Below, piece after piece: positions 1 to 64,000 of a DNA stretch of 64,000 nucleotides. The notes under the pieces are model-generated. The model saw nothing but the letters and a program-made list of their open reading frames with translations. It was not told the origin of the DNA and ran no database searches. Both the position numbers and the translations under genes were made by a program. How positions within the stretch are numbered: position 1 is the stretch's first letter; each line of letters starts with the position of its first letter. This DNA is from an alpha proteobacterium BAL199 (GTDB taxonomy: Bacteria > Pseudomonadota > Alphaproteobacteria > Thalassobaculales > Thalassobaculaceae): the NCBI GenBank assembly GCA_000171835.1, contig ABHC01000013.1, positions 104,340 to 168,339 on the forward strand, in the 5' to 3' direction.

Positions 1-135
1 CGCGCCCAAGGCACCATCGCGAAAATTCGACCCGATCACGACTGGCGCTGCGCCCTCGGCCTCCCCGTCGCCGGCTGCTTCATCTTCTGCGGCCCAAGCT
101 TCTGCGGCCCCAACTTCTGCGGCCCCGGTTTCTGA
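1..135 (+). CDS. 3' end of an upstream gene (partial, runs off window start); C-terminus carries FCGP(S/N/G)F cysteine repeats; function unknown
   Basis: Frame-1 ORF is open from nt 1 to TGA at 133-135. Its GC3 is very high, typical of coding sequence here and unlike the other frames. It is under 60 aa so absent from the ORF track. A 15-bp near-tandem repeat cttctgcggcccNa occurs 3 times. Confidence 0.3.
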   Translation, partial: RAQGTIAKIRPDHDWRCALGLPVAGCFIFCGPSFCGPNFCGPGF

Positions 136-190
136 TACCCCGGCGCCAACCAGCCCCGCTTCCAACCCAACGTCACCCTCGGCCAGCCGC

Positions 191-724
191 ATGACAAGTG
201 AGAGTTTATCGGTGGTCGACCCTGTCATGGAGGAAACCATGTCCAATACACCCGAAACCGACGTGAAGACGGAAGCCGGCTCCAGGCAGGAGCAGGCCAT
301 GGAGATCGTAAAGGTTTCCATGGCCTGGTCGTGCGGCGCGGGGCTGATCCCGATGCCGTTGCTGGACATGGCCGCGATCGCCGCGGTGCAGGTTCGCATG
401 CTCCAGAAGCTGGCGGCGTTCTACGACATTCCGTTCAAGAAGAACGTGGCCAAGTCCCTGGTGGCGTCCCTGCTTGGCGGCACCGGCGCGTTTTTGGTGG
501 CCGGCCCATTAGGCAGTCTGGTAAAGATCGTCCCGCTGGTCGGCCCGCTGGCCAGCATCGTCGTTTCGCCGGCGGCGGCAGCGGCAACGACCTACGCCGT
601 CGGCAAGGTCTTCATCCAGCACTTCGAGTCTGGCGGCACCTTTCTGAACCTCAATCCGGACGAGGTCCGCAAATATTACTATGCGGAGCGTGACAAGGCC
701 GACGGCAAGGCGGAGGCCGCCTAG
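191..724 (+). CDS. Hypothetical small protein, DUF697/YcjF-like (hydrophobic Gly/Ala-rich core, conserved ...KVFIQHFESGG...); start uncertain (191, or 227 at MEETM)
   Basis: 177-aa ORF with coding-like codon usage. The family call comes from recalled motif similarity, not a search. Confidence 0.45.
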   Translation: MTSESLSVVDPVMEETMSNTPETDVKTEAGSRQEQAMEIVKVSMAWSCGAGLIPMPLLDMAAIAAVQVRMLQKLAAFYDIPFKKNVAKSLVASLLGGTGAFLVAGPLGSLVKIVPLVGPLASIVVSPAAAAATTYAVGKVFIQHFESGGTFLNLNPDEVRKYYYAERDKADGKAEAA

Positions 725-853
725 CCAAGCACCAGGACCGACTGATCGGTTGCCGGCGCCAATCAAGCGAGAGAGCGGATCGAGATCCGGAAAGGCCGAG
801 TCCCGCTTCCCACAGGCGGTTTCTCGTCATCGATCGGCTTCAGGGCCGCCACT

Positions 854-867
854 GGTCGATGTCGACC
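854..867. promoter_or_regulatory. Near-palindrome GGTCGAtgTCGACC ~100 bp upstream of the first biosynthetic gene; candidate operator
   Basis: 6-bp inverted arms with a 2-bp spacer, seen directly. A perfect 8-bp palindrome TTCGCGAA and a GCGAACC direct repeat lie at 889-907 in the same intergenic region. No promoter consensus identified. Confidence 0.15.
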
Positions 868-964
868 GCGCCTGGACAGCCTGAGCCTCTTTCGCGAACC
901 GCGGCGAACCTCGAGCGAGACACTGTGACCAATCAGAACGTCGGGACCAAGAGCGGCACGCTAG

Positions 965-1696
965 ATGAGTTGGATCATTCCCATTTCGCGACCGTCCGCG
1001 GCGCAGCACCGCCTCATCTGCTTTCCCTATGCCGGCGGGGGCGCGTCGATCTTTCAGCCGTGGCGTGATTTCCTGACCGACGGCATCGATCTGTTCGCCC
1101 TCCAGCCACCGGGCCGGGAGCGGCGTTTCGCGGAGCCCCCGATCGCCGACCTCCGCGCGTTGGTATCGGCCTCGCTGGACGCGCTCGCCCCCTTGGCGGA
1201 CCGGCCTCTCATCCTGTTCGGGCACAGCCTTGGGGCGATCGTCGCGTTCGAGACGGCACGGGCCCTTCAGGAACGGGGGAAGCCCGCCGCCCTGCTCATG
1301 GTTTCCGGGCGCCAGGCGCCGGATCTACCGTCGCGGCGCAGGCCGATCGCCCATCTCGCGGACGACGCCTTCATCGAGGAACTCGGCCGGCTGAACGGAA
1401 CCCCGAAGGAGGTGCTTGAAACGCCAGAGCTTATGGCGTTACTGATGCCGATGCTGCGAGCCGATTTCACCATCGCCGACACCTACCGACGACAGCCGGG
1501 CGCGCCGTTGTCGTGCCCGATCCTGGCGCTCGGGTCGGAAGACGACGAGTGGATCGACGAGCCCGGCCTCGATGCTTGGCGCCACGAGACGAACGGCGAT
1601 TTCGACATGCGGATTTTTCCGGGCGATCATTTCTATCTGAACCGCTATCTCGACCAACTGGTTCCGTTCCTGTGCGGAGCGGCGCTGAGGCACTGA
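965..1696 (+). CDS. Type II (editing) thioesterase, GrsT/TycF-like alpha/beta hydrolase
   Basis: 243 aa with N-terminal FPYAGGGASIF, nucleophile elbow GHSLGA and C-terminal GDHF, the hallmarks of the PKS/NRPS-associated TE-II family. First gene of the operon. Confidence 0.85.
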   Translation: MSWIIPISRPSAAQHRLICFPYAGGGASIFQPWRDFLTDGIDLFALQPPGRERRFAEPPIADLRALVSASLDALAPLADRPLILFGHSLGAIVAFETARALQERGKPAALLMVSGRQAPDLPSRRRPIAHLADDAFIEELGRLNGTPKEVLETPELMALLMPMLRADFTIADTYRRQPGAPLSCPILALGSEDDEWIDEPGLDAWRHETNGDFDMRIFPGDHFYLNRYLDQLVPFLCGAALRH

Positions 1697-1701
1697 GGCC
1701 G

Positions 1702-2487
1702 ATGTCGAGCGCCGCACTTCAGGACGTCGATCCGGCGCCGGGCGGAGATGCCGGCTGGCCGCGGAGGGAGCCGGTGGCGGGCGTGCCGGCGCCTGGTCTT
1801 GTTCAGTGCTGGCGGATTGTGGTTTCGAGCTTGGATCCGGCGGATCTCGGCGGTTTGTCGCAGGATCTCGACCCGCTGGAACACGCGCGGGCCGGGCGGT
1901 TCCACCGGTTCGAGGATCGCCGCCGGTTCATCGCCGGGCGGGTTGGGATTCGGCGATTGTTGAGTGCCGCTTTGGGCTCGGCTCCGGTTTTGTCGAGCGA
2001 CGGTTTCGGCAAGCCGTTCTGCGCCGATCGGTCGGTTGAGTTCAACATTTCCCACAGCGGCGATGTGGTTCTGGTGGCTTTGGCGGCGGGATTTCAGGTT
2101 GGAATCGATGTGGAGCGCCAGGATCCGATTTCGGATATGGCGGCGACTTGGCGGCGGAATTTCCATCCGGGAGAGGTCGCCGAATTGGACAGATTGGACA
2201 AAGATGAGGCCCTTTTCGGCTTTTTGAGATGTTGGACACGCAAGGAAGCGGTGTCCAAGGCGCTGGGCGTCGGGCTGTCGATGGCATTGGACAGCTTCCA
2301 GGTGTCCACCCGGGCGGGAGAGCCGCCACGCCTGCTCACCCTGCCCCCGGACATGGACACCCGGTGGAGCCTGCGCGATCTCCACCCCGCAGCCGGCTAC
2401 ACAGCGGCATTTGCCGCCCCCGTCCAGGACCTGACGATCACCTGCGCAACCCTGGACCTGGGCAACGGCCGCAGGGGGCGTCCATGA
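1702..2487 (+). CDS. 4'-phosphopantetheinyl transferase, Sfp-type
   Basis: Motifs VGIDVERQDP and WTRKEAVSKALG (W/FxxKEAxxK). ATG lies 5 nt after the TE-II stop and is preceded by GAGG. The track ORF 1513 start overlaps the TE gene and was rejected. The stop TGA (2485-2487) overlaps the next gene's ATG (2484) as ATGA. Confidence 0.8.
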   Translation: MSSAALQDVDPAPGGDAGWPRREPVAGVPAPGLVQCWRIVVSSLDPADLGGLSQDLDPLEHARAGRFHRFEDRRRFIAGRVGIRRLLSAALGSAPVLSSDGFGKPFCADRSVEFNISHSGDVVLVALAAGFQVGIDVERQDPISDMAATWRRNFHPGEVAELDRLDKDEALFGFLRCWTRKEAVSKALGVGLSMALDSFQVSTRAGEPPRLLTLPPDMDTRWSLRDLHPAAGYTAAFAAPVQDLTITCATLDLGNGRRGRP

Positions 2488-4250
2488 GCGCGTCCCAGCC
2501 CCAATCACTCGCCGGCCTGCTGCTCGACCGCGCCGATCGCGCCACTGGCTCGATCACGGTGATCCAGGGCGCGGAGGCGGAGCAGGTCCGCACCCCGGCC
2601 GACCTGCGCGCCGATGCCCTGTCGGTTCTCGGATCGCTCCAGGTGCGCGGGCTTTCGCCCGGCGCCGAGGTGGTGATCTCCGTCGCCGATCCGCACGCGT
2701 TCGTCACCGCGTTCTGGGCCTGCATCCTGGGCCGGATGATCGCCATCCCGGTCCAGACGCCGACAACCGACGAACATCGCCTGAAGCTGACCCGTATCCG
2801 CGACCATCTGGGCCAGTCCTTCCTGATCACCGACCGGCCGGACCTGGCCGCGGAGACCGACGCGGCGGATATCGCCACGCTGTGCGACGGCACCAGCCCC
2901 GCCGGGACCGTCGACCGCGAAGCCGAACCGAACGACATCGCGTTCGTGCAGTTCTCCTCCGGCTCGACCGGCGCGCCCAAGGGCGTCGTCCTGCGCCATC
3001 ACCAGGTCTTGACCCACCTGAGCGATTTCGCCGCCAGCGCCCGCATGACGGCCGACGACGTGTTCCTGAGCTGGTTCCCGCTGACCCACGACATGGGTCT
3101 GATCGGCTGGCACCTGATCCCGCTGGCCTTGGGGGCGGACCAGTACCTGATGCCCACCCGGCTGTTCGTCCAGCGCCCCTCGCTGTGGTTGGCCAAGGCG
3201 AGCGCCCACCGCGCCTCGGTCCTGTGCTCCAACAATTTCGGTCTCAAGCACTTCCTGAAGCTGCTGAAGCCGGCGGTCCAGGCCGAGTGGGATCTATCGC
3301 CCGTGCGACTGCTGTTCAACGCGGCGGAACCGATCTCCGCTGATCTCTGCCTGGATTTCCAGGACCGCATGGCACCCTCCGGGCTCGCCCCGGTGGCGCT
3401 AACTCCCGGATACGGATTGGCCGAAGCCACCCTTGGCGTCTCGTTCCCCTCGCCGGGAGAGCCGCTGAAGATCCACAGCACCGACCGCCACCACCTCGGT
3501 TGGGGAGCGACGGTCCGCCCACCGCCATCGGCGCGGGACGAACGACGGCTGGTCGACCTTGGAGCGGCCATGGACGGGGTCGACATGCGCGTCGTCGACG
3601 GTGCCGGCCACATCCTGGACGACCGGGTGGTCGGCTCGGTCGAAATTCGGAGCCGGACCATGACCACCGGCTACTACCGCTCCCCGACGGCGGATGCCGG
3701 CCTGTTCGCGCCGGATGGCTGGCTGCGCACCGGCGACGCGGGTTTCCTGGACGGCGGTCGGCTCGTGCTGACCGGCCGGATCAAGGAAATCATCATCCAG
3801 GCGGGGCAGAACTACGATCCGCACGATATCGAGCGGGTGGCCGAGGAGGTCGACGGGATCGATCTCGGCAAGGTCGTGGCGTGCGGCATCGTCGGCGCCG
3901 CCGAGCAGCCCGAACTGCTTGTCATGTTCGCCCACTCCCGCGTGCCGCTTCAGGATTTCCCCACCCTGGCGCGGACTTTGCGCGAGCATCTGCTGCGCCG
4001 GGGCGGATGGCTGGTGGACCATGTGCTGCCGGTTACCAGCGTGCCGAAGACCACCAGCGGCAAGATCGAGCGATATCGGCTCGCCCAGCGGTTTCTCGAC
4101 GGCGATTTCGACGCGGTGATCGATCAACTCGCCGACTTGGGCGACCAGGGGACGGCGGAAGACGACTGGCGCCGAGCGACCGGGCGGGATCGCCGTCGCC
4201 TGCTGCTCGCCCGCCTGCGCGCCGGGGCCGAGCAGGTCATCGACACCGTG
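2484..4250 (+). other. FAAL (fatty acyl-AMP ligase) loading domain
   Basis: N-terminal AMP-binding superfamily domain followed directly by an ACP and no CoA-ligase context, the typical starter for iturin/mycosubtilin-type lipopeptides. Confidence 0.8.
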
Positions 4251-7200
4251 GGCCTGGCCCTCGACCGATCCCTGTTCGACCAGGGTCTGGACTCACGACG
4301 GGCGGTCGCCCTGCAGCGGTGGTTGGACGCCACTTTCGACGTCGATCTCCCGGTTTCGCTGGCCTTCGACAACCCCACCCTGCTCGATATCGCCAACGTC
4401 ATCGACGGTTTCGATACGGTCGGCAGGGCACCCGACGACACTGGCCGAACGCCCGAACCCTCGCCGGCCCATCCCGGCGCCGGACCGCACCGCGACGAGC
4501 CGATCGCCATCATCGGCATCGGCTGCCGGTTTCCTGGCGGCGCCGACCGGCCCGCAAGCTTCTGGCGCCTGCTGATGGCGGAGACCGATACGACGGGAGC
4601 CCTGCCCGGCGGCCGCGGACAACCGCCGGAGCCGGTGACGGGAAGCTTCCTGTCCGATGTGGCGGGGTTCGACCACCAGTTCTTTTCCATGTCGGTCCGC
4701 GAGGCCGAAGCGTTGGACCCCCAGGCCCGGCTGTTGCTCGAGGTGTGCTGGGAAGCGCTGGAGGACGGCGGTCAGGACATCCCCGCGCTCGCCGGCCAGG
4801 AGGTCGGTGTCTATGTCGGGATCGCGAACACCGACTACGCCATGGCGCAGTTCCACAGCGGCGACGGCGACAAGATTGGCCCCTATTCCTATACCGGCGT
4901 GGCACCGTCCCTGGCGGTCGGACGGGTGTCCCATGCGCTGGGCTTTCAGGGTCCGGCGATGGCGCTAGACACCGCCTGCTCGTCTTCCCTGCTGGCCGTG
5001 CATCAGGCGGTGGAGAGCCTGCGGTCGGGCGATTGCGCCATGGCGCTCGCCGGCGGGGTGAACCTGATCCTCGGCCCCGCCGGCCATCAGAGCCTGACCC
5101 ATCTGGGCGCCCTCTCGCCGACCGGCGCGTGCCGTCCCTTCGACGATCGCGCCGACGGGTACGTGCGGGGCGAAGGCTGTGGGGTCGTGGTGCTGAAGCC
5201 GCTTTCGGCGGCACTGCGCGACGGCGACGATGTGCTGGCCCTGGTGCGCTCCAGCGCCGTCAATCACGACGGCAGAAGCGGCGGGCTCACCGTGCCGAGC
5301 GGGCCGGCCCAGACCCGCGTGATCGAGCGCGCCCTTGACCGCGCGGGCCTCGGCCCCGACGGGATCGACTATGTGGAGGCCCATGGCACCGGCACGCCCC
5401 TTGGCGACCCGATCGAGATCCAGGCGCTGGACCGGGTGTTCGCGGCACAGCCTCCGGGGGACGGCAAGCTTCTGGTCGGATCGGTGAAGAGCAATATCGG
5501 ACACCTGGAAAGCGCCGCCGGGATCGCCAGTTTGATCAAGGTCTCGCTTGCCCTGCGGAACGCCCTGATCCCGCGCAGTCTGCACCACGCCACCCCGAAC
5601 CGGCACGTGGCCTGGGACGGCCTGTCGGTCGTGATCGCCGCGACTCCGACCCCTTGGCCCCGGCGCGACCGGCCGAGGCGGGCCGGGGTGAGCGCTTTCG
5701 GCTTTGCCGGAACCAACGTCCATGTGGTCCTTGAGGAAGCGCCCGACGCAGCCGCCGTCGGACCGGCGGCCGCGCCTGCCGACGGGCCCGCCGAGGGAGC
5801 CGCCGAAGGATCCGCCGAGGGATCCGCCGAGGGATCCATCCGTCTCCCGTCGCTGATGCCGCTATCCGCGGCCTGCGCGGAAGGGGTAAGGGCCCAGGCG
5901 GCGGCGTGGCTGGCCCTGGCGCAGTCGGCGCCGGACGTTTCCGGAATAACGATGGCGGCCACGGCCGCGCGGCGACGCAGTCATCTGCCGCACCGGGCGG
6001 CGATCCGTTTCGACACGCGGGCCGACTTGCTGTCGGGGCTCGAGTCCGTGGCGAAAGGGAGCGCCGCGACCGGCTGCGCGATCGGCCGGCCCCACCCGGA
6101 CCGAGTGTCGCGTCTCGCCTTCGTCTTCACCGGACAGGGATCGCAATGGGCCGGCATGGGCTCGGCGCTGATGGCGCAAGAGCCGGTGTTTCGCGAGGCG
6201 ATGGAACGCTGCGCCGCCCAGATCGACACGCTCGCCGGCGGATCGCTGTTGGACGATCTGGCCCGACCGGCCGAAACCAGTCCGCTCGATCGAACCGATC
6301 GGGCGCAGGCCGGAATTTTCACGATCCAGTACGCCCTGACCACGCTGTTGGCCCATTACGGCGTGACCCCGGACTGCGTGGTCGGCCATAGCTGCGGCGA
6401 GTTGGCGGCGTTTCAGACGGCGGGAGTGATCAGCCTGGAACAGGCGTGCCGGCTGGTCGTCGACCGGGGGGCGTGCATGGAAGCGGCGGCCGATGCGCTG
6501 GGCGAACCGGGGGCCATGGTCGCCGTCCAGGTGTCGCGCGCCGACAGTGCCGACCTGCTGGGCGATGGTCTGGAGATCGCCGCGATCAACAGTCCGAATT
6601 CGGTCGTCCTGGCCGGCCCGACCAGCGCTGTGGACGCGGCCGTCGACACCCTGTCCCACCGATCCATTCCCCATCGCCGGTTGGATGTGGCGTTCGCGTT
6701 CCACAGCCGGCAGATGGACGGGGCGGCGGTCGACTTCGCCGCCCGCGCGGGCGGGATGAAGATTGGCGCGGGCGGGATGGAGATCGGCGCGGACACCATC
6801 GCGGTCTACGCCGCCGCCTGGGGCCGCCGGATGCCGGCGGGGCCGCTGGATGACGACTATTGGCGGGCCAACCTGCGGGAACCGGTGCTGTTCGCCGACG
6901 CCGTAACGGCGATGCGGGATGACGGGACGACCCACTTTCTCGAAATCGGCCCGCATCCGAGCCTGTCCGGGCCGATGATGGAGATCCTGGAAGGGGTGGG
7001 GTCCTCGCCGGTGATCGCCGGTACCATGCGGCGCGACCAGGGACGTGACCAGGGACCCGGCCAGGGACCCGGCCACGGACGCGACGCGGTGCTCGACGGG
7101 CTCGCGGCGCTGTATGTCACCGGGTTCGACCTGCGCTGGGATCGCCTGCATCCGGCGGCGCCGGCCCTGGCGGACGCTCCGCTCTATCCGTGGCGGCGTC

Positions 7201-9047
7201 GCCGACTGTGGCCGCGGGATTTCGATCCCTGGACGCCCCGGCAGGCGACGGCCGATGCCCCGGGTCTCGACGGATTGCGATACGATCTGGTCTGGGACCA
7301 ATTGCCCGCGCCCGCCGATCGCGCCGATGGCCGGCCGGCCGCCGTCCTGCTGCTCGCTACCCCGGACAATCCGGTGGCACGCGCGTTGGCGGAACGGCTC
7401 GACGTCCCCATCCGGGACAGCCGCCGCCCGGATGCCGTCGACGCGGCCCTGAAACAGACCACCGACGCGCCGATCGTCCTGGTCCCCGACCCTGCCGGTG
7501 CCGACAGTCACCCGCCGACCGCCCAGCGCACGGCCCTCGATCTGGCCCTGCGGGTGATCGGTCATCTGTCGCGCGGTCCGGCGCCATCGGCCGCGTTTTG
7601 GATCGTCACCACGCAGACACAGGAACCTGGATTGGAGTCGCCCGGCCTGGACTCGCTGTGGGCGCTGATGCGCACCGCAACCACGGAGGATCCGGGGCTC
7701 GACGGACGCTGCCTCGAACTCGCGGCCGTCCCGACCGCTGGGGATCTGGACCTTCTGGCGCGGCTGCTGGCCGCTCCGCCCGAGGGCGAACGGGGCTTGG
7801 CGATCCGGGGGAGTGCCGCTCACGCCGCCCGCCTCGCCACCACACCGGCGCGGCCCGCCGAGCGGTCGCTCCCCGTGCGGTCGGACGCCACGTATCTTGT
7901 GACCGGCGGCTGCGGCAGCCTGGGGCTGGTGTTGAGCCGGGCGCTGGTGGATCTGGGCGCGCGGTCGGTGGTGCTGCTCGGCCGCTCCGGCGCCGATGAG
8001 GCCGCGCGGACCGCGATCGCCGAGATGGAAGCGATGGCGGTGCGGGTGCTGGTCCGCCCCTGCGACATCGCGGATCCGGCGTCCCTGGCGGCGGTGTTCG
8101 ACGAGATCGACCGCAGCCTGCCGCCGCTGGCCGGCGTGATCCACGCGGCGGGCGTGCTGGCGGATGCCGGGGTGGCGGGGCTGGACGGCGAGACCCTGGG
8201 CCGGGTCCTGGCGCCGAAGATCGACGGCGGATGGACCCTGCATCTGGCGACCCGGGCGCGGCGGCTCGACTTTTTCATCGCGCTCTCGTCGGCGGCGCTG
8301 CTGCTCGGCTCGCCGGGACAGGCGGCCTACGGTGCGGCAAACGGGTTCCTGGACGCGCTCGCCGCCTACCGCCAGCGGATCGGCCTGCCGAGCCTCAGCC
8401 TGCGGCTGGGTCTGGTGGAGGGGTCGACGATGCTGCGCCGGGCGCGCGAGGGGGGGCGGGATTTCGCCGCCGACGGCATCCGCCCGATCTCCGCCGCCCG
8501 GGTGGCCGCGGCCCTGCCGGTTCTGTGGTCCGGGGGCCGGCCGGTCGAGACTCTGCTGGACCTAGACGCCGCCGCCTGGCTCGAGCGGTATCCCGGTGCC
8601 GCGATGCGCGCGTATCTGTCGCCGCTGCTGCCCGAGACCGCGCCTGAGGAGGTGCCGGAGGAGACGATCCGGCGCCTGGGCACCGGCCCGGAGGCGCTGC
8701 GCGCGCTGACCGCCGACCTGACGGCGATCGTGGCGCGGGTCACCGGGACGCCGGCGGCGGATCTCGCCGGCGACCGTCCGCTGCGGGAGTTGGGCGTGGA
8801 CTCGCTGATGACCATGCAGATCCGGCGCGCGATCCTGAGCCGGTTCGGGCGCGACGTGCGGGTCACCGCGTTCTGGGCGCATCCCACCCTGGACCGCTTC
8901 GCCAGCCACCTCGCCGGCGAGATCGGCATCGCCATCGCCTCACCGAAGGTTGTGGACGCGAACGGCACGGATCGTGCTAAGGCTGACCCAACGGATCGCG
9001 CAGACGTGCGCCGCGCGCTCGCCGACAAATGGGACAAGTATCTGTGA
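2484..9047 (+). CDS. Loading plus first extension PKS: fatty acyl-AMP ligase (FAAL)-ACP-KS-AT-KR-ACP
   Basis: FAAL motif FVQFSSGSTGAPKGV and YRTGD-like core. ACP GLDSRRAV. KS CRFPGG...DTACSSSL...EAHGTGTPLGDPIE. AT GQGSQWAGMG...GHSCGE...AFHS (malonyl-type). KR TGGCGSLG. ACP LGVDSLM. Start is the ATGA overlap at 2484, preceded by GGGGG 6 nt upstream; track start 2229 rejected. Confidence 0.9.
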   Translation: MSASQPQSLAGLLLDRADRATGSITVIQGAEAEQVRTPADLRADALSVLGSLQVRGLSPGAEVVISVADPHAFVTAFWACILGRMIAIPVQTPTTDEHRLKLTRIRDHLGQSFLITDRPDLAAETDAADIATLCDGTSPAGTVDREAEPNDIAFVQFSSGSTGAPKGVVLRHHQVLTHLSDFAASARMTADDVFLSWFPLTHDMGLIGWHLIPLALGADQYLMPTRLFVQRPSLWLAKASAHRASVLCSNNFGLKHFLKLLKPAVQAEWDLSPVRLLFNAAEPISADLCLDFQDRMAPSGLAPVALTPGYGLAEATLGVSFPSPGEPLKIHSTDRHHLGWGATVRPPPSARDERRLVDLGAAMDGVDMRVVDGAGHILDDRVVGSVEIRSRTMTTGYYRSPTADAGLFAPDGWLRTGDAGFLDGGRLVLTGRIKEIIIQAGQNYDPHDIERVAEEVDGIDLGKVVACGIVGAAEQPELLVMFAHSRVPLQDFPTLARTLREHLLRRGGWLVDHVLPVTSVPKTTSGKIERYRLAQRFLDGDFDAVIDQLADLGDQGTAEDDWRRATGRDRRRLLLARLRAGAEQVIDTVGLALDRSLFDQGLDSRRAVALQRWLDATFDVDLPVSLAFDNPTLLDIANVIDGFDTVGRAPDDTGRTPEPSPAHPGAGPHRDEPIAIIGIGCRFPGGADRPASFWRLLMAETDTTGALPGGRGQPPEPVTGSFLSDVAGFDHQFFSMSVREAEALDPQARLLLEVCWEALEDGGQDIPALAGQEVGVYVGIANTDYAMAQFHSGDGDKIGPYSYTGVAPSLAVGRVSHALGFQGPAMALDTACSSSLLAVHQAVESLRSGDCAMALAGGVNLILGPAGHQSLTHLGALSPTGACRPFDDRADGYVRGEGCGVVVLKPLSAALRDGDDVLALVRSSAVNHDGRSGGLTVPSGPAQTRVIERALDRAGLGPDGIDYVEAHGTGTPLGDPIEIQALDRVFAAQPPGDGKLLVGSVKSNIGHLESAAGIASLIKVSLALRNALIPRSLHHATPNRHVAWDGLSVVIAATPTPWPRRDRPRRAGVSAFGFAGTNVHVVLEEAPDAAAVGPAAAPADGPAEGAAEGSAEGSAEGSIRLPSLMPLSAACAEGVRAQAAAWLALAQSAPDVSGITMAATAARRRSHLPHRAAIRFDTRADLLSGLESVAKGSAATGCAIGRPHPDRVSRLAFVFTGQGSQWAGMGSALMAQEPVFREAMERCAAQIDTLAGGSLLDDLARPAETSPLDRTDRAQAGIFTIQYALTTLLAHYGVTPDCVVGHSCGELAAFQTAGVISLEQACRLVVDRGACMEAAADALGEPGAMVAVQVSRADSADLLGDGLEIAAINSPNSVVLAGPTSAVDAAVDTLSHRSIPHRRLDVAFAFHSRQMDGAAVDFAARAGGMKIGAGGMEIGADTIAVYAAAWGRRMPAGPLDDDYWRANLREPVLFADAVTAMRDDGTTHFLEIGPHPSLSGPMMEILEGVGSSPVIAGTMRRDQGRDQGPGQGPGHGRDAVLDGLAALYVTGFDLRWDRLHPAAPALADAPLYPWRRRRLWPRDFDPWTPRQATADAPGLDGLRYDLVWDQLPAPADRADGRPAAVLLLATPDNPVARALAERLDVPIRDSRRPDAVDAALKQTTDAPIVLVPDPAGADSHPPTAQRTALDLALRVIGHLSRGPAPSAAFWIVTTQTQEPGLESPGLDSLWALMRTATTEDPGLDGRCLELAAVPTAGDLDLLARLLAAPPEGERGLAIRGSAAHAARLATTPARPAERSLPVRSDATYLVTGGCGSLGLVLSRALVDLGARSVVLLGRSGADEAARTAIAEMEAMAVRVLVRPCDIADPASLAAVFDEIDRSLPPLAGVIHAAGVLADAGVAGLDGETLGRVLAPKIDGGWTLHLATRARRLDFFIALSSAALLLGSPGQAAYGAANGFLDALAAYRQRIGLPSLSLRLGLVEGSTMLRRAREGGRDFAADGIRPISAARVAAALPVLWSGGRPVETLLDLDAAAWLERYPGAAMRAYLSPLLPETAPEEVPEETIRRLGTGPEALRALTADLTAIVARVTGTPAADLAGDRPLRELGVDSLMTMQIRRAILSRFGRDVRVTAFWAHPTLDRFASHLAGEIGIAIASPKVVDANGTDRAKADPTDRADVRRALADKWDKYL

Positions 9048-12000
9048 CGCCGCCGCAAGACCAGCAACCGGACATCCACCCGTCCCCGACCGACGAGGTC
9101 GCGGAGCTCGAGGCGGCGTTGGAGCGGTCGCTGCGGGTGATCAACCACCTGGAAGCAGCGCTGGAGCAGCGCGCCGGCGACGCCGGGACAGAGTCGCACC
9201 AACCGGTCGCCATCGTCGGCATGTCTTGCCGCTTCCCCGGCGGCGCCAACGACCCGGCCGCGTTCTGGGACCTGCTCGCCGGCGGACGCGAGGCGCGCGC
9301 CCCCATGGCGGCGGACCGCTGGACCGGCCCCGGCGCCCCGCCGCTGGGCCATTTCCTCGACCGGGTCCCCTACGGCGTCGACGACCGGGTGTTCCGGCTC
9401 TCGCCCGAGGAGATCCGCGGCCTGGACCCGCAACAGCGGCTGCTGCTCGAACTCGCCTTCGAAGCCTTCGAGGACGCCGGCTTGCCGCAAGGCCAGCTCG
9501 AAGGATCGCGCACCGGCGTGTTTCTCGGCCTGGAGAAGGCCGATTTCATCCGCGCCGGACTGTATTCCGGCGATCCCGAGCGGATCACCCCGTATACCGC
9601 CACCGGCATCGCCGGCAGTGCGGCGGCGGGACGGATCTCCTATCTGTTCGACCTGCGCGGACCCTGCCTCTCGCTCGACGCCGCCTGCGCGTCCTCCCTG
9701 GTGGCGGTCGACCAGGCCTGCGCCAGCCTGCGCCGGGGCGACTGCACCATGGCGCTGGCCGGCGCGGTCAGCCTCATGCTGGCGCCGGAGCCGTTCACGG
9801 CCCTGACCCGATTGGGCGCCCTGTCACCGGAAGGCCGCTGCAAGACCTTCTCCGCCGACGCCGACGGCTACGCCCGTGGCGAGGGCGGCGCCATCCTGGT
9901 GCTGAAACCGCTGGCGCAGGCGCAGGCCGACGGCGACCGGATCCACGGCGTGATCCTGGGCAGCGCGGTACGCCACGGCGGGCGCAGCAACGGGCTGACG
10001 GCCCCCAACATGGGCTCCCAGGAAGAGGTGATCCGAGCCGCCCTGGACGACGCCCGCATCGGCCCCGACGCGGTCGACTACCTGGAAGCGCACGGGACCG
10101 GAACGCCGCTGGGCGACCCGATCGAGATGGCGGCCGTGGAAGCGGTGTTCGCCGCGTCCAGACTCGAGGCCGGCAGCCCGCTCGCCATCGGGTCGGTCAA
10201 GACCAATATCGGCCATCTGGAAACGGCGGCGGGCGTCGCCGGGATCATCAAGGTTCTGCTGTGCCTGCGCCACGGGATGCTGCCACCGCATCTGCACTTC
10301 GAGAACCCGAGCGAGCATATCGACTGGCCGTCCCTGCCGGTGACCGTCCCGACCGAGGCCACCGCCTGGCCGTCGTCATCGCCGAGCCGGCGGCGCATCG
10401 CCGGGGTCAGCGCCTTCGGGTTCGCGGGAACCGTCGCCCATGTGGTTCTGGCAGGCGCCCCCGATGGAACCGACATCTGCGAACCGGCGACAGCCGACAC
10501 GACCGCGCTCCCCGACCGGTGCTGGCACCTGGTGACCGTCTCGGCCCGCAGCGAGGCGGCGCTGGCCGCCAATCTCGACGCGCTTGCCGCCCATGTCTCA
10601 CCCGACGACGGCCTGGGCGACGACGGCCTGGGCGACATCGCCCACACCGCCAATACCGGGCGCACGGCGTTCGAGTATCGCGCCGCCGCCGTGGCCAACG
10701 CGGCCAGCGCCCGGCCGGCGACCCTGCCGGCGACCCTGCGCGGACCGGACCTCATGAAAGGCCGATCCGGTCAAGCGGACGCCGGACAGATCGCGTTCGC
10801 GTTCACCGGCCAGGGATCGCAGTACCGGGGCATGGGCCGGGACCTTTACGCGACGTCGCCGGTGTTTCGCGACGCGCTGGATCGCTGCGCCACGCTTCTG
10901 GAACCGGAGCTGGACCGGCCGCTGATCGACCTGCTGTACGGCCCGGCGCCGGACCCGGAGGTGATCGACCGCACCGACTACGCCCAACCGGCCCTGTTCT
11001 CCGTCGGCTACGCCTTGAGTGCGCTCTGGCGATCCTGGGGCATTCACCCGGCCGTGGTGATGGGTCACAGCGTCGGCGAGATCACCGCCGCGCAGATCGC
11101 AGGCGTGTTCTCGCTGGAAGACGCGATCCGGCTGATCGCCGCGCGGGGACGCCTGGTGCAGTCGCTGACGCCGGCCGGCGCCATGGCGGCGGTCTTCGCC
11201 AACGCGGACACGGTCGCGGACCGCCTGAAGGACTTGGACGGCGGCGTTGTGATCGCCGCCCGGAACGCGCCGCGGAACACGGTCATCGCCGGCACGCCCG
11301 ACGCGGTCGCCCATGCCGTCGAGCACCTGCGCCAGGACGGGATCGACGCGCGCGCCCTGTCGGTTTCCCGCGCCTTTCACTCTCCCCTGCTGGACCCGGC
11401 GGTGGCGCCGTTCAGGGACGTGCTGGAGAGCCTGACCTACAACGCGCCGACGATCCCGCTGGTCACAAACCGCACCGGCCGGCTCGCGACCGCCAAGATC
11501 ACAACCGCCGAGATCACAACCGCCGACATCATGACCCCGGACGCCTGGTGCCGGCATCTTCTGGACCCGGTCCTGTTCGAGGACGGCGTCCGAGCCGTCG
11601 CCGAGGCCGGCATCCGGACGGTGATCGAAATCGGCCCGGCGCCGGTGTTGAGCGGTCTGGCCCGGCAGGTCGACGGATCGGACACGGCTCCGATCTGGAT
11701 GCCGTCCCTGATCGCCGCCAGCGAGGGCTGGCAACAGATGCTGTCGACCCTGGGCCAGTTGTACGTCCGGGGTGTCGATGTCGACTGGCCGGGCGTCGAC
11801 CGGGGACGGGTGCGCCGCAGGGTCGACCTGCCCACATACCGTTTCCAAAGAAACCATGCGGAGCCGCCGGCACCCCTCCCCGTTGCCCGCTCGGTCGGCG
11901 CCCTTGCTCGCACAACGCCAGAGGGCCCGGTTTCAGAGGGTCCGGTTTCAGAAGGTCCGGCATTCGACAGCGTTTCGCGCGGGTTCCAAGCCGTCACCAC

Positions 12001-15000
12001 TCTCGGCCGGGGGCTGCTGTGCCACGCCATGGAGCGGCTGGGCCTGTTCGATCGGCTGGAGGCCGCCGTCGCCCCGACCGTTGACGACCTGCGGTCCGAT
12101 CTGGGGATCGATCCCTCCTATGCCCGGCTGTTCGACGAGCTGCTGGCGATCCTGGCGCGGCACGGGGTTCTGGCGCTGGCCGAGGGTCGGGTCGTCGCGA
12201 CCGACATCCGACGCCACACATCCCCTGCCGACTCCATCCCTCCTGCCGACTCCGCGACCGTGGTGCGCGACCATCCGGATCTGGCGGCCATGGTCCGGCT
12301 GCTTGAGGTCTGCCTGGACGCCTATCCGGACGTGCTGCGGGACACCCGCAAGGCGATGGAGGTCCTGTTCCCCGGCGGGTCCATGGCGCTGGTCGAAGCG
12401 GTCTACCAGAGCGGCGACATCGCCGGTTATTTCAATCGCCTGGTCGCGGATGCGGTGCGCCAGGCCGTGACCGAGATCGGCGGCACCGGCGGGGCCGGCA
12501 TCCTGGAGATCGGCGCTGGAACCGGCGGCACCAGCCGGACGGTGCTGGCGGCCTTGGCCGAGAGGGAGACCGCCGCCCTCGCCTACCACTACACCGACAT
12601 TTCCGCCGGGTTCGTGCGTCAGGCGGAAATTCATCTGGGCGCGCGCTACCCGTTCACCCGGTTCCAGACACTCGACATCGAGCGGGATATCGCCGCTCAA
12701 GGCTGCCGGGAGGGCGGCTACGACGTGGTGCTGGCCAGCAACGTGCTGCACGCCACCCACGACATGGCCCACACCCTGGCACAGGCCGCCCGGCTGGTGC
12801 GCCCCGGCGGGCGGTTGATCATCAACGAGGTGACCCGGTCCCACGAATTCATCGGCATGACCTTCGGGCTAACGCCGGGCTGGTGGCTGTATCAGGACGC
12901 CGAGGTCCGTCAGGCCGGATCGCCGGTGCTGAGTCTGGCCAGTTGGCGCCGGATGCTGGCCGAGGCCGGTTTCGCGACGGTCGACACCCACGGATTGGAC
13001 GGCGACGACCCGGACGACCCGGTTCAGGCGGTGATCGTCGCCTATCGGGATGGCGGATCGGCGTTTGCCGCGCCGCAGGATCTGGACATCGGCGGGCACG
13101 GGGGCGCCGGCCATCGCGGCGCGCTCGAAGGGCGGCTGGTCGCCCTGGTCCAGCGGATCTCCGGCATCACCGTCAGCGATGGAGATACCGCGACCAACCT
13201 GTTCGCCCTGGGGCTCGACTCCCTGCTTCTGATGCAGATCAAGCAGGGCATGCAGGAGGAGTTCGGGGTCGAGGTCTCCATGGGACAGTTCTACAACGAG
13301 CTGTCCACCATCGGCGACCTGGTCGACCTGCTGGCGCGCCAGGTTTCGCCGGCGCCGACGGCAGCTCCGGGACCCGCTACCGGGTCGGTAGCCCAGACCG
13401 TTCCCCACGTCCCGCAGCCGGCGCCGGCGACGGCGGGCTCTCGGGACGCCATTCTGCGCGTGGTGGAGCAACAACTCGAGCTCATGCGCCAACAGCTCGC
13501 GTTGCTCGGTGGCGACCCGGGCGCGGTGGCTCTTCCCGCAATGCCGGCAACGGTGCCGACCGCGCCAGCGCCCCCCCTCGCAGCTCCCCACCCTGCCACA
13601 TTTGCATCTGCGCCGGCGGCATCTGCGCCGGGTGCATCTGCACCGGCGGCATCGGTCCAGGGGCCGATCGATGGCGCGTTGAGCCCGGCGCAGCAGCGCC
13701 TGATCGACGATCTGGTCCGGCGCTACACCGCCAAGACGGCGCGCTCCAAGGACGCGATGGCGCGTGCGCGCCCGGTGCTGGCGGACTGGATCGCGACCGT
13801 CGGGTTCCGCCCGGAGCTGAAGGAGATGATCTACCCGATCGTCTCGGTCGCATCCCAGGGCAGTCACGTCACCGATCTTGACGGCAACGACTATGTCGAC
13901 CTGGCCATGGGCTTCGGGGTCGAGTTCTTCGGCCACCGCCCGCCCTTCGTGGTCGACGCCGTGCGCGAGCGGCTGGACCGAGGGTTCGAGCTGGCGACCC
14001 AGTCGGATCTGGCCGAGGAGACGGCCCGGATGGTCGCCGAGTTGACCGGCGTCGAGCGGGTGACGTTCAGCAATACCGGAACCGAAGCGGTGATGACCGC
14101 GTTCCGGCTGGCGCGCACGGTGACCGGGCGCAAGCGCATCGTCCATTTCAAGGGCGCGTTCCACGGCTTCTATGACGGGGTCATGGCCTATGGCGGGCGC
14201 ACCGGCTCCACGCCCATGGTGCCGGGCATCCTGCAGAACCAAATCGACGACGTGCTGGTCCTGGAATACGGCTCCGACGAGGCGCTGCGGGTGATCGAAG
14301 CCGAGGCGGACAGCCTGGCCGGCGTGCTGGTCGAGCCGGTGCAGAGCCGCAATCCCGACCTGCAACCGCGCGACTTCCTGCACGCCCTGCGGCGGATCAC
14401 CGAGAGCCACGGCGTGGCCCTGATCTTCGACGAGCTGATCACCGGTTTCCGCGTCCATCCCGGCGGCGCCCAGGCGCATTTCGGGGTCACCGCCGACATC
14501 GTCACCTACGGCAAGATGATCGGCGGCGGCATGCCGATCAGCGTGATCGCCGGCAAGGCGCGGTTCCTCGACGCGATCGACGGCGGCGACTGGCGGTACG
14601 GCGACGGCTCGCGGCCGGCGGCGACCATGACGTTCTTCGGCGGAACCTTCTGCCGCCACCCGCTGTCGATGGCCGCCGCCCACGCCACCCTGCGGTTCAT
14701 GGCCGACCATGGCCCCGCATTGCAGGAGCGGGTCAACGCCCGCACCGAAGCGCTTGCCGGGCGCCTGAATGCCCTGTTCGGCGACCGCCGCATTCCGTTC
14801 CGGGTGGCCTGGTTCGCCTCGCAGTTCCAGATCCGCCAGGCGATGGCCGGCGGCGGGGGCGAGACGATCCAGTCGCTGGAGCTGGCGGTCTTCTTCTTCC
14901 TGCTGATGGAGCGGGGCATCTACACCTGGGAGCGTCGGGTCTGCTTCCTGTCGATCGCCCATGACGACGGCGATCTCGACCGCATCGTGTCGGCGGTGGC

Positions 15001-18000
15001 GGATAGCCTGGACGCGATGCTGGCCGCCGGGTTCTTCGGCGGCCGGTCGGCGCCCCCGGTCGCGCTGACCCCCGGCCAGAAGGACATGGCGTTCCGGGCG
15101 GCCCAGGGGACCGCCGCGTCGACCGCCTATGCCGAACCATTGGTGCTCGACCTGGAGGGGCCGCTGGACATCGCCGCCCTGCAGGGCGCGTTGGACGCGG
15201 TGATCGCCCGCCACGACGCGTTGCGGGTGGTGCGCATCGCCGACGACGCCGCCGAGATCGCGCCGAAGATATCGGTGGCGATCCGGCGCACCCTCGACAC
15301 CAGCCGGGACGCCGGCGACTGGCTGTCCGCCCTGTGCCGCCAGCCGTTCGATCTCGACGCCGGCCCCTTGATCCGCGCCCACCTGCTGGAGCTGGCGCCG
15401 GAGCGTTTCCGGTTCGCGCTGGTGCTGCATCACCTGATCGCCGACGGCTGGTCGGCCGGCGTCGTGCTGCAGGAGCTGGCCCGGATCTACAGCGCGCTGG
15501 CCGCCCGCGCGCCGCTCCCCGAGCTGCCGGCGCCGGTGTCCTTCGCGGCATACCAGGCCTGGTATGCCGATCGGCTGACCCGCCGCCGCGCGACGGTGCG
15601 CGGCTACTGGCGCCGACAGCTACGCGACGTGCCGCCGCTGGATCTGCCGGCCGACGTCCTCGCGCCCTCGCGCACCTCCGGGCGGGGACAGCGCCTGCGC
15701 CGGGAAATCGCGGGCGACACCACCACGGCGATCCGGGCGGCGGCGCGGGCCCACCACACCTCGTCCTTCGCGATCCTGCTCGGGACCTGGACGGCGCTGC
15801 TGTTCCGGCTGTCCGGCTCCCGGCGGATCACCGTCGGCGTCGCGAGCGCCGGGCAGTCCGCCATGGGCAAGGACACGCTGGTCGGCCAATGCTCCTCGCT
15901 GCTGCCGCTGATCGTGGAGGTGGATCCGGCGCTGTCCTGGACGGCGCTGCTGGAGCGGCTCACCGCAGCGCTCGGCGAACTGTGGGACCATCAGGACGTG
16001 CGCCCGGAAGACGTGATCGGGGACGATCCAGACCTGGCCCTGCCGCCCCTGCGGGCGTCGTTCAATCAGGACCGCGATCCGGGCGGATGCCGCTTCCACG
16101 GCCTGTCCGCCGCTTTGGCGCCCGCCGAAATCGGCTTCGTCAAGCACGCGCTGGCCCTGAACGCGATCGAGTCCGACGGTCGGATGCTGCTCGATTTCGA
16201 CTACGACACCGATCTGTTCGATCCCGCCACGGTGAGCGACTGGGCCGACGGGTATCGCGCCCTGCTCGACGCCCTGCTCCTCGCACCCGACGCGCCGATC
16301 ATCGCCGACGGCCCCGCCCCAGCGAGCGGGCCCGCAGGCCGCGCCCGGACCGCCGACTCCCCCCCGCTCGGCATCGGCGCCGACGCTTTCGACCGTCACG
16401 TCGAGGCCTGGATCGGGGCGGCGGAAATCGCCGCCGGCGACCGTCTGCACATCTCCGACGCGGCCGCGTCGGCACTTGGCGCCGACGGGGCGGCGGCGTT
16501 GCGTACGGCCGGGGCCACGGTCCTGCCGGCGGGCGCGCAGCGTCAGCCCGGAGACGGCGACATCCTGCTGGCCCGCGAGGCGTCCGGGATGCCGACAAGC
16601 GCCAAGATGCTGCTGGTCGATGACGGCACCTTGCTGGACATCACCCTCGCCGACCTGTTGCGGACCCGACCGGAGACCAGACTTTTCGTCGTCGCCCAGC
16701 CCACCGGACTGCCGGTATCGCTCGGCGTGGAGCGGGTGGACGCGGCGCGCGAGGAGTGGCGCCGTCACGGGCTGAGGGCGCCGTCGCCCTCTCTGAATGT
16801 CGATGTCCGGGACACCGACGGCCGGCCGGTGCTCAGCGGCGTCGCCGGAAACCTCCACCTCGGCCCGACATCGACCGGCGAGGCGGCGCGACGCCGGTCC
16901 GACGGGACGATCGAGCTGCTTGGTCCGGCCGATGCGATCGTTCACCACCGAAGCCACCCGGTGCGCGCCTCCACCGTGGCCGCAATCCTGCTCGCCCACC
17001 CCTCGGTGCGCGATGTCGCCCTCGACCCCGCCGCCGCGAGCTTCTCGGTGCAGGCCGCCATCGGCGACAGCGGTGTCGACGCGCAAACCCTGCGGCGATA
17101 CCTGCTGCGCCATCTGCCGGTGTGGAGTGTGCCCGGACGTGTCGTCGTGGTGCCGCAGTTTCCGGCCCCACCGGAAACCCCGGCCGAGACCACCCCGGAA
17201 GTCCGGGCCGACGGCCCGCAAACCGCTGAAATCATAACCCTGTTCCGCCATGTGCTGGGCGGCGTCGATGTCGCGGCAGACGATGACTTTTTCGATCTTG
17301 GCGGCGATTCCCTGGCGGCGACCCGCCTGGTCAACCAGGTCCGCACGGTGTTCGGCGTGGATCTGGCCATGCGCTCGGTGTTCGAAGCGCCGACACCCGC
17401 CCTGCTCGCCGCCCGGCTTGGGGACGCGGAACGGTCGACCCTGGCGCCGATCACCGCCGGCCGCCGTCCCGATCGACTTCCGCTGTCCCCGGCGCAACGC
17501 CGATTGTGGTTCCTGGAGCAGTTCGAGAGCACGGCCACCGCCTATGTCATGACGGTCGCCGTGCGTCTGAACGGTCCCCTGGACGTGTCCGCGCTGGAGC
17601 GGGCCCTGAACGCCGTCTTGGCGCGTCACGAAAGCCTGCGCACCCGCTTTCCGACGACCGACGACGAACCATGGCAGGAGATCCTTCCCGCCGCCGCTGC
17701 CCGTCTGACGTTGGCGCCGGTCGACACCACCGACGCGGCCCTGTTGCCAACTCTGGCGGCGCTCCAGGCGACGGACGCACGGTTCGATCTGGCCAACGAT
17801 CTGCCGGTTCGCGCGATACTCTACCGCCTGTCGGCCGATCGCCATGTCCTGGTCCTGCGGGTCCACCATATCGCCGGCGACGAGGAATCCTTGCGCCCCC
17901 TGGCCCAAGACCTTCGCCGCGCCTATTCGGATGCCTCCGCCCTGACGCCCTTGAGCCTCCAGGTCGCCGATGTTGCCCTATGGCAGCGGGATCAGACCTA

Positions 18001-21000
18001 CGACGACCAGGAGGCGTTCTGGGTCCGCGAGCTGGGCGACCTGCCGAGCGCCCTCGCATTGCCCTACGACACGCCCCCTGGAGGTGCCGGGCGCCATCGT
18101 CCCGCCGGACAGGTGCCGTTGCGGATCGGCGCCGCGTTGACCCGGCGATTGTCCGACCTCGCCCATGAGGAAAGGGCCAGCCTGTTCATGGCGCTTCAGG
18201 CCGGCCTCGCCACCCTGCTGCACCGCTACGGCGCCGGCGACGACATTCCGATCGGCGCCCCGTCCGCCGGGCGGAGCCGGCGCGAGCTGGAAGACCTGAT
18301 CGGCTTCTTCGTCAACATGATCGTTCTGCGCTGCCGCCTGGGCGGCCGGCCCAGTTTCCGCGACCTGCTGGCGCGCGTCCGCGGGTGCAATCTGGCCGCC
18401 TATGCGAACCAGGACGCGCCGTTCGACCGGGTGGTGGACCGCCTGCGCCCGCTGCGCGACGGTGAGGCGTTGGCCTTGCAGGTCGTGCTGGTGTTGGGAC
18501 AGGGCGATGCGGGTGCGCTCGACCTGCCGGGAATCGACAGCGCGCTTCTGCGCATCCCCGAGCGGGACGCCAAGTTCGACCTGAGCGTCATGCTGGCGCC
18601 CACGGAGGATGGCGGGCTCGCGGGTGAGTTGGTGTATGACGCCCACCTGTTCCGCCCGGAGACCGCCGCCCGGCTGGCCGACCACCTGGTGCGCATTCTC
18701 CAGGCCGCCGTGATCGCGCCGGACGAACCGGTCGCCCGTCTGGCGTTTCTGGCGCCGGCCGAGCGCCAGCCGCTTGTCGCCGAGCGAACCGAAACCATCC
18801 GGATCGATCCCGACGCCACGGTGACCGGTCTGCTGGAGGCCCAGGCGGCGGCGACCCCGGAAGCGGTCGCCCTGGTCGCCGCCGATGGCCGGGCGATGAC
18901 CTATTCCGCCCTTCACCGGACCGCCGCGACGGTCGCCGGCATCCTGAGGCGCCGGGGCATCGGGCGGGGTGACGTGATCGCGGTCCTGTGCCGGCGGTCG
19001 CCGGACATGGTGGTCGGCATTCTAGCCGCCCTGAAGGCCGGCGCCACCTATCTGCCGCTCGACCCGAGCTATCCGCCGGCCCGCCTCGCCTTCATCGTCG
19101 AGGATGCGGCCCCGGCCCTGGTGCTGAGTCAGTCGGAGCTGACAGAGATCCTCCCCTCCGACACCGAAGTATTGCTCCTCGACACAGTGCCGGAAGCCTG
19201 CGGATCAAACGCCACCGACGCGGCAAGCCCGCCCGCAACGCCGGACGATGCCGCCTACATAATCTACACCTCCGGCTCGACCGGGCAGCCGAAGGGGGCG
19301 ATCCTGCCGCACCGGGCGGTGGTGAATTATCTCGTCTGGGCGCGCGATACGTATCGCCCCGAGCTTGGCCGGGGTGCGCCGATCAACACCTCTATCGGCT
19401 TCGACGCCACCATCACCAGCCTGTTCCTGCCGCTGATCGCCGGCACCGCCGTGTATCTGATCGACGAGGAGGACGAGATCGGGGCGCTTGCCGCGTGCCT
19501 GAGCGACCACCGCGACTTCAGCCTGGTCAAGCTGACCCCCGCCCATCTCGATATCCTGCGGATGACGATGGCGCCGGAAGACCTCGCCGGCATGGCGCGG
19601 GTTCTGGTGATCGGCGGCGAAGCGCTGTCGGCCGCCACGGTGCAGGCATGGCGCGACCATGCGCCGGAGACCCGACTGTTCAACGAGTACGGCCCGACGG
19701 AAACCACGGTCGGCTGCATCGTCCACGAGGTCGGACCGGACACGCCGACCAGCGGGATGGTGCCGATCGGCCGGCCGATCGCGAACACGCGGATCTATCT
19801 GCTCGACGCCGAGATGCAGCCGGTTCCGGTGGGTGTTGCCGGCGAGGTGTACATCGCCGGTGCCGGCGTGGCGGATGGATATCTGAGGCGTCCGGAGCTC
19901 ACGGCGGAACGGTTCCTCGCCGACCCGTTCGGCGAACCGGGCGCGCGGATGTACCGCTCCGGCGATCTGGCGCGGCGCGACGCGGACGGCCGGATGGAGT
20001 ATCTCGGGCGCGCCGACGGGCAGATCAAGCTGCGCGGCCACCGGATCGAACCGGGCGAGATCGAGGCCGCCCTGCTGGCCCAACCATCGGTCGCCCAGGC
20101 TGCCGTCATTCTGCGCAAGGACGCCGTGGGAGATGCCGAACTGGCCGCGTATCTCGTGCCGGCGGCGGGCGTGGAACCGCGCGCGACAGCCGCGCTTCAA
20201 CAGGCGCTGAGCGAGCGGTTGCCGGCGGTGGCGGTGCCGTCATCCTACATCTGGGTCGACGCGGTGCCGCTCTCTCCGAACGGCAAGGTCGACCGGGCGC
20301 GGCTTGCCCGCGTGGCGGTCGCGCCCCGGCAGGCCGCCGCACCTGACGACCTGCCTTGCGCCCTCACGGAGCGGATCTGCGCGGCGTTCGCCGCCGCGCT
20401 GGAGGTGCCGCATGTCGCCCCCGACGCCAATTTCTTCGCCATCGGCGGGCATTCGCTTCTGGCCGCCCGGTTGATCATCCGCCTGCGGCGAGAGGTCGAT
20501 GACGGGCTGTCGCTCGGGGACCTGTTCGCGAACCCGACCGCCGCCGACTTGGCCGGGCTGCTGGCGGGTCGGGAACAGGCGACCCCGCGCCCCGGCCTCG
20601 TCCCGACCCCCGCCGACGCCGACGCCGACGCCGACTATCCGGTCTCGCCGGGTCAGCGGCGGCTTTGGGCGCTGGACCGGATGGAGCCGGGTCGTGCGGT
20701 CTACAACATGGCCTGCGCGTTCCTGGTCGACGGCGATATCGGCCCGGCCCGGCTGCGGGGCGCACTCGACGCCCTGATGCGGCGGCACGAGACGTTGCGC
20801 ACCGGCTTCGTGGCCGTCGGCGCGGAGCCGCGTCAGCGGGTGCACGCCGACTGCGCCGTGCCGTTGGTCGTCGAGGATCTGTCGCACTGGCCCGACCCGC
20901 TGGCGCGGGCCAAGGCGGTTGCCGACGCCGATGCGCGGACCCCATTCGACCTGGCGACGGCCCCGTTGTGGCGGGTCCGGCTGCTCGCCCTCGGCGGCAC

Positions 21001-24000
21001 CGGGGACGCGGCCCGGTCGGTGCTGGTGCTCAACATGCATCACAGCATCGGTGACGGCGCGTCGGTCCCGATCCTGATGCGGGAACTGTCGGCGTTCTAT
21101 GCCTCCGCAGGCGCCACCACCACCGGCGACGGAATCTCGCCGCTCGCGATCCAGTACCGCGACTATGTCGCCTGGTTCGAGACGTGGCTGAAAACGCCGA
21201 CGGCCGAGGAGGATCGGGCCTATTGGGTGGCTCGGCTGTCGGGGATGGGCGATTCGCTGGACCTGCCGACGGATCGGCCGCGCGGACTCGGCACCAGCGG
21301 ACGCGGCGGGCAGATCGCCCGGGAGTTCGGGTCGGCCGGCCGCGGGCTGTTGGCGCTCGCCGTCGAAGCGCGCACGACGCCGCTGGCGGTCCTGATCGCC
21401 TTGGTACGGGCGGTGCTGCATCGCTACACCGGCGCGACCGACATCACCCTCGGCACGGTGGTATCGGGGCGCGACGAGCCCGGGCTCGAGGACCAGATCG
21501 GCTTCTTCGTGAACACGCTGGCGCTGCGCGATCCGATCGACGGCGCGGACCGGTTCGCCGACGTGGTCGCCCGATCCGCCGGCACCCTCGGCGAGGCGCT
21601 GGCCCACGCCACCTATCCGTTCGAGCGGATCGTCGACGCGCTCGCCATCGGCCGGGAGCCGGGACGCACTCCGCTGTTCGACGTCCTGGTGACGATGGAG
21701 GAGGAGCTGCCCCGGCCGGTGTTCGGATCGGCGTCGGTCAGCCGGCTCGGCGACCTGGCCGTCAGCCGCCATTTCGACCTGACGTTCTTCTTCCGCGCGA
21801 CGGATGACGGGCTGGCGCTGGTCGTCGAGTACGACGGCGACCTGTTCGATGCCTGGCGCATCGCCCAACTCTGCGACCATCTGGAAACCTTCGCCGGCAA
21901 CGCGGTGGCCGCGCCGGAGCGCCCGATCCTCGATCTCGATATCCTGCGGCCCCAAGAACGCGATCGGCTGATCCGCGGGTTCAACCAGACCGCCACCGAC
22001 TATCCCCGCGACGCCAGCATCACCGAGCTGTTCCGCGCGCAGGCGGCCCTGTCGCCCGACGCCCCGGCCGTGCGCGAGGCCGGCGGCAACGCGCTCACCT
22101 ACGGGATGCTGGAGCGGCGCTCGAACCGGGTGGCCCACCGGCTGGTCGACGAGGCGGGCGTGGCGCCGGGCGATCTGGTCGGCCTGATGGCGACGCGGTC
22201 CTGCGACCTGATCGTCGCCCAGCTCGCGATCCTCAAGGCGGGGGCGGCCTTCGTGCCGATCGACCCGGACTACCCCCGGGGCCGGATCGACGCGATGCTC
22301 ACAGCGGTGGAGATCCGCTGTCTGATCGTCCAGGACGATGCCCCGATCGCGGTCCCCGATCGCTGCCGGCGGGTCCCGCTCTCCGCCCTCGATGGCGAGG
22401 CGGCCGAGGGACCGGACCGGCACCCGTCGGCCGAGGATCTGGCCTATGTGATGTTCACCTCCGGGTCGACCGGCCAGCCGAAGCCGGTGGCGGTGCCGCA
22501 TCGGGCGGTGGTCCGGCTGGTGCGCGACACCAACTTCGTGGCGCTGGGCGGCGACGACCGACTGTTGCTGACCGGCGCGCTGTCGTTCGACGCCACCACG
22601 TTCGAGATCTGGGGCATGCTGTTGAACGGGGGGACCCTGGTCCTCGCCGACTCCCGCCTGATCCTGGACGCCCGCGACCTCGGCCGGCTGTTGGCGGAGG
22701 AGCGGATCACCACCCTGTGGCTCACCAGCAGCCTGTTCAACCACATGGTCGACCAGGGGGCGGACCTGTTCGCGCCGCTGCGCACCCTGCTGATCGGCGG
22801 CGAGCGGCTGTCGCCGCCCCACGTGGCGGCGGTGCGCCGCCGGCTGCCGGCCTTGCGCCTGCTGAACGGCTACGGGCCGACCGAGAACACCACCTTCTCC
22901 CTGGTGCACCCGATCGACGCGGTCGAGGACGGGCGGGACATCCCGATCGGCCGCCCCATCGCCAACAGCCGGGCCTATATCCTCGGCCCCGGCGACCGTC
23001 TGGCACCGGTCGGCGTGGTCGGCGAGATCGTGGTCGGCGGCGACGGCCTTGCCCGGGGCTATCTCGGCCAGGACGCGCTGACGGCCGAGCGCTTTGTCGA
23101 TCATCCGGAGCTGGACGGCGAACGGGTCTATCGGACCGGCGATTTCGGGTGCTGGCTGCCCGACGGCAGCATCGCCTATCTCGGCCGGCGCGACCGCCAG
23201 ATCAAGATCCGCGGCGTGCGGATCGAAATCGGCGAGGTGGAAGCGGCGTTGCGCGCGCAAGCAGGGGTCGAGCGCGCCGCCGTCACCACGCGGGAGCGGG
23301 CCGGCGTCCCCGAACTCGTCGCCTATGTGACCGGCGATCTGGCGATGGACACCGACGCGGTCCGCCGGGATCTGCACACCCTCCTGCCGAAAGCGATGGT
23401 GCCCGCGCATGTCCTGAAGATCGACAGCCTGCCGCTCGACGGAAACGGCAAGCTGGACTACGCCGCTCTTCCCACCCCCACACCGGCCACCCCCACACCG
23501 GCCACCCCCACACCGGCCACCCCCACACCGGCCACCCCCACACCGGCCACCCCCACACCGGCCACCCCCACACCGGCCACCCCCACACCGGCCACCCCCA
23601 CACCGGCCACCCCCACCCCAACCACCGCATCCGAGTCAACCGCATCCCCCGACCGGGCCGCCAGCCGAGCCGCCAGCCGAACACCTGGCAATCCGCTTGA
23701 GACCGCGCTGATCGCCCTGTGGCGCGAGGTGCTGGAGCGCGACGCCGTCACGGTGGACGACAACTTCTTCGACCTGGGCGGCCATAGCCTGTCGGCGATC
23801 CGGTTGGCGCAGCGGATCCAGGAGACCCTCGGCATGTCCGTCGCCGTGCGCGACCTGTTCGCGATGCCGACCATCGCCGGGCTGGCCGCGCACCTGCTCA
23901 CCACGATGATGCGAGAGCGTCTGGGAACTCCCGCCGACCAACCACCAACCCACCCGGACCAGATCCACCCGCTGCCGCCCGCCGAAGACTACCCGGCGAC

Positions 24001-27000
24001 CGCGAACCAGCGCCGGCTGTGGTTCCTGCACCGCCTGGACGCGGGCCTGACCGCCTACAACATCGTCGGCGCATGGCGGCTTGACGGCGCGGTCGACACC
24101 GACGCCCTGCACGGCGCCCTTTCCCGGCTGGTCGCCCGTCACGAGGCGCTGCGCACGGTGTTCTCCGGGATCGACGGAGAGCCGCGCCAGCGGGTCCTGG
24201 ACACGGCCCCTCCACCGCTCTCGCTCGAAACCGTTGCAAGCGATGCCGAGGTCGAGGCGGCCCGCGACGCCGAGCTTGGCCATGTGTTCGATTTCGGCGC
24301 GCCGCTGCTGCGGGTCCGGCTGCTGCGGTGGACCGAAACGGCGTCGGTGCTGCTGGTGAACTGCCACCACCTGATCGCCGATGGCTGGTCGATGCGGGTC
24401 CTGCTGGATGAGTTGGCCGACGCTTACCGGACCCTGCGCCGGGGCGAGCTTCTTCGGGAAGGCCCGGCCCCGATCCAGTACAAGGACGCCGCCGCCTGGG
24501 CCGCCGCGCGCCAACGGGGCGGCGAGGGTCAAGCCGATCTGGACTACTGGCGGGAAACCCTGTCCGGCGATCTGGCAGCGCTGGAACTGCCGACCGATTT
24601 CCCCCGTCCGGCGCTCAAGAGCTATCGCGGCGCGGCGGTGCGGATCGGGGTCGACGCGGCGACTACAGCCGATATCCGAGCTCTATCGGAATCAAAAAAT
24701 ACAAGTTTATTCTGCATTCTATCGTCTTTAGTTAATGTTTTACTTTACCGATATACCGGACAGTGCGACATTCGCGTGGGCACACCGGTGGCGGGGCGTG
24801 GGCATCCGGGCCTGGATCGGGCCGTCGGGTTCTTCGCCGACACCGTCGTGTTGCGCAATCACCTCGACGCCGACGACGCCTTCAACACCCTGCTCGACCG
24901 GATGACGACCACGCTCGCAGACGCGCTGGCGCATCAGTCGACACCGTTCGAGCACGTGGTCGCCGCCGTCGGCGCCGACCGGGATCCGGCGCGATCGCCG
25001 TTCTTCGACGTCATGGTCACCCTGGCGGAGGCGGAGCGGCCGCTTGTCCTGGATGGACTGCGGGCCGTCGCAATGCCCCTGCCCGAGATCACGACACAGT
25101 TCGATCTGACCTTCCGGTTCCAGGACCTTGGCGAGACCCTGGCGCTGGAACTGTCCTACAATACCGACCTGTTCAGCGACGCCCGCATCACCCGGATGGC
25201 CAACCATCTGAAGACGCTGATACGCGCGGCGGCGACCGACGGGACCCAATCCATCGCCCATCTGCCCTTGATGGCGGCGGCGGAGGCCGAGCAGGTCACC
25301 CGGGACTTCGCGTTCGACCGGGCCGCGGTCGATTGCTCCCCCAGCCTGGCGGCCTTGTTCGAGGCCCAGGCCGACCGCACCCCGTCGCGGCCGGCGGTGG
25401 TCGGCGACGACGGTAGTGTCGACTACCGGGCGCTGGACCATGCGGCCAACGGCTGGGCGGCGGCTCTGCTGGACCACGGTCTGCGGCCCGAAGAGCCGGT
25501 CGGGCTGGCGTTGCCCAGCGGATCGGTTGCGCTGATCGCGGCGATGCTCGGCATCCTGAAAGCGGGCGGCGCCTATGTGCCGCTCGACCCGAGACACCCC
25601 GCCGACCGGCTGCGCGCCATGATCGCCGATGCCGGCTGCCGGCTGGTGCTCACGGCCGAGACCCGGGATGCGTCGGGGCTTGCAGACTCCACCTTGATCC
25701 GCGCGCCCATCACCCCACGGGCCGACCGCCCGGCCCGGATCGACGGGGGCGACCGGCTCGCCTATATCCTGTTCACCTCCGGATCGACCGGCCGTCCGAA
25801 AGGCGTGATGGTCGAGCAACGGGCGGTGGTGAACCTGATCCACGGCCTGAACCGGGCGATCTACGACCCCCTGGCAACCACCGGACCGTTGCAGGTCGCC
25901 CAATTCGCCTCCGTGGTGTTCGACGCGTCGGTTCAGCAGATCTTTCCGGCCCTGCTGGCCGGCCACACCCTGCACCCGGTCGACGGAGCCCTGCGCCGTG
26001 ACGCGCCCGCCCTGCTGCGCTGGTTCCGCGCGCGCGGCATCAACGTCGCCGACGGCACGCCCACGCTCCTCGACATGCTGCTGGAGGCCGGTCTCGATCG
26101 CACACCGCTTCCGGATCTGCGCCACCTGATCCTGGGCGGTGAGCCGCTGTCGTCGGCAGCGCTCCGACGGCTGCGCGAGAACCCGTCGCTGGCGGGTCTC
26201 GCCGTCACCAACGCCTATGGACCGACCGAGACCACCGTCGATGCCACCTTGTTCGAGCTGCGCGGCGACGCTCCGCTCCCGGCGGTGATCCCGATCGGCA
26301 CCCCGCTGCCCAATGTCGAGGCGCTGATCCTGGACGCCAACGGCGAGCCGGTCCCGATCGGCGTGGCCGGGGAGCTGCATATCGGCGGCGCCGGTCTGGC
26401 GCGCGGATACGTGGCCGCCTCCCCAGCGGACAACGCCCGCTTCATCCCCCATCCCCACCGCGACGGCGAACGGCTGTACCGCACCGGAGATACGGCGCGG
26501 TGGTTGGAGGACGGCGCCATCGAGTTCCTTGGCCGGCGCGACGGGCAGATCAAGATACGCGGCCACCGGATCGAGGTCGGCGACGTGGAAGCCGCCCTGA
26601 AGCGTGCGCCGGGTATCCGTCACTGCGCGGTGGGTGTTCAACCCGGAGGACCTCGCCCCGCGCTGACCGCGTGGATCGTCGCGGACCGGGAGATCCCGAC
26701 GGCCGATCTGCGGCGCCATCTGGCCGGCCACCTGCCGGACGCGATGATCCCGGCGCGTTTCCAGGTCCTGCCGGCCCTCCCCCTGACCCCCAGCGGCAAG
26801 ATCGACCGAAAAGCCCTGGCCGCCATGCCCCTGGCCGCCATGCCCGTGACCACCATGCCCCCGGCCCGGCAGGACGGCGCGCCCGAGGTGCCGGAGAGCG
26901 CGCTTGAGGCCGGCATCGCGAAAATCTGGGAGGAGGTGCTGGGCCGGAGCGGGATCGGCCGCACCCTGAATTTCTTCGAGATCGGCGGCGACAGTGTGGG

Positions 27001-30000
27001 CGTGCTGCGGGTGCTGAGCCGGCTTGAGCACCGCCTGGGGATCGATGTTCCGGTCGACACCTTCTACCGGGCGCCGACCATCGCCGATCTGGCGGCCGCC
27101 GGGGCGGCGACCTCGATTGTGACGGCGCATCTCCAAACGGCGCATCCCCAAACGGCGGCGGCGACGGAAACCCTGGCCCCGTGTTCGGCGCTGACGCCCG
27201 CCCAGCACCGGTTGTGGGTGATCGCCGAGATGGATCCGGACAACGGCGGTTATGCGATGCCGGCCGCGTTCCAACTGGACGGCATGCTTGATGTGGCGGC
27301 CCTGCGGCGGGCGCTCGCGGTCCTGATCGAGCGCCACGAGCCGCTGCGCACCGTCTTCCCCATGATCGAGGGCGAGCCGCGCCAGAAAGTTCTTCCCCCC
27401 GCGCCGCTGACGCTGGATCCCGAGCTGGTGGCGGACCTGGACGCGGCGCGGGCGGCCATGGTCGCCGAGATCGCCCGGCCGTTCGACCTGGCGCACGGGC
27501 CGCTGCTGCGGTGCCGGCTGTTCCGCCTGTCGGAGCGGCGGCATCTGCTGCTGGTCTGCCTGCACCACATCATCGGCGACGGGCAGTCGCTAGCCGTCAT
27601 GGCCGGCGAACTCGGCCACGCGTACGACGCGCTCACCGCCGGTCGCGAACCGGCCCTGACACCGCTGCCGCTGACCTACCGCGCGGCGGCATCGGCCATC
27701 GCAGCCCGTCGTCAGGACCCGCGCGCCAAGGCCGATCGGGCGTATTGGCTGGACCGGTTCGCCGACCCGGTACCGCCCCTCGACCTGCCGACCGATTTCC
27801 CCCGATCGGCCGAAACCGGTTACGACGGCGGCGTCCATGTGGTGCCGGTCGACGCCGATGTGGCGGCCGGTCTTCGGGAGATGGCGCATCGATCCGGCGG
27901 GACCCTGTTCGCCGTGGTCCTCGCCCTGGTCGCCCGTCTGCTCCAGCGGGTGAGCGGGGCACGCGACCTGGTGATCGGCATCCCGGTCGCGGGGCGTTTC
28001 AACCCGGATTTCGAGCCGCTGGTCGGCCTGTTCGCCGAAACCTGTCCGGTGCGGATCACCGGCGACCCTGACGAGGATTTCGAGGCCCTGCTGACCCGCG
28101 TCGGTGCGACGGTGCGGGGGGCGATCGGCCACGACCGGTTCTCGTTCGACCAGTTGGTGGAAGACCTGGACGTTCAATCGCAGGCGGGCCGGTCGGCGCT
28201 TTACGATGTGATGGTCGCCGGCCAGGTCGGTGAGGCGGTCCCGCTCAGCCTGTCGGGCCTCACGGTCGACGCCGTTCCGCTCGGCCCCGCCGGCAGCCAG
28301 GTCGATCTGACCGTCAACGTGCTCGACCACGGGGGCGGGCTGGAGCTGTCGATCGTCTACCGTCGGCGCCTTTTCCGGGCGGAGCGGATCGCCGCATTCG
28401 CCGATGACCTGATCGCGCTGACCCGCGCGGTGGGGAGCTTGGATCGCGGGACAGCCAGCGTCGAGTCCCGCCTGCTCGCCCTGTGGCGGGAGGTTCTGGG
28501 TCGCGACGGGTTCGGCATCGACGACACGTTCCTCAGCGTCGGTGGTCACAGCCTGAAGGCGGCACGGCTGGTCCGGCGGATCTGGAGCGAGTTCGGGGCG
28601 AGCGTGAAGCTGCGCGACGTGTTCGCCCATCCGACCGTGCGATCCCTGGCGGCGCTGATCGAGGGGACCGAACCGGTGCCCTCGACCGCTGAGGCGCCCC
28701 CCGAGACGAGATCCCTCGGCGAGGCCGTGGCTCCCGCATCGGCGGCGCAGACACGGCTCTGGGTGCTGGCACAGATGGCGCCCGACCCGCGGGTCTACGC
28801 CATGGTGACGGCCCTGGAGCTGACCGGCCCGCTGAACGTCGCCGCCCTGGACCGGGCGTTCCAGGCGCTGGTGGCCCGTCATGAGGCGCTGCGGACCGTG
28901 TTCGAAACCGACGGCGACGGCGTCCTACGGCAACGCATCCAGCCCTCCGACGCCTGCGGCTTCCGCCTGGAGGTGGTGGACGGCGCGGCCGAAGGCCCGG
29001 ACGTGCCCGACTTCAACTTGGCCACCGGCCCCCTGTTCCAGGTGCGCCTGGAGCGGCGGGCGGCGGATCGCCATCGCCTGCGCATCGCCCAGCATCACAC
29101 GATCGGCGACGGCTGGTCCTGGACAGTGCTGGCGCGCGATCTGTCGGTGCTGTATCGCGCGGCCCTGGACAAGAGCGAGCCGGACCTCCCGGCGCTGGCG
29201 ATGCAGTATCGCCATGTCGAGGTGCAACGGTCCCGATGGCTCGACGGTCCGGGGGGAGCGGCGGCACGGCGGTTCTGGCTGGAGACCCTTTCCGGCGACA
29301 TCCCGCGCGTCAACCTGCCCGCGGACTTCCCCCGCCCGAAGCTCCAGAGCTTCGACGGCGCGCTGCATGCCTTCACCCTGCCGCCCCGAACCGCCGAGCG
29401 GCTGAAGGCCTTTGCCGAGGACCGGGGGGCGACGCTGTTCATGGGACTGCTGGCCGCCGTGAAGGCCCTGATCCATCGCTACACCGGGCTTGAGGACGTG
29501 GTGGTCGCCACCCCGGTCGCCGGCCGGGACGAGGCCGCGCTCGACGACCAGGTCGGGCTGTACATGAACACGCTCGCCCTGCGGACCCGCTTCAGCGCCG
29601 AGCGCGGCTTCGCGGCTTTGCTGGACGCCCTCCGCGACGGTGCCGCCGACGCTTTCGACCATCAGGGATACCCGTTCGACCGGCTTGTGGAAGATCTCGA
29701 CCTGCCCCGCGATCTCAGCCGCAACCCGGTGTTCGATGTGCTGGTCGCCCTGCAGAACCACGCGCCGGCCGAAGTCGATCTGGCCAGGGTCACCGCCCGC
29801 GCCGAGCCGGATGCGGGCGGGATCGCCAAGGTCGATCTCAGCTTCTATTTCACCGAGTCCGAGACCGGTATCGGTGCCTGGGTCGAGTACAACACCGGCC
29901 TGTTGCGCCCGGAGCGCATCCGCCGGCTGGAAGGCCATTTCCACACCCTGCTGGACAGCGCCCTCGCCGACCCCGAAGCCGCCCTCGGCCAGCTCGACAT

Positions 30001-33000
30001 CCTGACCACCGAGGAGGCTGGGGCGGAGCGGCGCTGGACCACTGCCGCGGACATCCCCGGACCGACCACCGTCGTCGATCTGTTTGAACGGCAAGCCGCC
30101 GCCAAGCCGAATGCCGTGGCGGTGCGCTGCCAGGGACGCCACGTCACCTATCGCACCTTAGACCGCTGGGCCGATCGGATCGCGGCCCGACTGCGTGCGC
30201 GCGCCGACCTGGCGCCCGGCGAGCGGGTCGCGGTCGACCTGCCCCGATCGGAAGCCTTGATCGCGGCGATGTTCGGAATCTGGAAGGCCGGACTGGTCCA
30301 TGTCCCGATCGCTCCGGGCGACCCGGCGGAGCGCAAGGCGTTCCTGATCGCCGACGCCGGATGCAAGGCGGTGATCGGCGGCGACGCGGACAGCATCGTG
30401 CCCCGCATCGATCCGACGAACGACCGCTCCAGGCCCACCGCTCGCGGTGCGGAATGCTCACCCGGCGACGTGGCCTACGTGTTCTACACCTCCGGGTCGA
30501 CCGGCAAGCCCAAGGGCGTGATGATCGAGCACCGCAACCTGGCTGCCTTCGCCCGGATTCTGCACGGGGCTTTCGGGATGCGGGACGGCGACGCGGTGTT
30601 CGCCCTGACCACCGCCACCTTCGACATTTCGATGCTGGAGCTGATCTGCCCGCTGACCCAGGGCTTGCGGGTGACCGTGGCCGACGATGCGACCGTAGCG
30701 GACCCGGCCCTCACCCTCGCCGATATCCGGGACAGCGGGGTGACGGTTCTGCAAGTCACGCCGTCCCGGCTCGCCCTGCTGCTCGCCCAGGATGGCGGGC
30801 TGGGCGCGGTCCGGTTGCTGTTGGTCGGCGGCGAGGCGCTCCCGGCGTACCTGGCCGCCTCCCTCCGCGCTCTGCATGGCCCGGACGGAAAACCGATCGC
30901 GGCGTTCAACGTCTACGGCCCGACCGAAACCACGATCTGGTCCACCGCGGAGGAGATCGGCGACGCGCCCCCCGGCATCGGCTGGGCCCTGCCCGGCGAG
31001 GTGGTGCTGATCCTCTCGCTCGCCGGTCGCCCGCAACCGGTCGGCGTGCCGGGGGAGATAGCGATCGCCGGCGCCGGGGTCGGGCGCGGCTATCTGGCGC
31101 GCGCGGATCTGACGGCGGAGCGGTTCACGGCGGACCCGACTCAGCCGGAGCGCCGGATGTACCGAACCGGCGACCTCGGCCTCCGGCGCGCGGATGGCGG
31201 GATCGAGTTTCTGGGCCGGGTCGACGATCAGGTGAAGCTGCGCGGATTCAGGATCGAGCCGGGCGAGATCGAGGCTGCGCTGACCGGCCACCCCTCGGTG
31301 CATCAGGCCAAGGTCGTCGTCCGCGACATCGCCGGCGCGCCGGAGCTGGTCGCCTATGTGGTGGCGCCGACATTGGACCTTCCGGGCCCCGGCGAGGCGG
31401 ACCTGCGCGCCCGGCTGCACGAAACCCTGCCGCCCCATATGGTGCCCATGGTGATCGTCGCCCTGGACGCCTTGCCGCTGCTACCGTCGGGCAAGATCGA
31501 CCGCAAGGCGTTGCCGAACCCCGAGGTCGCGCCGCCCGCGTCAGCGTCGGCGGCGGCCTTGGAGGGACCGGCGGACACGCTGGAGTCCGGTGTCCTGGCC
31601 CTGTGGCGAACGGTGCTGGCGCGTCCCCATGCCGGGCCGGATGACGATTTCTTCGACGGCGGCGGCCATAGCCTGCGCGCGGCCCAGCTCGCCAACCGGG
31701 TGCGCGAGACGTTCGGCGTCGCGTTCGGCCTGCGCGACGTGTTCCTGTTGCCGACGGCGCGTCGGATGGTGCGGGAGATCGCGCGCCGACGAACCCGGGA
31801 CCTGCCGCCGTTGGCGGCGGTGGCGACTGACGGCGACTACCCCCTGTCCCACGCCCAGCGCCGGCTGTTCGCCCTCGACCGCCTGGACCCGGGGGGCTGC
31901 GCCTACCTGATCGCCGGCGCCTTCCGGATTGCCGGGCCGCTCGATCGGAGCGCCCTGGAGCGGGCGATGGCGTGGCTCGTCGCCCGGCACGAGGCGCTAC
32001 GGACAAGCTTCAGGCTGATCGACGGCGACCCGCGCCAGGTCGTCGAGGCGGCACCGGCATTCACCCTGGGATACAGCGATCTTTCCAACGCCAAGGACCC
32101 CGAGGCGGACGCCGCGGCGATCGTCGGGACCGAGGCCCGGACGCCGATCCGCTCGGACGCCGCCCCGCTGTTTCGCGCGCACCTGCTGCGGGTGGCGCGG
32201 GATCGGCACATCCTCGCCTTCACGCTCCACCACCTGATCGCCGACGGCTGGTCCCTGGGCGTCCTGCTGGAGGATCTGGAGCACGCCTATGAGGCTTTTG
32301 CCAGCGACCATGCGCCGACGCGCCCCGCCCTGGCCCTGCACTACAAGGACTACGCGGCCTGGGAGCGGGTGCTTGCCACGACCGCCGCGCGGGAGCGCAG
32401 CCGCACCTACTGGCACACCCGCCTGGCCGGCCCCCTGCCGGTCCTGACCCTGCCCATGGCCAACGATCGGCCGGCCCGGCGCAGCGACCGGGGCGGCCAG
32501 GTGCCGTTCGCCATTACCTCCGAGCTCGGACGCGCCTTGTCGGAAAAGGGCCGCAAGCAGGGTGCGACCCTGTTCATGATGCTGCTGGCCGCGTCGGCCT
32601 CGTTGTTCCACCGACTGACCGGCGCGCGCGACATGATCCTCGGGTCGGTCACCGGCAACCGCGACCACTCGGATCTGGAGACCATGGTCGGCTGTTTCGT
32701 CAATCCGCTGCCGCTGCGCCTGGCGGTGTCGCCGGACGACACCCTCTCCACCGTGCTGGAGGGCGTGCGGACCGCTTCGCTGGAGGCGCTGGAGCACGGG
32801 ATCTACCCGTTCGACCAGTTGGTGCGCGAACTGGGCGCGGGCCGCGACGCCAGCCGGTCGCCGTTGTTCGATATCGGCCTCACCTGGAATGCCCTGCCCC
32901 ACATGGAACGGGATCGGTTCGCCGGGTTGGCCTTGAGCCCGTTCGGCGACGGCGCGCAGGCGGCGAAATACGATCTGCTGATTGTCGCCGGGCCGGACGG

Positions 33001-33199
33001 TGACGGCATCGCCGGGGTGATCGAATACAGCACGGATCTGTTCCAGGCGGGCGATATCGAGGTTCTGGCTCGCCAGATCACCAGGATCCTGGAACAAGTC
33101 GCCGACGCCGACCCGAGTATCGGCGCCCTTGACCTTGGAACGTCGCCGCAGGGCGATGCGCCCGCCATTACACCGCTGTCGATTGATCTGAACTTTTAG
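9029..33199 (+). CDS. Giant hybrid PKS-NRPS (8056 aa): KS-AT-cMT-ACP-AMT | C-(decayed A)-PCP | C-A-PCP | C-A-PCP | C-A-PCP | C-PCP (no A) | C-A-PCP | C
   Basis: KS DAACASSL/HGTGT. AT GQGSQYRGMG/GHSVGE/AFHS. SAM-MT LEIGAGTGGTS. ACP LGLDSLL. Class-III aminotransferase domain with PLP-lysine YGKMIGGG. Seven C domains with HHxxxDG variants at ~15430, 17875, 21040, 24370, 27570, 29095 and 32230. Four intact A domains with (Y/F)TSGSTG(Q/R/K)PK(G/P), NxYGPTE and (N/S)GK(V/I/L)D motifs. Six PCPs with GG(D/H)S. The 19-nt overlap with the upstream gene was seen directly. Confidence 0.9.
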   Translation: MGQVSVTPPQDQQPDIHPSPTDEVAELEAALERSLRVINHLEAALEQRAGDAGTESHQPVAIVGMSCRFPGGANDPAAFWDLLAGGREARAPMAADRWTGPGAPPLGHFLDRVPYGVDDRVFRLSPEEIRGLDPQQRLLLELAFEAFEDAGLPQGQLEGSRTGVFLGLEKADFIRAGLYSGDPERITPYTATGIAGSAAAGRISYLFDLRGPCLSLDAACASSLVAVDQACASLRRGDCTMALAGAVSLMLAPEPFTALTRLGALSPEGRCKTFSADADGYARGEGGAILVLKPLAQAQADGDRIHGVILGSAVRHGGRSNGLTAPNMGSQEEVIRAALDDARIGPDAVDYLEAHGTGTPLGDPIEMAAVEAVFAASRLEAGSPLAIGSVKTNIGHLETAAGVAGIIKVLLCLRHGMLPPHLHFENPSEHIDWPSLPVTVPTEATAWPSSSPSRRRIAGVSAFGFAGTVAHVVLAGAPDGTDICEPATADTTALPDRCWHLVTVSARSEAALAANLDALAAHVSPDDGLGDDGLGDIAHTANTGRTAFEYRAAAVANAASARPATLPATLRGPDLMKGRSGQADAGQIAFAFTGQGSQYRGMGRDLYATSPVFRDALDRCATLLEPELDRPLIDLLYGPAPDPEVIDRTDYAQPALFSVGYALSALWRSWGIHPAVVMGHSVGEITAAQIAGVFSLEDAIRLIAARGRLVQSLTPAGAMAAVFANADTVADRLKDLDGGVVIAARNAPRNTVIAGTPDAVAHAVEHLRQDGIDARALSVSRAFHSPLLDPAVAPFRDVLESLTYNAPTIPLVTNRTGRLATAKITTAEITTADIMTPDAWCRHLLDPVLFEDGVRAVAEAGIRTVIEIGPAPVLSGLARQVDGSDTAPIWMPSLIAASEGWQQMLSTLGQLYVRGVDVDWPGVDRGRVRRRVDLPTYRFQRNHAEPPAPLPVARSVGALARTTPEGPVSEGPVSEGPAFDSVSRGFQAVTTLGRGLLCHAMERLGLFDRLEAAVAPTVDDLRSDLGIDPSYARLFDELLAILARHGVLALAEGRVVATDIRRHTSPADSIPPADSATVVRDHPDLAAMVRLLEVCLDAYPDVLRDTRKAMEVLFPGGSMALVEAVYQSGDIAGYFNRLVADAVRQAVTEIGGTGGAGILEIGAGTGGTSRTVLAALAERETAALAYHYTDISAGFVRQAEIHLGARYPFTRFQTLDIERDIAAQGCREGGYDVVLASNVLHATHDMAHTLAQAARLVRPGGRLIINEVTRSHEFIGMTFGLTPGWWLYQDAEVRQAGSPVLSLASWRRMLAEAGFATVDTHGLDGDDPDDPVQAVIVAYRDGGSAFAAPQDLDIGGHGGAGHRGALEGRLVALVQRISGITVSDGDTATNLFALGLDSLLLMQIKQGMQEEFGVEVSMGQFYNELSTIGDLVDLLARQVSPAPTAAPGPATGSVAQTVPHVPQPAPATAGSRDAILRVVEQQLELMRQQLALLGGDPGAVALPAMPATVPTAPAPPLAAPHPATFASAPAASAPGASAPAASVQGPIDGALSPAQQRLIDDLVRRYTAKTARSKDAMARARPVLADWIATVGFRPELKEMIYPIVSVASQGSHVTDLDGNDYVDLAMGFGVEFFGHRPPFVVDAVRERLDRGFELATQSDLAEETARMVAELTGVERVTFSNTGTEAVMTAFRLARTVTGRKRIVHFKGAFHGFYDGVMAYGGRTGSTPMVPGILQNQIDDVLVLEYGSDEALRVIEAEADSLAGVLVEPVQSRNPDLQPRDFLHALRRITESHGVALIFDELITGFRVHPGGAQAHFGVTADIVTYGKMIGGGMPISVIAGKARFLDAIDGGDWRYGDGSRPAATMTFFGGTFCRHPLSMAAAHATLRFMADHGPALQERVNARTEALAGRLNALFGDRRIPFRVAWFASQFQIRQAMAGGGGETIQSLELAVFFFLLMERGIYTWERRVCFLSIAHDDGDLDRIVSAVADSLDAMLAAGFFGGRSAPPVALTPGQKDMAFRAAQGTAASTAYAEPLVLDLEGPLDIAALQGALDAVIARHDALRVVRIADDAAEIAPKISVAIRRTLDTSRDAGDWLSALCRQPFDLDAGPLIRAHLLELAPERFRFALVLHHLIADGWSAGVVLQELARIYSALAARAPLPELPAPVSFAAYQAWYADRLTRRRATVRGYWRRQLRDVPPLDLPADVLAPSRTSGRGQRLRREIAGDTTTAIRAAARAHHTSSFAILLGTWTALLFRLSGSRRITVGVASAGQSAMGKDTLVGQCSSLLPLIVEVDPALSWTALLERLTAALGELWDHQDVRPEDVIGDDPDLALPPLRASFNQDRDPGGCRFHGLSAALAPAEIGFVKHALALNAIESDGRMLLDFDYDTDLFDPATVSDWADGYRALLDALLLAPDAPIIADGPAPASGPAGRARTADSPPLGIGADAFDRHVEAWIGAAEIAAGDRLHISDAAASALGADGAAALRTAGATVLPAGAQRQPGDGDILLAREASGMPTSAKMLLVDDGTLLDITLADLLRTRPETRLFVVAQPTGLPVSLGVERVDAAREEWRRHGLRAPSPSLNVDVRDTDGRPVLSGVAGNLHLGPTSTGEAARRRSDGTIELLGPADAIVHHRSHPVRASTVAAILLAHPSVRDVALDPAAASFSVQAAIGDSGVDAQTLRRYLLRHLPVWSVPGRVVVVPQFPAPPETPAETTPEVRADGPQTAEIITLFRHVLGGVDVAADDDFFDLGGDSLAATRLVNQVRTVFGVDLAMRSVFEAPTPALLAARLGDAERSTLAPITAGRRPDRLPLSPAQRRLWFLEQFESTATAYVMTVAVRLNGPLDVSALERALNAVLARHESLRTRFPTTDDEPWQEILPAAAARLTLAPVDTTDAALLPTLAALQATDARFDLANDLPVRAILYRLSADRHVLVLRVHHIAGDEESLRPLAQDLRRAYSDASALTPLSLQVADVALWQRDQTYDDQEAFWVRELGDLPSALALPYDTPPGGAGRHRPAGQVPLRIGAALTRRLSDLAHEERASLFMALQAGLATLLHRYGAGDDIPIGAPSAGRSRRELEDLIGFFVNMIVLRCRLGGRPSFRDLLARVRGCNLAAYANQDAPFDRVVDRLRPLRDGEALALQVVLVLGQGDAGALDLPGIDSALLRIPERDAKFDLSVMLAPTEDGGLAGELVYDAHLFRPETAARLADHLVRILQAAVIAPDEPVARLAFLAPAERQPLVAERTETIRIDPDATVTGLLEAQAAATPEAVALVAADGRAMTYSALHRTAATVAGILRRRGIGRGDVIAVLCRRSPDMVVGILAALKAGATYLPLDPSYPPARLAFIVEDAAPALVLSQSELTEILPSDTEVLLLDTVPEACGSNATDAASPPATPDDAAYIIYTSGSTGQPKGAILPHRAVVNYLVWARDTYRPELGRGAPINTSIGFDATITSLFLPLIAGTAVYLIDEEDEIGALAACLSDHRDFSLVKLTPAHLDILRMTMAPEDLAGMARVLVIGGEALSAATVQAWRDHAPETRLFNEYGPTETTVGCIVHEVGPDTPTSGMVPIGRPIANTRIYLLDAEMQPVPVGVAGEVYIAGAGVADGYLRRPELTAERFLADPFGEPGARMYRSGDLARRDADGRMEYLGRADGQIKLRGHRIEPGEIEAALLAQPSVAQAAVILRKDAVGDAELAAYLVPAAGVEPRATAALQQALSERLPAVAVPSSYIWVDAVPLSPNGKVDRARLARVAVAPRQAAAPDDLPCALTERICAAFAAALEVPHVAPDANFFAIGGHSLLAARLIIRLRREVDDGLSLGDLFANPTAADLAGLLAGREQATPRPGLVPTPADADADADYPVSPGQRRLWALDRMEPGRAVYNMACAFLVDGDIGPARLRGALDALMRRHETLRTGFVAVGAEPRQRVHADCAVPLVVEDLSHWPDPLARAKAVADADARTPFDLATAPLWRVRLLALGGTGDAARSVLVLNMHHSIGDGASVPILMRELSAFYASAGATTTGDGISPLAIQYRDYVAWFETWLKTPTAEEDRAYWVARLSGMGDSLDLPTDRPRGLGTSGRGGQIAREFGSAGRGLLALAVEARTTPLAVLIALVRAVLHRYTGATDITLGTVVSGRDEPGLEDQIGFFVNTLALRDPIDGADRFADVVARSAGTLGEALAHATYPFERIVDALAIGREPGRTPLFDVLVTMEEELPRPVFGSASVSRLGDLAVSRHFDLTFFFRATDDGLALVVEYDGDLFDAWRIAQLCDHLETFAGNAVAAPERPILDLDILRPQERDRLIRGFNQTATDYPRDASITELFRAQAALSPDAPAVREAGGNALTYGMLERRSNRVAHRLVDEAGVAPGDLVGLMATRSCDLIVAQLAILKAGAAFVPIDPDYPRGRIDAMLTAVEIRCLIVQDDAPIAVPDRCRRVPLSALDGEAAEGPDRHPSAEDLAYVMFTSGSTGQPKPVAVPHRAVVRLVRDTNFVALGGDDRLLLTGALSFDATTFEIWGMLLNGGTLVLADSRLILDARDLGRLLAEERITTLWLTSSLFNHMVDQGADLFAPLRTLLIGGERLSPPHVAAVRRRLPALRLLNGYGPTENTTFSLVHPIDAVEDGRDIPIGRPIANSRAYILGPGDRLAPVGVVGEIVVGGDGLARGYLGQDALTAERFVDHPELDGERVYRTGDFGCWLPDGSIAYLGRRDRQIKIRGVRIEIGEVEAALRAQAGVERAAVTTRERAGVPELVAYVTGDLAMDTDAVRRDLHTLLPKAMVPAHVLKIDSLPLDGNGKLDYAALPTPTPATPTPATPTPATPTPATPTPATPTPATPTPATPTPATPTPATPTPTTASESTASPDRAASRAASRTPGNPLETALIALWREVLERDAVTVDDNFFDLGGHSLSAIRLAQRIQETLGMSVAVRDLFAMPTIAGLAAHLLTTMMRERLGTPADQPPTHPDQIHPLPPAEDYPATANQRRLWFLHRLDAGLTAYNIVGAWRLDGAVDTDALHGALSRLVARHEALRTVFSGIDGEPRQRVLDTAPPPLSLETVASDAEVEAARDAELGHVFDFGAPLLRVRLLRWTETASVLLVNCHHLIADGWSMRVLLDELADAYRTLRRGELLREGPAPIQYKDAAAWAAARQRGGEGQADLDYWRETLSGDLAALELPTDFPRPALKSYRGAAVRIGVDAATTADIRALSESKNTSLFCILSSLVNVLLYRYTGQCDIRVGTPVAGRGHPGLDRAVGFFADTVVLRNHLDADDAFNTLLDRMTTTLADALAHQSTPFEHVVAAVGADRDPARSPFFDVMVTLAEAERPLVLDGLRAVAMPLPEITTQFDLTFRFQDLGETLALELSYNTDLFSDARITRMANHLKTLIRAAATDGTQSIAHLPLMAAAEAEQVTRDFAFDRAAVDCSPSLAALFEAQADRTPSRPAVVGDDGSVDYRALDHAANGWAAALLDHGLRPEEPVGLALPSGSVALIAAMLGILKAGGAYVPLDPRHPADRLRAMIADAGCRLVLTAETRDASGLADSTLIRAPITPRADRPARIDGGDRLAYILFTSGSTGRPKGVMVEQRAVVNLIHGLNRAIYDPLATTGPLQVAQFASVVFDASVQQIFPALLAGHTLHPVDGALRRDAPALLRWFRARGINVADGTPTLLDMLLEAGLDRTPLPDLRHLILGGEPLSSAALRRLRENPSLAGLAVTNAYGPTETTVDATLFELRGDAPLPAVIPIGTPLPNVEALILDANGEPVPIGVAGELHIGGAGLARGYVAASPADNARFIPHPHRDGERLYRTGDTARWLEDGAIEFLGRRDGQIKIRGHRIEVGDVEAALKRAPGIRHCAVGVQPGGPRPALTAWIVADREIPTADLRRHLAGHLPDAMIPARFQVLPALPLTPSGKIDRKALAAMPLAAMPVTTMPPARQDGAPEVPESALEAGIAKIWEEVLGRSGIGRTLNFFEIGGDSVGVLRVLSRLEHRLGIDVPVDTFYRAPTIADLAAAGAATSIVTAHLQTAHPQTAAATETLAPCSALTPAQHRLWVIAEMDPDNGGYAMPAAFQLDGMLDVAALRRALAVLIERHEPLRTVFPMIEGEPRQKVLPPAPLTLDPELVADLDAARAAMVAEIARPFDLAHGPLLRCRLFRLSERRHLLLVCLHHIIGDGQSLAVMAGELGHAYDALTAGREPALTPLPLTYRAAASAIAARRQDPRAKADRAYWLDRFADPVPPLDLPTDFPRSAETGYDGGVHVVPVDADVAAGLREMAHRSGGTLFAVVLALVARLLQRVSGARDLVIGIPVAGRFNPDFEPLVGLFAETCPVRITGDPDEDFEALLTRVGATVRGAIGHDRFSFDQLVEDLDVQSQAGRSALYDVMVAGQVGEAVPLSLSGLTVDAVPLGPAGSQVDLTVNVLDHGGGLELSIVYRRRLFRAERIAAFADDLIALTRAVGSLDRGTASVESRLLALWREVLGRDGFGIDDTFLSVGGHSLKAARLVRRIWSEFGASVKLRDVFAHPTVRSLAALIEGTEPVPSTAEAPPETRSLGEAVAPASAAQTRLWVLAQMAPDPRVYAMVTALELTGPLNVAALDRAFQALVARHEALRTVFETDGDGVLRQRIQPSDACGFRLEVVDGAAEGPDVPDFNLATGPLFQVRLERRAADRHRLRIAQHHTIGDGWSWTVLARDLSVLYRAALDKSEPDLPALAMQYRHVEVQRSRWLDGPGGAAARRFWLETLSGDIPRVNLPADFPRPKLQSFDGALHAFTLPPRTAERLKAFAEDRGATLFMGLLAAVKALIHRYTGLEDVVVATPVAGRDEAALDDQVGLYMNTLALRTRFSAERGFAALLDALRDGAADAFDHQGYPFDRLVEDLDLPRDLSRNPVFDVLVALQNHAPAEVDLARVTARAEPDAGGIAKVDLSFYFTESETGIGAWVEYNTGLLRPERIRRLEGHFHTLLDSALADPEAALGQLDILTTEEAGAERRWTTAADIPGPTTVVDLFERQAAAKPNAVAVRCQGRHVTYRTLDRWADRIAARLRARADLAPGERVAVDLPRSEALIAAMFGIWKAGLVHVPIAPGDPAERKAFLIADAGCKAVIGGDADSIVPRIDPTNDRSRPTARGAECSPGDVAYVFYTSGSTGKPKGVMIEHRNLAAFARILHGAFGMRDGDAVFALTTATFDISMLELICPLTQGLRVTVADDATVADPALTLADIRDSGVTVLQVTPSRLALLLAQDGGLGAVRLLLVGGEALPAYLAASLRALHGPDGKPIAAFNVYGPTETTIWSTAEEIGDAPPGIGWALPGEVVLILSLAGRPQPVGVPGEIAIAGAGVGRGYLARADLTAERFTADPTQPERRMYRTGDLGLRRADGGIEFLGRVDDQVKLRGFRIEPGEIEAALTGHPSVHQAKVVVRDIAGAPELVAYVVAPTLDLPGPGEADLRARLHETLPPHMVPMVIVALDALPLLPSGKIDRKALPNPEVAPPASASAAALEGPADTLESGVLALWRTVLARPHAGPDDDFFDGGGHSLRAAQLANRVRETFGVAFGLRDVFLLPTARRMVREIARRRTRDLPPLAAVATDGDYPLSHAQRRLFALDRLDPGGCAYLIAGAFRIAGPLDRSALERAMAWLVARHEALRTSFRLIDGDPRQVVEAAPAFTLGYSDLSNAKDPEADAAAIVGTEARTPIRSDAAPLFRAHLLRVARDRHILAFTLHHLIADGWSLGVLLEDLEHAYEAFASDHAPTRPALALHYKDYAAWERVLATTAARERSRTYWHTRLAGPLPVLTLPMANDRPARRSDRGGQVPFAITSELGRALSEKGRKQGATLFMMLLAASASLFHRLTGARDMILGSVTGNRDHSDLETMVGCFVNPLPLRLAVSPDDTLSTVLEGVRTASLEALEHGIYPFDQLVRELGAGRDASRSPLFDIGLTWNALPHMERDRFAGLALSPFGDGAQAAKYDLLIVAGPDGDGIAGVIEYSTDLFQAGDIEVLARQITRILEQVADADPSIGALDLGTSPQGDAPAITPLSIDLNF
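13690..15000 (+). other. PLP-dependent class III aminotransferase (AMT) domain embedded in the assembly line; converts β-keto to β-amino
   Basis: Resembles glutamate-1-semialdehyde aminotransferase-like domains (VTFSNTGTEAVMTAFRLAR; YGKMIGGGMPISV). The position after KS-AT-cMT-ACP matches MycA/McyE-type β-amino acid modules. Confidence 0.8.
16330..17230 (+). other. Decayed adenylation-domain remnant (~300 aa, core motifs lost) between C1 and PCP1
   Basis: Recognisable A7-A9 relics (GRPVLSGVAGNLHLG; DGTIELLGPADAIVHHRSHPVRASTVAAILLAHPSV; HLPVWSVP). There is no SGSTGxPKG, no YGPTE and no A10 lysine. Confidence 0.55.
23476..23625 (+). repeat. Perfect 15-bp tandem repeat (ccccacaccggccac) x9 plus 1 degenerate copy, encoding a (PTPAT)n linker between A2 and PCP3
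   Basis: Seen directly; in frame with the giant ORF. Confidence 0.9.
24671..24760 (+). other. ~90-bp AT-rich (about 33% GC) in-frame patch inside C-domain 4, made of rare codons
   Basis: GC was counted by hand against ~70% background. The frame is preserved and encodes the conserved C-domain segment SESKNTSLFCILSSLVNVLLYRYTGQ. Confidence 0.7.
27180..28660 (+). other. C-PCP module lacking any adenylation domain (C5 HHIIGDGQS, then PCP GGHSLK)
   Basis: The C-domain end (~28420) abuts the PCP (~28450) with no room for an A domain. Confidence 0.65.
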
Positions 33200-33211
33200 C
33201 CAGAAGCCGCA

Positions 33212-33950
33212 ATGAGCAGACTGACGACCTCCCCCGCGCGCGCCGACCTTGCCCGCTATACCGGACACGGGTTCGATGCCCACCGCGCGTTCTGGCAGGA
33301 CCGGACCGCCGCCTGCGTGGACCCGGTGGATCTCGGGGCTGATGGAACCTCCCCGGCAACCCACGCGCATCCGTTCTCCGCGGAGGCCGCCGGGACCCTA
33401 GCGCGGATTTCCGGCGGCCAGGAGCTCGGCCGGCTCGTGGTGGTCACGGCGGCAGTCGCGCGGGTGTTGGCCGCGTGGGGCGGGGGACAGTCGATCCTGG
33501 TCGACACACCACCGCTCCCGACCTCCGCCCATGCCGGCGAACCGGTGGCGATGGTGCTGCCGCTGATGCTCACCGGCACCGTGCGTGATCTGCTGACCGC
33601 GACCCGCGCGGTGATCGCCGATGCCTATGGTCATCAGGACTTCCCGATCCGCCGCTTGTCCGACCCCGCCTTGCCCGAAGCCCGGATGATGATCGCCAGC
33701 CCGGCTCTCCACGACGTGCCGGCGGACAACGAAGCGCGGGACCTGACGCTCACGCTGGACCTGACCCTCACGCTGGAGCAGACCGGCCTGCGGCTGCGCC
33801 ACCGGCTGGCCCCCTGGCGCGCCGCCGCCTTCGCCGCCCAGATCGACCGGGCCGTGGCCGGTTTCGCGGAGACCGACCGCCCGCTCGCCGACATCGACCT
33901 GCTGTCGGCCGGGGAACAGGCCACGGCCCTGGCGTTCGGACGGGGCCCGG
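33212..33950 (+). other. N-truncated condensation-domain half (C*), directly following the complete terminal C domain of the preceding protein
   Basis: Alignment by eye to C-domain C-terminal subdomain motifs; the N-terminal lobe carrying the catalytic histidine motif is missing. Confidence 0.5.
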
Positions 33951-36900
33951 ACGTCGAGATGGCGGAGGAAACCCTTTGGGGGCTGTTCCGGACGGCGGTC
34001 CGGGATCACGGTGAGCGGGTGGCGCTGCGCGATCGCGGGGTCGGTCTGACCTATGGCGACCTGTCCCGTCGGGCCGAAGGACTGGCGCAGGTGCTGCGAC
34101 AGCGTCACGGCGTGAAGACCGGCGATCTGGTGGGAGTGATCGCGGCGCGAAACGCCGAGTGGATCATCGCCCTGCTCGCGATCCTGCGGGCCGGGGCGGC
34201 CTACATGCCGCTGGGAGCCGATCAGCCGGAAGCGCGCCTTGCCGCGGTGGTCGACAGCGCGCGTCCGGCGCTGGTGCTGTCCTGCACGCCTGCGGCACCG
34301 CCTCTCGCCGGGGCGTTGGCGGTCTCGATGCTGCTCGACGCATCCGACACACTGGCGGACGCGGCGATCGGCGACGAGGGGCCGGCGCCGGGCGATCTCG
34401 CCTATGTGCTGCACACCTCCGGCTCCACCGGCCGGCCGAAGGGCGTGATGATCGAGCATGGCGGTTTCGCCACCATGATCCGCCACCAGATCGCCACCTT
34501 CACCATCACGCCCGAGGATCGGGTGGTTCAGCTCGCGGCGGCGACGTTCGATGCCTCCATGTCCGAGATCTTCATGGCCCTGGCGCAGGGCGGCACCCTG
34601 GTGCTTGTGGAGGACGACCAGATCGCCGACACCGCCCGCTTTACCGCCCATCTGGCGGCGGAGGCGGTGACGCTGATGACGATGACGCCGGCGCACCTGG
34701 CCGCCCTTGATCGCCACCCGATGCCGACCGTGAGAATCTTGATCACCGCCGGGGACGCCGCCGATCCGGACACCGTGCGCCACTACGCCCGCACCAAGTT
34801 GGTCTTCAACGCCTACGGTCCGACCGAAGTGTCGGTCTGCGCGTCGATCCACCGGGCCTCAAGCGAGCGCGCGGGCGGCCCAGTACCGACCGGACCGGTG
34901 CCGATCGGCCAGACCACCGCCAACAGCCGGATCTACCTGCTCGACCGGTTCGGCCAGCCGGTGCTGCCAGAACTGCCCGGTGAGATCGTGTTTGCCGGTC
35001 CCGGCGTGGCGCGCGGCTACCTCCAGGCCGATGGCGACGGGAACGCGAGCCCGTTCCTGACCGATCCGTTCGCAACACCGCAACGCCCGGCCCGCGCCTA
35101 TCGCACCGGGGACCTGGGCCGGTTCGACGCGGACGGGACCCTGATCTTCCTCGGGCGGGTCGACCGCCAGATCAAGGTGCGCGGCTATCGGATCGAGCCG
35201 GGAGAGATCGAGGCGACCCTGGCGCGGCATCCCCGGGTGCGGGACGCCCATGTGATGACGGTCGCCGCCCCCGGCGGTCAGACCGAGCTGGTGGCCTATG
35301 CCAGCACGCGCGAGGCGGTCGAGCTTTGGCCGTCGATCGCCGAGTTCTTCGTCTACGACGACGTCGCCTATGGCGCGATGGCCAGCGACACCCGGCGCAA
35401 CGCCAGCTATCAGGCGGCGTTCGAGCGCGCGCTCGCCGGCAAGGTGGTGCTGGAGATCGGTCCCGGCGCCCAGGCGGTGCTGTCGCGGATGGCGATCGCC
35501 GCGGGGGCGCGCAAGGTCTACGCGGTGGAGATCTCCGAACATGTGGCCAGTCAGGCGCGGGACCGGTTGGCGGCGGAGGGTTTGGCGGGTCGGGTCGAGG
35601 TGATCGTCGGCGACATCCGCACGGTCGACCTGCCCGAACCGGCCGACATCTGCATTTCCGAGATCGTCGGCTCGATCGGCGGCTCGGAAGGATCGGCGGT
35701 GCTGATCGAGGCCTCAAAGCGGTTGCTGCGCGAACCCACAGCCCAGATTCCGGCGCGCAGCGTGACCCGCATCGCCGGCGTGTCCCTGTCCGATCTCGAC
35801 CCCGATCTGGCGTTCTCCGATTTGGCGGCAGGCTATGTGGAGCGGATCTTCGAGGCCGAGGGCCGGTCGTTCGACCTGCGCCTGTGCCTGAAGAACCTGC
35901 CCGACGGCGCGGTCGTCACCACATCCGACGTGTTCGAGGACCTGAACTACCGCGCACCGCTGGACTCGGCGAGCCGGCACACCATCCGCCTGACGGTCGA
36001 CGCCGACGGGACGGTGGACGGGTTCCTGGTCTGGCTGCACCTGATCGTCGATGCCGAACACCCGGAGGAGGCGGTGGATATCCTCGACTCCAAGGGGAGC
36101 TGGTTGCCAGTCTTCCTGCCGCTTGACGTCCCGCTCACGGCGCTGACGGCCGGTGACACGATCGTCGCCGAGATCGACAGATCGCTCTGCGCCAACCGGC
36201 TTAACCCGGATTTTCGGATCACCGGCAGCGTCACCCGCGGCGATACGGTGATCGCCGCCTTCACCTGCGATGCCCCCCATGTGGCGGATGGGTTTCGCGG
36301 CAACCGCTTCCACCGGGCGGCATTCGATGCGCACGGCCGGCCCCGCCGCGCAGACCCGCCGGGCGAGGCGTTGCGCCAACACCTGGAACAGACCCTGCCC
36401 GCCTACATGGTGCCGGCCCATCTGATGCTGGTCGACCGGATGCCGTTAACCGCGAGCGGCAAGATCGACCGGGCCGCCCTGCCGGCGCCGGCCCGCGGAA
36501 GCAAAGCCGCCGCCATCGCCCCACGCGACGACCGCGAAGCCGCCCTTGCCGAGGTGTTCGCCCAGGTCCTTGGGCTGGACGGGCTGGGGGTGGAGGACGA
36601 CTTCTTTGCCGCCGGCGGGGATTCGATCCGCGCGATCCAGATCGCCGCCCGGTTGGGCGAGCGGGGGATCAGCCTCGGTTCGGCGGCGATCCTGGAGCAC
36701 CGCACCGTCGCCGCCCTCGCCCCCCTGTCGCGAAGCCGCGCCGACGCCCCCCACAAGGGTCCGGTCACCGGCCCCTACCCGCTCAGCCCGATCCAGGCCC
36801 GGTTCTTCAACCGCTTCCAGCGCGAGCCCCACCACTACAACCAGGCCCTGTTGCTGCGGCCGTCGGAGCGGCTGGAGCCGGAGGCGGTGGCCGGCGCGCT

Positions 36901-38137
36901 CACCGCCCTGGTCGCGCATCACGACGCCCTGCGCTCCCGCTTCAAGGCCGATGTCGGCACCGGGATCCTGGCCGAGATCGCCGCGCCGGGGGACACTCCC
37001 GAAATCCAGGTGATCGACTGCACATCCAACACGCTGGAGGAACACTGCGAGGATCTGCAGCGCAGTCTGGACCTGTCCGAGGGTCCGCTGATCCGATCGG
37101 CGATCCTGCGCCTGCCCGATGGCGACCGGCTGCTGGTGGTGATCCACCATCTGGTGGTCGACTGGGTGTCCTGGCGCATCCTGATCGCCGACCTGCAACG
37201 CGCCTATGATCAGCGGCGGGCCGGCGACCCGATCACCCTGCCGCCGCGCACCGACTCCTTCAAGGACTGGGCCGAGGCCGTGACCGGGACGGCGGACAGC
37301 CCCGACCTGGTGCGGGAGAAGGCCTGGTGGGCGGCACTATCGCAGGGAGACGGCCTGCGACTGCCGTTCGCCCACATCCCACCGGACTCCGCCGATCTCG
37401 TGGCCGACGCGCGCACCGCCACGGTCACCGCGCCCGCCGACCTCACCACCGCCCTGCTCGGCCCCGCCAACTCGGCCTATGCGACCGAGACCGTGGATCT
37501 GCTGCTGGCCGGCCTGGCCCGCGCGGCGCGGGGGCTCGCCGGCGCCGGACGGCTGGTGGTGGTGCTGGAAGGCCACGGCCGCGAAGCCGAGCTCTCCACC
37601 CTCGACGTGAGCCGGACCGTCGGCTGGTTCACCACCCTGTACCCGGTCGCCTTTGACTTGGACGACACCGGTGACGCCGGCCGTCAGGTCCGAACGGTCA
37701 AGGACAGCCTGCGCGCCGTTCCCCGGCGGGGCGTGAGCTATCTGGCACTCCTGGACCGGCCCGACGGGATCTCCGAGGCGCCGGCGCAGATCGCCTTCAA
37801 CTACCTCGGCCGGCTGGAGTTGGCGGAGCAGCGGGCGGACGGTATCGGCTTCGAGCTTGCGCCCGAGGAGGCCGGTCCGGCGATCAGTCCCCAGGCTCGG
37901 AGACCGGTACCGCTGGAGATGTTGGCCTCGGTCACGGACGGCCGCCTGCATGTGACCCTGACCTACAACCAACGCCATGCGAATCAGGGCGATATAACAG
38001 CGTTCTTGGACGCCTATCTGTCGGCACTCGCGGACATCGGCGCCCATTGCCTGACCACCAGGGGAGTGACCACGGCGTCCGACCTGAGCTGGTCCGGCCT
38101 GGCCGACGAAGACCTCGACACCCTGTTCGATCAGTAG
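33212..38137 (+). CDS. NRPS: N-truncated C (C-terminal subdomain only)-A(interrupted by MT)-PCP-E
   Basis: Begins 12 nt after the giant gene's stop. The first ~245 aa match only the acceptor-side half of a C domain, with no HHxxxDG. A domain shows AYVLHTSGSTGRPKG...NAYGPTE...LPAYMVP...SGKIDR. PCP GGDSIR. E-domain signature HHLVVDWVSW. Confidence 0.9.
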   Translation: MSRLTTSPARADLARYTGHGFDAHRAFWQDRTAACVDPVDLGADGTSPATHAHPFSAEAAGTLARISGGQELGRLVVVTAAVARVLAAWGGGQSILVDTPPLPTSAHAGEPVAMVLPLMLTGTVRDLLTATRAVIADAYGHQDFPIRRLSDPALPEARMMIASPALHDVPADNEARDLTLTLDLTLTLEQTGLRLRHRLAPWRAAAFAAQIDRAVAGFAETDRPLADIDLLSAGEQATALAFGRGPDVEMAEETLWGLFRTAVRDHGERVALRDRGVGLTYGDLSRRAEGLAQVLRQRHGVKTGDLVGVIAARNAEWIIALLAILRAGAAYMPLGADQPEARLAAVVDSARPALVLSCTPAAPPLAGALAVSMLLDASDTLADAAIGDEGPAPGDLAYVLHTSGSTGRPKGVMIEHGGFATMIRHQIATFTITPEDRVVQLAAATFDASMSEIFMALAQGGTLVLVEDDQIADTARFTAHLAAEAVTLMTMTPAHLAALDRHPMPTVRILITAGDAADPDTVRHYARTKLVFNAYGPTEVSVCASIHRASSERAGGPVPTGPVPIGQTTANSRIYLLDRFGQPVLPELPGEIVFAGPGVARGYLQADGDGNASPFLTDPFATPQRPARAYRTGDLGRFDADGTLIFLGRVDRQIKVRGYRIEPGEIEATLARHPRVRDAHVMTVAAPGGQTELVAYASTREAVELWPSIAEFFVYDDVAYGAMASDTRRNASYQAAFERALAGKVVLEIGPGAQAVLSRMAIAAGARKVYAVEISEHVASQARDRLAAEGLAGRVEVIVGDIRTVDLPEPADICISEIVGSIGGSEGSAVLIEASKRLLREPTAQIPARSVTRIAGVSLSDLDPDLAFSDLAAGYVERIFEAEGRSFDLRLCLKNLPDGAVVTTSDVFEDLNYRAPLDSASRHTIRLTVDADGTVDGFLVWLHLIVDAEHPEEAVDILDSKGSWLPVFLPLDVPLTALTAGDTIVAEIDRSLCANRLNPDFRITGSVTRGDTVIAAFTCDAPHVADGFRGNRFHRAAFDAHGRPRRADPPGEALRQHLEQTLPAYMVPAHLMLVDRMPLTASGKIDRAALPAPARGSKAAAIAPRDDREAALAEVFAQVLGLDGLGVEDDFFAAGGDSIRAIQIAARLGERGISLGSAAILEHRTVAALAPLSRSRADAPHKGPVTGPYPLSPIQARFFNRFQREPHHYNQALLLRPSERLEPEAVAGALTALVAHHDALRSRFKADVGTGILAEIAAPGDTPEIQVIDCTSNTLEEHCEDLQRSLDLSEGPLIRSAILRLPDGDRLLVVIHHLVVDWVSWRILIADLQRAYDQRRAGDPITLPPRTDSFKDWAEAVTGTADSPDLVREKAWWAALSQGDGLRLPFAHIPPDSADLVADARTATVTAPADLTTALLGPANSAYATETVDLLLAGLARAARGLAGAGRLVVVLEGHGREAELSTLDVSRTVGWFTTLYPVAFDLDDTGDAGRQVRTVKDSLRAVPRRGVSYLALLDRPDGISEAPAQIAFNYLGRLELAEQRADGIGFELAPEEAGPAISPQARRPVPLEMLASVTDGRLHVTLTYNQRHANQGDITAFLDAYLSALADIGAHCLTTRGVTTASDLSWSGLADEDLDTLFDQ
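35318..36380 (+). other. ~355-aa methyltransferase domain inserted between A8 and A9 motifs of A5; class-I SAM MT with PRMT-like motifs
   Basis: VVLEIGPGAQAVLSRMAIAAGARKVYAVE matches PRMT motif I/post-I (VLDVGSGTGIL...GARKVIGIE). A SEI..GSEGS double-E-like loop is present. The insertion site (after GYRIEPGEIE and before LPAYMVP) is the canonical interrupted-A-domain position. Confidence 0.6.
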
Positions 38138-38147
38138 GTCGCGGGAC

Positions 38148-41100
38148 ATGCTGAACCGGCAGAACCTCAAGGACCTCTATCCCCTGTCGCCGATGCAGGA
38201 GGGCATGCTGTTCCATGCCCTGCGGGAGCCGGAGTCGACCGCCTATTTCGAGCAGCTCAGCTTTCGCATGGCGCCGACCCCATCGCGCACGCACATCTCG
38301 GCGGTCTGGGATCTGCTGTTCCGCCGCCACGACATCCTGCGCACCGTCTTCATCCACACCAACGCCGCCCAACCGCTTCAGGCGGTGCTCAAGGACGCCC
38401 CGCCGGCCCTGCATTTCGAGGATCTGCGCGGCCTGTCCGACGACGCGCGCGAGCGGTTCCTCGCCGACTGGAAGGAATCCGACCGCCTCGCCGGGTTCGA
38501 CCTGACCAAGGCACCGCCGGTGCGGATCGCCTGCTTCGATCTGGGCGACGACGGGTGCGAGATCGTCTGGAGCCATCATCACATCCTGTTGGACGGCTGG
38601 TGCCTGGGGATCCTGCAGGGTGAATTCCTGGAAGTGCATCGGGCGCTGAGCGCGGGCGAGCAGCCGGCGCTGCCCCCGACCACCCCGTTCAGCCACTACA
38701 TCAAATGGCTGGGCGCGCGGGAACCGGGGGCCGCCCAAGACTACTGGAGCACCTATCTGAGCGGCTACGAGGAACTGGCCACGCTGGTGCCGCTGGCGGA
38801 GGGCGGCGCCCACCACCCGGCCGAGCACAGCTTCACCCTGGACGCGGAAACGGCGCAGCGCCTTCGGGCCATATCGGTCGACGCCGGCGTGACCCCGAGC
38901 ACACTGTACCACGCGCTCTGGGGACTGCTGCTGGGCCGCTCACTGGACCGCGACGACGTGGTCTTCGGCTCCGTGATCGCCAACCGTCCCGAAGAGATTC
39001 CAGGCATCGAGGGCATGCTGGGGTTGTTCATCAACGCGGTCCCGGTGCGCACCCGCTGGCGCGAGGCCGACAGCTTCCGCGATCTGCTTACCCACCTTCA
39101 CCAGGACATGCTCGCGCGTCGGGCTCACGAGTACCTGCCGCTGGCCGAGATCCAGGCCGGCTCCGAGGTGAACCGGGCGCTGTTCGATCACGTGGTGCTG
39201 GTTCAAAGCTATCCCCTGGACCAGCAGATGGTCGCCAACGCGACGGTCGAAATCGCGCAGGTCGAGCTGTTCGAGCACACCCACTACCCGTTGGCGGTGA
39301 GCATCACCCTTGGCGAGACGCCGAGCCTTCAGTTGGGCTATGACCGACGCCACCTGACCGCCGACGCGGTTCGCCGGATGGAACGGCAGTTCCGGGACCT
39401 GGTCGCCCTGGTGGCCGAGCAGCCGAACCGGCCGATCGACACCTTGCCGCTGGCCATCGCCGCACCGGCGACCGTGCGCCTGGCAGAGGCCGCACCCGCC
39501 GAGACAACCCTGGTCGCCCTGTTCGAGACCGCCGTCCGGGACCACGGCGATCGGGTGGCGGTGAGCTGCGGCGGGCGCGACCTGACCTACCGCGCGCTCG
39601 ACGCGGCCGCCAACGAGATCGCTTGGCGGCTGCTCGATCACACGGCGTTGGGACCGGACGACCGGGTCGCCCTGATCGCCCGGCGCAGCGAATTGCTGCC
39701 GGCGGCGATGCTGGGGATCGCCAAGGCGGGGGCCGCCTATGTGCCGATAGATCCCGACTACCCGGCCGACCGCATCGCTTTCCGGATACGGGACAGCGGG
39801 TGCCGCATGGTCCTGCGCCTGCCGGCGCCGGGGGAGAATCTGCCGCCAGCCTGCCGGGACGCGGTGCCGGCCGATCTGCCGGTTCTGGAGGTGTGCGGCG
39901 ATCTGGACGGACGCGACGCCCCTCCGCCGTCGCCGCCGTCCCCCGGCGATCTGGTCTATGTGGCCTACACCTCCGGCTCCACCGGGCGCCCGAAGGGCGT
40001 GATGATCGAACACCGCAACGTCGCCGCGTTCAGCGCGACCCTGGACGCCGTGTTCGGGCTTGGCCAGCGCGACACGATCCTGGCCCTGACCACCATCACC
40101 TTCGACATCTCCGTCCTTGAGCTTCTGTGCAGCCTGACGCGGGGTCTGCGGGTGGTGATCGCGTCCGACGCGGTCGCCGCCGATCCGGACCTGATCCTGG
40201 CGGAAATCGCCGCGCGCGGTGTCGACGTGCTTCAGGCCACACCGTCGCGGCTGCGCAATCTGTTGGACGCGGGCGGGGCCGAGCCTCTAAACCGGGTGCG
40301 GGTCGCCCTGGTCGGCGGCGAGAAGCTGCCGCCGGCGCTCGCGACCCTGCTGGCCGGCTATCCGGGAATGACCGCCTTCAACGTCTACGGCCCGACCGAG
40401 ACGACGATCTGGTCCACCGCCCAGCAACTGGCCACCGCCCCTCTGTCCATCGGCCGCCCGTTGCCCGGCGAGACCGTCATCCTGCTCTCGCGCAACGGCC
40501 GCCCCTGCCCGGTCGGGATGGTCGGCGAGATCTGTATCGGCGGGGTCGGCCTCGGCCGGGGATATCTCGGGCGCGACGACCTCACGGCGGAGCGCTACAT
40601 CACCCATCTGCTGGCACCCGGGGAGCGGTTGTATCGGACCGGGGACCTTGGCCGGTGGCGCGAGGACGGGGAGCTTGAGGTTCTGGGGCGCGGCGACGAT
40701 CAGGTGAAGGTGCGCGGCCACCGGATCGAACCGGGCGAGATCGAAGCGGCACTCGCGGCCTGCCCCGGCGTGCGCCAGGCCGTGGTCGCAACCCGCGAGC
40801 GCAACGGCGAGCTGGAGCTGGTCGCCTGGGCGGCCGGGGAGAGCCTGGACCCGGCGCCCCTGCGCGACGCCTTGATGCGACAACTCCCCGGCTACATGGT
40901 GCCCGGCCAGATTTCCGCGCTTGAGGCGATGCCGCTGCTGCCAAGCGGCAAGGTCGACCGTCACCGGCTGCCGGAGCCGGAGATCGGCCCTGCGCCGAGC
41001 GCCGCCCGCCCGCGCGACGCGCTGGAGACGCACGTCGCCGACCTGTTCGCCGACGTGCTTGAGGGCCCGGCGCCCGGCCTGTTCGACGATTTCTTCGCGC

Positions 41101-44100
41101 TGGGCGGACACAGCCTGAAGGCGACGCGACTTCTGGCCCGCCTGCGCAAGGCGTTCAGCCGCGATCTGCGCATGGCCGACCTGTTCCAGGAGCCGACGGT
41201 CGCCGGGGTGGCGGCGCGGATCCGCAAGGCCCTGCCCGCATTCGCCGACGCGATCCCCCGTCTGGCCGACGCGGAGTCCTATGCCCTCTCCCACTCCCAG
41301 CGCCGGATGTGGGTGCTGGAGCGGATGGAACCGGGGAGCCAGGCCTACCTGATGCCGGTGGCGTTCCGCCTCGACGGCGCGGTCGACGGAGACGCGCTGC
41401 GCCGGACGATCGACGCGCTGGCGGCCCGCCACGAGGCCTTGCGCACGATCTTTCCGGCCATCGACGGCGCACCGCGCCAGGTGATCCTGCCCGCCGGCCC
41501 CGTCGACATGACCGTCACCGACCGATCCGATGCCATCAACAGCGATGCGGAAGCGGCGGCGGCCATGGCCGAGTTCTTCGCCGAACCGTTCGCGATCGAG
41601 ACATCGGCGCCGTTCCGGGCCGCCCTGATCCGGCTCTCGCCGACGCGCCACCTACTGCTGTTCGCGCTTCACCACATCATCGCCGATGGCGAGACCCTGG
41701 CGATCCTGGAGCGGGACCTGGGCCGGCTCTACCGGGCGATCGCCGACGGCACCGGCCAGGATCCCGGCCCGGATCCCGGCGATCCGCCGGTCCGATACCG
41801 GGATTTCGCCGCCTGGCAGAACGACTTCCTGGCATGGGATGGCGCAGGGGACGGCGCAGGGAACAAAGCCGGGGACAGCCGTGCCTACTGGCACGACATC
41901 CTGTCCGGTGAGATCCCGGCTCTCGATCTGGGGACCGACCACCCGCGCCCCGCGATCGCCGATACCGCGGGCGATTTGCTGACGCTCTCGCTCGACCTTC
42001 GAGAGAGCAATGGCCTGCGCCGCTTGGCCCGCGACCGGGGGGCGACCCTGTTCATGGCGGTGTCGGCCCTGGTGGCCACCCTGCTGCACCGGCGCAGCGA
42101 CAGCGACGACGTGCTGCTCGGCTTTCCGGTGGCAGGCCGCACCCATGGCGACCTGCAGGACGTGGCCGGCATCTTCGTCAACACCCTGGTGCTGCGCCAT
42201 CGCCTGCCGGAGGGCGACGGGCTCGCCGCCGTGATCGATCGGGTGCGCCGGCAAGTCGAGGGCGCGCTGGAGCATCAGGCCTATCCGTTCGACCGCCTGG
42301 TGGACGAGCTTGAGATCCCGCGCGATCCCGGCCGTTCGCCGATCTTCGATGTGTTGGTGACGTTGCAGCCCCCGGTCACCGGACGGCTGAGCCTGGGGTC
42401 CCTCACCGTCACGCCGGAGCCGGTTCCCGCCACCACCAGCCGGTTCGAGCTAGCCTTCGCGTTCACCGATCCGGGCGACGGGACGATCGGCCTGACGATC
42501 GAATACCGCACGTCGCTGTTCGAGCGGCGCGGCATCGAGCGGCTGGCCGATCAGCTTCGCCGGCTGCTGGCCGGCGGCGTCGCCGACCCGCGAAAGCCGA
42601 TCACCCGCCTGCCGATCCTCGGGGCGGAGGATCTGCGGGTGATCGCATCGGCCGCCTCTCCGCCCCTGGCGCCGGTCGAGGACACGATCGTCTCCCTGTT
42701 CCGCCGGCAGGTGGCCCTGACACCGGATCTCCCGGCCCTGGTCGACGGCGACCGGCACCTGACCTACCGCGCGCTCAGCGATCGGGCCGACGCCCTGGCG
42801 ACGCTGCTGAGCGCGCGGGCCGAAACCGGCCCCGACCGGCGGGTCGCCGTGCTGGCCGAGCGGACCATCGACGCCTATGTGGGCATTCTCGGCATCCTGG
42901 TGGCGGGGGCGGCCTATGTTCCGCTCGACCCCGCCCATCCCGACGCCCGCCTGGAAGCCCTGATCGCCGATTGCGCGGCGGTCGCCGTGGTCACCGACGG
43001 CGCGCAGGCGCAACGCGCGCGGCGTCTCACCACGCGTCCGGTGCTGGAGAGCGGCGAAGGCGGGACCCGTACCGAGAGCCCGCCGCCGCCGACCCCCCAG
43101 CCCGATCATCTGGCCTATGTCATCTACACCTCCGGGACCAGCGGGCGGCCCAAGGGGGTGATGGTCGAGCATCGCGCGATCACCAACCTGGCCCGTTGGT
43201 TCGACTGGGACCTCTACGGCCGGTGCGGTACCGGGCTGCGGCACGCGGCGATCGCGGCGCTCACCTTCGATGTGTCGCCCCATGAGATCTGCGGATCCCT
43301 GCTCCGGGGCGACACGCTGTATGTCGTGCCCGAGGAGGTGAAGCGCGACCCGCGTTTGCTCGACCGGTTCATGGCCCGACATCGCATCGAGGTGTTGTGC
43401 ACCACGCCCTCCCTCCTCACCGCCGGCCTCGACGCAGGGTTGTGGGCCGGGGGCTGCACGCTGCGCGTCCTGGGCATCGGCGCCGAGCCGCTCACCCGGA
43501 CGCTGACGGACCGACTGTTCGCGCTCCCCCATCGCGAGGACTTTGCCGTCTGGAACCTGTACGGCCCGACCGAGGCATGCGTCGAATGCATCGTGCATCA
43601 GGTCAAACCGGGGTCCGGACCCGCCGCCGTGCCGATCGGCCGACCGATCCCGGCGACGCGGGTCTATCTGCTCGACACCCATGTGCAACCGACGCCGATC
43701 GGCGTTGCGGGAGAGATCTGCATCGCCGGCATCAACCTTGCCCGGGGATATCTGGGCCAACCGGAGCTGACCCGCGACCGGTTCGTCTCCCTGCCGGACG
43801 ACCCGACCGAACGGATCTACAGAACCGGGGATCTTGCGTACTGGAGACCCGACGGCAGCCTTCATTTCATCGGTCGGCGGGACCATCAGGTCAAGATCCG
43901 CGGCTACCGGATCGAGCTGGCCGAAATCGAGCATCATCTGCTGCGCCAACCGGGTGTGCGCGCTGGCGTCGTGATGCCCTGGGACACCGGCGACGGGGCG
44001 AGCCTCGCCTGCTGGTTCGTGCCGGAGGGAACGCCCGACGTCCCCGCCCTGCGCGAGGCCCTGGGAACCACCTTGCCGGCGCCGATGGTCCCGACCCATT

Positions 44101-47100
44101 TCGTGGCGATGGACGCGCTGCCGCTCAACGCCAACGGCAAAGTCGACCGGGCCGCCCTGCCGCCACCGATGATCGGGTCCGCGACCCAAGGGCTGGATCC
44201 GATCTCGGGACCAACCGAAGCCGCCTTGCACGACATCTGGGTCGAGGTGCTGGGCGACCAGGATGGCGGCCCGAGTTCCGGCCCGCTGTCGTTCGGACGG
44301 CGGGACGACTTCTTCACGGTGGGGGGGCACAGCCTGAAAGCCGTGCGCATCGCCGCGCGCATCCGCGACCGGCTGGCCGTCGACCTTCCCCTGTCGGTCC
44401 TGTTCTCCGCCCCGACCATCGCCAAACAGGCGGCACGGGTGGAGGCGCTGCGGCCGGCGCCAACCGCCGCGACCGCCCCCCCGACGGCCGAGCCCGATGA
44501 CGGTCTATACCCGCTGACCCACGCCCAACGCCGGCTTTGGGCACTCTGCCAGGCCGGTGCGGCGTCCGCCTACGGATTGGCGGCGGCGTTCGAGATTGCC
44601 GGCCCGCTGGATTCCGCGCGCTTCCGGGAGGCGCTGGGCGCCCTGGTCGACCGCCACGAGAGCCTGCGGACCGTGTTTCCAGTCATCGACGGGACACCCC
44701 GCCAACGCGTCCTCGACGCCACGGTGCCGGCGGTGCGGGGACGCGACCTGTCCGACGCACGAGAGCCGGTCGCCGCCGCCGTGGCCGACGCTCACGAGAT
44801 CGCGGCCGAGCCGTATGATCTTGCCACCGGTCCCCTGCTGCGCGTCGCGTTGTGGCGGGTCGGCAGCGATCGTCACGTGCTGCTGATCGCCGTGCACCAC
44901 ATCATCGGCGACGCCGGGTCGCTGGACGTGCTGCTGCACGATCTGACCGCGCTATACGCCGGCGATGCCCTGGCGCCCCTGAGCCGCCAGGCCCGGCACT
45001 TCGCGCTTGAGGAACAGGCCCGACTGGCCGCCGGCGGCGACGAGGTCGCGCGGGATCGCGCCTATTGGCTGGTCAAACTGGCGGGCGAACTGCCGGTCCT
45101 CGACTTCCCGTCCGACCATCCGCGTCCGCCGTTTCGCGATTGGCGGGGCGAAACCCTCGCCCGTCCTCTGTCGCCGGCGGTGACCGCGGGGCTCGACGCC
45201 CTGGCGCGGGCCGAGGGGGCGAGCCTGTACGCCGTGACGGTGGCGCTTGCGAAGGTGCTGCTGCATCGCCATAGCGGCCAGGACGACATCGTCCTCGGCT
45301 CGGTGGTGACGGGACGCGACGGCGCCGACTTGGAGGCTCAGATCGGCTTCTACGTGGAGACGGTCGCGCTGCGCGACACCGTGTCGGGCGACGCCTCCTT
45401 CTCCGCCCTGCTGGCCCGGGTGCGCCGGACCGTCGCGGACGCGATCGACCATCGCCGATACCCGTTCGATCGCGTCGTGGAAGACCTGGCCTTGGCACCC
45501 GACCGGTCCCGCAATCCGATCTTCGACGTGATGCTGGTCTATGAGACTCGCGGAGCGGCGAGGCCGGAGACCGGAAGCTTGCGGGTCTCGCCCCTGGCCC
45601 TCGCGAACCCGGTCAGCAAGCTAGACCTGACGTTCCACGTGAGCCTTGAGGAGGCGGGTCTGCACCTCGCCATCGAGTATCGGCGGGACCTCTACGCCGC
45701 CGATCGCATCACCCGCCTGCTGGCTCAGTTCGAGACCCTGGCCGCCGACCTGATCGCGCGGGGGTCGGCGACCCCGGTGGCCGATCTTCGGTTGCTGAGC
45801 GCCGACGACCGGGCGGCATTGACCGACTGCGTCTCTTGCGGCGGACGCCGGCCGGTAGCGTCCGCGCGGCTGGACAGCCTGTTCGCCGAACGCGCCGCCG
45901 CGATGGCCGACCGCCCGGCGGTGATCACCGGCGATACGGCGTTGAGCTACCACGACCTGGACGCGCTGTCGGATCGTGTTGCGGAGTTCCTGCGGCATCA
46001 CTGCGGGTTGCACGCCGGCGAACCGGTGCTGGTCCGGCTCGACAGGACGCCGCACCTGATCGCGGCGGTTCTGGGAATTCTGAAGGCCGGCGGTGTCTAC
46101 ATGCCGGTGGACCGGCAAACGCCGGCGACCCGCGTGACCGCCGTGCTGAACAAGAGCCGCTGCCGGCTGGCGATCGCCGACACCGCACCGGTCGGCATGA
46201 CCGCCTGCGGCGAGGTGTCCGCCGTCCGGGTCTTCAGCGCCGACGAGCCCCAGCGGGCCGCCGATCGATATGCCGGCTTGGAAGCCGGGCCGGACGGCGA
46301 TCCGCCCGCCTATCTGATCTTCACCTCCGGCTCGACCGGGGAGCCGAAAGGCGTGCTGCTCGGCCATGCCGGCTTCCTGAACATGATCACCTGCCAGATC
46401 GACACGTTCGGGATCGGAGCGGACGACCGGGTTCTGCTGTTCGCCTCGCCCGCGTTCGACGCGTCGATGTCGGAACTGTTCATGGCGTTGCTGGCGGGCG
46501 CGGCCCTGGTGCCGGCGCCGGCCGATACCGTCGCCGACCCCCGGCTGTTCCTGGAGTTGATGGATCGCCAGCGCGTCAGTGTCGCCACCCTGCCGCCCGC
46601 CTACCTCTCGGCCTTGGGGCGCCCGGCGTTGGCTGCGCTGAGGGTGCTGATCACCGCCGGCGAGCCGCCGGTCGACACCGACGTGCGCCACTACGCGCCG
46701 CGTTTGCGCTATTTCAACGCCTATGGCCCGACCGAAAGCTCGGTCTGCGCCAGCATCTTCGAGGTTCCGGCCGCCGGTGTCGGCGCCGACACACCCGTGC
46801 CGATCGGCCGCCCGCTCGCGAACACGGCCATCCATGTGCTGGACCCGCGCCTGGCGCCGGTCCCCATCGGGGTTCCGGGCGAGATCTGCATCGCCGGGGC
46901 GGGCCTGGCGCTCGGCTATGTCGGCGATCCGGCGGAGACCGCGCGGGCGTTCGTCGACTGGAACGGCATCCGGCTCTACCGCACCGGCGATCGCGGGTGG
47001 TGGCGCGAGGATGGCCAACTGGTCTACGGCGGGCGCCTGGACCAGCAACTCAAGATTCGCGGCCAGCGGGTCGAACCGGCGGAAATCGAACGCGCGCTGA

Positions 47101-49655
47101 TGGCGATCGCCGAGGTGGAACAAGCCCTGGTGCTGGCGCAAGGGGACGTGCCCTCACGGCGGGAGTTGGTCGCCTATCTGGCAACCCAGCCGGGAGCCGC
47201 CCCGCTCTCGAGCGCCGACCTGCGAGGCCGGCTGGCCGCGTCCTTGCCCGCCGCGATGATCCCCGCCCACGCGGTCTGGCTGGAGGCGTTCCCCCGCACC
47301 GTCAACGGCAAGATCGATCGCGCCGCCCTGCCCGCACCGCAGGCGACCGAGGACGCCGCTGACGAAGCCCCTCGAAACAGCGCCGAGGAAACCCTGGTCG
47401 ACGTCTTCGCGGCGGCGCTCAGCCGCGAGACCATCGGCATTCACCGGAACTTCTTCGATGAGGGCGGGGACTCCATAAAGCTTCTGCAGATCGCATCGGC
47501 CCTTGGCCGGCGGGGTCTGCGGGTCGAGATCGCCGATGTCTACCGCTATCCCACGGTGGCCGCGCTGGCCGACCGCCTGGCCGCCGCCGGCCCGGCGATC
47601 GATCAGGCCCCGGTGACCGGCCTCGCTCCGTTGACCGCCAGCCAAGCCTGGTTCTTCCGGGAGTTCCGGGGAAATCTCAACCACTTCAACCAATCGGTCC
47701 TGTTGCGCGCGCGCGGACGGCTGGATCCGGCGGCGCTTGACGCGGCCCTGTCGGCGCTGGTGCGCCACCACGACGCGCTGCGTCTGCGGATCGTCCGCCA
47801 TGACGGCCGGGTTTGGCAGGAATTCACCGCCTTGGGCAGCCCGGCCCCGCTGGAGACCATCGACCTGTCCACCACCCCCGGTGCGGCGGTCGGGGAGCTG
47901 ATGACCGAACACGCCAACCGGGTCCAACGCAGTCTTGATCTCCAGGCCGGGCACGTCGTGGCGGCGGCCCTGATGCGGGATCGGGACTGCGACCACCTGC
48001 TGCTGGTCATCCACCATCTGGCGGTCGATGCGGTGAGCTGGCGCGTCCTGTTGGAAGACCTGGAGACAGCCCTGGCCGCCGCGCGGGAGAACAAGCCGGC
48101 CGACCTGCCGGCCAAGACCCATTCGGTGAAATACTGGACCGAACAGGCGGCGTTGGCGGCGGTCTCCCCGGCGCTGATCGAGGAGCGGCCATATTGGGAG
48201 GTGGCACTGGCGGGAGTCCAGAGCGGAACCGAGGCGGCGAATCCCGGTCCGGTCCGTCGACGCGCCAGCCATTCCGCCGCCCTGTCGAAAGTCGAAACCG
48301 ACCGCATCCTCGCCGCCGCGACGGGCGGTGTCGGGGTCGAGGCGATCCTGCTGACCGCTTTCGCGCGGGCCTGGAACCACGAACAGCCGGACCGACCGCT
48401 GGTCCTGATGCTGGAAGCGCACGGGCGGGAGCCGATCGTCGACGGCATCGACGTTGGCCGCACCGTCGGATGGTTCACCAGCCTCTATCCCCTGCGCCTC
48501 GACACGTCGGGCCTGCCCGACGCGCCCGCCCTGGCCGAGGTCACCCGCGTCCTGGCGAATGTGCCGAACCGGGGCATCGGCTTCGGCCTGTTGTCGCAGT
48601 CGGTGGCGATCGGGCGCGCCGACATCGCCTTCAACTACCTGGGTTCGGTCGATGCCGGGGTCGGCTCCGAGATCTTCGAGCCTGGCATGGCGAGCCTTGG
48701 CGACCCGATCGACCCGGACTCCGACAGCCTGTTCGCCCTCGACATCCTCGCCAGCATCCGGGGCCAGGCGCTTGAGGTCTCGCTCGCCCACGACCCGGAT
48801 TGGATGAGCGTGGATATGGCCGACGCCTTGCTGTCACGGATGGCGGATGCGCTGCGGGCACTGGCGACCACATCGATCTCGGTGCCGCCCTTCCCGCGCC
48901 CGACGATCAGACCCTACCGCCGTCAATCGCGCGAGGACGAGCCGCTGCTCCTGAACCAGGGGCGCGGGCGACCGATCTTCGCGATGCCGCCGCTGTTCGG
49001 CTATGGCTCCGCGTTCCGGGGCCTCGCCCGGCTCGTCGACGGGACCGCTGCCTTCCACGGGTTCGACTTCATCGAGGAGGATGATCGGATCGCGCGCTAC
49101 GTCCAGGCGATCGCCGACCGCCGCAGTGGCGAGCCTCCGATGTTGCTGGGCTATTCCGGCGGCGGAAACCTGGCCTTCGCCGTGGCCAAGGGACTGATCG
49201 GCGCTGGCGTCGAAATGGGCGCGCTGATCCTGCTCGACGCCCCGCTGAAACGGCGGGTTCTGGATCAGGCGAGCGACGAGATCCACGACACGATGGCGGC
49301 GAACCTGTCTTATTTCCGCGATCGCATGGCGCACGACGCGGACTACCGGGTCTATGCGGAGGATCCCGTTCTGCACGCGCTGATGCTGCGCAAGATGGAA
49401 GCCTTCACCCGTTATCTTAACGGCCTGATCGACGACGGCAGCATCCCGGCGGACATCCACCTGATACGCTCCAGCCAGGACTGGGCCCAGCGCGAGGATT
49501 GGGATGGGTGGGCCGACCGCACGACCGGCCGCTTCCTCCGCCATCAGGGATCGGGAGAACACGCCCACATGACCGATGACGGCCATGTGGAGATCAACGC
49601 GCGGATCATCGCCGGAATATTAGCCGGAACGGGGACGCCGGATGAGGTTGATTGA
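38148..49655 (+). CDS. NRPS (3835 aa): C-A-PCP | C-A-PCP | C-A-PCP-E-TE (terminal thioesterase)
   Basis: C domains HHHILLDGWC, HHIIADGET and HHIIGDAGS. A domains VYVAYTSGSTGRPKG, AYVIYTSGTSGRPKG and AYLIFTSGSTGEPKG. PCPs GGHSLK x2 and GGDSIK. E domain HHLAVDAVSW. TE GYSGGG (GxSxG). Starts 10 nt after the previous stop. Confidence 0.9.
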   Translation: MLNRQNLKDLYPLSPMQEGMLFHALREPESTAYFEQLSFRMAPTPSRTHISAVWDLLFRRHDILRTVFIHTNAAQPLQAVLKDAPPALHFEDLRGLSDDARERFLADWKESDRLAGFDLTKAPPVRIACFDLGDDGCEIVWSHHHILLDGWCLGILQGEFLEVHRALSAGEQPALPPTTPFSHYIKWLGAREPGAAQDYWSTYLSGYEELATLVPLAEGGAHHPAEHSFTLDAETAQRLRAISVDAGVTPSTLYHALWGLLLGRSLDRDDVVFGSVIANRPEEIPGIEGMLGLFINAVPVRTRWREADSFRDLLTHLHQDMLARRAHEYLPLAEIQAGSEVNRALFDHVVLVQSYPLDQQMVANATVEIAQVELFEHTHYPLAVSITLGETPSLQLGYDRRHLTADAVRRMERQFRDLVALVAEQPNRPIDTLPLAIAAPATVRLAEAAPAETTLVALFETAVRDHGDRVAVSCGGRDLTYRALDAAANEIAWRLLDHTALGPDDRVALIARRSELLPAAMLGIAKAGAAYVPIDPDYPADRIAFRIRDSGCRMVLRLPAPGENLPPACRDAVPADLPVLEVCGDLDGRDAPPPSPPSPGDLVYVAYTSGSTGRPKGVMIEHRNVAAFSATLDAVFGLGQRDTILALTTITFDISVLELLCSLTRGLRVVIASDAVAADPDLILAEIAARGVDVLQATPSRLRNLLDAGGAEPLNRVRVALVGGEKLPPALATLLAGYPGMTAFNVYGPTETTIWSTAQQLATAPLSIGRPLPGETVILLSRNGRPCPVGMVGEICIGGVGLGRGYLGRDDLTAERYITHLLAPGERLYRTGDLGRWREDGELEVLGRGDDQVKVRGHRIEPGEIEAALAACPGVRQAVVATRERNGELELVAWAAGESLDPAPLRDALMRQLPGYMVPGQISALEAMPLLPSGKVDRHRLPEPEIGPAPSAARPRDALETHVADLFADVLEGPAPGLFDDFFALGGHSLKATRLLARLRKAFSRDLRMADLFQEPTVAGVAARIRKALPAFADAIPRLADAESYALSHSQRRMWVLERMEPGSQAYLMPVAFRLDGAVDGDALRRTIDALAARHEALRTIFPAIDGAPRQVILPAGPVDMTVTDRSDAINSDAEAAAAMAEFFAEPFAIETSAPFRAALIRLSPTRHLLLFALHHIIADGETLAILERDLGRLYRAIADGTGQDPGPDPGDPPVRYRDFAAWQNDFLAWDGAGDGAGNKAGDSRAYWHDILSGEIPALDLGTDHPRPAIADTAGDLLTLSLDLRESNGLRRLARDRGATLFMAVSALVATLLHRRSDSDDVLLGFPVAGRTHGDLQDVAGIFVNTLVLRHRLPEGDGLAAVIDRVRRQVEGALEHQAYPFDRLVDELEIPRDPGRSPIFDVLVTLQPPVTGRLSLGSLTVTPEPVPATTSRFELAFAFTDPGDGTIGLTIEYRTSLFERRGIERLADQLRRLLAGGVADPRKPITRLPILGAEDLRVIASAASPPLAPVEDTIVSLFRRQVALTPDLPALVDGDRHLTYRALSDRADALATLLSARAETGPDRRVAVLAERTIDAYVGILGILVAGAAYVPLDPAHPDARLEALIADCAAVAVVTDGAQAQRARRLTTRPVLESGEGGTRTESPPPPTPQPDHLAYVIYTSGTSGRPKGVMVEHRAITNLARWFDWDLYGRCGTGLRHAAIAALTFDVSPHEICGSLLRGDTLYVVPEEVKRDPRLLDRFMARHRIEVLCTTPSLLTAGLDAGLWAGGCTLRVLGIGAEPLTRTLTDRLFALPHREDFAVWNLYGPTEACVECIVHQVKPGSGPAAVPIGRPIPATRVYLLDTHVQPTPIGVAGEICIAGINLARGYLGQPELTRDRFVSLPDDPTERIYRTGDLAYWRPDGSLHFIGRRDHQVKIRGYRIELAEIEHHLLRQPGVRAGVVMPWDTGDGASLACWFVPEGTPDVPALREALGTTLPAPMVPTHFVAMDALPLNANGKVDRAALPPPMIGSATQGLDPISGPTEAALHDIWVEVLGDQDGGPSSGPLSFGRRDDFFTVGGHSLKAVRIAARIRDRLAVDLPLSVLFSAPTIAKQAARVEALRPAPTAATAPPTAEPDDGLYPLTHAQRRLWALCQAGAASAYGLAAAFEIAGPLDSARFREALGALVDRHESLRTVFPVIDGTPRQRVLDATVPAVRGRDLSDAREPVAAAVADAHEIAAEPYDLATGPLLRVALWRVGSDRHVLLIAVHHIIGDAGSLDVLLHDLTALYAGDALAPLSRQARHFALEEQARLAAGGDEVARDRAYWLVKLAGELPVLDFPSDHPRPPFRDWRGETLARPLSPAVTAGLDALARAEGASLYAVTVALAKVLLHRHSGQDDIVLGSVVTGRDGADLEAQIGFYVETVALRDTVSGDASFSALLARVRRTVADAIDHRRYPFDRVVEDLALAPDRSRNPIFDVMLVYETRGAARPETGSLRVSPLALANPVSKLDLTFHVSLEEAGLHLAIEYRRDLYAADRITRLLAQFETLAADLIARGSATPVADLRLLSADDRAALTDCVSCGGRRPVASARLDSLFAERAAAMADRPAVITGDTALSYHDLDALSDRVAEFLRHHCGLHAGEPVLVRLDRTPHLIAAVLGILKAGGVYMPVDRQTPATRVTAVLNKSRCRLAIADTAPVGMTACGEVSAVRVFSADEPQRAADRYAGLEAGPDGDPPAYLIFTSGSTGEPKGVLLGHAGFLNMITCQIDTFGIGADDRVLLFASPAFDASMSELFMALLAGAALVPAPADTVADPRLFLELMDRQRVSVATLPPAYLSALGRPALAALRVLITAGEPPVDTDVRHYAPRLRYFNAYGPTESSVCASIFEVPAAGVGADTPVPIGRPLANTAIHVLDPRLAPVPIGVPGEICIAGAGLALGYVGDPAETARAFVDWNGIRLYRTGDRGWWREDGQLVYGGRLDQQLKIRGQRVEPAEIERALMAIAEVEQALVLAQGDVPSRRELVAYLATQPGAAPLSSADLRGRLAASLPAAMIPAHAVWLEAFPRTVNGKIDRAALPAPQATEDAADEAPRNSAEETLVDVFAAALSRETIGIHRNFFDEGGDSIKLLQIASALGRRGLRVEIADVYRYPTVAALADRLAAAGPAIDQAPVTGLAPLTASQAWFFREFRGNLNHFNQSVLLRARGRLDPAALDAALSALVRHHDALRLRIVRHDGRVWQEFTALGSPAPLETIDLSTTPGAAVGELMTEHANRVQRSLDLQAGHVVAAALMRDRDCDHLLLVIHHLAVDAVSWRVLLEDLETALAAARENKPADLPAKTHSVKYWTEQAALAAVSPALIEERPYWEVALAGVQSGTEAANPGPVRRRASHSAALSKVETDRILAAATGGVGVEAILLTAFARAWNHEQPDRPLVLMLEAHGREPIVDGIDVGRTVGWFTSLYPLRLDTSGLPDAPALAEVTRVLANVPNRGIGFGLLSQSVAIGRADIAFNYLGSVDAGVGSEIFEPGMASLGDPIDPDSDSLFALDILASIRGQALEVSLAHDPDWMSVDMADALLSRMADALRALATTSISVPPFPRPTIRPYRRQSREDEPLLLNQGRGRPIFAMPPLFGYGSAFRGLARLVDGTAAFHGFDFIEEDDRIARYVQAIADRRSGEPPMLLGYSGGGNLAFAVAKGLIGAGVEMGALILLDAPLKRRVLDQASDEIHDTMAANLSYFRDRMAHDADYRVYAEDPVLHALMLRKMEAFTRYLNGLIDDGSIPADIHLIRSSQDWAQREDWDGWADRTTGRFLRHQGSGEHAHMTDDGHVEINARIIAGILAGTGTPDEVD
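48900..49655 (+). other. Type I chain-releasing thioesterase domain (probable macrocyclising TE)
   Basis: C-terminal ~250 aa alpha/beta hydrolase with GYSGGG nucleophile elbow; last domain of the assembly line. Confidence 0.75.
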
Positions 49656-49661
49656 GCATGA

Positions 49662-49682
49662 CCCGCAAGGCGGGTATCTTGA
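49662..49682 (+). terminator. Weak candidate intrinsic terminator after the last NRPS gene (CCCGC-aag-GCGGG plus TATCTT)
   Basis: 5-bp GC stem and 3-nt loop followed by a short T-rich tract 7 nt after the stop; weak. Confidence 0.2.
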
Positions 49683-49724
49683 CGCGCGTTGGAAATTCAC
49701 CGGGGCCGGGCCGTGAGTCATCGA

Positions 49725-50273
49725 ATGTCAGTTTCCCCTAGACCGGTGCGGCCACCGGGTTTGATGGCCCTGGCGATCATGACTCTGGTGTCGATCCTGG
49801 CCGTCGGCGTGCCCGGCACTCCGGCTGGCGCCTTCACCCTGCCGAAGGATAGCCACGTCGGCCTTCCGCCCGATTCGGTTCCCAACGACGGCACTTTCAC
49901 CGGAGAGGGATCCGGCATCTACATCATGGTCCAGGACAAGCGGGAGGTGGGCAACGCCAACGATCCCGACTCGATCGTCTGCGCGGTGGACATCGCGGTC
50001 TACAACCTCACCGTCGACGATGTGGCCGAACTGGTACTGCAGGTCACCTATCTCGGCCCCAACGGCGAGAGAATGACGTCGTTGACCCGGTTTCAGGACC
50101 TGCGCACCGATCTGCCGCAGATCGATCTCCTCAACCGCAGCACGGTCCCCAATTGTCGCAATCTGTCGATTTCCGCCGTACCGCTGCTGTGCCGGACCGC
50201 CGACAATTTCGATTGCCGCGATCAGGTCAAGGGGATCCGAAGCGGTACCTTCAAGCCGGTCGACGTGATGTGA
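49725..50273 (+). CDS. Hypothetical secreted protein (predicted Sec signal peptide; 4 Cys in mature part)
   Basis: The ORF track gives a TTG at 49689. ATG 49725 (MSVSPRPVRPPGLMALAIMTLVSILAVGVPGTPAGA) gives a canonical n/h/c signal peptide; 49764 is also possible. No family recognised. Confidence 0.45.
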   Translation: MSVSPRPVRPPGLMALAIMTLVSILAVGVPGTPAGAFTLPKDSHVGLPPDSVPNDGTFTGEGSGIYIMVQDKREVGNANDPDSIVCAVDIAVYNLTVDDVAELVLQVTYLGPNGERMTSLTRFQDLRTDLPQIDLLNRSTVPNCRNLSISAVPLLCRTADNFDCRDQVKGIRSGTFKPVDVM

Positions 50274-50295
50274 CTGCCGGACGCGGGAGTTCCTG

Positions 50296-50463
50296 ATGAT
50301 CAATTTCGCCCTGGTCGGTTATGTCTGCGTGGCGCTCCTGCTCGCCTTTCTCGGCCGCCGCACGCGGCTGGGACCGATCCTGATCTTCCTGATCTCGATC
50401 CTTCTCACCCCGGTATTCTCGATGATCTATCTGATCGTTACCCGCTTCGAATTCCGTAAATGA
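50296..50463 (+). CDS. Unannotated 55-aa two-TM membrane peptide (MINFALVGYVCVALLLAFLGRRTRLGPILIFLISILLTPVFSMIYLIVTRFEFRK), translationally coupled to the ABC exporter
   Basis: GGGAG Shine-Dalgarno 7 nt upstream of the ATG. The stop TGA (50461-50463) overlaps the ABC transporter ATG (50460) as ATGA. Below the 60-aa cutoff of the track. Confidence 0.45.
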   Translation: MINFALVGYVCVALLLAFLGRRTRLGPILIFLISILLTPVFSMIYLIVTRFEFRK

Positions 50464-52100
50464 GGGTCCTGGACTTCATCAAGGAGAGCGGTCTTTCCAA
50501 CCGCTACCAGTTCATGCTCGTCGCCGTGATGGCCAGCGTGACGAATTCGGCCGTGCTGATCGTCGTGAACATGGCGGCCCGCTCGGGATACGGATCGGGC
50601 CTCAATCTGTATCTGTTCTTCATCTTCCTGTTCGCCGTCGGAACCTACGCCTTCGCCCAGCGTCGGGCGTTGGCGATGGCGACATCGGATATCGAGACCA
50701 TGGTGGCCGGCGTGCGCCGGCGGTTCCTGAAACGCATCCGGGCATGCGAGTTGCTGAGCATCGAGGGGATCGGCCAGGCGCGTATCCTCGCGGCCATGAC
50801 CGCCGACGCCCAGGCCCTGTCGCAGTCGCTCAGCCAGGCGGTGATGGGGCTCCAGGCGGTGCTGGTGACGCTGATCACCGGGGCGTACATCTGCTATCTG
50901 TCCCGGCCCGCCTTTTTCCTGTGGCTGCTGTCGGTCGTGTTGTCCGCCATCCTGATCTCGCGGCAATGGGCGCGGTCGCAAAGCCTGCTGGCGGAGGCCG
51001 CCGCCCGGGACGGCGAGTTCCAGGATCTGGCCGCCTCCCTGCTGCACGGCTTCAAGGAAGTGAAACTCAGCACCCGCCGGGCGCGGGCCCTGTTCGGCGA
51101 GATCGGCACCGTGATCGAGGACGTCCGCAATGTGCGCATCGACGCCCAGCGCGGCATGGACCAGAGCTACGTGTTCGGACAGGTGCTGTTCTTCCTGCTG
51201 GTCGGCTCCATGATCTTCCTGCTGCCGGCCCTGGGCAATGTGGAGCACGACACGCTGAGCCAGGTGACGACGGCGGTGCTGTTCGTTCTGGGACCGGTGA
51301 CGATGATCATCGGCTGCGTGCCCGCGCTGTCCCTGGCGGAGGCCGCCGCCACCAAGCTTCACGGACTGGAAGCCGCCCTGGATGCCCAGATCTCGGCCGA
51401 AGAGGCGGCACGCACGGACAGCCCGTCCCCGCTGACGCCGCAGCCGGCGTTCGAGAGCCTGGAATTCCGGGACGTGACATTCCGCTACCCCGAGGGCCCG
51501 GACAGCAACGGTTTCCGTCTCGGACCGCTGAGCTTCGCCGTCACCGGCGGGGAGACCCTGTTCATCACCGGTGGCAATGGCGCGGGCAAGTCCACCTTCC
51601 TGCGGTTGCTGACCGGACTTTACCAGCCGGTATCGGGTCAGATCCTTCTGAACGGCAAGGAGATCGACGCGAGCAGCATACAGACCCTGCGGGAGACGAT
51701 CGCCGCGGTCTATTCGGACTACTTCCTGTTCAAGAAACTGTACGGGATCGCCGTCTCCCCCGACGACGCCGCCGACTGGCTCGACGAGATGGAGATCAGC
51801 GGCAAGACCACGATCACCGAGGACGGCTTCACCCAGACCCAGTTGTCGACCGGCCAGCGCAAGCGTCTGGCGCTGATCGCCTCGGTCCTGGAAAGCAAGC
51901 CGCTGCTGGTTCTGGACGAATGGGCCGCCGACCAGGATCCGCTTTTCCGCCGCAAGTTCTATGAGGTTATTTTGCCAGCGTTGAAGAAGCGCGGTATCAC
52001 CATCATCGCCGCGACCCACGATGATCGTTGGTTCCACTTGGCGGATCGTCAAATCCATCTGGCAGACGGGGCGATCCACAAACCAGGGAGTCCGGCGTGA
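50460..52100 (+). CDS. ABC transporter, fused TMD-NBD, cyclic-peptide exporter family (SyrD-like)
   Basis: 546 aa with six predicted TM helices then an NBD. Walker A GGNGAGKST, signature LSTGQRKRLAL, Walker B LLVLDEWAADQDP. The DEWAADQD form is typical of the cyclic-peptide transporter family. Confidence 0.8.
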   Translation: MRVLDFIKESGLSNRYQFMLVAVMASVTNSAVLIVVNMAARSGYGSGLNLYLFFIFLFAVGTYAFAQRRALAMATSDIETMVAGVRRRFLKRIRACELLSIEGIGQARILAAMTADAQALSQSLSQAVMGLQAVLVTLITGAYICYLSRPAFFLWLLSVVLSAILISRQWARSQSLLAEAAARDGEFQDLAASLLHGFKEVKLSTRRARALFGEIGTVIEDVRNVRIDAQRGMDQSYVFGQVLFFLLVGSMIFLLPALGNVEHDTLSQVTTAVLFVLGPVTMIIGCVPALSLAEAAATKLHGLEAALDAQISAEEAARTDSPSPLTPQPAFESLEFRDVTFRYPEGPDSNGFRLGPLSFAVTGGETLFITGGNGAGKSTFLRLLTGLYQPVSGQILLNGKEIDASSIQTLRETIAAVYSDYFLFKKLYGIAVSPDDAADWLDEMEISGKTTITEDGFTQTQLSTGQRKRLALIASVLESKPLLVLDEWAADQDPLFRRKFYEVILPALKKRGITIIAATHDDRWFHLADRQIHLADGAIHKPGSPA

Positions 52101-53494
52101 TGGCCCAGGACGACGCAGACGCGAAGACGGAAGACGCCAAGGCGGCGCCCCCCCGGAAAAGCTGGTTTCGCCGAACGATCAACGCGATCGAGGGTTGGTT
52201 CGGCCGCCGGATCTTCACGTTCAGCATCCTGTTGATCCTCTTCGTGGTGGCGCTCCTGTACGCCCTTCCCTTCATGGTCTATCAGGTCGGTCCCGGACAC
52301 GTGGGCGTGCGCTGGTACCGGCTGTTCGGCGGCACCGATCTGGAGACGGTTCTGGGCGAAGGGCTGCATGTCATCCCGCCGTGGGACCGGATCTACGACT
52401 ACGACGCGCGGCTGCAGCGCCATGAGCGGAAATTCAAGGCGCTGTCGGTGGACGGGCTGCCGATCTCGATCGACCTCGCGTGGCGCTATGCCATCCGCCG
52501 CGAGAACGTAGGCCTGCTGCACAAGTATCTTGGTCCCAACTACGAGGATGTCCTGATCATTCCGACCCTGTCGGAACACGTGCGCGAAGTGATGGCCAAG
52601 TACCGCCCGGAAGATATCTGGTCGCGGGACCGCGCGGCGGTGACCAACGAGATCCTGCAGCGCACCCGGAAGATGCTGAAGGAAGAATCGCTGAACAATG
52701 TCGGGTTGGACGTCATCCAGTTGAACGACGTGCTTCTGGTCGGCATCGACCTGCCGGTGGAATTCGAGAAGGCGGTCGTCGACAAACAGATCGCCAACCA
52801 GATACAGCTCGCATGGGACTACCGCCTGCTGCGCGAGCAGAAGGAGGCGCAACGCAAGGAGATCGAGGCGCTGGGCATCCGCAAGTTCCAGGATGTGGTC
52901 AGCTACGGCCTGACGGACTCCTACCTGCGCTGGCGCGGCATCGAGGCGACGCTTGAACTGGCCCAGTCGACCAACGCCAAGGTGGTGGTGATCGGATCGC
53001 CGGGGGCCGGCGGCCTGCCGCTCATTCTCGGCAGCCTGGATGGTCTGCGCGATCCGCCGCCTACCAATGTGCACCAAGTCGGCCCGACCGCCGCCGCAGC
53101 GGCAGCGGCCGCCGCCAAGCCCAATCCCCTGGCAGGCGACCCGGTCGCACGCCCCGCATTTCCGGGGCCGGCGAGCTCCGCGGGTGCCGCGGCGGGGGGA
53201 GCGGCAACTCCCGGACCCAAACCATCAGATTCGGCGGCGACAGGTTCGGCGGCGACAGGTTCGGCGGCGACAAGTTCGGCGGCGACAGGTTCGGCGGCGA
53301 CAGGTTCGGCAGCGACAGGTTCGGCGGGACAGCCTTCCGCTGCGGGTACGATGCCCCTGCGCACCGGGGCGCCGCCGGCCTCGGGCCAGGACGCACCACC
53401 ACAGCCCAACGGATCCCCGGCCCCCGAGCCGGAGAACGCCGCCAATAAGGGCGACGCCCCGCCGGAGCCGCTGGCCACGTCACCTAAACAATAG
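52100..53494 (+). CDS. SPFH/band-7 (stomatin/prohibitin/HflK-like) membrane protein with Ala/Pro-rich tail containing a (SAATG)n repeat
   Basis: N-terminal TM segment, then an SPFH-like core (PFMVYQVGPGHVGVRWYRLFGG...). GGGAG SD 9 nt upstream. TGATG overlap with the ABC gene stop. Track start 52028 rejected. Confidence 0.7.
   Translation: MAQDDADAKTEDAKAAPPRKSWFRRTINAIEGWFGRRIFTFSILLILFVVALLYALPFMVYQVGPGHVGVRWYRLFGGTDLETVLGEGLHVIPPWDRIYDYDARLQRHERKFKALSVDGLPISIDLAWRYAIRRENVGLLHKYLGPNYEDVLIIPTLSEHVREVMAKYRPEDIWSRDRAAVTNEILQRTRKMLKEESLNNVGLDVIQLNDVLLVGIDLPVEFEKAVVDKQIANQIQLAWDYRLLREQKEAQRKEIEALGIRKFQDVVSYGLTDSYLRWRGIEATLELAQSTNAKVVVIGSPGAGGLPLILGSLDGLRDPPPTNVHQVGPTAAAAAAAAAKPNPLAGDPVARPAFPGPASSAGAAAGGAATPGPKPSDSAATGSAATGSAATSSAATGSAATGSAATGSAGQPSAAGTMPLRTGAPPASGQDAPPQPNGSPAPEPENAANKGDAPPEPLATSPKQ
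53231..53320 (+). repeat. 15-bp tandem repeat (tcggcggcgacaggt) x6 with two single-nt variants, encoding (SAATG)n in the SPFH tail
   Basis: Seen directly. Confidence 0.85.
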
Positions 53495-53495
53495 G

Positions 53496-53537
53496 GGAAT
53501 TGTTCCCCTTCCCGGCGCCGTTCGGCCACCGGGAAGG
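53496..53537. terminator. Overlapping perfect hairpins between convergent genes (AGGGGAA-ttg-TTCCCCT; CCCCTTCCCGG-13 nt-CCGGGAAGGGG); candidate bidirectional terminator
   Basis: Perfect 7-bp and 11-bp stems seen directly. No U-tract, so it is rho-independent only if this organism tolerates that. Confidence 0.3.
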
Positions 53538-53550
53538 GGATGTGGATGCC

Positions 53551-53886
53551 TTATTCCGCCGCCTGCTTCACACCGGCATCCAAGGCCGCCAGCACCGCGG
53601 GCGGAGACATCGGCAGGTCGCACATCCGCAAGCCGAGCGCGTTGTTCACCGCATTCGCGACCGCCGCCAGACCGGGCACCAACGGCACCTCGCCGACGCC
53701 ACGCACACCCTGGGGGTGCTTGGGGTCCGGGATCTCCAGGATGATCGTGTCCAGCATCGGCAGGTCCGAACAGACCGGCATGCGGTAGTCCAGGAAGCCC
53801 GGATTATCCACCCGGCCCTTCTTGTCGTAGATGTACTCCTCGTTCAGCGCCCAGCCGATGCCCTGGGCGATACCGCCTAGCAGCTG
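53551..53886 (-). pseudogene. C-terminal fragment of a molybdopterin-dependent hydroxylase large subunit (xanthine dehydrogenase/CoxL family), truncated by an IS5-family insertion
   Basis: LLGGIAQGIGWALNEE...GVGEVPLVPGLAAVANAVNNALG matches the family C-terminus. The reading frame is broken at the IS junction. Confidence 0.6.
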
Positions 53887-55238
53887 GACGGTTTGCAGAA
53901 CCGACTGGACGGTTTGCAGAACCGGCTGGCTTGGAGGCCGTGAGCGTGATTCTATCGAGGTGTCGTCGATGGGAGGTGCTGAATGGTCGGTCAGCCAGGG
54001 TTCTTCGATCTCGAGGATCGTCTCGCCGGGTTGAGCAAGACCGGCGACCCTTTGGAGCGTCTGGCCCGGGTGGTCGACTTCGAGATCTTCCGGTCGGAGT
54101 TGGACCGGGCGCTTGGCCGGTCGGAACGTGCTGCGAAGGGCGGCCGACCTCCGAGCGACGCGGTGCTGATGTTCAAGATCCTCGTGCTGCAGGCGCTGTA
54201 CGGGATGTCGGACGAGCAGGCGGAATACCAGATCCAGGACCGGCTGACGTTCATGCGGTTCCTGGGGCTTGGGCTCGGCGACAAGGTGCCGGACTATTCG
54301 ACGATCTGGCGCTTCCGCGAGGCGCTGGTGGCGGCCGGGGCGATCGAGGCGCTGTTCGCCCGGTTCGACGCCGAGCTGAAGGATCGTGGCTACTTCGCGC
54401 TCGGCGGCCAGGTGATCGACGCCTCGATCGTGGAGGCGCCGAAGCAGCGCCTGAGCGACCCGGAGAAGGCGCGGATCAAGGCCGGTGCCACGGCCCGCGA
54501 GATCTGGCCGGACCGCCCGGCGAAGGCGGCGCACAAGGACACGACGGCGCGCTGGACGGTCAAGCGCGGCCGTCGCAAGCCGGCGACGCGGCGCGACAAG
54601 CCGGAGGCGACGTCCGAGCGCAGCGCCGAGGCGCTGCTGATCCCGATGTTCGGCTACAAGAGCCACGTCAACGTCGATCGCCGCTACCGGCTGATCCGGC
54701 GCTGGACGGTGAGCCATGCCGCGGCGCACGACGGCGCACGGCTGCCCGGCCTGCTGGACCCGGACGCCTTCGCCACCCCGGTATGGGCCGATACCGCCTA
54801 CCGCTCGAAGGTCAACGAGGCGGCCATCCGCTCGGCCGGGCGCCGGTCGATGGTGCACTTCAAGAAGCCGAAGGGGCAGCCCATGCCGGAGGCACATCGA
54901 CGCGCCAACCAGGCACGATCGAAGGTCCGGTCGTCCGTCGAGCACGTGTTCGCCGAGCAGAAGGCCCGCATGGGGCTGTTCATACGAACCGTCGGCATCG
55001 CCCGCGCGACCATCAAGATCGGCCTCGCCAACCTCGCCTACAACATGCGCCGGCTGATATGGCTGGAGACGGCGTCGCCGGCGACCTGATCGTGAGATCG
55101 GCGCTGTCACCGGCTGCAGCGAGCCAAATCCAGCTCCCGCGATTACCCGCGACACGACCCAGACCCCCAGGAAACGCCAAGTCTGCCGCTACGGCCCAGT
55201 CATGCCGTAGGCGCGGGTCGGTAGATCAAACTGTCCAG
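53887..55238 (+). mobile_element. IS5-family insertion sequence (~1.35 kb)
   Basis: Carries one DDE transposase ORF. Imperfect terminal IRs GACGGTTTGCAGAACC / GGTAGATCAAACTGTC. CAGCTG is present at both junctions (possible TSD; exact length unresolved). It interrupts the Mo-hydroxylase frame exactly between VEGQ and LLGG. Confidence 0.65.
53983..55089 (+). CDS. IS5-family DDE transposase
   Basis: 368 aa (...MFKILVLQALYGMSDEQAEYQIQDRLTFMRFLGL...YSTIWRFRE...ALGGQVIDASIVEAPKQR...), a typical IS5/InsH-like transposase. Confidence 0.85.
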   Translation: MVGQPGFFDLEDRLAGLSKTGDPLERLARVVDFEIFRSELDRALGRSERAAKGGRPPSDAVLMFKILVLQALYGMSDEQAEYQIQDRLTFMRFLGLGLGDKVPDYSTIWRFREALVAAGAIEALFARFDAELKDRGYFALGGQVIDASIVEAPKQRLSDPEKARIKAGATAREIWPDRPAKAAHKDTTARWTVKRGRRKPATRRDKPEATSERSAEALLIPMFGYKSHVNVDRRYRLIRRWTVSHAAAHDGARLPGLLDPDAFATPVWADTAYRSKVNEAAIRSAGRRSMVHFKKPKGQPMPEAHRRANQARSKVRSSVEHVFAEQKARMGLFIRTVGIARATIKIGLANLAYNMRRLIWLETASPAT

Positions 55239-55408
55239 CTGACCCTCGACATAGCTCGGGTGGATTGCCTGGCCGGCGTCCTGAACGCAGGTGTAGCGCA
55301 GGACCCGCGCGATCCCGAGGTCGACATCCACCTCCACGTCGCAGACATGGGTGGCGAACCCGCCCTCGGCCCCGGTGGTGTTCAATTGGGTACCGGCACC
55401 GATCGGCC
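55239..55408 (-). pseudogene. Internal fragment of the same Mo-hydroxylase large-subunit gene, between the IS5 and IS21 insertions
   Basis: GGFATHVCDVEVDVDLGIARVLRYTCVQDAGQAIHPSYVEGQ matches the conserved ...VEVD...NP..VEGQ segment and is contiguous in sequence with the 53551-53886 fragment once the IS is removed. Confidence 0.55.
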
Positions 55409-55560
55409 TGTGCGGATTCCGACGATGCCGGCCACCTATTCCGATTTGAAGGCGGCCACCTATTCCGATCCGATGCCGGCCGGCGTTCCGATTTGATGCC
55501 GGCCACCTGAGGCACGCTCCTCCGGGTCGTGGGGGATGATGTTCGGGCGGTGTCGGACGG

Positions 55561-56316
55561 TCAAGTCGCGGCGGCCGCGGCGACCTCCGGGGGCCGCTTC
55601 TTTCGCAGGCTGTCACCCCTGAGCTCGATGCGGTGGGCGTTGTGGACCAGGCGGTCGAGGATGGCGTCGGCGATGGTGGGATTGCCGATGACCTCGTACC
55701 AGCGGTCGACCGGCAGTTGGCTGGTGACGATGACCGAGCGGGCCTCGTAGCGGTCCTCGACGATCTCCAGGAGGTCGCGGCGCTGCTCGGCGTCGAGCGG
55801 CTCCGGCCCCCAGTCGTCGAGGATCAGCAGGTCGAGCCGGGCGAGCGAGCGCAGCATGCGGGCGTAGCGGCCGTCAGCCCTGGCAGTGGCGAGGGCGGCG
55901 AACAGCCGCGGCATGCGGTGATAGGCGACGGCGAGGTCCTCCCGGCAGGCCTTGTGGCCGAGGGCACAGGCAAGCCAGCTCTTTCCGGCACCACAGGGCC
56001 CGGTGAGGAGCAGATTATGACGGGCGCGGATCCATTCGCAGGAGGCGAGCCTGAGGAACAGGCCGCGATCGAGGCCGCGTGCAGCACGGTAGTCGACGTC
56101 CTCGACGCTGGCGTCGTGCCGCAGCCTGGCGGCCCGCGCCCGGCTCTCGAAGCGCTTCTGACGCCGCAGGGTGGCCTCTTGCTCGAGCAGCAGGGCGAGC
56201 CATTCGGCATGCTCGAGGTGCGTGACCTCGGGCTGGGCGTCGAGGTCCTTCATGGCCTTGGCCATGCCGTGCAGGCCGAGTTCGTGGAGCAGATCGAGGG
56301 TGGGGTGGGTCAGCAT
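55561..56316 (-). CDS. istB: IS21 helper ATPase IstB
   Basis: 251 aa with Walker A GPCGAGKSW and Walker B LLILDDWG; the conserved IstB family. Confidence 0.9.
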   Translation of the reverse strand: MLTHPTLDLLHELGLHGMAKAMKDLDAQPEVTHLEHAEWLALLLEQEATLRRQKRFESRARAARLRHDASVEDVDYRAARGLDRGLFLRLASCEWIRARHNLLLTGPCGAGKSWLACALGHKACREDLAVAYHRMPRLFAALATARADGRYARMLRSLARLDLLILDDWGPEPLDAEQRRDLLEIVEDRYEARSVIVTSQLPVDRWYEVIGNPTIADAILDRLVHNAHRIELRGDSLRKKRPPEVAAAAAT

Positions 56317-56330
56317 GTTCGGGATCTCCG

Positions 56331-57866
56331 TCAGTGGAAGTAGCCGGGGCCACGCAGATTGGGATGGTCGATCACCACGGTGTCGGGAGCCGGCGGCTGG
56401 CGATCGCGCCGGGCGGCGATGAGGGCGGCGATGCTCTTGTAGGTGAACGCGCCGCGGGCGACGGCCTCAGCCGCTATCGCCTCGGCATGCCGCGGCCCGA
56501 AGTCCTTGAACAACCGCAGCACGCCGAGGCAGGTGCGGAAGCCCTGCTCGGGATGCGGCCGGTTGGCGAGGATCGCCAGGACCAGGCCCTCGGTGTTGGG
56601 GCCGATCGCGCGCGCCCAGCGCCGGAACCGCTCCGGCGTCCACTCGGCGTAGCGCCGGTGCGCGCTCGGCATGTGGTCGGGATCGGTGCCGTGCCGGCGA
56701 CCGCCGTAGCGGCGCTGATGGACGGCGACCCGCCGGCCGCGATGGAACACCTCCACCGTGCGGGCGGTGGCGCGGATGTCGACCTGCTCGCGGATCAGGC
56801 CGTGCGGGACGGAGTAGAAGTAACCGGCGACCTCGACGTGATAGTCCGGGGACACTCGGGCCAGCCGCCACTCGGCGAACTCGTAGTCGGTGTCCGGCAG
56901 GGCGGCGAGCGCTGGCCGCTCGACGGTCTCCAGCAGATCCCGCCGGGACACGCCGAGCCGGCGCATGACGTGGCCGTTGAGCTGCTCGAGGACCTCGGCG
57001 ATCGCCGCGTTCGCCTCGGCCAGCGAGAAGAAGGTCCGATGGCGCAGCCGGCCGAGGATATAGGTCTGCGCCAGCCGCACGCCGGCCTCGACTTTGGCCT
57101 TGTCGCGCGGGCGGCGCGGCCGCGTCGGCAGGACGCCCACACCGTAGTGCGCCGCCATCATGCCATAGCTGCGGTTCAGCTCGGGGTCGTAGAACGAGGC
57201 CTTGTGCACGCCGGATTTCAGATTGTCGGGCACGACCAGGCGCGGCACCCCGGCGAAGTGTCGAAACATCCGGACATGGGCGCCGATCCAGTCCGCCAGG
57301 CCCTGCATCCAGGTCGCCTCGGCGTAGGTGTAGTTCGACGCGCCGAGCACGCCGACGAAGATCTCGGCCTCGTGCACTACGCCGGTGGCGGCGTCGACGA
57401 TCGCCAGCTTCTTGCCGGAGTAGTCGACGAACACCTTGTCGCCGGCGGCATGGTGCTGGCGCATCACCGGCGACAGTCGCCGCTCGAACTCCCGGAACAG
57501 GTCGCAGAACCGGCTGTAGCCGTAGCCGTCGGGGTGAACCTCCCGGTACTCCTCCCAGAGCACGGTCAGGTTGACGCCGGGGCGCTTCAGCTCGCAGGCC
57601 AGCGACGCCCAGTCCGGCTCGGTCCGCCGGCGGAACCCGCGACGCGCACCGGCGCGCGCGAACAGCCGCTGCTCCAGCCAGTCGTCGGTCAGCTCGCCCG
57701 GCAGCGGCCAGCTCAGCCCGGCCGCATTGGCCCGGTTCAGGTTGTCCTGGATCGTGCTGCGCGCCGCCCCGAGCGTGCGCCCGATCTCGCGCGCACTCAC
57801 CCCGTCATGGGCCAGCCGCAGCATCTGTCGTATCTGTCGCATGGTCAGCTCTCGCTTCGCCGGCAT
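56331..57866 (-). CDS. istA: IS21 transposase IstA
   Basis: 511 aa with N-terminal HTH and DDE integrase core (typical IstA); ends 14 nt upstream of istB. Confidence 0.9.
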   Translation of the reverse strand: MPAKRELTMRQIRQMLRLAHDGVSAREIGRTLGAARSTIQDNLNRANAAGLSWPLPGELTDDWLEQRLFARAGARRGFRRRTEPDWASLACELKRPGVNLTVLWEEYREVHPDGYGYSRFCDLFREFERRLSPVMRQHHAAGDKVFVDYSGKKLAIVDAATGVVHEAEIFVGVLGASNYTYAEATWMQGLADWIGAHVRMFRHFAGVPRLVVPDNLKSGVHKASFYDPELNRSYGMMAAHYGVGVLPTRPRRPRDKAKVEAGVRLAQTYILGRLRHRTFFSLAEANAAIAEVLEQLNGHVMRRLGVSRRDLLETVERPALAALPDTDYEFAEWRLARVSPDYHVEVAGYFYSVPHGLIREQVDIRATARTVEVFHRGRRVAVHQRRYGGRRHGTDPDHMPSAHRRYAEWTPERFRRWARAIGPNTEGLVLAILANRPHPEQGFRTCLGVLRLFKDFGPRHAEAIAAEAVARGAFTYKSIAALIAARRDRQPPAPDTVVIDHPNLRGPGYFH

Positions 57867-57949
57867 CCCGCCCTCTCCTCGTCACTGGACGAGGCGAGCG
57901 TGATGCCCGAGGTGCTGACCCAGAAGGGCGCGCCGGGACCGTCAGCCAG

Positions 57950-58068
57950 GTGGCCGGATAAATCTCGGAACGGTGGCCGGCTTCATGTCGGAATGGTAGC
58001 CGGCTTCAAATCGGAACCCCGGCCGGCTTCACGTCGGAATACCCGGCCGGCTTGTGTCGGAATCCGCA
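57950..58068. repeat. IS21 right-end multimeric terminal repeats (4-5 copies of ~23-bp TCGGAANNNNGGCCGGCTTCANN); inverted copies at the left end 55411-55500
   Basis: Seen directly; matches the known multi-repeat IstA-binding termini of IS21-family elements. Confidence 0.55.
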
Positions 58069-58086
58069 GGCCTGGAGTTGAGCCAG

Positions 58087-58206
58087 ACAATGGGCGGGTC
58101 TTCGGGCGTCTTGCTGGCGATCTTCTTCTCCGCCGCCGGGGACGCGGCCACGAACGGGGAGGATATGACGGGGGCGCTGATGCACGGCCTCGACCGCATC
58201 ATTTAG
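58087..58206 (+). pseudogene. dhaL: Fragment of a dihydroxyacetone kinase DhaL-like (DAK2 domain) gene, cut at the 5' side by IS21 and at the 3' side by IS630
   Basis: GGSSGVLLAIFFSAAGDAA resembles the DhaL GGxSGPLxxTFF motif. It continues, in the same frame, into the 59262-59501 fragment. Confidence 0.4.
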
Positions 58207-58296
58207 AGCACTTTCTCAGCTGATTGAATCGTAGGGGATTCCCGGACGGCTCGATTTCTGATTCAAGATACAGGCTGGTGAAGGAGGCCAGCCTGT

Positions 58297-58677
58297 ATGA
58301 CGCGACCTCTTTCGATGGATATCCGCACCCGGCTGATTTCGGCGGTTGTGGGCGGCATGACCCGGCGATCGGCGGCGAAGCGGTTCGGGGTAGCTCCCTC
58401 GACGGCGGTCAAATGGGTCGATCAGAGGGAGCGGACGGGCGGCGTTGAGCCGCGCCCACAGGGTGGCGATCACCGCTCTCACCACATCGAGGCTTACGCT
58501 GACGAGATCCTGGGCCTGATCGAGGTCCGGCACGACATCACCCTGGCGGAGATCGTCGAGCACCTGGATCGTGAGCACGGGCTGACGGTGGCGCAGAGCA
58601 CCGTGTGGCGTCTGCTCGACCGTCACGGCATGACCTTCAAAAAAAACCGCGCACGCCAGCGAGCAGCAGCGTCCTGA
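58297..58677 (+). CDS. IS630-family transposase, N-terminal HTH part (orfA)
   Basis: AAGGAGG SD 9 nt upstream. Ends shortly after the A8 run (58639-58646). Confidence 0.75.
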
Positions 58678-59245
58678 CGTTCTGCGGTGCCGGCGTTCCT
58701 GGTTTGCGCTCCAGCCGGAGTTGGACCCTGATCGCCTGGTGTTCATCGACGAGACCGGGGCGTCGACCAAGATGGCCCGCCGTTGCGGCCGCTCCCGGCG
58801 AGGCGAACGCTGCCGGGCACCGGTGCCGCACGGACATTGGAAGACGACCACCTTCGTCGGCGCCCTGCGGACCAGCGGCATGACGGCACCCATGGTGCTC
58901 GACGGCGCCATGCACGGCCGTGCCTTCCTGGCCTATGTCGAGCAGGTCCTGCTGCCGACGCTCAGGCCCGGCGACATCGTCGTCATGGACAACCTGCCGG
59001 CCCACAAACCCACCGCCGTGCGCCAGGCCATCGAGCGGGCCGGAGCCGAGCTGCGCTTCCTGCCGGCCTACAGCCCCGACTTCAACCCGATCGAGATGGC
59101 CTTCGCCAAGCTCAAGGCATTCCTCAAGAAGCACGCGCCGAGGACCGTCGACGACCTTTGGAACGCCATCGCCCGCGGCATCGACACCTTCACCCCGATC
59201 GAGTGCCTCAACTACTTCGCTGCTGCAGGTTATGATCGAGAATGA
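58634..59245 (+). CDS. IS630-family transposase, DDE catalytic part (orfB, +1 frame relative to orfA; no own ATG in frame)
   Basis: ...[16 protein letters not shown]...DNLPAHK...[12 protein letters not shown]... The frame is open back to 58634, overlapping the orfA A8 tract. Confidence 0.7.
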
Positions 59246-59261
59246 TCGGAAAATGCTCTAG

Positions 59262-59501
59262 GTCGGTGGGGCCGCGCCCGGCGACCGGACGATGATCGAC
59301 GCCCTGGCACCCGCGCTCGCCGCCCTACGCGACGGCCTCCCCGCCGCCGCCAAGGCCGCCCGAGCCGGCGCCGACAGCACGGCGACAATGACCAAGGCCA
59401 AGGCCGGCCGCGCCGCCTATGTGCCCAAACAGAACCTCAAGGGCGTCAAGGACCTGGGTGCCGAGGCGGTCGCCCGTTTGTTCGAGGAGATATCAAGGTA
59501 A
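59262..59501 (+). pseudogene. dhaL: C-terminal fragment of the DhaL-like gene
   Basis: GDRTMIDALAPA...ATMTKAKAGRAAYV matches the DhaL GDKTMLDAL...RGRASYLGER region; same frame as the upstream fragment. Confidence 0.5.
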
Positions 59502-59517
59502 CGGCCCGTCGCGGCGC

Positions 59518-61761
59518 TCAGAATTGAGCGAATAGGAGAAAGAAGATCCGCGGATCCTTCGAGGTCTTCGACGGATCAAAGGTCGGCAAATGGGTTAGTG
59601 GAACATCAAGCTCCACCGAGCCTCCAACCCCGATCCCGAAAAAGAACCGGGTGCCGAGGCCGGTAGACGCGGCCGATGCGCTCGCGTCGCTCGATTCCGA
59701 CCAGGATTGCCCGATATCGTAGAAAACATAAGGCTCGATCAGCGGAATGTACGGGTTACCAAGGGGGATTGGCCGCGATAACTGCGCCTTTGCGGCGATC
59801 CCGTGGTCCCCGCTCAAGATACCGCTGTCATAGGCGCGGCCGTAGGAGACACCGCCAAACGTGAATACCTGAGCGGCGGGCAACGCGCTGAACGCATACT
59901 GGCCCTCGGCGGCAAGGGACAGCTTGAACTTCTGCGGTAGCTGCTGCTCACGGGTGACCTCGAACGACACTTTGCTGCCGTTCAGCCGCATCCCCGGCCG
60001 CGTGTTCACCTGATCGCCAGTCGGCCGCGCACCCAACCCGTCGATCCCGTGGGTGTATTCCAGTTCCAGAGTGCTCAACCCTCCGATATCGTCGGTCAGC
60101 GTCGTCAGCGTCCCGAAGCGGACTGTCCGGCTGCGCTCGTCGCTCGCGGTGATCGCCCCATCCAGGGCGGATGAGCTGCTGTTGTTCAGATCGAACCCCG
60201 CCGTCAGAAGCGTCGACAGCTTCGCATTGGCGAAGATCGGGTACGTAAGGTCCGCGGTCACATAGGATCCAGTGGCCCGGATATCGGAGCTCGCCAGATA
60301 GCCGGTCGGCCGCGCCACGTTGTTGCCGAACGTCACCGCTCCCACCAGCCCGCTGGATGTCAGCGGGACGACCACGGTGCCGCCGAGAAACTGCAATTCC
60401 TTCACCTGGGTCGTGACCAGGCCATAGAGCTGGATCTGCTCGTCAAAGCCGAGTTGGCCGTTCTCCTGGATCAGGAAGCCGACCTGATAGGACCCCGCTT
60501 CCGGGGTACCCCGGTTGTCCATGGCGGTAATGAAGGTCCAGGGCTTGCGCCGGAGATACACCTTCGCCTCGCCGTCGCCGTCCGGCGGAATCACGCTTTC
60601 CACGAACAGGCCCGGCACCTGGCGCAACAGGAAGATTTGCCGCTCGATATCCGCCACCCGCAGTGGTTTGCGCTCGGTGACGGCATTGACGATGTTGTCG
60701 ATCAACCCCCCGTCCGGGACGGCATCGCCGTTCAGAAACGCCGCCACGCTGTCGATGCCAAGTTCGGTAATCTCGATCGTCAAGGCTCCGTCGCGGATCA
60801 CTTGCGGCGGGACCTCGGATCGAACGCCGTAGTACCCGGCCTCGGTATAGAGACCAGCGATCCGATCGGCGAGATCATGGGCTTGGCTGACCGCCACTTC
60901 GGTCCCGATCAGTCCCGAATAGAGTTTGGCGATCGCGCCATCGTCGATCGCGGTCACCCCGGTGACGGAGACGCGCTCAAGACGGAAGCGCCGCGTGTCT
61001 GGCTCAGCCTTCGAGCGGTCCTCGCCCAGCACGGGTTGAATGGCGAGTCCGGCCGCCCCGCGACGCAGCAGGAATGCGGTCACTCGCAGCGCACCGTCGC
61101 CCATCGACCGCGCGCGCGTGGTCGCCACTTGGTACTCCGGCAGGTCGCGGGCCGCGGCGACCACGGCCTCCAAGGCCGATGTGCGGGCAGGCCCGTTGGC
61201 CAGCAGCTTCTCTACGGACGCCCTCAGGGCATTGGGGGTTTCGACCGTTCGGCCTTCCAGGTCGAAATCGACGGCTCCGATCCGGAATTCCTCGACCTCG
61301 ATCTTCAGGCTTCGGTCGCCCACATATTGGCCGGGCACGGTGACCTTGGTGAACGCGTAACCGTCGGCTCGATACTTTTCGGCAAGCTTCTCCGCCAACC
61401 CATAGACTTCGCCGAGCGTGTTCACGCGCCCCTCATGGGCTCGCAGGATCTGGGCGAGGTCGCCGGCATTGTATACCGAAGATCCGGTCACCTGGATCTC
61501 CGATACCGTGAACGACATCTGCTCCGCATTCGGCGGCAGGACGCCCCCTATCCGCGGCGGGATAACCGTGACGGGGATGCTTGCCGAGGTTACCCGTTTC
61601 TCCACGTCCCGCTTGACCGTTCGGGTCTGCTGATTGCCGAAACTTCCGGCATCCGACGCCGCACCACCGGACGTCGTGGCGGTTTGAGCCGCGACTTCCT
61701 GGTAAAACATCACTGTCAGAAGAAGTCCGATAATCGGTCCAAATGAAACTGGCCGGTTCAT
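59518..61761 (-). CDS. Two-partner-secretion outer-membrane transporter (TpsB; ShlB/FhaC/HecB/CdiB family) with signal peptide, POTRA region and C-terminal beta-barrel ending in Phe
   Basis: 747 aa with N-terminal signal peptide, POTRA-like segments, and C-terminal ...RIFFLLFAQF typical of Omp85-superfamily barrels. No TpsA partner in window. Confidence 0.75.
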   Translation of the reverse strand: MNRPVSFGPIIGLLLTVMFYQEVAAQTATTSGGAASDAGSFGNQQTRTVKRDVEKRVTSASIPVTVIPPRIGGVLPPNAEQMSFTVSEIQVTGSSVYNAGDLAQILRAHEGRVNTLGEVYGLAEKLAEKYRADGYAFTKVTVPGQYVGDRSLKIEVEEFRIGAVDFDLEGRTVETPNALRASVEKLLANGPARTSALEAVVAAARDLPEYQVATTRARSMGDGALRVTAFLLRRGAAGLAIQPVLGEDRSKAEPDTRRFRLERVSVTGVTAIDDGAIAKLYSGLIGTEVAVSQAHDLADRIAGLYTEAGYYGVRSEVPPQVIRDGALTIEITELGIDSVAAFLNGDAVPDGGLIDNIVNAVTERKPLRVADIERQIFLLRQVPGLFVESVIPPDGDGEAKVYLRRKPWTFITAMDNRGTPEAGSYQVGFLIQENGQLGFDEQIQLYGLVTTQVKELQFLGGTVVVPLTSSGLVGAVTFGNNVARPTGYLASSDIRATGSYVTADLTYPIFANAKLSTLLTAGFDLNNSSSSALDGAITASDERSRTVRFGTLTTLTDDIGGLSTLELEYTHGIDGLGARPTGDQVNTRPGMRLNGSKVSFEVTREQQLPQKFKLSLAAEGQYAFSALPAAQVFTFGGVSYGRAYDSGILSGDHGIAAKAQLSRPIPLGNPYIPLIEPYVFYDIGQSWSESSDASASAASTGLGTRFFFGIGVGGSVELDVPLTHLPTFDPSKTSKDPRIFFLLFAQF

Positions 61762-61990
61762 TCAGCGCCCCCGGTGCAAAATGTCTACGCGTGCCGTCAT
61801 CGGCTTGATGTGAGCTTCACGTACGGCGTTCAACCGGTCCCGAAGAAGGAGCTACCACGTTTCAACCACTTCGGTGAAGACCGAATGAACGTCCGCAAGA
61901 ATGCCCGATCGACCCCAACGGTTGAACCGTCCCGGGTTTTCCGGAGGCTGTTTCATTAGGGTCATCCGACCATATCGAGGGTCTCTCGGG

Positions 61991-63420
61991 GGGATGTCCC
62001 TCGCCGTGTTGAAATTTGCTCGGCAGGCGCTGTTGGTTGACGATGCTATGCGGCGACCGCCTGCTGTTCAAGGTCGTGGTTGATCGCGTTCCTGTCCTGG
62101 TGGGCCGCCAGGGCTCGGCGCAGGCTCGGGAGTTGCTTGTGGGCCTTGAGGCGGCGGAAACCCTTGGCGGCCTCGAGCATGGCAGCGGCGGTCCAGCGCA
62201 GCGCCATGGCCGCGTCCTGCCAGCGTTTGACGTTGCGGCAGACCCGGCGGACGGTTCCGTTCATGTTCTCGATGATGTTGGTGCAGGCGAGCGACCGGCG
62301 TAGTTCGACTGGCAGACCGAGGCGGGTGACGGTGAGGATCTCGTCGAGGCCCTCCAGGATGCTGGCCGACACGCCCGGGGCGTCGCGCTCCAGGCGACGG
62401 GCGAGGTTGCGGATCAGCTTCTCGGCCTTGTCGGCGTCGTCCAGTTCCCAGGCCTGACGCAGCGCCTTGCGGACGCCGGCCTGCAAGGACTTGGGCAGGC
62501 GCTCTGCGATGTTGCGGGCCTTGTGGACCTGGCAGCGCTGGATCGGGGTGTCGCGGCCGAAGGTGTTGCGAATCGCCTTCGACAGCGCCTTGGCGCCGTC
62601 GATGATGAACAGTCGGCAGACCGCGGGATCGAGGCCGCGGCCGACCAGGTTGTCGAGCAGCGCCTGGGCCACGGCGGCGTTCTCGCTGGCCCCCTCGATC
62701 ACGCCGAGCGGATGCTTGTCGCCGATGCCGTCGATGCCGACGGCGGCCAGCAGCATCAGGTCTTCCTCGATGTGGATGCCGTCGATCTGGATCGCCAGCA
62801 GGTCCAGGGCGGACAAGTCGGCGGCCATCCATTCCTTCATGCGTTCCGCCGACAGCGCCACGAACCGCCGCGACACCGCCGACTTCGACACTCCCGACCC
62901 GGGGGCCGCCGGGATGTCGCCGCCCGGCAGGCGGACGGCGCGGCCGAACTTGCGGGTCGAGACGTTGATCAGCATCAGGTTCAGCGCCCACTTGCCGAGC
63001 AGGTCTTCCGACTGCGCCGCCTCCCAGCTCGGCAGCGCCAGCTCGCCGCCGTCGCGAGCACGAACGCGAGGACGATCGATCTCGACCTTGCCGCCGTGGA
63101 AGCCGACCTTCCCCTTGGTCTTGCCCCAGCGATACCCGTCTCGCCCAGCAGCCCGGCCGTAGCGCGGGCCGCACAGCTCGGCCGCCTCCTCATCCATCAT
63201 CGTCGCCAAAGTCGCCGGGCCCGCCGTCAGGCAGAAACGATCGAAGCTGGCTCCGACTTCCTGCCAAGCCTCATCGACGATTGCCGCCGGCACCACGCCG
63301 GCAGATCTGGTAGCTTTCTTCATGGCGTTGCTCTCCTTCGCGGATTCGACACCCCGAGCCTAATGGCTCAAGGCGGGCAACGCCTGCTCCCCTATTTCAA
63401 CATCGACCGGGACATACCCA
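61991..63420 (-). mobile_element. IS256-family insertion sequence (~1.43 kb) with 8-bp TSD TCTCTCGG
   Basis: Terminal IRs GGGATGTCCC...GTGTTGAAAT / ATTTCAACAT...GGGACAT. Direct repeat TCTCTCGG at 61983-61990 and 63421-63428. Inserted 9 bp downstream of the stop of an IS3-family transposase. Confidence 0.7.
62046..63323 (-). CDS. IS256-family (Mutator-like) transposase
   Basis: 425 aa; typical IS256 transposase sequence. Confidence 0.85.
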   Translation of the reverse strand: MKKATRSAGVVPAAIVDEAWQEVGASFDRFCLTAGPATLATMMDEEAAELCGPRYGRAAGRDGYRWGKTKGKVGFHGGKVEIDRPRVRARDGGELALPSWEAAQSEDLLGKWALNLMLINVSTRKFGRAVRLPGGDIPAAPGSGVSKSAVSRRFVALSAERMKEWMAADLSALDLLAIQIDGIHIEEDLMLLAAVGIDGIGDKHPLGVIEGASENAAVAQALLDNLVGRGLDPAVCRLFIIDGAKALSKAIRNTFGRDTPIQRCQVHKARNIAERLPKSLQAGVRKALRQAWELDDADKAEKLIRNLARRLERDAPGVSASILEGLDEILTVTRLGLPVELRRSLACTNIIENMNGTVRRVCRNVKRWQDAAMALRWTAAAMLEAAKGFRRLKAHKQLPSLRRALAAHQDRNAINHDLEQQAVAA

Positions 63421-63436
63421 TCTCTCGGTCGGCATA

Positions 63437-64000
63437 CTAGTTTGCTTCTGCCTCGGCGGGCGGGATGTGCCCGATGGGGCCGAACAGGCGGTGGTTGTTG
63501 AACCAGTCGACCCAGCGCAGGGTCGCCATTTCGACGGCCGACACGCTCGGCCATGACCGCTGTTTCCAGATCACCTCAGCCTTGTAAAGGCCGTTGATCG
63601 TCTCGGCCAAGGCGTTGTCGTAACTGTCACCGACGCTACCGACCGAGGGTACGAGGTTGGCCTCTGCCAGGCGCTGGGTGTAGTTCATGGCAAGATATTG
63701 GGTTCCCCTGTCGCTATGGTGGATCAGGTTGTCCTCGGGGCCGGGGCTGCGGGCATGGATCGCCTGCTCCAGGGCATCGAGCACGAAGCCTGCCGTTGCG
63801 CTCGTGCTGACCTTCCAGCCCACGATGCGCCGGGCATAGGCGTCGATCACGAAGGCAACGTAGACAAACCCGGTCCAGGTATGGACATAGGTTAATTTGA
63901 CCACCCAAAGAGCATTGGGTCGGCTGACGCGGAAAGCGGTGGCCGGGATCGTTCGGACAGAGTTCGGCGTCGGATAAGTGGATCGCCTGCCGGTTCCGTC
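63437..64000 (-). CDS. IS3-family transposase OrfB (integrase/DDE core), partial; continues beyond window end
   Basis: ...RPNALWVVKLTYVHTWTGFVYVAFVIDAYARRIVGW...HSDRGTQY...DNALAE... The frame stays open upstream of the track start to nt 64000. Confidence 0.8.
   Translation of the reverse strand, partial: DGTGRRSTYPTPNSVRTIPATAFRVSRPNALWVVKLTYVHTWTGFVYVAFVIDAYARRIVGWKVSTSATAGFVLDALEQAIHARSPGPEDNLIHHSDRGTQYLAMNYTQRLAEANLVPSVGSVGDSYDNALAETINGLYKAEVIWKQRSWPSVSAVEMATLRWVDWFNNHRLFGPIGHIPPAEAEAN

Follow-up and report, generated by a model that had tools for sequence, protein, structure and literature searches.

Mosaic genes produced by interspecies recombination, e.g., the pbp genes of Streptococcus and Neisseria, carry sharply bounded, in-frame blocks of foreign composition in an otherwise native gene, and the encoded protein remains functional. 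Exchange events described for NRPS genes reportedly span hundreds to thousands of nucleotides. They involve recombination within NRPS genes, also between distant phyla, and mainly target the A-core domain, where they change substrate specificity (Baunach et al. 2021, PMC8097286). Changes clustered within tens of bases can arise by SPDIR, a short-patch illegitimate mechanism described experimentally as a laboratory source of microindels, in which short ectopic single strands are integrated at microhomologies without long flanking homology (bioRxiv 10.1101/2023.11.22.568220).

Dense clusters of rare codons inside open reading frames have also been described, including those linked to co-translational folding pauses (PMC2565806, PMC5438181). 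Functional clusters of this kind are recognized by their position-specific conservation. In Streptomyces, UUA is nearly absent from high-GC coding sequence, and secondary metabolism is subject to bldA/TTA control. MucR-family silencers of AT-rich DNA are documented in alphaproteobacteria (PMC9410896, PMC8857273), the known MucR/H-NS targets being AT-rich genes or promoter regions.

We analyzed a 64-kb window, i.e., the whole 64,000-nucleotide stretch of DNA under study, from the marine alphaproteobacterium BAL199, whose genome is that of a 2007 environmental isolate. The gene of interest belongs to the 47-kb assembly line for a beta-amino-fatty-acid lipopeptide (Table 1), and its GC content, put at ~70% in an earlier note on this DNA, was computed as 0.710. 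Inside one of its condensation (C) domains lies an AT-rich, rare-codon island of 33 in-frame codons (99 nt), hereafter the patch, which encodes TTADIRALSESKNTSLFCILSSLVNVLLYRYTG and whose limits were set by third-codon-position composition. The GC content of the patch is 0.354, and that of the narrower interval 24671–24760 is 0.333, in agreement with an earlier hand count of ~33%. The lowest 60-nt GC of the window falls in the patch (0.25 at 24688, where the 64-kb average is 0.695 with an sd of 0.062); the second lowest, 0.417, is intergenic and lies near 61.7 kb.

Table 1 Positions of the features discussed, numbered from the first letter of the window.
Feature	Position	Strand	Description or basis
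Host gene, 8056-aa hybrid PKS-NRPS, 0.71 GC	9029..33199	+	KS-AT-MT-ACP-aminotransferase, then several C-A-T modules
Condensation domain hosting the patch	24023..25330	+	Pfam PF00668 matches, intact HHxxxDG motif
Catalytic HHLIADG motif of the patch-bearing condensation domain	24365..24385		
AT-rich rare-codon patch	24662..24760	+	Third-codon-position composition
Sole variable site found within the patch: G>A, changing GAA (Glu) to AAA (Lys)	24689	+	JGI 3300078737 contig L027
Three TTA (Leu) codons	24707, 24728, 24740 (span 24707..24742)	+	Codon count over megasynthase ORFs

Codon usage in the patch departs strongly from that of the host gene. GC3 was 0.24 versus 0.875 expected for the same peptide written with host codons (Poisson-binomial P = 3.6e-18), while GC at codon positions 1 and 2 combined was 0.41 versus a mean of 0.63 (z = -3.6). 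With GC1/GC2/GC3 of 0.36/0.45/0.24 compared to 0.66/0.64/0.83 in the remaining ORF, the three positions are shifted together, and the amino acid composition of the patch is AT-shifted too, i.e., the shift extends beyond synonymous sites. Codons ending in A or T make up 25 of the 33, and 18 of the 33 have a relative synonymous usage below 0.10, compared to 7.3% of background codons, so rare codons are significantly clustered in the patch (three UUA, two CUA, and two CGA, among others). A run of ~25 consecutive rare codons, as claimed in the earlier note, holds as to rarity, not as a strict run: TTC, TGC, ATC, GCC, TAC, ACC, and TCG are interspersed. The codon-adaptation comparison proposed there gave a CAI-like index of 0.13 in the patch versus 0.72 (z = -5.8). 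Among all 15,800 codons of the four megasynthase ORFs, TTA occurs only six times, and three of these six codons sit inside the patch within 36 nt.

The boundaries are sharp: G or C ends every codon from 24629 to 24661, and the fraction of A/T-ending codons returns approximately to background 3′ of 24760, with no compositional gradient in the flanks. Restriction sites GAGCTC and GATATC are found at the left edge. Across the 15,800 codons, this is the sole low-GC3 run within a conserved domain, the others lying in Pro/Ala-rich linkers or in the doubtful 5′ end of ORF 2229, and nowhere else in the coding DNA of the 47-kb assembly line is there a strongly AT-rich spot. A candidate second example at a Pseudomonas locus (L010) was rejected as an ordinary intergenic AT-rich region.

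The patch was recovered in nine metagenome contigs from nine samples, eight of them identical across it and one with a single SNP (Table 1). Contig names were SPAdes-style (NODE), MEGAHIT-style (k141), or from JGI, and the nine comprised several haplotypes, each contig differing from the window at 2–8 other sites plus a 90-nt repeat indel. The patch is real, and all contigs sampled from the species have it. The earlier note had considered an assembly or engineering artefact, and the possible absence of the patch from independent sequencing; a deposited genome that was chimeric, contaminated, or scarred by engineering at this site would agree with the sharp discontinuity and with the two restriction sites, but this explanation is effectively refuted by nine de novo assemblies from nine samples, several haplotypes, the SNP in one of them, and the intact conserved motif and reading frame. 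However, identity among the sampled contigs is 99.9% or higher across the region compared, and the presence of the patch in every covering contig therefore says little on selection.

The encoded peptide had been described in the earlier note as a perfectly normal C-domain region, a description that we could support by alignment and structural modeling. The patch-bearing domain matched Txo2 at 7e-77 with the patch aligned gap-free, and its AlphaFold2 model (mean pLDDT 91; ~95–98 in the patch) places the patch at residues 214–246, predicted as a helix (212–224), a loop, and a second helix (229–245) directly preceding strand 249–257 and the C5 motif. The patch peptide is shown by these comparisons to be a bona fide C-domain segment, with a helix-loop-helix fold modeled as normal.

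We compared the patch with its counterparts in paralogues and homologues. Homologous segments of three paralogous C domains from the same gene have a GC content of 0.67–0.70 or near. A genome contig scan yielded no close orthologue, and its closest homologues, 49% identical and from Acetobacteraceae, are not orthologues: at the patch position, Rhodopila (L007, from a 70% GC genome) and Acidisphaera (L008) display 0.57–0.87 GC per 30 nt, no length difference, and mostly G/C-ending codons. Since these closest homologues and the paralogues are GC-normal at the patch position, there is no conserved rare-codon cluster, and position-specific conservation of rare codons was absent across the three paralogous C domains, L007, and L008. 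Conversion of the flanks by paralogues was considered and rejected, the best candidates reaching ~72–87% identity over short stretches and none matching the patch.

At the amino acid level, the patch is no less similar to L007 and L008 than the flanks are, both being at or above the flank-predicted value: identity to L007 was 0.58 in the patch versus 0.48 in the flanks (z = +1.0), and identity to L008 was 0.52 versus 0.48 (z = +0.2). The patch identity of L007 ranks 5th of 740 C domains, with a reciprocal rank of 16 of 739, and the patch peptide retains lineage-specific residues in common with L007. Because identity to L007 is not below the value predicted from the flanks, the peptide looks native to its C-domain lineage when judged by sequence, unless a donor came from the same subfamily. 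Variants like SLVNVLLYRY(T/S)GQ are present in C domains of low-GC organisms, e.g., Chitinophaga sancti, which is the top overall match of the patch-bearing domain.

The composition of the patch was next set against low-GC NRPS genes, whose GC/GC3 values are 0.34/0.21 in B. thuringiensis, 0.32/0.22 in a TARA contig, and 0.37/0.27 in Nostoc. GC totals of the patch match these homologous genes of low-GC organisms, and for codon choice given the amino acids (33 codons), the log likelihood was -84.0 under host usage compared to -41.5 to -43.0 under Nostoc, B. thuringiensis, or TARA NRPS usage, i.e., low-GC usage fits ~e^42 times better. A model of host codons modified by C:G>T:A transitions, with two fitted parameters, reached -37.9, at least as good as low-GC usage. 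We also considered CGA, CTA, and TCG as a sign of in situ transitions rather than of a donor, an argument that was dropped because NRPS genes of B. thuringiensis and Nostoc use CGA and CTA appreciably and because the likelihoods do not separate the models.

Searches for the donor itself covered several collections. With the 51-aa patch region as query, two loci at 37–39% identity were among the matches listed in metagenome contigs. An exhaustive phmmer search of 1.84 billion representatives with a 43-aa patch query, re-ranked per stretch (multi-module proteins inflate the raw ranking), returned a best single stretch of 58–67% identity, a value within the tail expected from picking among very many C domains. 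No donor was found in plasmids (blastn and tblastn), phages (blastn), or viral contigs (degenerate-pattern scan), and a 42-aa query against a protein index gave no candidate, this index being one that may lack megasynthases (earlier matches of at most ~820 aa). Around the patch, a search for flanking repeats or a target-site duplication yielded only chance-level repeats of 7–11 nt.

Our best reading, which we hold tentatively, makes the patch a genuine micro-mosaic that arose by one short-patch replacement, with a low-GC homologue as the source. Specifically, ~99 nt coding for the helix-loop-helix before C5 would have been swapped in one event for their counterpart in an NRPS condensation-domain gene of an organism of ~33–37% GC, preserving frame, length, and fold. 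The patch would resemble the pbp mosaics as a sharply bounded in-frame block of foreign composition in an otherwise native gene, and its modeled structure likewise appears compatible with a normal fold. Unlike in those mosaics, the tract is only 99 nt long and donor and recipient would be only ~50% identical at the DNA level, which makes ordinary homologous recombination unlikely. The patch also differs from NRPS exchange units in that it comprises two helices of a C domain, with no predicted effect on specificity. Entry would more plausibly have been a short-patch illegitimate event, possibly one in which foreign single-stranded DNA anneals to microhomologies exposed at a replication fork or, alternatively, a double template switch. 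The former would share with SPDIR the joining of short ectopic single strands in the absence of long homology and the clustering of changes, yet SPDIR is known as a laboratory microindel mechanism whereas the patch is an in-frame, equal-length replacement in a natural population. To our knowledge, no SPDIR replacement that is in-frame, of equal length, and at the homologous position has been documented as fixed in a natural population. Foreign origin and entry mechanism are what we infer, and so is whatever the patch does to translation or transcription. In its present host it probably acts as a local brake on ribosomes and probably offers an AT-rich site to nucleoid proteins, both of which we regard as side effects rather than as the reason for its existence.

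A recombination patch from a low-GC donor was among the suggestions of the earlier note, and it is compatible with composition and codon likelihoods and the most economical explanation. One event would account for ~45 coordinated changes, which we counted in favor of replacement, as we did the sharp boundaries, the one-off occurrence, and the joint shift of the three codon positions. Counted against it were the failure to find a donor in the collections searched, the undiminished similarity to L007 and L008, the equally good fit of the transition model, and the intrinsic rarity of an in-frame, equal-length illegitimate replacement at the exact homologous position.

Two alternatives would make the segment native. 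Selection for a function of the nucleic acid itself, embedded in coding sequence, may have made or kept it AT-rich, a serious rival even if we consider it unlikely. One candidate is a translational gate of rare or UUA codons, analogous to bldA, to which Rho-dependent polarity might be coupled; others are a site where an AT-binding nucleoid protein (e.g., MucR) nucleates and a site where RNase E enters. Each of these would throttle the 47-kb lipopeptide assembly line. Such selection would fit a peptide as similar to its nearest high-GC homologue as the flanks are, the unchanged frame and length, a codon repertoire that host codons plus transitions reproduce, and the uniqueness of this AT-rich spot in the coding region of the cluster, in addition to its presence in every covering contig from nine samples, which is weakly informative given their near identity. 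It would also fit the concentration of TTA and rare codons, which parallels the bldA system in that UUA is very rare and concentrated in a secondary-metabolite gene; here, however, the host is an alphaproteobacterium and the TTA codons lie in a structural megasynthase gene, not in a regulator. The rare-codon cluster likewise resembles those already described inside ORFs, being located ~30–40 codons past the N-terminal lobe of the domain as in co-translational folding pauses, but lacks their position-specific conservation and has shifted amino acids. The translational pause proposed in the earlier note therefore survives only in part: a slowdown is physically reasonable to expect, but the rare codons are not position-conserved in homologues or paralogues, and the amino-acid-level AT shift, including codon positions 1 and 2, counts against a pause since this needs synonymous changes only. 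As to silencing, the AT-richness of the patch in a GC-rich alphaproteobacterial background recalls MucR/H-NS targets and would make it a putative target, although known targets are genes or promoter regions and not 99-nt intragenic islands. An internal promoter or regulatory site, another suggestion of the earlier note, found no backing: there was no sigma-70-like promoter or intrinsic terminator on either strand of 23500–26000 (-35/-10 hexamers; hairpin plus T run), no Rfam covariance-model match to the patch at E ≤ 1, and no unusual RNA fold of the patch (folding z-score +0.58). Within the patch, the best Fur box match had 6 of 19 mismatches, the CtrA pattern match had 2 mismatches, and no RirA IRO site or IHF motif was found; the best dif match anywhere had at least 13 mismatches, and the 64-kb window contains no tRNA genes. 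Finally, ~45 coordinated substitutions in 99 nt would demand very strong and very local selection. The more specific proposal of a cis-element in coding sequence, in which a UUA/rare-codon gate, possibly with nucleoid-protein binding or Rho polarity, would tie lipopeptide output to rare tRNA supply or to derepression, as an independent bldA-like logic in a structural megasynthase gene, seems quite improbable to us.

Alternatively, a native segment may have been hit by localized GC-to-AT mutation, e.g., clustered cytosine deamination or error-prone repair of a lesion or gap, the helix pair being kept by purifying selection and the AT-richness being functionless. No more than two C:G>T:A transitions separate each A/T-ending codon of the patch from a codon that the host prefers, the transition model has the best likelihood, the sole polymorphism is another G>A, and the residues shared with L007 are retained. 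However, A-ending and T-ending codons are equally common, so there is no strand-coordinated signature, and a burst altering ~70% of third-position G/C should have hit positions 1 and 2 similarly and destroyed the motif, when the peptide is still a high-confidence C-domain segment. A repeated local process has no known basis, and the flanks show no gradient; we consider this explanation very doubtful. Short-patch replacement from a low-GC homologue remains the reading that we favor.

Under either a foreign origin or a selected element, the patch is a warning for expression of the cluster, with 18 of its 33 codons, including three UUA, very rare in the megasynthase genes of the host. If the patch is a selected element, the megasynthase gene would carry a built-in expression throttle, compact and portable, which would be relevant to silent-cluster activation and heterologous expression, and one would naturally begin there by recoding the patch. 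If instead its origin is foreign, very distant bacteria would be able to exchange as little as one helix pair (~100 nt) of a conserved enzyme domain, a tract much smaller than those usually detected in studies of horizontal transfer or NRPS recombination, and the patch would be a natural counterpart to laboratory short-patch illegitimate recombination.

The C domain (NRPS condensation domain) encoded at 24023..25330 in the 8056-aa PKS-NRPS gene holds a genuine and statistically extreme compositional island, hereafter the patch. An earlier note had singled out an AT-rich stretch at 24671-24760, and both its sequence and its AT-richness were verified (GC 0.333). Across the 64-kb window, 60-nt sliding GC averaged 0.695 (sd 0.062), with the minimum of 0.25 at 24688, inside the patch; the second-lowest value, 0.417, was intergenic. 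Overall patch GC was 0.35, and GC at third codon positions (GC3) was 0.24 vs 0.875 expected for the same peptide under host codon usage (Poisson-binomial P = 3.6e-18). The shift was coherent at all three codon positions and sharp at its edges: GC1 and GC2 were 0.36 and 0.45, compared to 0.66 and 0.64 in the remainder of the ORF, and positions 1+2 together had a GC z-score of -3.6 among 33-codon windows. Relative synonymous usage was <0.10 for 18/33 patch codons vs 7.3% of background codons, and of the six TTA codons counted across the four megasynthase ORFs (15,800 codons), three lay inside the patch in a 36-nt span. It was the sole case of its kind in these ORFs, where the other low-GC3 runs occurred in Pro/Ala-rich linkers or a doubtful 5' extension and none in a conserved domain. 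The patch is also the only strongly AT-rich DNA within the coding part of the cluster, and its sequence resembled nothing elsewhere in the window.

Features of the cluster and of the patch-bearing gene (window coordinates)
Feature	Position	Strand	Details
Type II thioesterase	965-1696		
AMP-binding-ACP-KS-AT-KR-ACP protein	2229-9047		
KS-AT-MT-ACP-aminotransferase-(C-A-T)n protein (host ORF)	9029..33199	+	8056 aa; 8056 codons, GC 0.710
18-nt tandem repeat	23478-23625		encodes (TPTPAT)n
Patch	24662-24760	+	33 in-frame codons; bounds set by third-codon-position composition; peptide TTADIRALSESKNTSLFCILSSLVNVLLYRYTG
A(MT)-T-C protein	33212-38137		
(C-A-T)3-TE protein	38148-49655		
ABC exporter	50460-52100		
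ShlB/FhaC-type two-partner-secretion transporter	59518-61761	-	adjoins IS256-family transposase
IS256-family (mutator-type) transposase	62046-63323	-	at cluster edge

Three window proteins exactly match EDP63595.1, EDP63598.1 and EDP63611.1, encoded on a 168-kb contig of BAL199, an unclassified alphaproteobacterium in the NCBI listing. The cluster layout follows beta-amino-fatty-acid lipopeptide logic (iturin, puwainaphycin); the GenBank annotation of one of its proteins reads only "plipastatin synthetase". A search of 185,579 species representatives detected no close orthologous cluster and did not yield the genome of BAL199 itself. In ORF 2229..9047, the first ~80 codons (2238-2468) have a GC3 of 0.40-0.47 and a Gly/Pro/Arg-rich translation, and the AMP-binding domain starts only at residue 117; the real start codon is probably further downstream. 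The IS256-family transposase has several copies in BAL199 and also occurs in other marine alphaproteobacterial MAGs.

The earlier note had allowed for an assembly or engineering artefact, to be recognized by absence of the patch on independent sequencing, and the reverse was seen. The 1641-aa neighbour protein was found with identical residues on 16 metagenome contigs, and nine of the ten retrieved cover the patch (ENA: ERZ28668938, -40, -42, -43, -46 and ERZ1283866; JGI: 3300078350, 3300078395 and 3300078737; assembly types SPAdes-style, MEGAHIT-style and JGI, inferred from contig names). All 99 nt were exact in eight of these nine independent contigs, while the ninth (JGI 3300078737) carried a single SNP, G>A at 24689 (Glu to Lys), which raises AT content further. 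Outside the patch, 2-8 sites separated the contigs from the window, as did a 90-nt change in repeat number upstream, indicating that several haplotypes were sampled; the tenth contig, more divergent with 20 SNPs, ends before the patch. Presence in nine covering contigs contradicts an artefact of the deposited genome, which we consider effectively excluded. The upstream repeat encodes a Pro/Thr-rich linker behind an A domain of the 8056-aa protein. Two contigs with an 8026-aa product differ from the window by 5 of its units (90 nt, 30 aa), and it is the exact breakpoint of several metagenome contigs. At 39094 (A>G) and 45828 (T>C), all contigs covering these positions share a difference from the window, which reflects either two errors in the 2007 BAL199 draft or two private isolate variants.

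At the protein level, the C domain (HHLIADG motif at nt 24365) aligned over its full length to solved C domains (best Txo2, 7e-77), with the patch ungapped. AlphaFold2 modelling (mean pLDDT 91) places the patch at residues 214-246, very nearly coextensive with a helix (212-224), a loop and a second helix (229-245), followed by a strand (249-257) and the C5 motif. The peptide is structurally ordinary. The only reasonably close homologues of the domain among the species representatives, from Rhodopila (L007) and Acidisphaera (L008) and neither a true orthologue, were each 49% identical across the domain; the best identity in a short-protein index was 42%. Both homologous loci are 0.69-0.70 GC and align to the patch without gaps, with mostly G/C-ending codons there, and the corresponding segments of three other C domains in the gene are 0.67-0.70 GC. 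Selected rare-codon clusters are recognised by position-specific conservation (PMC5438181, PMC2565806), and these GC-normal homologues and paralogues indicate that the rare codons of the patch lack it. Accordingly, of the programmed pause suggested in the earlier note, the clustering stands but the conservation does not. The peptide was 58% identical to that of L007, its closest flank relative (70% GC; rank 5/740 C domains, for which patch identity had a mean of 0.39 and sd of 0.09), and identity was at or above the flank-predicted value (z = +1.0 for L007, +0.2 for L008). Reciprocally, the L007 segment ranked the patch ~16th of 739, and the two have in common five residues that depart from the consensus, each found in 14-24% of C domains. 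These identities suggest a peptide native to this C-domain lineage, or one derived from a donor of the same subfamily.

Among the possible origins, a short foreign replacement ranks first, if tentatively, because the shift is coherent, sharply bounded and unique in the 15,800 codons, and a single replacement by a foreign homologous segment would account for ~45 coordinated differences. Conditional on the encoded residues, codon choice at the 33 positions had a log-likelihood (lnL) of -84.0 under host codon usage, vs -41.5, -41.6 and -43.0 under that of NRPS genes from Nostoc, B. thuringiensis and a 31% GC TARA contig, whose GC/GC3 values (0.37/0.27, 0.34/0.21 and 0.32/0.22) agree with those of the patch. 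DNA identity to homologous low-GC segments was 0.42-0.56; with donor and recipient only ~50% identical, homologous recombination is unlikely, and entry would have involved a double template switch or an illegitimate short-patch event resembling SPDIR, described in Acinetobacter (bioRxiv 10.1101/2023.11.22.568220). A donor search yielded just 37-39% identity among the metagenome matches listed, and no match in plasmid, phage and viral collections. When the patch was searched exhaustively with phmmer in 1.84 billion representatives and the matches were re-ranked by single stretch, identity per stretch was at best 58-67%, the chance level expected for the top pick from very many C domains. The low-GC recombination patch proposed in the earlier note thus holds for composition and boundaries, in which the patch is like a mosaic-gene tract, but not for a donor or for lowered similarity to the gene's own relatives. 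Documented NRPS exchange units are much longer. They also mainly affect the A-core domain and alter substrate specificity (PMC8097286), unlike the patch, which we classify as a micro-scale mosaic or compositional island within a conserved domain.

An origin in situ could instead reflect AT-richness selected very strongly and very locally, which would imply a function, e.g., gating by rare codons/UUA, RNase E entry or binding of a nucleoid protein (such as MucR; PMC9410896, PMC8857273). Host codons with C:G>T:A transitions gave the best fit of all (lnL -37.9), and the patch includes two CGA and two CTA codons; however, this model has two fitted parameters, and CGA and CTA are in appreciable use in genuine low-GC NRPS genes too, so the fit does not discriminate. 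Selection appears less likely than a foreign replacement, though still a serious rival, since the rare codons are not positionally conserved, a pause would not require the non-synonymous shift, and no recognisable motif is present. The internal promoter or regulatory site envisaged in the earlier note found no backing either: neither a sigma-70-like promoter nor an intrinsic terminator was detected in 23500-26000 on either strand, nor, inside the patch, any box for Fur, RirA or CtrA or any IHF or dif-like site. Rfam gave no match at E <= 1, RNA stability was not unusual (z = +0.58), no meaningful direct or inverted repeats flanked the patch, and the window contains no tRNA genes. Localised mutation followed by purifying selection is more doubtful still: A- and T-ending codons are equally frequent, without strand coordination, and a burst altering ~70% of third-position G/C sites ought to have wrecked the motif as well. 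A candidate second island in a Pseudomonas sp. MWU13-2105 NRPS locus (L010, 1270-1380; 60-nt GC minimum 0.23 vs 0.61 for the locus) was rejected as an ordinary AT-rich promoter region, lying between genes ahead of an ORF that begins at 1538.

Whatever its origin, the patch presents ribosomes with 18 very rare codons in 33, three of them UUA, ~30-40 codons after synthesis of the C domain's N-terminal lobe (which extends to model residues ~180-200), and a local slowdown is therefore expected. Such slowing might weaken transcription-translation coupling in this 24-kb gene, but effects of slowdown or AT-richness, even if real, are no proof of selection for the patch. Taken together, the patch is a striking, reproducible observation with two testable explanations.

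Follow-up and report, generated by a model that had tools for sequence, protein, structure and literature searches.

An adenylation-domain-less C-T module, apparently retained by selection and probably glycine-bearing, in a beta-amino lipopeptide synthetase of the alphaproteobacterium BAL199

Several NRPS assembly lines contain a module that has no adenylation (A) domain of its own. Among the closest described systems is the thalassospiramide line (Ttm) of Tistrella mobilis, in which A1 and A5 are absent and no stand-alone A gene lies nearby, and heterologous expression of Ttm demonstrated that its in-line A domains supply the orphan carriers, including the loading of an upstream carrier by a downstream A domain (bioRxiv 10.1101/560987). 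In the WS9326A pathway of Streptomyces calvus, Cal19 is a C-PCP ‘A-less module’ situated between complete modules, where it is functional and elongates the chain (PMC7539972). Furthermore, A-less modules occur in the synthetases of viomycin and capreomycin (VioI/CmnI), bleomycin and mannopeptimycin, for which complementation by an A domain of the same specificity from another module is proposed (as cited in PMC11586506 and PMC7539972). In the rhodamide lipopeptide synthetase, the A-less modules 5 and 12 correspond to real residues in the product (PMC11586506), and syringomycin and yersiniabactin are further precedents (PMC7539972). The preliminary description of the module discussed here called its arrangement uncommon, which is a fair term, yet such modules are well documented (PMC7539972, bioRxiv 10.1101/560987, PMC11586506).

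The module belongs to a hybrid PKS/NRPS cluster of BAL199, a Baltic Sea isolate named Thalassobaculum sp. BAL199 in a 2025 paper (PMC12175539). The cluster lies on the + strand of the window, by which we mean the whole 64-kb stretch of DNA analysed (~70% G+C). Its four synthetase genes, here called A to D, are accompanied by genes for a thioesterase, a PPTase and export functions, and an exact-sequence look-up returned the accessions EDP63589, EDP63590, EDP63595 and EDP63598 for proteins of the cluster. The layout is as follows.

965-1696, + strand: type II thioesterase
~2484-9047, + strand: PKS gene A, FAAL-ACP-KS-AT-KR-ACP
9029-33199, + strand: gene B (8056 aa), beginning KS-AT-cMT-ACP-aminotransferase-C1-(A remnant)-T1-C2-A-T2-C3-A-T3 and continuing C4-A-T4-C5-T5-C6-A-T6-C7
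33212-38137, + strand: gene C, A(N-MT)-T7-E
38148-49655, + strand: gene D, C-A-T8-C-A-T9-C-A-T10-E-TE
3' of the synthetase genes: an ABC exporter, a Band_7/prohibitin protein, IS elements and a ShlB-type transporter
Elsewhere in the cluster within the window: a PPTase gene

The Pfam families found in the cluster (AMP-binding, ketoacyl-synt, Acyl_transf_1, KR, Methyltransf_12, Aminotran_3, Condensation, PP-binding and Thioesterase) are those of a FAAL-PKS-aminotransferase-NRPS synthetase of beta-amino lipopeptides, which we recognised by loading through an AMP-ligase and an ACP, KS-AT modules, an in-line class-III aminotransferase, C-A-T modules and a TE. Synthetases of the iturin/mycosubtilin type combine a fatty-acyl-AMP ligase, PKS extension, an in-line class-III aminotransferase, Asn/Gln/Tyr-rich NRPS modules and a terminal TE, and the BAL199 cluster resembles them in this overall logic, the comparison being one of domain organisation and not of sequence orthology. 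It differs from them in being alphaproteobacterial rather than from Bacillus, in possessing an extra KR-containing PKS module and a C-methyltransferase, and in its ten NRPS modules, two of them without a working A domain, with a terminal E-TE. The likeness to Ttm is of another kind: both are alphaproteobacterial lipopeptide lines with two A-less NRPS modules and no stand-alone A gene nearby. However, the clusters are unrelated, Ttm having a trans-AT PKS, pass-back chain extension and another product, whereas the BAL199 line starts with FAAL-PKS-aminotransferase and runs through ten NRPS modules; moreover, the supply of the orphan carriers was shown experimentally in Ttm, whereas here we infer it. 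Cal19 of the WS9326A pathway matches module 5 as a C-PCP didomain embedded between complete modules, but Cal19 is loaded by two discrete trans A domains (Cal22 and Cal23) encoded in its cluster, and none was found in the BAL199 window. The viomycin, bleomycin, mannopeptimycin and rhodamide systems share with module 5 the absence of an A domain from the module; they belong to other pathways and taxa, and their complementation is mostly proposed rather than proven. What the BAL199 family offers beyond these systems is evolutionary evidence, including a relative that keeps the A domain.

A literature search found no paper on the product of the BAL199 cluster. No MbtH-like gene lies among the small ORFs that separate gene D from the ABC transporter; their products are a membrane peptide of 55 aa and a putative secreted protein. 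When the window was compared with plasmids by megablast, the NRPS matches were short motifs only, and the IS21 matches merely indicate Alphaproteobacteria.

Module 5, encoded near 28 kb in gene B, consists of a condensation domain that is followed directly by a carrier domain. Its features, those of its neighbours and those of module 1, the second module affected, are listed below.

15062..17425, + strand: module 1, made up of C1 (15062-16303), a decayed pseudo-A domain (~16346-17230) and T1 (17243-17425)
26912..27112, + strand: T4, the upstream carrier and chain donor to C5
27188..28429, + strand: C5, LCL-like condensation domain of module 5 (Pfam PF00668, E 2.6e-86)
27563-27583, + strand: HHIIGDG motif of C5
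28430..28468, + strand: C5-T5 linker of 13 residues, at the site where other modules carry ~480 aa of A domain between a C-A and an A-T linker
28469..28660, + strand: T5, peptidyl carrier domain (Pfam PF00550, E 6.6e-16)
28550-28552, + strand: codon of the phosphopantetheine serine in the GGHSL motif of T5, read directly from the sequence
28733..30019, + strand: C6, LCL-like condensation domain to which T5 passes the chain
30086..31495, + strand: A6, Gly-type A domain with the code DILQLGVIWK, proposed loader of T5 and T6
39558..40952, + strand: A8, second Gly-type A domain with the code DILQLGVI-K, alternative loader of T5

In the translation of 27146-28738, Pfam detects Condensation at residues 15-428 and PP-binding at residues 442-505 and no other domain, and a phmmer search with the cluster's own domains returns the same order in protein B, with C at 6055-6467 and then T at 6496-6548. 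In a multiple alignment with the complete modules, module 5 is without ~490 columns, from the C-A linker through the A-T linker, and the spacing of repeated NRPS motifs along gene B gives the same picture, an extra 1.5 kb without A-domain motifs. These results bear out the earlier account of a complete C-PCP module without an A domain in the middle of the megasynthetase, and the distance of ~10 residues that it gave between the end of C5 and the start of the carrier becomes 13 residues by Pfam boundaries. Module 5 carries both HHxxxDG and the phosphopantetheine serine, the motifs by which a C domain and a carrier are judged competent. Short linkers tether T5 on both sides, which may limit its cis reach to the active site of A6.

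An A domain of ~470-490 aa is present in eight modules; the carriers of modules 1 and 5 are without a working cis A domain, so that the count of two in ten thiolation sites holds. The remnant in module 1 (16346-17230) has no Pfam AMP-binding match, and TIGR01733 aligns with it over the last 50 profile positions only, at 20 bits against a cut-off of 317. This remnant is also kept in the orthologs L105, L109 and L110, and the pseudo-A domain of module 1 is ancient, being common to all members examined, including the Roseibium-type clusters.

Relatives of module 5 were sought by two routes. Scans of genomes and metagenomes with C5-T5 directly returned no close relative, the best match reaching 37% identity. 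Matches that covered query residues 5-495 were taken as candidate C-T modules and proved mostly to be T-C after domain mapping; the true C-T or C-T-C proteins among them (P0001-P0003, P0009 and L006) are only 30-36% identical. Orthologs were located via the products of neighbouring genes, after which the 10 kb upstream of the protein C orthologs were fetched. Full-length relatives of protein C, 52-59% identical, occur in Acidisphaera sp. S103, in Rhodopila and Roseomonas MAGs and in several metagenomes, and more distant ones are 47% and 43% identical; PKS A has the same set of relatives, plus Roseibium and Ruegeria. At least three named alphaproteobacterial genera have the cluster, and its genomic context differs among them. 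A C-T module without an A domain occupies the same position in L100 (Acidisphaera sp. S103), L101, L103/L104 and the distant L108, in agreement with Pfam, and the domain order around it is the same in all of them. L108 shares its contig with a Roseibium-like cluster, and the A-less orthologs of module 5 accordingly span Acidisphaera sp. S103, two metagenome lineages and a Roseibium-type cluster.

One relative differs at this position. L107, from contig k141_6070723 of ENA ERZ27256514 and with a protein C that is 47% identical, has a complete C5-A5-T5 module (Pfam AMP-binding, E 3e-77), in which the C domain matches C5 best and the T domain matches T5 best. The specificity code of its A5 domain, DILQIGSVYK, is presumably only Gly-like, and the domain groups with the Gly-type domains of the family (55% identity to L107 A6, 50% to A8 and 48% to A8 of the window), a level of divergence that is too high for a recent duplicate. 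The module that follows it is the Gly module 6, in which A6 has the code DILQLGVIWK in every member of the family, a code that we take to specify Gly. All codes were taken from an alignment to a segment of GrsA-PheA, with a numbering that reproduced the published DAWTIAAICK code, and the amino acids assigned to them follow published codes.

In midpoint-rooted NJ trees of proteins C and D, L108 is outermost, followed by L107 and then by the window together with the Acetobacteraceae clade. The distance from the end of C5 to GGHSL is 60-64 residues in the window clade versus 91 in L108, which keeps a stretch resembling the C-A linker and a ‘PGKIEP’ resembling A10. Because the deletion end-points differ in this way, they suggest, together with the tree, that A5 was lost twice, independently, from an ancestral Gly module 5 that stood beside Gly module 6, the direction of change (loss of A5 versus regain) depending on the midpoint rooting. 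The linker of BAL199 contains GSLDR, which aligns with the A10 motif GK(I/V)DR and was considered as a deletion scar; it is probably there by chance, since it is absent from the orthologous linkers.

The reading that we favour, with slightly better than even confidence, is that module 5 is a working elongation module that has lost its own A domain and whose T5 receives Gly from an in-line Gly-type A domain, likeliest A6. Supply from within the assembly line is indicated by L107, because an intact Gly-type A5 adjoins Gly module 6 there. An in-frame deletion would have removed the A domain of module 5, and C5 would still join the lipopeptidyl chain on T4, with its Gln-like end (the A code of module 4, DAQDIGAVDK, is presumably Gln-like), to the aminoacyl group on T5. 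A Gly-specific A domain of the same line would charge T5, for which A6, just downstream on the same polypeptide, would be the best candidate and A8 the alternative; C6 would then carry the chain onwards from T5, and the outcome would be a Gly-Gly stretch in the peptide. Both the residue on T5, most likely Gly, and the choice of its loader are read from specificity codes and domain comparison. A fuller version, in which A6 charges its own carrier and the upstream T5 after two lineages had lost A5 in separate deletions while a third retained it, is offered tentatively, as possible but short of an even chance. The logic of a neighbour with the same specificity does not obviously explain module 1, where the sole adjoining A domain is the Asn-type A2.

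The alternative that survives best, although we regard it as rather unlikely, is trans loading of T5, and perhaps also of T1, by a free-standing A or A-T protein whose gene lies elsewhere in the genome. Well-established precedents exist in WS9326A (Cal22/Cal23), syringomycin (SyrB1) and ramoplanin/enduracidin (PMC7539972), and one dedicated loader could serve both A-less modules. The discrete A or A-T gene that the preliminary description suggested looking for is, however, absent from the 64-kb window and from the 4.7 kb upstream of it in BAL199 (L070), and no discrete A gene lies in the ~8-10 kb upstream of four relatives (L105, L106, L109 and L110). Within this examined region, then, the cluster has no dedicated discrete A or A-T partner of the WS9326A or syringomycin type. 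Moreover, dependence on an unlinked loader would be hard to maintain, because the genomic surroundings of the cluster vary among its hosts, which include at least three named genera, and IS elements flank it in BAL199. The differing contexts, the IS flanks and a G+C content of 70-72% in the BAL199 cluster versus 65.7% in the coding DNA of the BAL199 genome (PMC3851785) make a self-sufficient cluster more plausible than one that relies on such a loader. L107, with its Gly-type A5 adjoining Gly module 6, also points to a simpler source of the amino acid than a protein encoded elsewhere.

A second alternative holds that module 5 is skipped or dead, the chain passing directly from T4 to C6 with C5-T5 as an evolutionary relic, and we consider it improbable. 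Module skipping is documented NRPS behaviour, as in myxochromide S; module 5 has no A domain, and module 1 shows that domains of protein B can decay. Comparison of the window with its orthologs speaks against decay of C5 and T5, however: C5 is 52-57% identical (C4 48-49%, C6 51-53% and C7 53-56%), and T5 is 55-61% identical, next to 51-60% for T3, T4 and T6. Between L100 and L103, dN/dS is 0.17 for C5, with 0.15-0.17 for the other C domains, and 0.07 for T5, with 0.12-0.28 for the other T domains. Furthermore, HHII(G/C)DG in C5 and the serine of GG(H/Q)SL in T5 are kept in all orthologs, whereas the C5-T5 linker is free to vary among them (0-10% identity). The truly decayed A1 remnant behaves otherwise, with 44% identity and 64 gap columns against its orthologs, while the flanking C1, T1 and C2 have 57-60% identity and 0-19 gap columns. 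C5 and T5 thus appear to be under the same purifying selection as working domains, across orthologs that are 40-57% diverged, and module 5 would be retained by selection rather than being a decaying relic. Because both domains are conserved like working ones, with the catalytic His motif and the carrier serine intact, a skipped or dead module is disfavoured; of the two readings that the preliminary description offered, loading of T5 by an A domain other than its own is favoured, and skipping recedes. Near-identical metagenome copies of the region differ by 22 SNPs in total, too few for a selection test and possibly low-coverage errors.

Less probable still is a third alternative, that C5 is a non-canonical condensation-like domain (C_modAA, epimerase, dual E/C or recruitment), with T5 acting as a shuttle and not as an acceptor carrier. 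Modifying C domains are known from T-C-T arrangements, for instance in AmbE, and T4 carries GGDSV, a carrier variant more usual before E domains, instead of GGHSL. The relationships of C5 point elsewhere. Its best solved relative is the PCP-C of TycC5-6 (2jgp), at 229 bits, followed by the elongation C domains of DhbF, Txo2, Txo1, PvdL and LgrA; the scores are lower against TycB1 (DCL, 125 bits), the CDA starter domain (114 bits) and SrfA-C (86 bits), and the dehydrating C_modAA domain of AmbE (7r9x) gives a partial alignment at 69 bits. Within the cluster, C5 shares 33-39% identity with the other LCL-like C domains and 20-22% with the two E domains. Additionally, in a set of 106 reference C domains 32 positions are conserved in 80% or more of the members; C5 keeps 27 of them, within the normal range (reference mean 28.7, SD 3.6), and the remaining LCL-like C domains in this cluster keep 24-31. 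A confident AlphaFold2 model of C5-T5 (pLDDT 92.9, pTM 0.84) has the canonical C fold and can be superposed on structures of PCP-C and C domains at ~2.7-3 Å, with CmnI among the folds closest to C5. By its nearest solved relatives and its identity within the cluster, C5 is best classed as an LCL-type condensation domain (L-donor to L-/Gly-acceptor), and a dehydrating or modifying C_modAA domain of the AmbE kind does not fit these comparisons; moreover, the orthologous C domain in L107 sits in a normal C-A-T module. The nearest C-domain neighbours were also tried as predictors of the acceptor residue, an approach that failed its control by returning the same neighbours for Asn, Val, Gln, Gly and Tyr modules.

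That an A domain was collapsed out by an assembly or sequencing artefact, a fair concern given that NRPS repeats often break assemblies and that a nearby 15-nt tandem repeat does break contigs, has a negligible probability and is excluded because ten independent assemblies (SPAdes, MEGAHIT and JGI; L060-L069) are continuous through 28.4 kb and the same junction recurs in five diverged clusters. These assemblies are 99.83-100% identical to 23562-33200 of the window, the match of L069 starting at 26128 and those of the other nine at 23562, and the possible mis-assembly at 28420-28450 was accordingly found in none of them. The contig breaks lie ~5 kb upstream, at 23.5-23.6 kb, at the tandem repeat in the A3-T3 linker, and are a separate feature. 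Many metagenome contigs in public databases also encode protein C. Over the module 5 region, GC3 in the sense frame is 0.87-0.89, like that of neighbouring domains, and the antisense ORFs have no Pfam match.

Module 5 is a known sort of nonlinear NRPS module and reveals no new mechanism; what the analysis adds is that the module appears to be ancient, under selection and probably glycine-bearing, together with a product prediction for an orphan cluster. Failures of peptide prediction from NRPS gene clusters are due mainly to A-less modules; here the comparison with relatives replaces an ambiguous gap by a prediction that can be tested on the orphan lipopeptide of a cultured marine bacterium. 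With residues taken from the specificity codes, the predicted BAL199 product reads beta-amino fatty acid, X, Asn, Val, Gln, Gly, Gly, N-Me-D-Tyr, Gly, X, D-Tyr. Relatives that keep A5 and relatives that lack it are a natural pair in which to ask under what conditions one A domain can serve two carriers, which would be useful for engineering smaller synthetases. If A5 was indeed lost twice and A6 charges T5 as well as its own carrier, an A domain can be dispensed with where its neighbour has the same specificity, and NRPS assembly lines would shrink recurrently by way of backward intramolecular loading.

The adenylation domain of module 1 in the 8056-aa synthetase protein B has decayed to a stretch of about 300 aa between C1 and T1, devoid of motifs A1-A7 and of the A10 lysine. 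The segments of the assembly line considered here lie in the window as follows.

15062-17425: module 1, comprising condensation domain C1, the decayed adenylation domain (about 16346-17230) and carrier domain T1
23472-23621: about 10 perfect tandem copies of the 15-nt unit CCACCCCCACACCGG, within the protein B linker that joins A3 to T3
33212-33900: condensation-like N-terminal segment of protein C, about 230 aa
42705-44141: adenylation domain A9, specificity code DVHTPTLVEK
47640-49655: terminus of the assembly line, T10-E-TE (carrier, epimerase and thioesterase domains)

The orthologous clusters L105, L109 and L110 (Roseibium marinum) also keep this adenylation domain as a remnant, one that is even harder to recognize than in BAL199, so the loss of its activity is older than the cluster family. 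A further fragment opens protein C, where the N-terminal segment looks like a condensation-domain C-terminal lobe (YGHQDFPIRRL) and follows a complete C7 at the end of protein B. No Pfam match was found within this segment. The fragment was detected in orthologs L100-L104 and not in the more distant L107 or L108, and it could represent a remnant or serve in docking between proteins.

Within protein B, the 15-nt repeat codes for (PTPAT)n, and several metagenome contigs begin or end exactly at it. Its copy number is probably variable, as the B protein measures 8026 aa in one assembly versus 8056 aa. Further along the assembly line, the A9 code takes the form DVHS(T/V)GLVEK in relatives, and to our knowledge the BAL199 code has no counterpart among described specificity codes, so that position 9 of the predicted peptide carries no amino-acid assignment. 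The last condensation-like domain of the line is an epimerase (motifs HHLAVDAVSW, EAHGRE and FNYLG), and the C-terminal Tyr-like residue is therefore probably epimerized immediately ahead of release or cyclization.

Among public metagenome assemblies, dozens (ENA ERZ1283859-66, ERZ23486xxx and ERZ286689xx; JGI 33000770xx-787xx) contain DNA identical or near-identical to the BAL199 cluster, indicating wide sampling or experimental use of BAL199 or a very close relative. The surroundings of the cluster hold both mobile elements and recurrent genes.

55561-57866 and 62046-63904: IS21 element (istA/istB), Mutator-family transposase and rve integrase fragment, downstream of the cluster
191-724, 52028-53494 and 59518-61761: DUF697, Band_7/prohibitin and ShlB-type (POTRA) genes
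3651-9113 in L105: the same three gene types

The downstream mobile elements, together with a G+C content of 70-72% in the cluster versus 65.7% in BAL199 coding DNA, suggest that the cluster was acquired horizontally. In Thalassobaculum sp. OXR-137, an NRPS/PKS cluster adjoins an ABC exporter and prohibitin (PMC12016528). The DUF697, Band_7/prohibitin and ShlB-type genes, which adjoin the cluster in both BAL199 and L105, could have conserved accessory or export functions.

Follow-up and report, generated by a model that had tools for sequence, protein, structure and literature searches.

The NRPS gene orfC lies within a stretch of 64,000 nucleotides from the alpha proteobacterium BAL199 (contig ABHC01000013.1), referred to here as the window, between orfB, an NRPS/PKS of 8056 aa whose stop at 33199 is 12 nt upstream of the orfC start, and a further NRPS gene, orfD (Table 1). 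In the orfC product, Pfam recognises AMP-binding at residues 259-604, AMP-binding_C at 1052-1084, PP-binding at 1111-1170 and Condensation at 1187-1615, the last corresponding to the epimerisation (E) domain with which, as a preliminary description of this DNA had it, the module ends. The ~258 N-terminal residues, for which no Pfam match was obtained, weakly match the TycC C domain in the PDB (2jgp residues 268-443, E 1.8e-4), are 48% identical to the corresponding part of an Acidisphaera ortholog and align with aa 250-530 of the putative CrpC introduced below. Since orfC retains no more than a remnant of a C domain of its own, we conjecture that condensation takes place in trans, the presumed partner of the orfC module being the complete C domain that ends orfB. 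Some interrupted A domains require an MbtH-like partner; none turned up in the window when its six frames were scanned by regex, which is a crude test.

Table 1. Features of orfC and the adjoining C domains, with positions in the window; aa numbers refer to the orfC product.
Feature	Position	Strand	Details
Complete C domain, C-terminus of upstream orfB	31787..33136	+	HHLIADGWS
orfC, NRPS gene, 1641 aa	33212..38137	+	Truncated C lobe, A (MT-interrupted), T, E; from ORF list and translation
C-domain remnant, N-terminal ~258 aa	33212..33985	+	C-terminal lobe only, without HHxxxDG
A domain, N-terminal part, A1-A8	33986..35308	+	Ends LVAYAST (aa 693-699); code DASTIAAVCK
PRMT-fold MT insert (type III M domain, probable), ~350 aa	35309..36358 (approx.)	+	aa ~700-1049, between A8 and A9
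Type III motif i, SAM-binding GxGxxA	35447..35476	+	VLEIGPGAQA (aa 746-755); published motif V(V/L)(E/D)(I/V)GxGxxA, regex
Type III motif ii	35609..35689, extended to second Glu of double-E loop	+	GDIRTVDLPEPADICISEIVGSI (aa 800-822); regex
Type III motif iii	35846..35881	+	IFEAEGRSFDLR (aa 879-890); (I/V)Fx6FDLR, regex
Type III motif iv	36101..36124	+	WLPVFLPL (aa 964-971); WLPV(F/Y)(F/L)Pδ, regex
A domain, C-terminal part	36359..36511	+	A9 LPAYMVP (aa 1062-1068), A10 SGKIDR (aa 1082-1087)
Thiolation (carrier) domain	36527..36736	+	GGDS at aa 1135-1138
E domain	36770..38056	+	aa 1187-1615; HHLVVDWVSW at aa 1312-1321; aligns with E domain of putative CrpC
First C domain of downstream NRPS orfD	38163..39452	+	Post-E type (D-residue acceptor)

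The A domain of orfC is interrupted. We set the limits of the insert by alignment with three A domains of the window that are uninterrupted; it begins just past LVAYAST and runs to about aa 1049, between A8 (GRVDRQIKVRGYRIEPGEIE, aa 648-667) and A9. The preliminary description had placed an interruption at this A8/A9 site, with limits at 35318-36380 (aa 703-1056) that proved essentially right when compared with ~35309-36358. The motif I and post-I sequences quoted there, VVLEIGPGAQAV and KVYAVE, are present in the insert, as is the double-E loop, SEIVGSIGGSE (E817-x8-E826).

The same description had likened the insert to protein arginine methyltransferases (PRMTs), and here Pfam, a PDB sequence search, a family profile and structural comparison agree. 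The best Pfam family is PF05185 (PRMT5), whose 34.2 bits exceed the cut-off of 22.9; the remaining matches are to the generic Methyltransf_25/11. Of the families that the preliminary description had proposed for checking, none reached its cut-off, PrmA (PF06325, 13.3 bits) and Methyltransf_12 (PF08242, 15.1 bits) scoring far below their cut-offs and PF05175 giving no match. All 60 matches listed in a phmmer search of the PDB with the insert are PRMTs (PRMT6, 5e-15), and a profile built from 32 sequences of the family reached PRMT6 at 5.6e-37 and CARM1 at 3e-35. With an AF2 model of the insert (pLDDT 92.4, pTM 0.90), Foldseek returned PRMT cores in 50 of the 50 matches listed, over ~345 aligned columns, with E~1e-23 and TM 0.65-0.74, at an identity of 18-24% in the structural alignment. 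The likeness to PRMTs is confirmed and far exceeds chance. With PRMT1, PRMT6, CARM1 and PRMT5 the insert has in common a two-part fold of Rossmann domain and beta-barrel, the pre-motif I (here FFVYDD..Y..M..D..RN..Y), motif I, post-I, the Trp of the THW loop and the E-x8-E double-E loop, whose spacing equals that of SEWMGYFLLRE in the PRMT1-like protein P0036.

Nevertheless, the insert should not be classed as a PRMT. Unlike PRMTs, it lies inside an A-domain loop, and its family has motifs of its own, FDLR and WLPV(F/Y). In an alignment by eye with the THW loops of P0036 (THWGQQAFY) and P0034 (THWGRTLFPL), motif iv occupies the THW-loop position and reads GSWLPV, with the Trp kept and the His changed to Ser, while putative CrpC reads HCWLPV, with Cys in place of the His; with its His exchanged, the active site of the insert differs from that of a PRMT. 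The substrates are expected to differ as well, protein arginine for PRMTs and, by analogy with related domains, the phenol of carrier-bound Tyr for the insert.

A class for such a domain exists in the catalogue of interrupted A domains by Lundy, Mori & Garneau-Tsodikova (2020, PMC8341866), in which type III M domains, 350 +/- 10 aa in size, belong to the family 2b A domains (A8-Ms(O,Tyr)-A9, Tyr O-methylation), represented by ThxA2 module 6. The insert, at ~350 aa, falls inside this size range, LVAYAST fits the published boundary L(V/A/I)(A/G)(Y/F)xxx, and exact regex matches were obtained for all of type III motifs i-iv (4/4), motif ii having the published consensus GDδxxδx(L/I)PEx(A/V)(D/E)xC(V/I)SEI(V/I/F)GxI. 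By the same procedure, the insert lacks all four type I motifs examined ((D/L)FxGWxS(S/N)Y, δxE(I/L)GxGxG, ...NS(V/I)δQYFP... and NE(L/M)x(K/R/Q)(F/Y/H)RY) and likewise all six type II motifs (among them DVGx(N/H)xG(L/M)F(S/T)L and FT(Y/F)YPxx(S/T)x(L/M)SG). Compared with type III family 2b, orfC has the same insertion site, size, boundary and motifs and an A domain predicted to be of the Tyr type, with no diagnostic differences; what is new is the sequence and the undescribed lipopeptide cluster in which it stands. We put at roughly 85% the probability that the insert is a type III M domain, that is, a PRMT-fold, SAM-dependent predicted O-MT within a Tyr-activating family 2b A domain. The unusualness implied by the preliminary description does not stand, the insert being an ordinary new member of a catalogued and common class and not a new kind; the PRMT resemblance of such O-MT domains, too, was already in print in 2023, for LynB3 (PMC10127204). 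In the literature searched, we found no type III M domain that had been characterised biochemically or structurally.

Other interrupted A domains, such as those with the type II M domains of KtzH and ColG and the type I M domain of TioS, have the same A8/A9 site and the same logic of carrier-bound methylation. KtzH and ColG (Ser/Thr O-methylation) are set apart from the insert by motif set and size, which rules out a KtzH-like type II O-MT (0/6 motifs; ~350 aa compared with 290 +/- 13 aa) and makes KtzH, offered earlier as a comparator, a poor one; TioS (backbone N-methylation) differs in its motif set.

Closer counterparts are two pathway-linked homologs that we aligned with orfC: putative DidJ, an unannotated ORF on Tistrella mobilis pTM3 that we label so from its architecture, and putative CrpC of Nostoc sp. 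ATCC 53789, named from the crp gene order and not from the annotation of the record. DidJ (family 5b) has two MTs in one A domain, matching the N,O-diMe-Tyr of didemnin (PMC8341866). In the Tistrella ORF, a PRMT-like MT is followed by a type I MT (Methyltransf_12, 50.7 bits), both inside a single A domain, whereas orfC has only one MT, which is 46.9% identical to the first of these over 95% of the insert (E 3e-67). No E domain was detected in putative DidJ, unlike in the orfC module, and the product residue of DidJ is N,O-dimethyl-L-Tyr; the specificity codes of the two are near-identical.

The MT of putative CrpC is 41% identical to the insert (E 5e-68). The A(MT)-T-E order is common to both proteins, which align collinearly from aa 250 of CrpC onwards, but their overall identity is 33%, their codes differ (DASTIAGIGK in CrpC), and at the N-terminus CrpC carries a whole C domain, orfC only the C-terminal lobe, a full C domain standing instead at the end of orfB. 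Unit B of cryptophycin is 3-chloro-O-methyl-D-tyrosine (PMC6835634). The residue expected of CrpC and orfC alike is O-methyl-D-Tyr, with the Tyr of cryptophycin being chlorinated in addition; none of the ORFs scanned in the window was found to encode a halogenase.

Among the GTDB representatives, the closest loci to that of orfC are found in Acidisphaera, Rhodopila and Roseomonas, with 67% identity in the MT; no other sequence found exceeded 68%, apart from the identical protein, which is present on 17 metagenome contigs of ENA. A word-indexed homolog search yielded mostly short fragments, and an exhaustive search was needed to see how frequent the domain is in megasynthases; it returned 550 clusters (50% identity) at E<=1e-30 for the insert family. 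Both Glu residues of the double-E loop are kept in 35 of 35 relatives, nearly all of which have SEIVGxIGGxEG. The glycines of motif I, the acidic residue of YAVE after beta-2, GD, the double-E, FDLR and WLPV are kept across phyla at 40-67% overall identity, a pattern that indicates selection on the active site. With its SAM and double-E motifs kept in these 35 relatives, the insert is likely to be active.

The specificity code of the orfC A domain is identical in 10 relatives, and 8 of its first 9 positions agree with putative DidJ (DASTLAAVC). Since literature searches with DASTIAAVCK and DASTIAAVC returned nothing, the assignment to Tyr rests on the comparison with putative DidJ and CrpC; judged by this code, the A domain is predicted to activate Tyr or a Tyr-like substrate. 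The same code is present in module 3 of orfD, in an uninterrupted A domain predicted to serve for plain D-Tyr.

Starting from the domain order, fold, family membership, Tyr-type code and downstream C-domain type observed for the orfC module, we propose a course in which the order of steps would be that of other interrupted A domains, where methylation follows loading onto the T domain (PMC8341866). The A domain would adenylate L-Tyr and load it onto its own T domain; the embedded M domain would move the methyl group of SAM onto the phenolic oxygen of carrier-bound Tyr, with the conserved double-E Glu residues possibly positioning or deprotonating the phenol; and the E domain would then epimerise the residue. 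The upstream peptide would be supplied through the free-standing C domain that closes the preceding protein, and the peptide with its D-configured O-methyl-Tyr would be handed to the D-accepting C domain that opens the next one. Methylation at oxygen is suggested by the products of the CrpC, DidJ, ThxA2 and VatN pathways. The D-configuration is predicted from the E domain together with the post-E-type C domain downstream: a comparison with the first C domain of putative CrpD gave 273 bits for the first C domain of orfD (Pfam Condensation, 299 bits), while the window's other C domains all lay at 60-103 bits. The predicted product residue is O-methyl-D-tyrosine, which narrows the N- or side-chain-methylated D-residue of the preliminary description to the side chain, and the cluster as a whole is probably responsible for a β-amino-fatty-acid lipopeptide, as yet undescribed, that contains D-Tyr(OMe).

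Type III M domains retain nearly all of the catalytic equipment of PRMTs, namely pre-motif I, the E-x8-E double-E loop and the Trp of the THW loop. It is conceivable, although quite unlikely, that the insert catalyses a reaction different from plain phenol O-methylation, by acting on a nitrogen nucleophile or on a modified Tyr analogue supplied in trans, or that its double-E loop represents an undescribed conversion of an arginine-binding site into one that activates phenolate. We give little credence to the idea that the insert is a dead structural relic, as has been proposed for some MT-like inserts of siderophore synthetases, and that the residue is plain D-Tyr. Motif i (GPGAQA) does lack the third Gly of GxGxG; however, GxGxxA is the norm within type III M domains, and members of this class are linked to O-methylated products (PMC8341866). 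The conservation of active-site motifs across phyla likewise speaks against a relic. Nor is the insert needed merely for folding, since the A domain of orfD module 3, with the same code and in the same assembly line, is uninterrupted.

A true arginine, guanidino or other nitrogen MT, acting on an Arg-like residue of the module or of the growing peptide, would account for the full PRMT fold, the strictly conserved E-x8-E and the PRMT-like pre-motif I. We consider it very improbable: the code is of the Tyr type and is shared with putative DidJ and the uninterrupted orfD A domain, homologous domains occur in pathways making O-methyl-Tyr and not methyl-Arg products, and the His of the THW loop is replaced. 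We recognised no Arg-like code among those obtained for the A domains of the window. Least probable of all is an ordinary backbone N-MT (type I, TioS-like) yielding N-methyl-D-Tyr, which would have the same A8/A9 position and LVAY boundary and would also be a class I SAM enzyme, but against which stand the missing type I motifs, a comparison with the type I MT of putative DidJ that showed no significant similarity (BLASTP E 0.23), a Methyltransf_12 score of 15 bits where that N-MT reaches 50.7, the fact that no TioS-like chain is among the PDB matches listed, and DidJ itself, where type I and PRMT-like MTs cannot be redundant because both are carried side by side for N,O-dimethyl-Tyr. The preliminary description had anticipated this in setting the insert apart from the usual NRPS N-MTs, and a standard N-MT was not obtained as top match.

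For annotation, the orfC module is to be read as specifying O-methyl-D-tyrosine and not an N-methyl residue, a reading that helps product prediction for this undescribed hybrid PKS/NRPS lipopeptide cluster. On a broader view, the NRPS M domains that O-methylate Tyr have a true PRMT fold and keep the double-E loop intact, and fold and loop are traits of the whole catalogued family with its hundreds of sequence clusters, rather than a peculiarity of the orfC locus. This makes Tyr-O-methylating M domains a handy bacterial system for studying how phenolic oxygen replaced guanidino nitrogen as the target of a PRMT site.

The methyltransferase inserted into the A domain of orfC is PRMT-like by every test that we applied. 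Its best Pfam family is PF05185 (PRMT5; 34.2 bits against a cut-off of 22.9), and PrmA and Methyltransf_12, which the preliminary description had put forward as families to check, score far under their Pfam cut-offs. In a phmmer search of the PDB with the insert, all 60 matches listed were PRMTs, PRMT6 coming first (5e-15), followed among the matches listed by PRMT7, CARM1, PRMT9, PRMT5 and PRMT1. One 32-sequence family alignment supplied both a profile, which matched PRMT6 (5.6e-37) and CARM1 (3e-35) in the PDB over ~240-280 profile positions, and the input for an AlphaFold2 model of the insert (mean pLDDT 92.4, pTM 0.90). With this predicted model, 50 of 50 listed Foldseek matches in the PDB were PRMT cores (E~1e-23, ~345 aligned columns, TM 0.65-0.74), the match spanning the Rossmann half as well as the beta-barrel half at the C-terminus. 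The proposal of a PRMT-like fold is borne out by these searches, as is that of a double-E-like loop: SEIVGSIGGSE, with E817 and E826, shares its E-x8-E spacing with SEWMGYFLLRE, from a PRMT1-like protein found in the homolog search. The insert further contains a PRMT-like pre-motif I (FFVYDDVAYGAMASDTRRNASY), motif I (VLEIGPGAQA) and post-I (KVYAVE), and WLPVFLPL occupies the position of the THW loop, with Trp retained and His replaced by Ser in a by-eye alignment with the proteins P0034 and P0036. Alignment with three uninterrupted A domains of the window places the start of the insert directly after LVAYAST (aa 693-699) and its end near aa 1049 (about 350 aa, nt ~35309-36358), in agreement with the coordinates proposed earlier (aa 703-1056) and with an insertion between motifs A8 and A9 (table).

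Features of the gene cluster, of the orfC protein and of the downstream region (nt, window positions; aa, orfC residues)
Feature	Position	Strand	Content or source
Sfp-type PPTase	nt 1513-2487		
orfA	nt 2229-9047		fatty-acyl-AMP-ligase-like (FAAL-like) A, ACP, KS, AT, KR, ACP
orfB	nt 9029-33199		8056 aa; KS, AT, C-methyltransferase, ACP, class III aminotransferase, then NRPS modules
orfC, NRPS	nt 33212-38137	+	1641 aa; ORF list, translation
orfD	nt 38148-49655		C-A-T, C-A-T, C-A-T-E-TE
ABC transporter	nt 50460-52100		
AMP-binding	aa 259-604		Pfam
Motif A8	aa 648-667		GRVDRQIKVRGYRIEPGEIE
Type III motif i	aa 746-755		VLEIGPGAQA; regex
Type III motif ii	aa 800-822		GDIRTVDLPEPADICISEIVGSI; regex
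Type III motif iii	aa 879-890		IFEAEGRSFDLR; regex
Type III motif iv	aa 964-971		WLPVFLPL; regex
AMP-binding_C	aa 1052-1084		Pfam
Motif A9	aa 1062-1068		LPAYMVP
Motif A10	aa 1082-1087		SGKIDR
PP-binding	aa 1111-1170		Pfam
Condensation superfamily	aa 1187-1615		Pfam
ORF with only the tail of a molybdopterin-binding domain	nt 53551-55155		
IS21-type istB	nt 55561-56316	-	
IS21-type transposase	nt 56331-57866	-	
ShlB/FhaC-type two-partner-secretion transporter	nt 59518-61761	-	
Mutator-family transposase	nt 62046-63323	-	

In the classification of Lundy, Mori and Garneau-Tsodikova (2020), the interrupted A domains of bacteria fall into seven families, with six types of M domain (PMC8341866). Their type III, Ms(O,Tyr,a8-a9), is defined by four motifs and a length of 350 +/- 10 aa, lies between a8 and a9 behind the boundary L(V/A/I)(A/G)(Y/F)xxx, carries the SAM motif GxGxxA without the third glycine, and is found in two settings: family 2b, represented by module 6 of ThxA2, and family 5b, where a type III and a type I domain adjoin each other (DidJ, VatN) (PMC8341866). 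All four published type III motifs match the orfC protein exactly in a regex search and the boundary pattern fits too, while none of the four type I (backbone N-MT) and none of the six type II (Ser/Thr O-MT) motifs tested does; KtzH, suggested earlier as a comparator, is of type II and represents a different kind of domain. The insert belongs, as a textbook example, to a domain type that is widespread and already classified, and its resemblance to PRMTs has been noted before: for LynB3-OMT, an embedded Tyr O-MT, likeness to arginine methyltransferases was pointed out in print in 2023 (PMC10127204). The 2020 classification of interrupted A domains makes no mention of PRMTs (PMC8341866).

Searching PLSDB plasmids with the insert by tblastn returned nine records, the best two of which are informative. 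One of these, on the unannotated plasmid pTM3 of Tistrella mobilis KA081020-065 (46.9% identity, 95% coverage, E 3e-67), falls in an ORF of 2163 aa with the order A, PRMT-like MT, Methyltransf_12 MT, A9/A10, T. We infer that this ORF is DidJ because it has the back-to-back MT architecture published for this didemnin synthetase and assigned to N,O-dimethyl-Tyr (PMC8341866). The second MT of the ORF, an N-MT, scores 50.7 bits for Methyltransf_12, and the insert has no significant similarity to it (BLASTP E 0.23); an ordinary NRPS N-MT, the outcome named in advance as refuting a PRMT-like domain, was rejected on this ground. The other, on plasmid pNsp_c of Nostoc sp. ATCC 53789 (41% identity, E 5e-68), falls within an NRPS of 1943 aa whose neighbours are a type I PKS, a further NRPS annotated as SDR-type (ketoreductase-like), a P450, a TauD/TfdA dioxygenase and PanD. 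These neighbours presumably follow the crp gene order, and we infer that the 1943-aa NRPS is CrpC. Unit B of cryptophycin is 3-chloro-O-methyl-D-tyrosine (PMC6835634). The putative CrpC aligns collinearly with orfC from its residue 250 to its end (33% identity overall), and both share the order A(MT)-T-E.

Scanning the GTDB species representatives by pattern yielded 36 loci from Alphaproteobacteria, other Proteobacteria (Burkholderiales, Arenicella), Cyanobacteria, Acidobacteriota, Chloroflexota, Planctomycetota and others, and among 1.84 billion cluster representatives searched exhaustively with phmmer, 550 clusters reached E<=1e-30, most of the best 150 matches sitting within proteins of 1000-7000 aa. 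The A(MT)-T-E order of orfC recurs in 22 of the 35 relatives dissected (33 loci of the GTDB scan plus those of Tistrella and Nostoc), and, like the other motifs, the double-E segment SEIVGxIGGxEG is kept throughout the aligned relatives. The nearest MT domains are those of Acidisphaera, Rhodopila and Roseomonas (64-67% identity), no copy among GTDB species representatives being more than 67% identical; the orfC ortholog of Acidisphaera sp. S103 comprises 1627 aa and is likewise separated from the preceding ORF by 12 nt. The exact 1641-aa orfC protein recurs in several independent ENA metagenome assemblies, on 17 contigs in all (L001-L004); its source organism seems to be widespread among the samples that have been sequenced. 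Besides the embedded domains there are free-standing relatives: Nostocales proteins of ~425-440 aa (P0004, P0008, P0011, P0012), in which a TubC-type N-terminal docking domain is fused to the MT, and stand-alone actinomycete enzymes of ~375 aa (P0025, P0032 and plasmid matches H3-H9, from Streptomyces, Nocardia and Paractinoplanes), which retain SEI(I/V)GxIGGSEG and WLPVF. Such proteins may be counterparts of the embedded domain that act in trans.

The ten specificity residues, read off manually at the A4, A5 and A10 anchors and verified by script, give the code DASTIAAVCK for orfC, which is identical in ten relatives (L005-7, L011, L014, L017, L029, L032, L036, L037), compared with DASTLAAVC in the putative DidJ and DASTIAGIGK in the putative CrpC. 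We take DAST(I/V/L)AAVCK codes to specify Tyr; a literature search for the orfC code string returned no match, so that the tool-based support for Tyr is the comparison with DidJ. The A domain of module 3 of orfD (window 45843-47360, aa ~2566-3071), uninterrupted and followed by T-E-TE up to 49655, has the same code DASTIAAVCK, and the assembly line seems to incorporate one methylated and one unmethylated D-Tyr.

In the mechanism that we propose, the A domain would activate L-Tyr and load it on the T domain (GGDS, aa 1135-1138), whereupon the embedded M domain would methylate the carrier-bound residue with SAM; in interrupted A domains, activation and loading come first and methylation after (PMC8341866). 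The methyl group would be placed on the phenolic oxygen, a site assigned by analogy with what the DidJ, CrpC, ThxA2 and VatN pathways produce. In PRMTs the two double-E glutamates hold the guanidinium, and the conserved E817 and E826 would be the obvious residues to form a hydrogen bond with the phenol or to deprotonate it. Epimerisation would follow: the Condensation-superfamily domain of orfC is, judging from HHLVVDWVSW and its alignment with the E domain of the putative CrpC, an epimerisation domain, in keeping with the preliminary description. Compared with the first C domain of the putative CrpD, which comes after the CrpC E domain, the C domain that opens orfD scores 273 bits and every other C domain of the window 60-103 bits; this suggests that the opening C domain of orfD accepts a D-residue and supports a functional E domain in orfC. 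The E-domain active-site motif (window 37145-37174, aa 1312-1321) has Trp where most E domains, and HHLAVDGVSW of the putative CrpC, have Gly; this Trp is common to the Acidisphaera, Rhodopila, Roseomonas and Ruegeria relatives, and in other relatives the position is occupied by G, S, A, K or V.

Window 1513-52100 constitutes a hybrid PKS/NRPS cluster, in which orfA and orfB overlap by 19 nt (9029-9047). The A-domain codes derived in the window comprise the Tyr-like code (twice), DVHCGGLVEK, and DATKVGEVGK, DAFWLGGTFK, DAQDIGAVDK and DILQLGVIWK (twice), which we take to stand for Asn, Val, a Gln-like residue and Gly, respectively. Because the PKS-aminotransferase head resembles the iturin/puwainaphycin logic for the β-amino fatty acids of lipopeptides, the product is probably a peptide that bears a β-amino-fatty-acyl group, contains D-Tyr(OMe) and has D-Tyr at its C-terminus; we could not match the cluster to any described compound. 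The C domain of orfC itself (33212-33985, aa 1-258) is a remnant, with no Pfam hit in the first ~258 aa and a weak match confined to the C-terminal C-domain lobe (TycC 2jgp residues 268-443, E 1.8e-4), and orfB, whose end (31787-33199) holds a complete C domain (HHLIADGWS), stops 12 nt upstream. Since the remnant is kept in the Acidisphaera sp. S103 ortholog (L005:3910-8793, 48% identity), this split arrangement is conserved and not a sequencing error. In the first NRPS module of orfB (window ~16295-17230, aa ~2423-2734), only ~310 aa separate C and T, the last ~100 of which match the small C-terminal A subdomain (LgrA and others, E 9e-10), so the A core appears to be absent; a second stretch of orfB (aa ~6035-6991, window ~27130-30000), with two Condensation stretches and one PP-binding domain by Pfam (C-T-C), is predicted to be an A-less module. 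The region downstream of the cluster (53551-63323) carries mobile elements and fragments.

We came across no published assay or solved structure of a type III M domain. Within this assembly line, orfC and module 3 of orfD form a natural comparison, one module having a methyltransferase and the other lacking it for the same predicted amino acid. How a PRMT active site O-methylates a carrier-bound Tyr is a question for the whole family, rather than for this locus.
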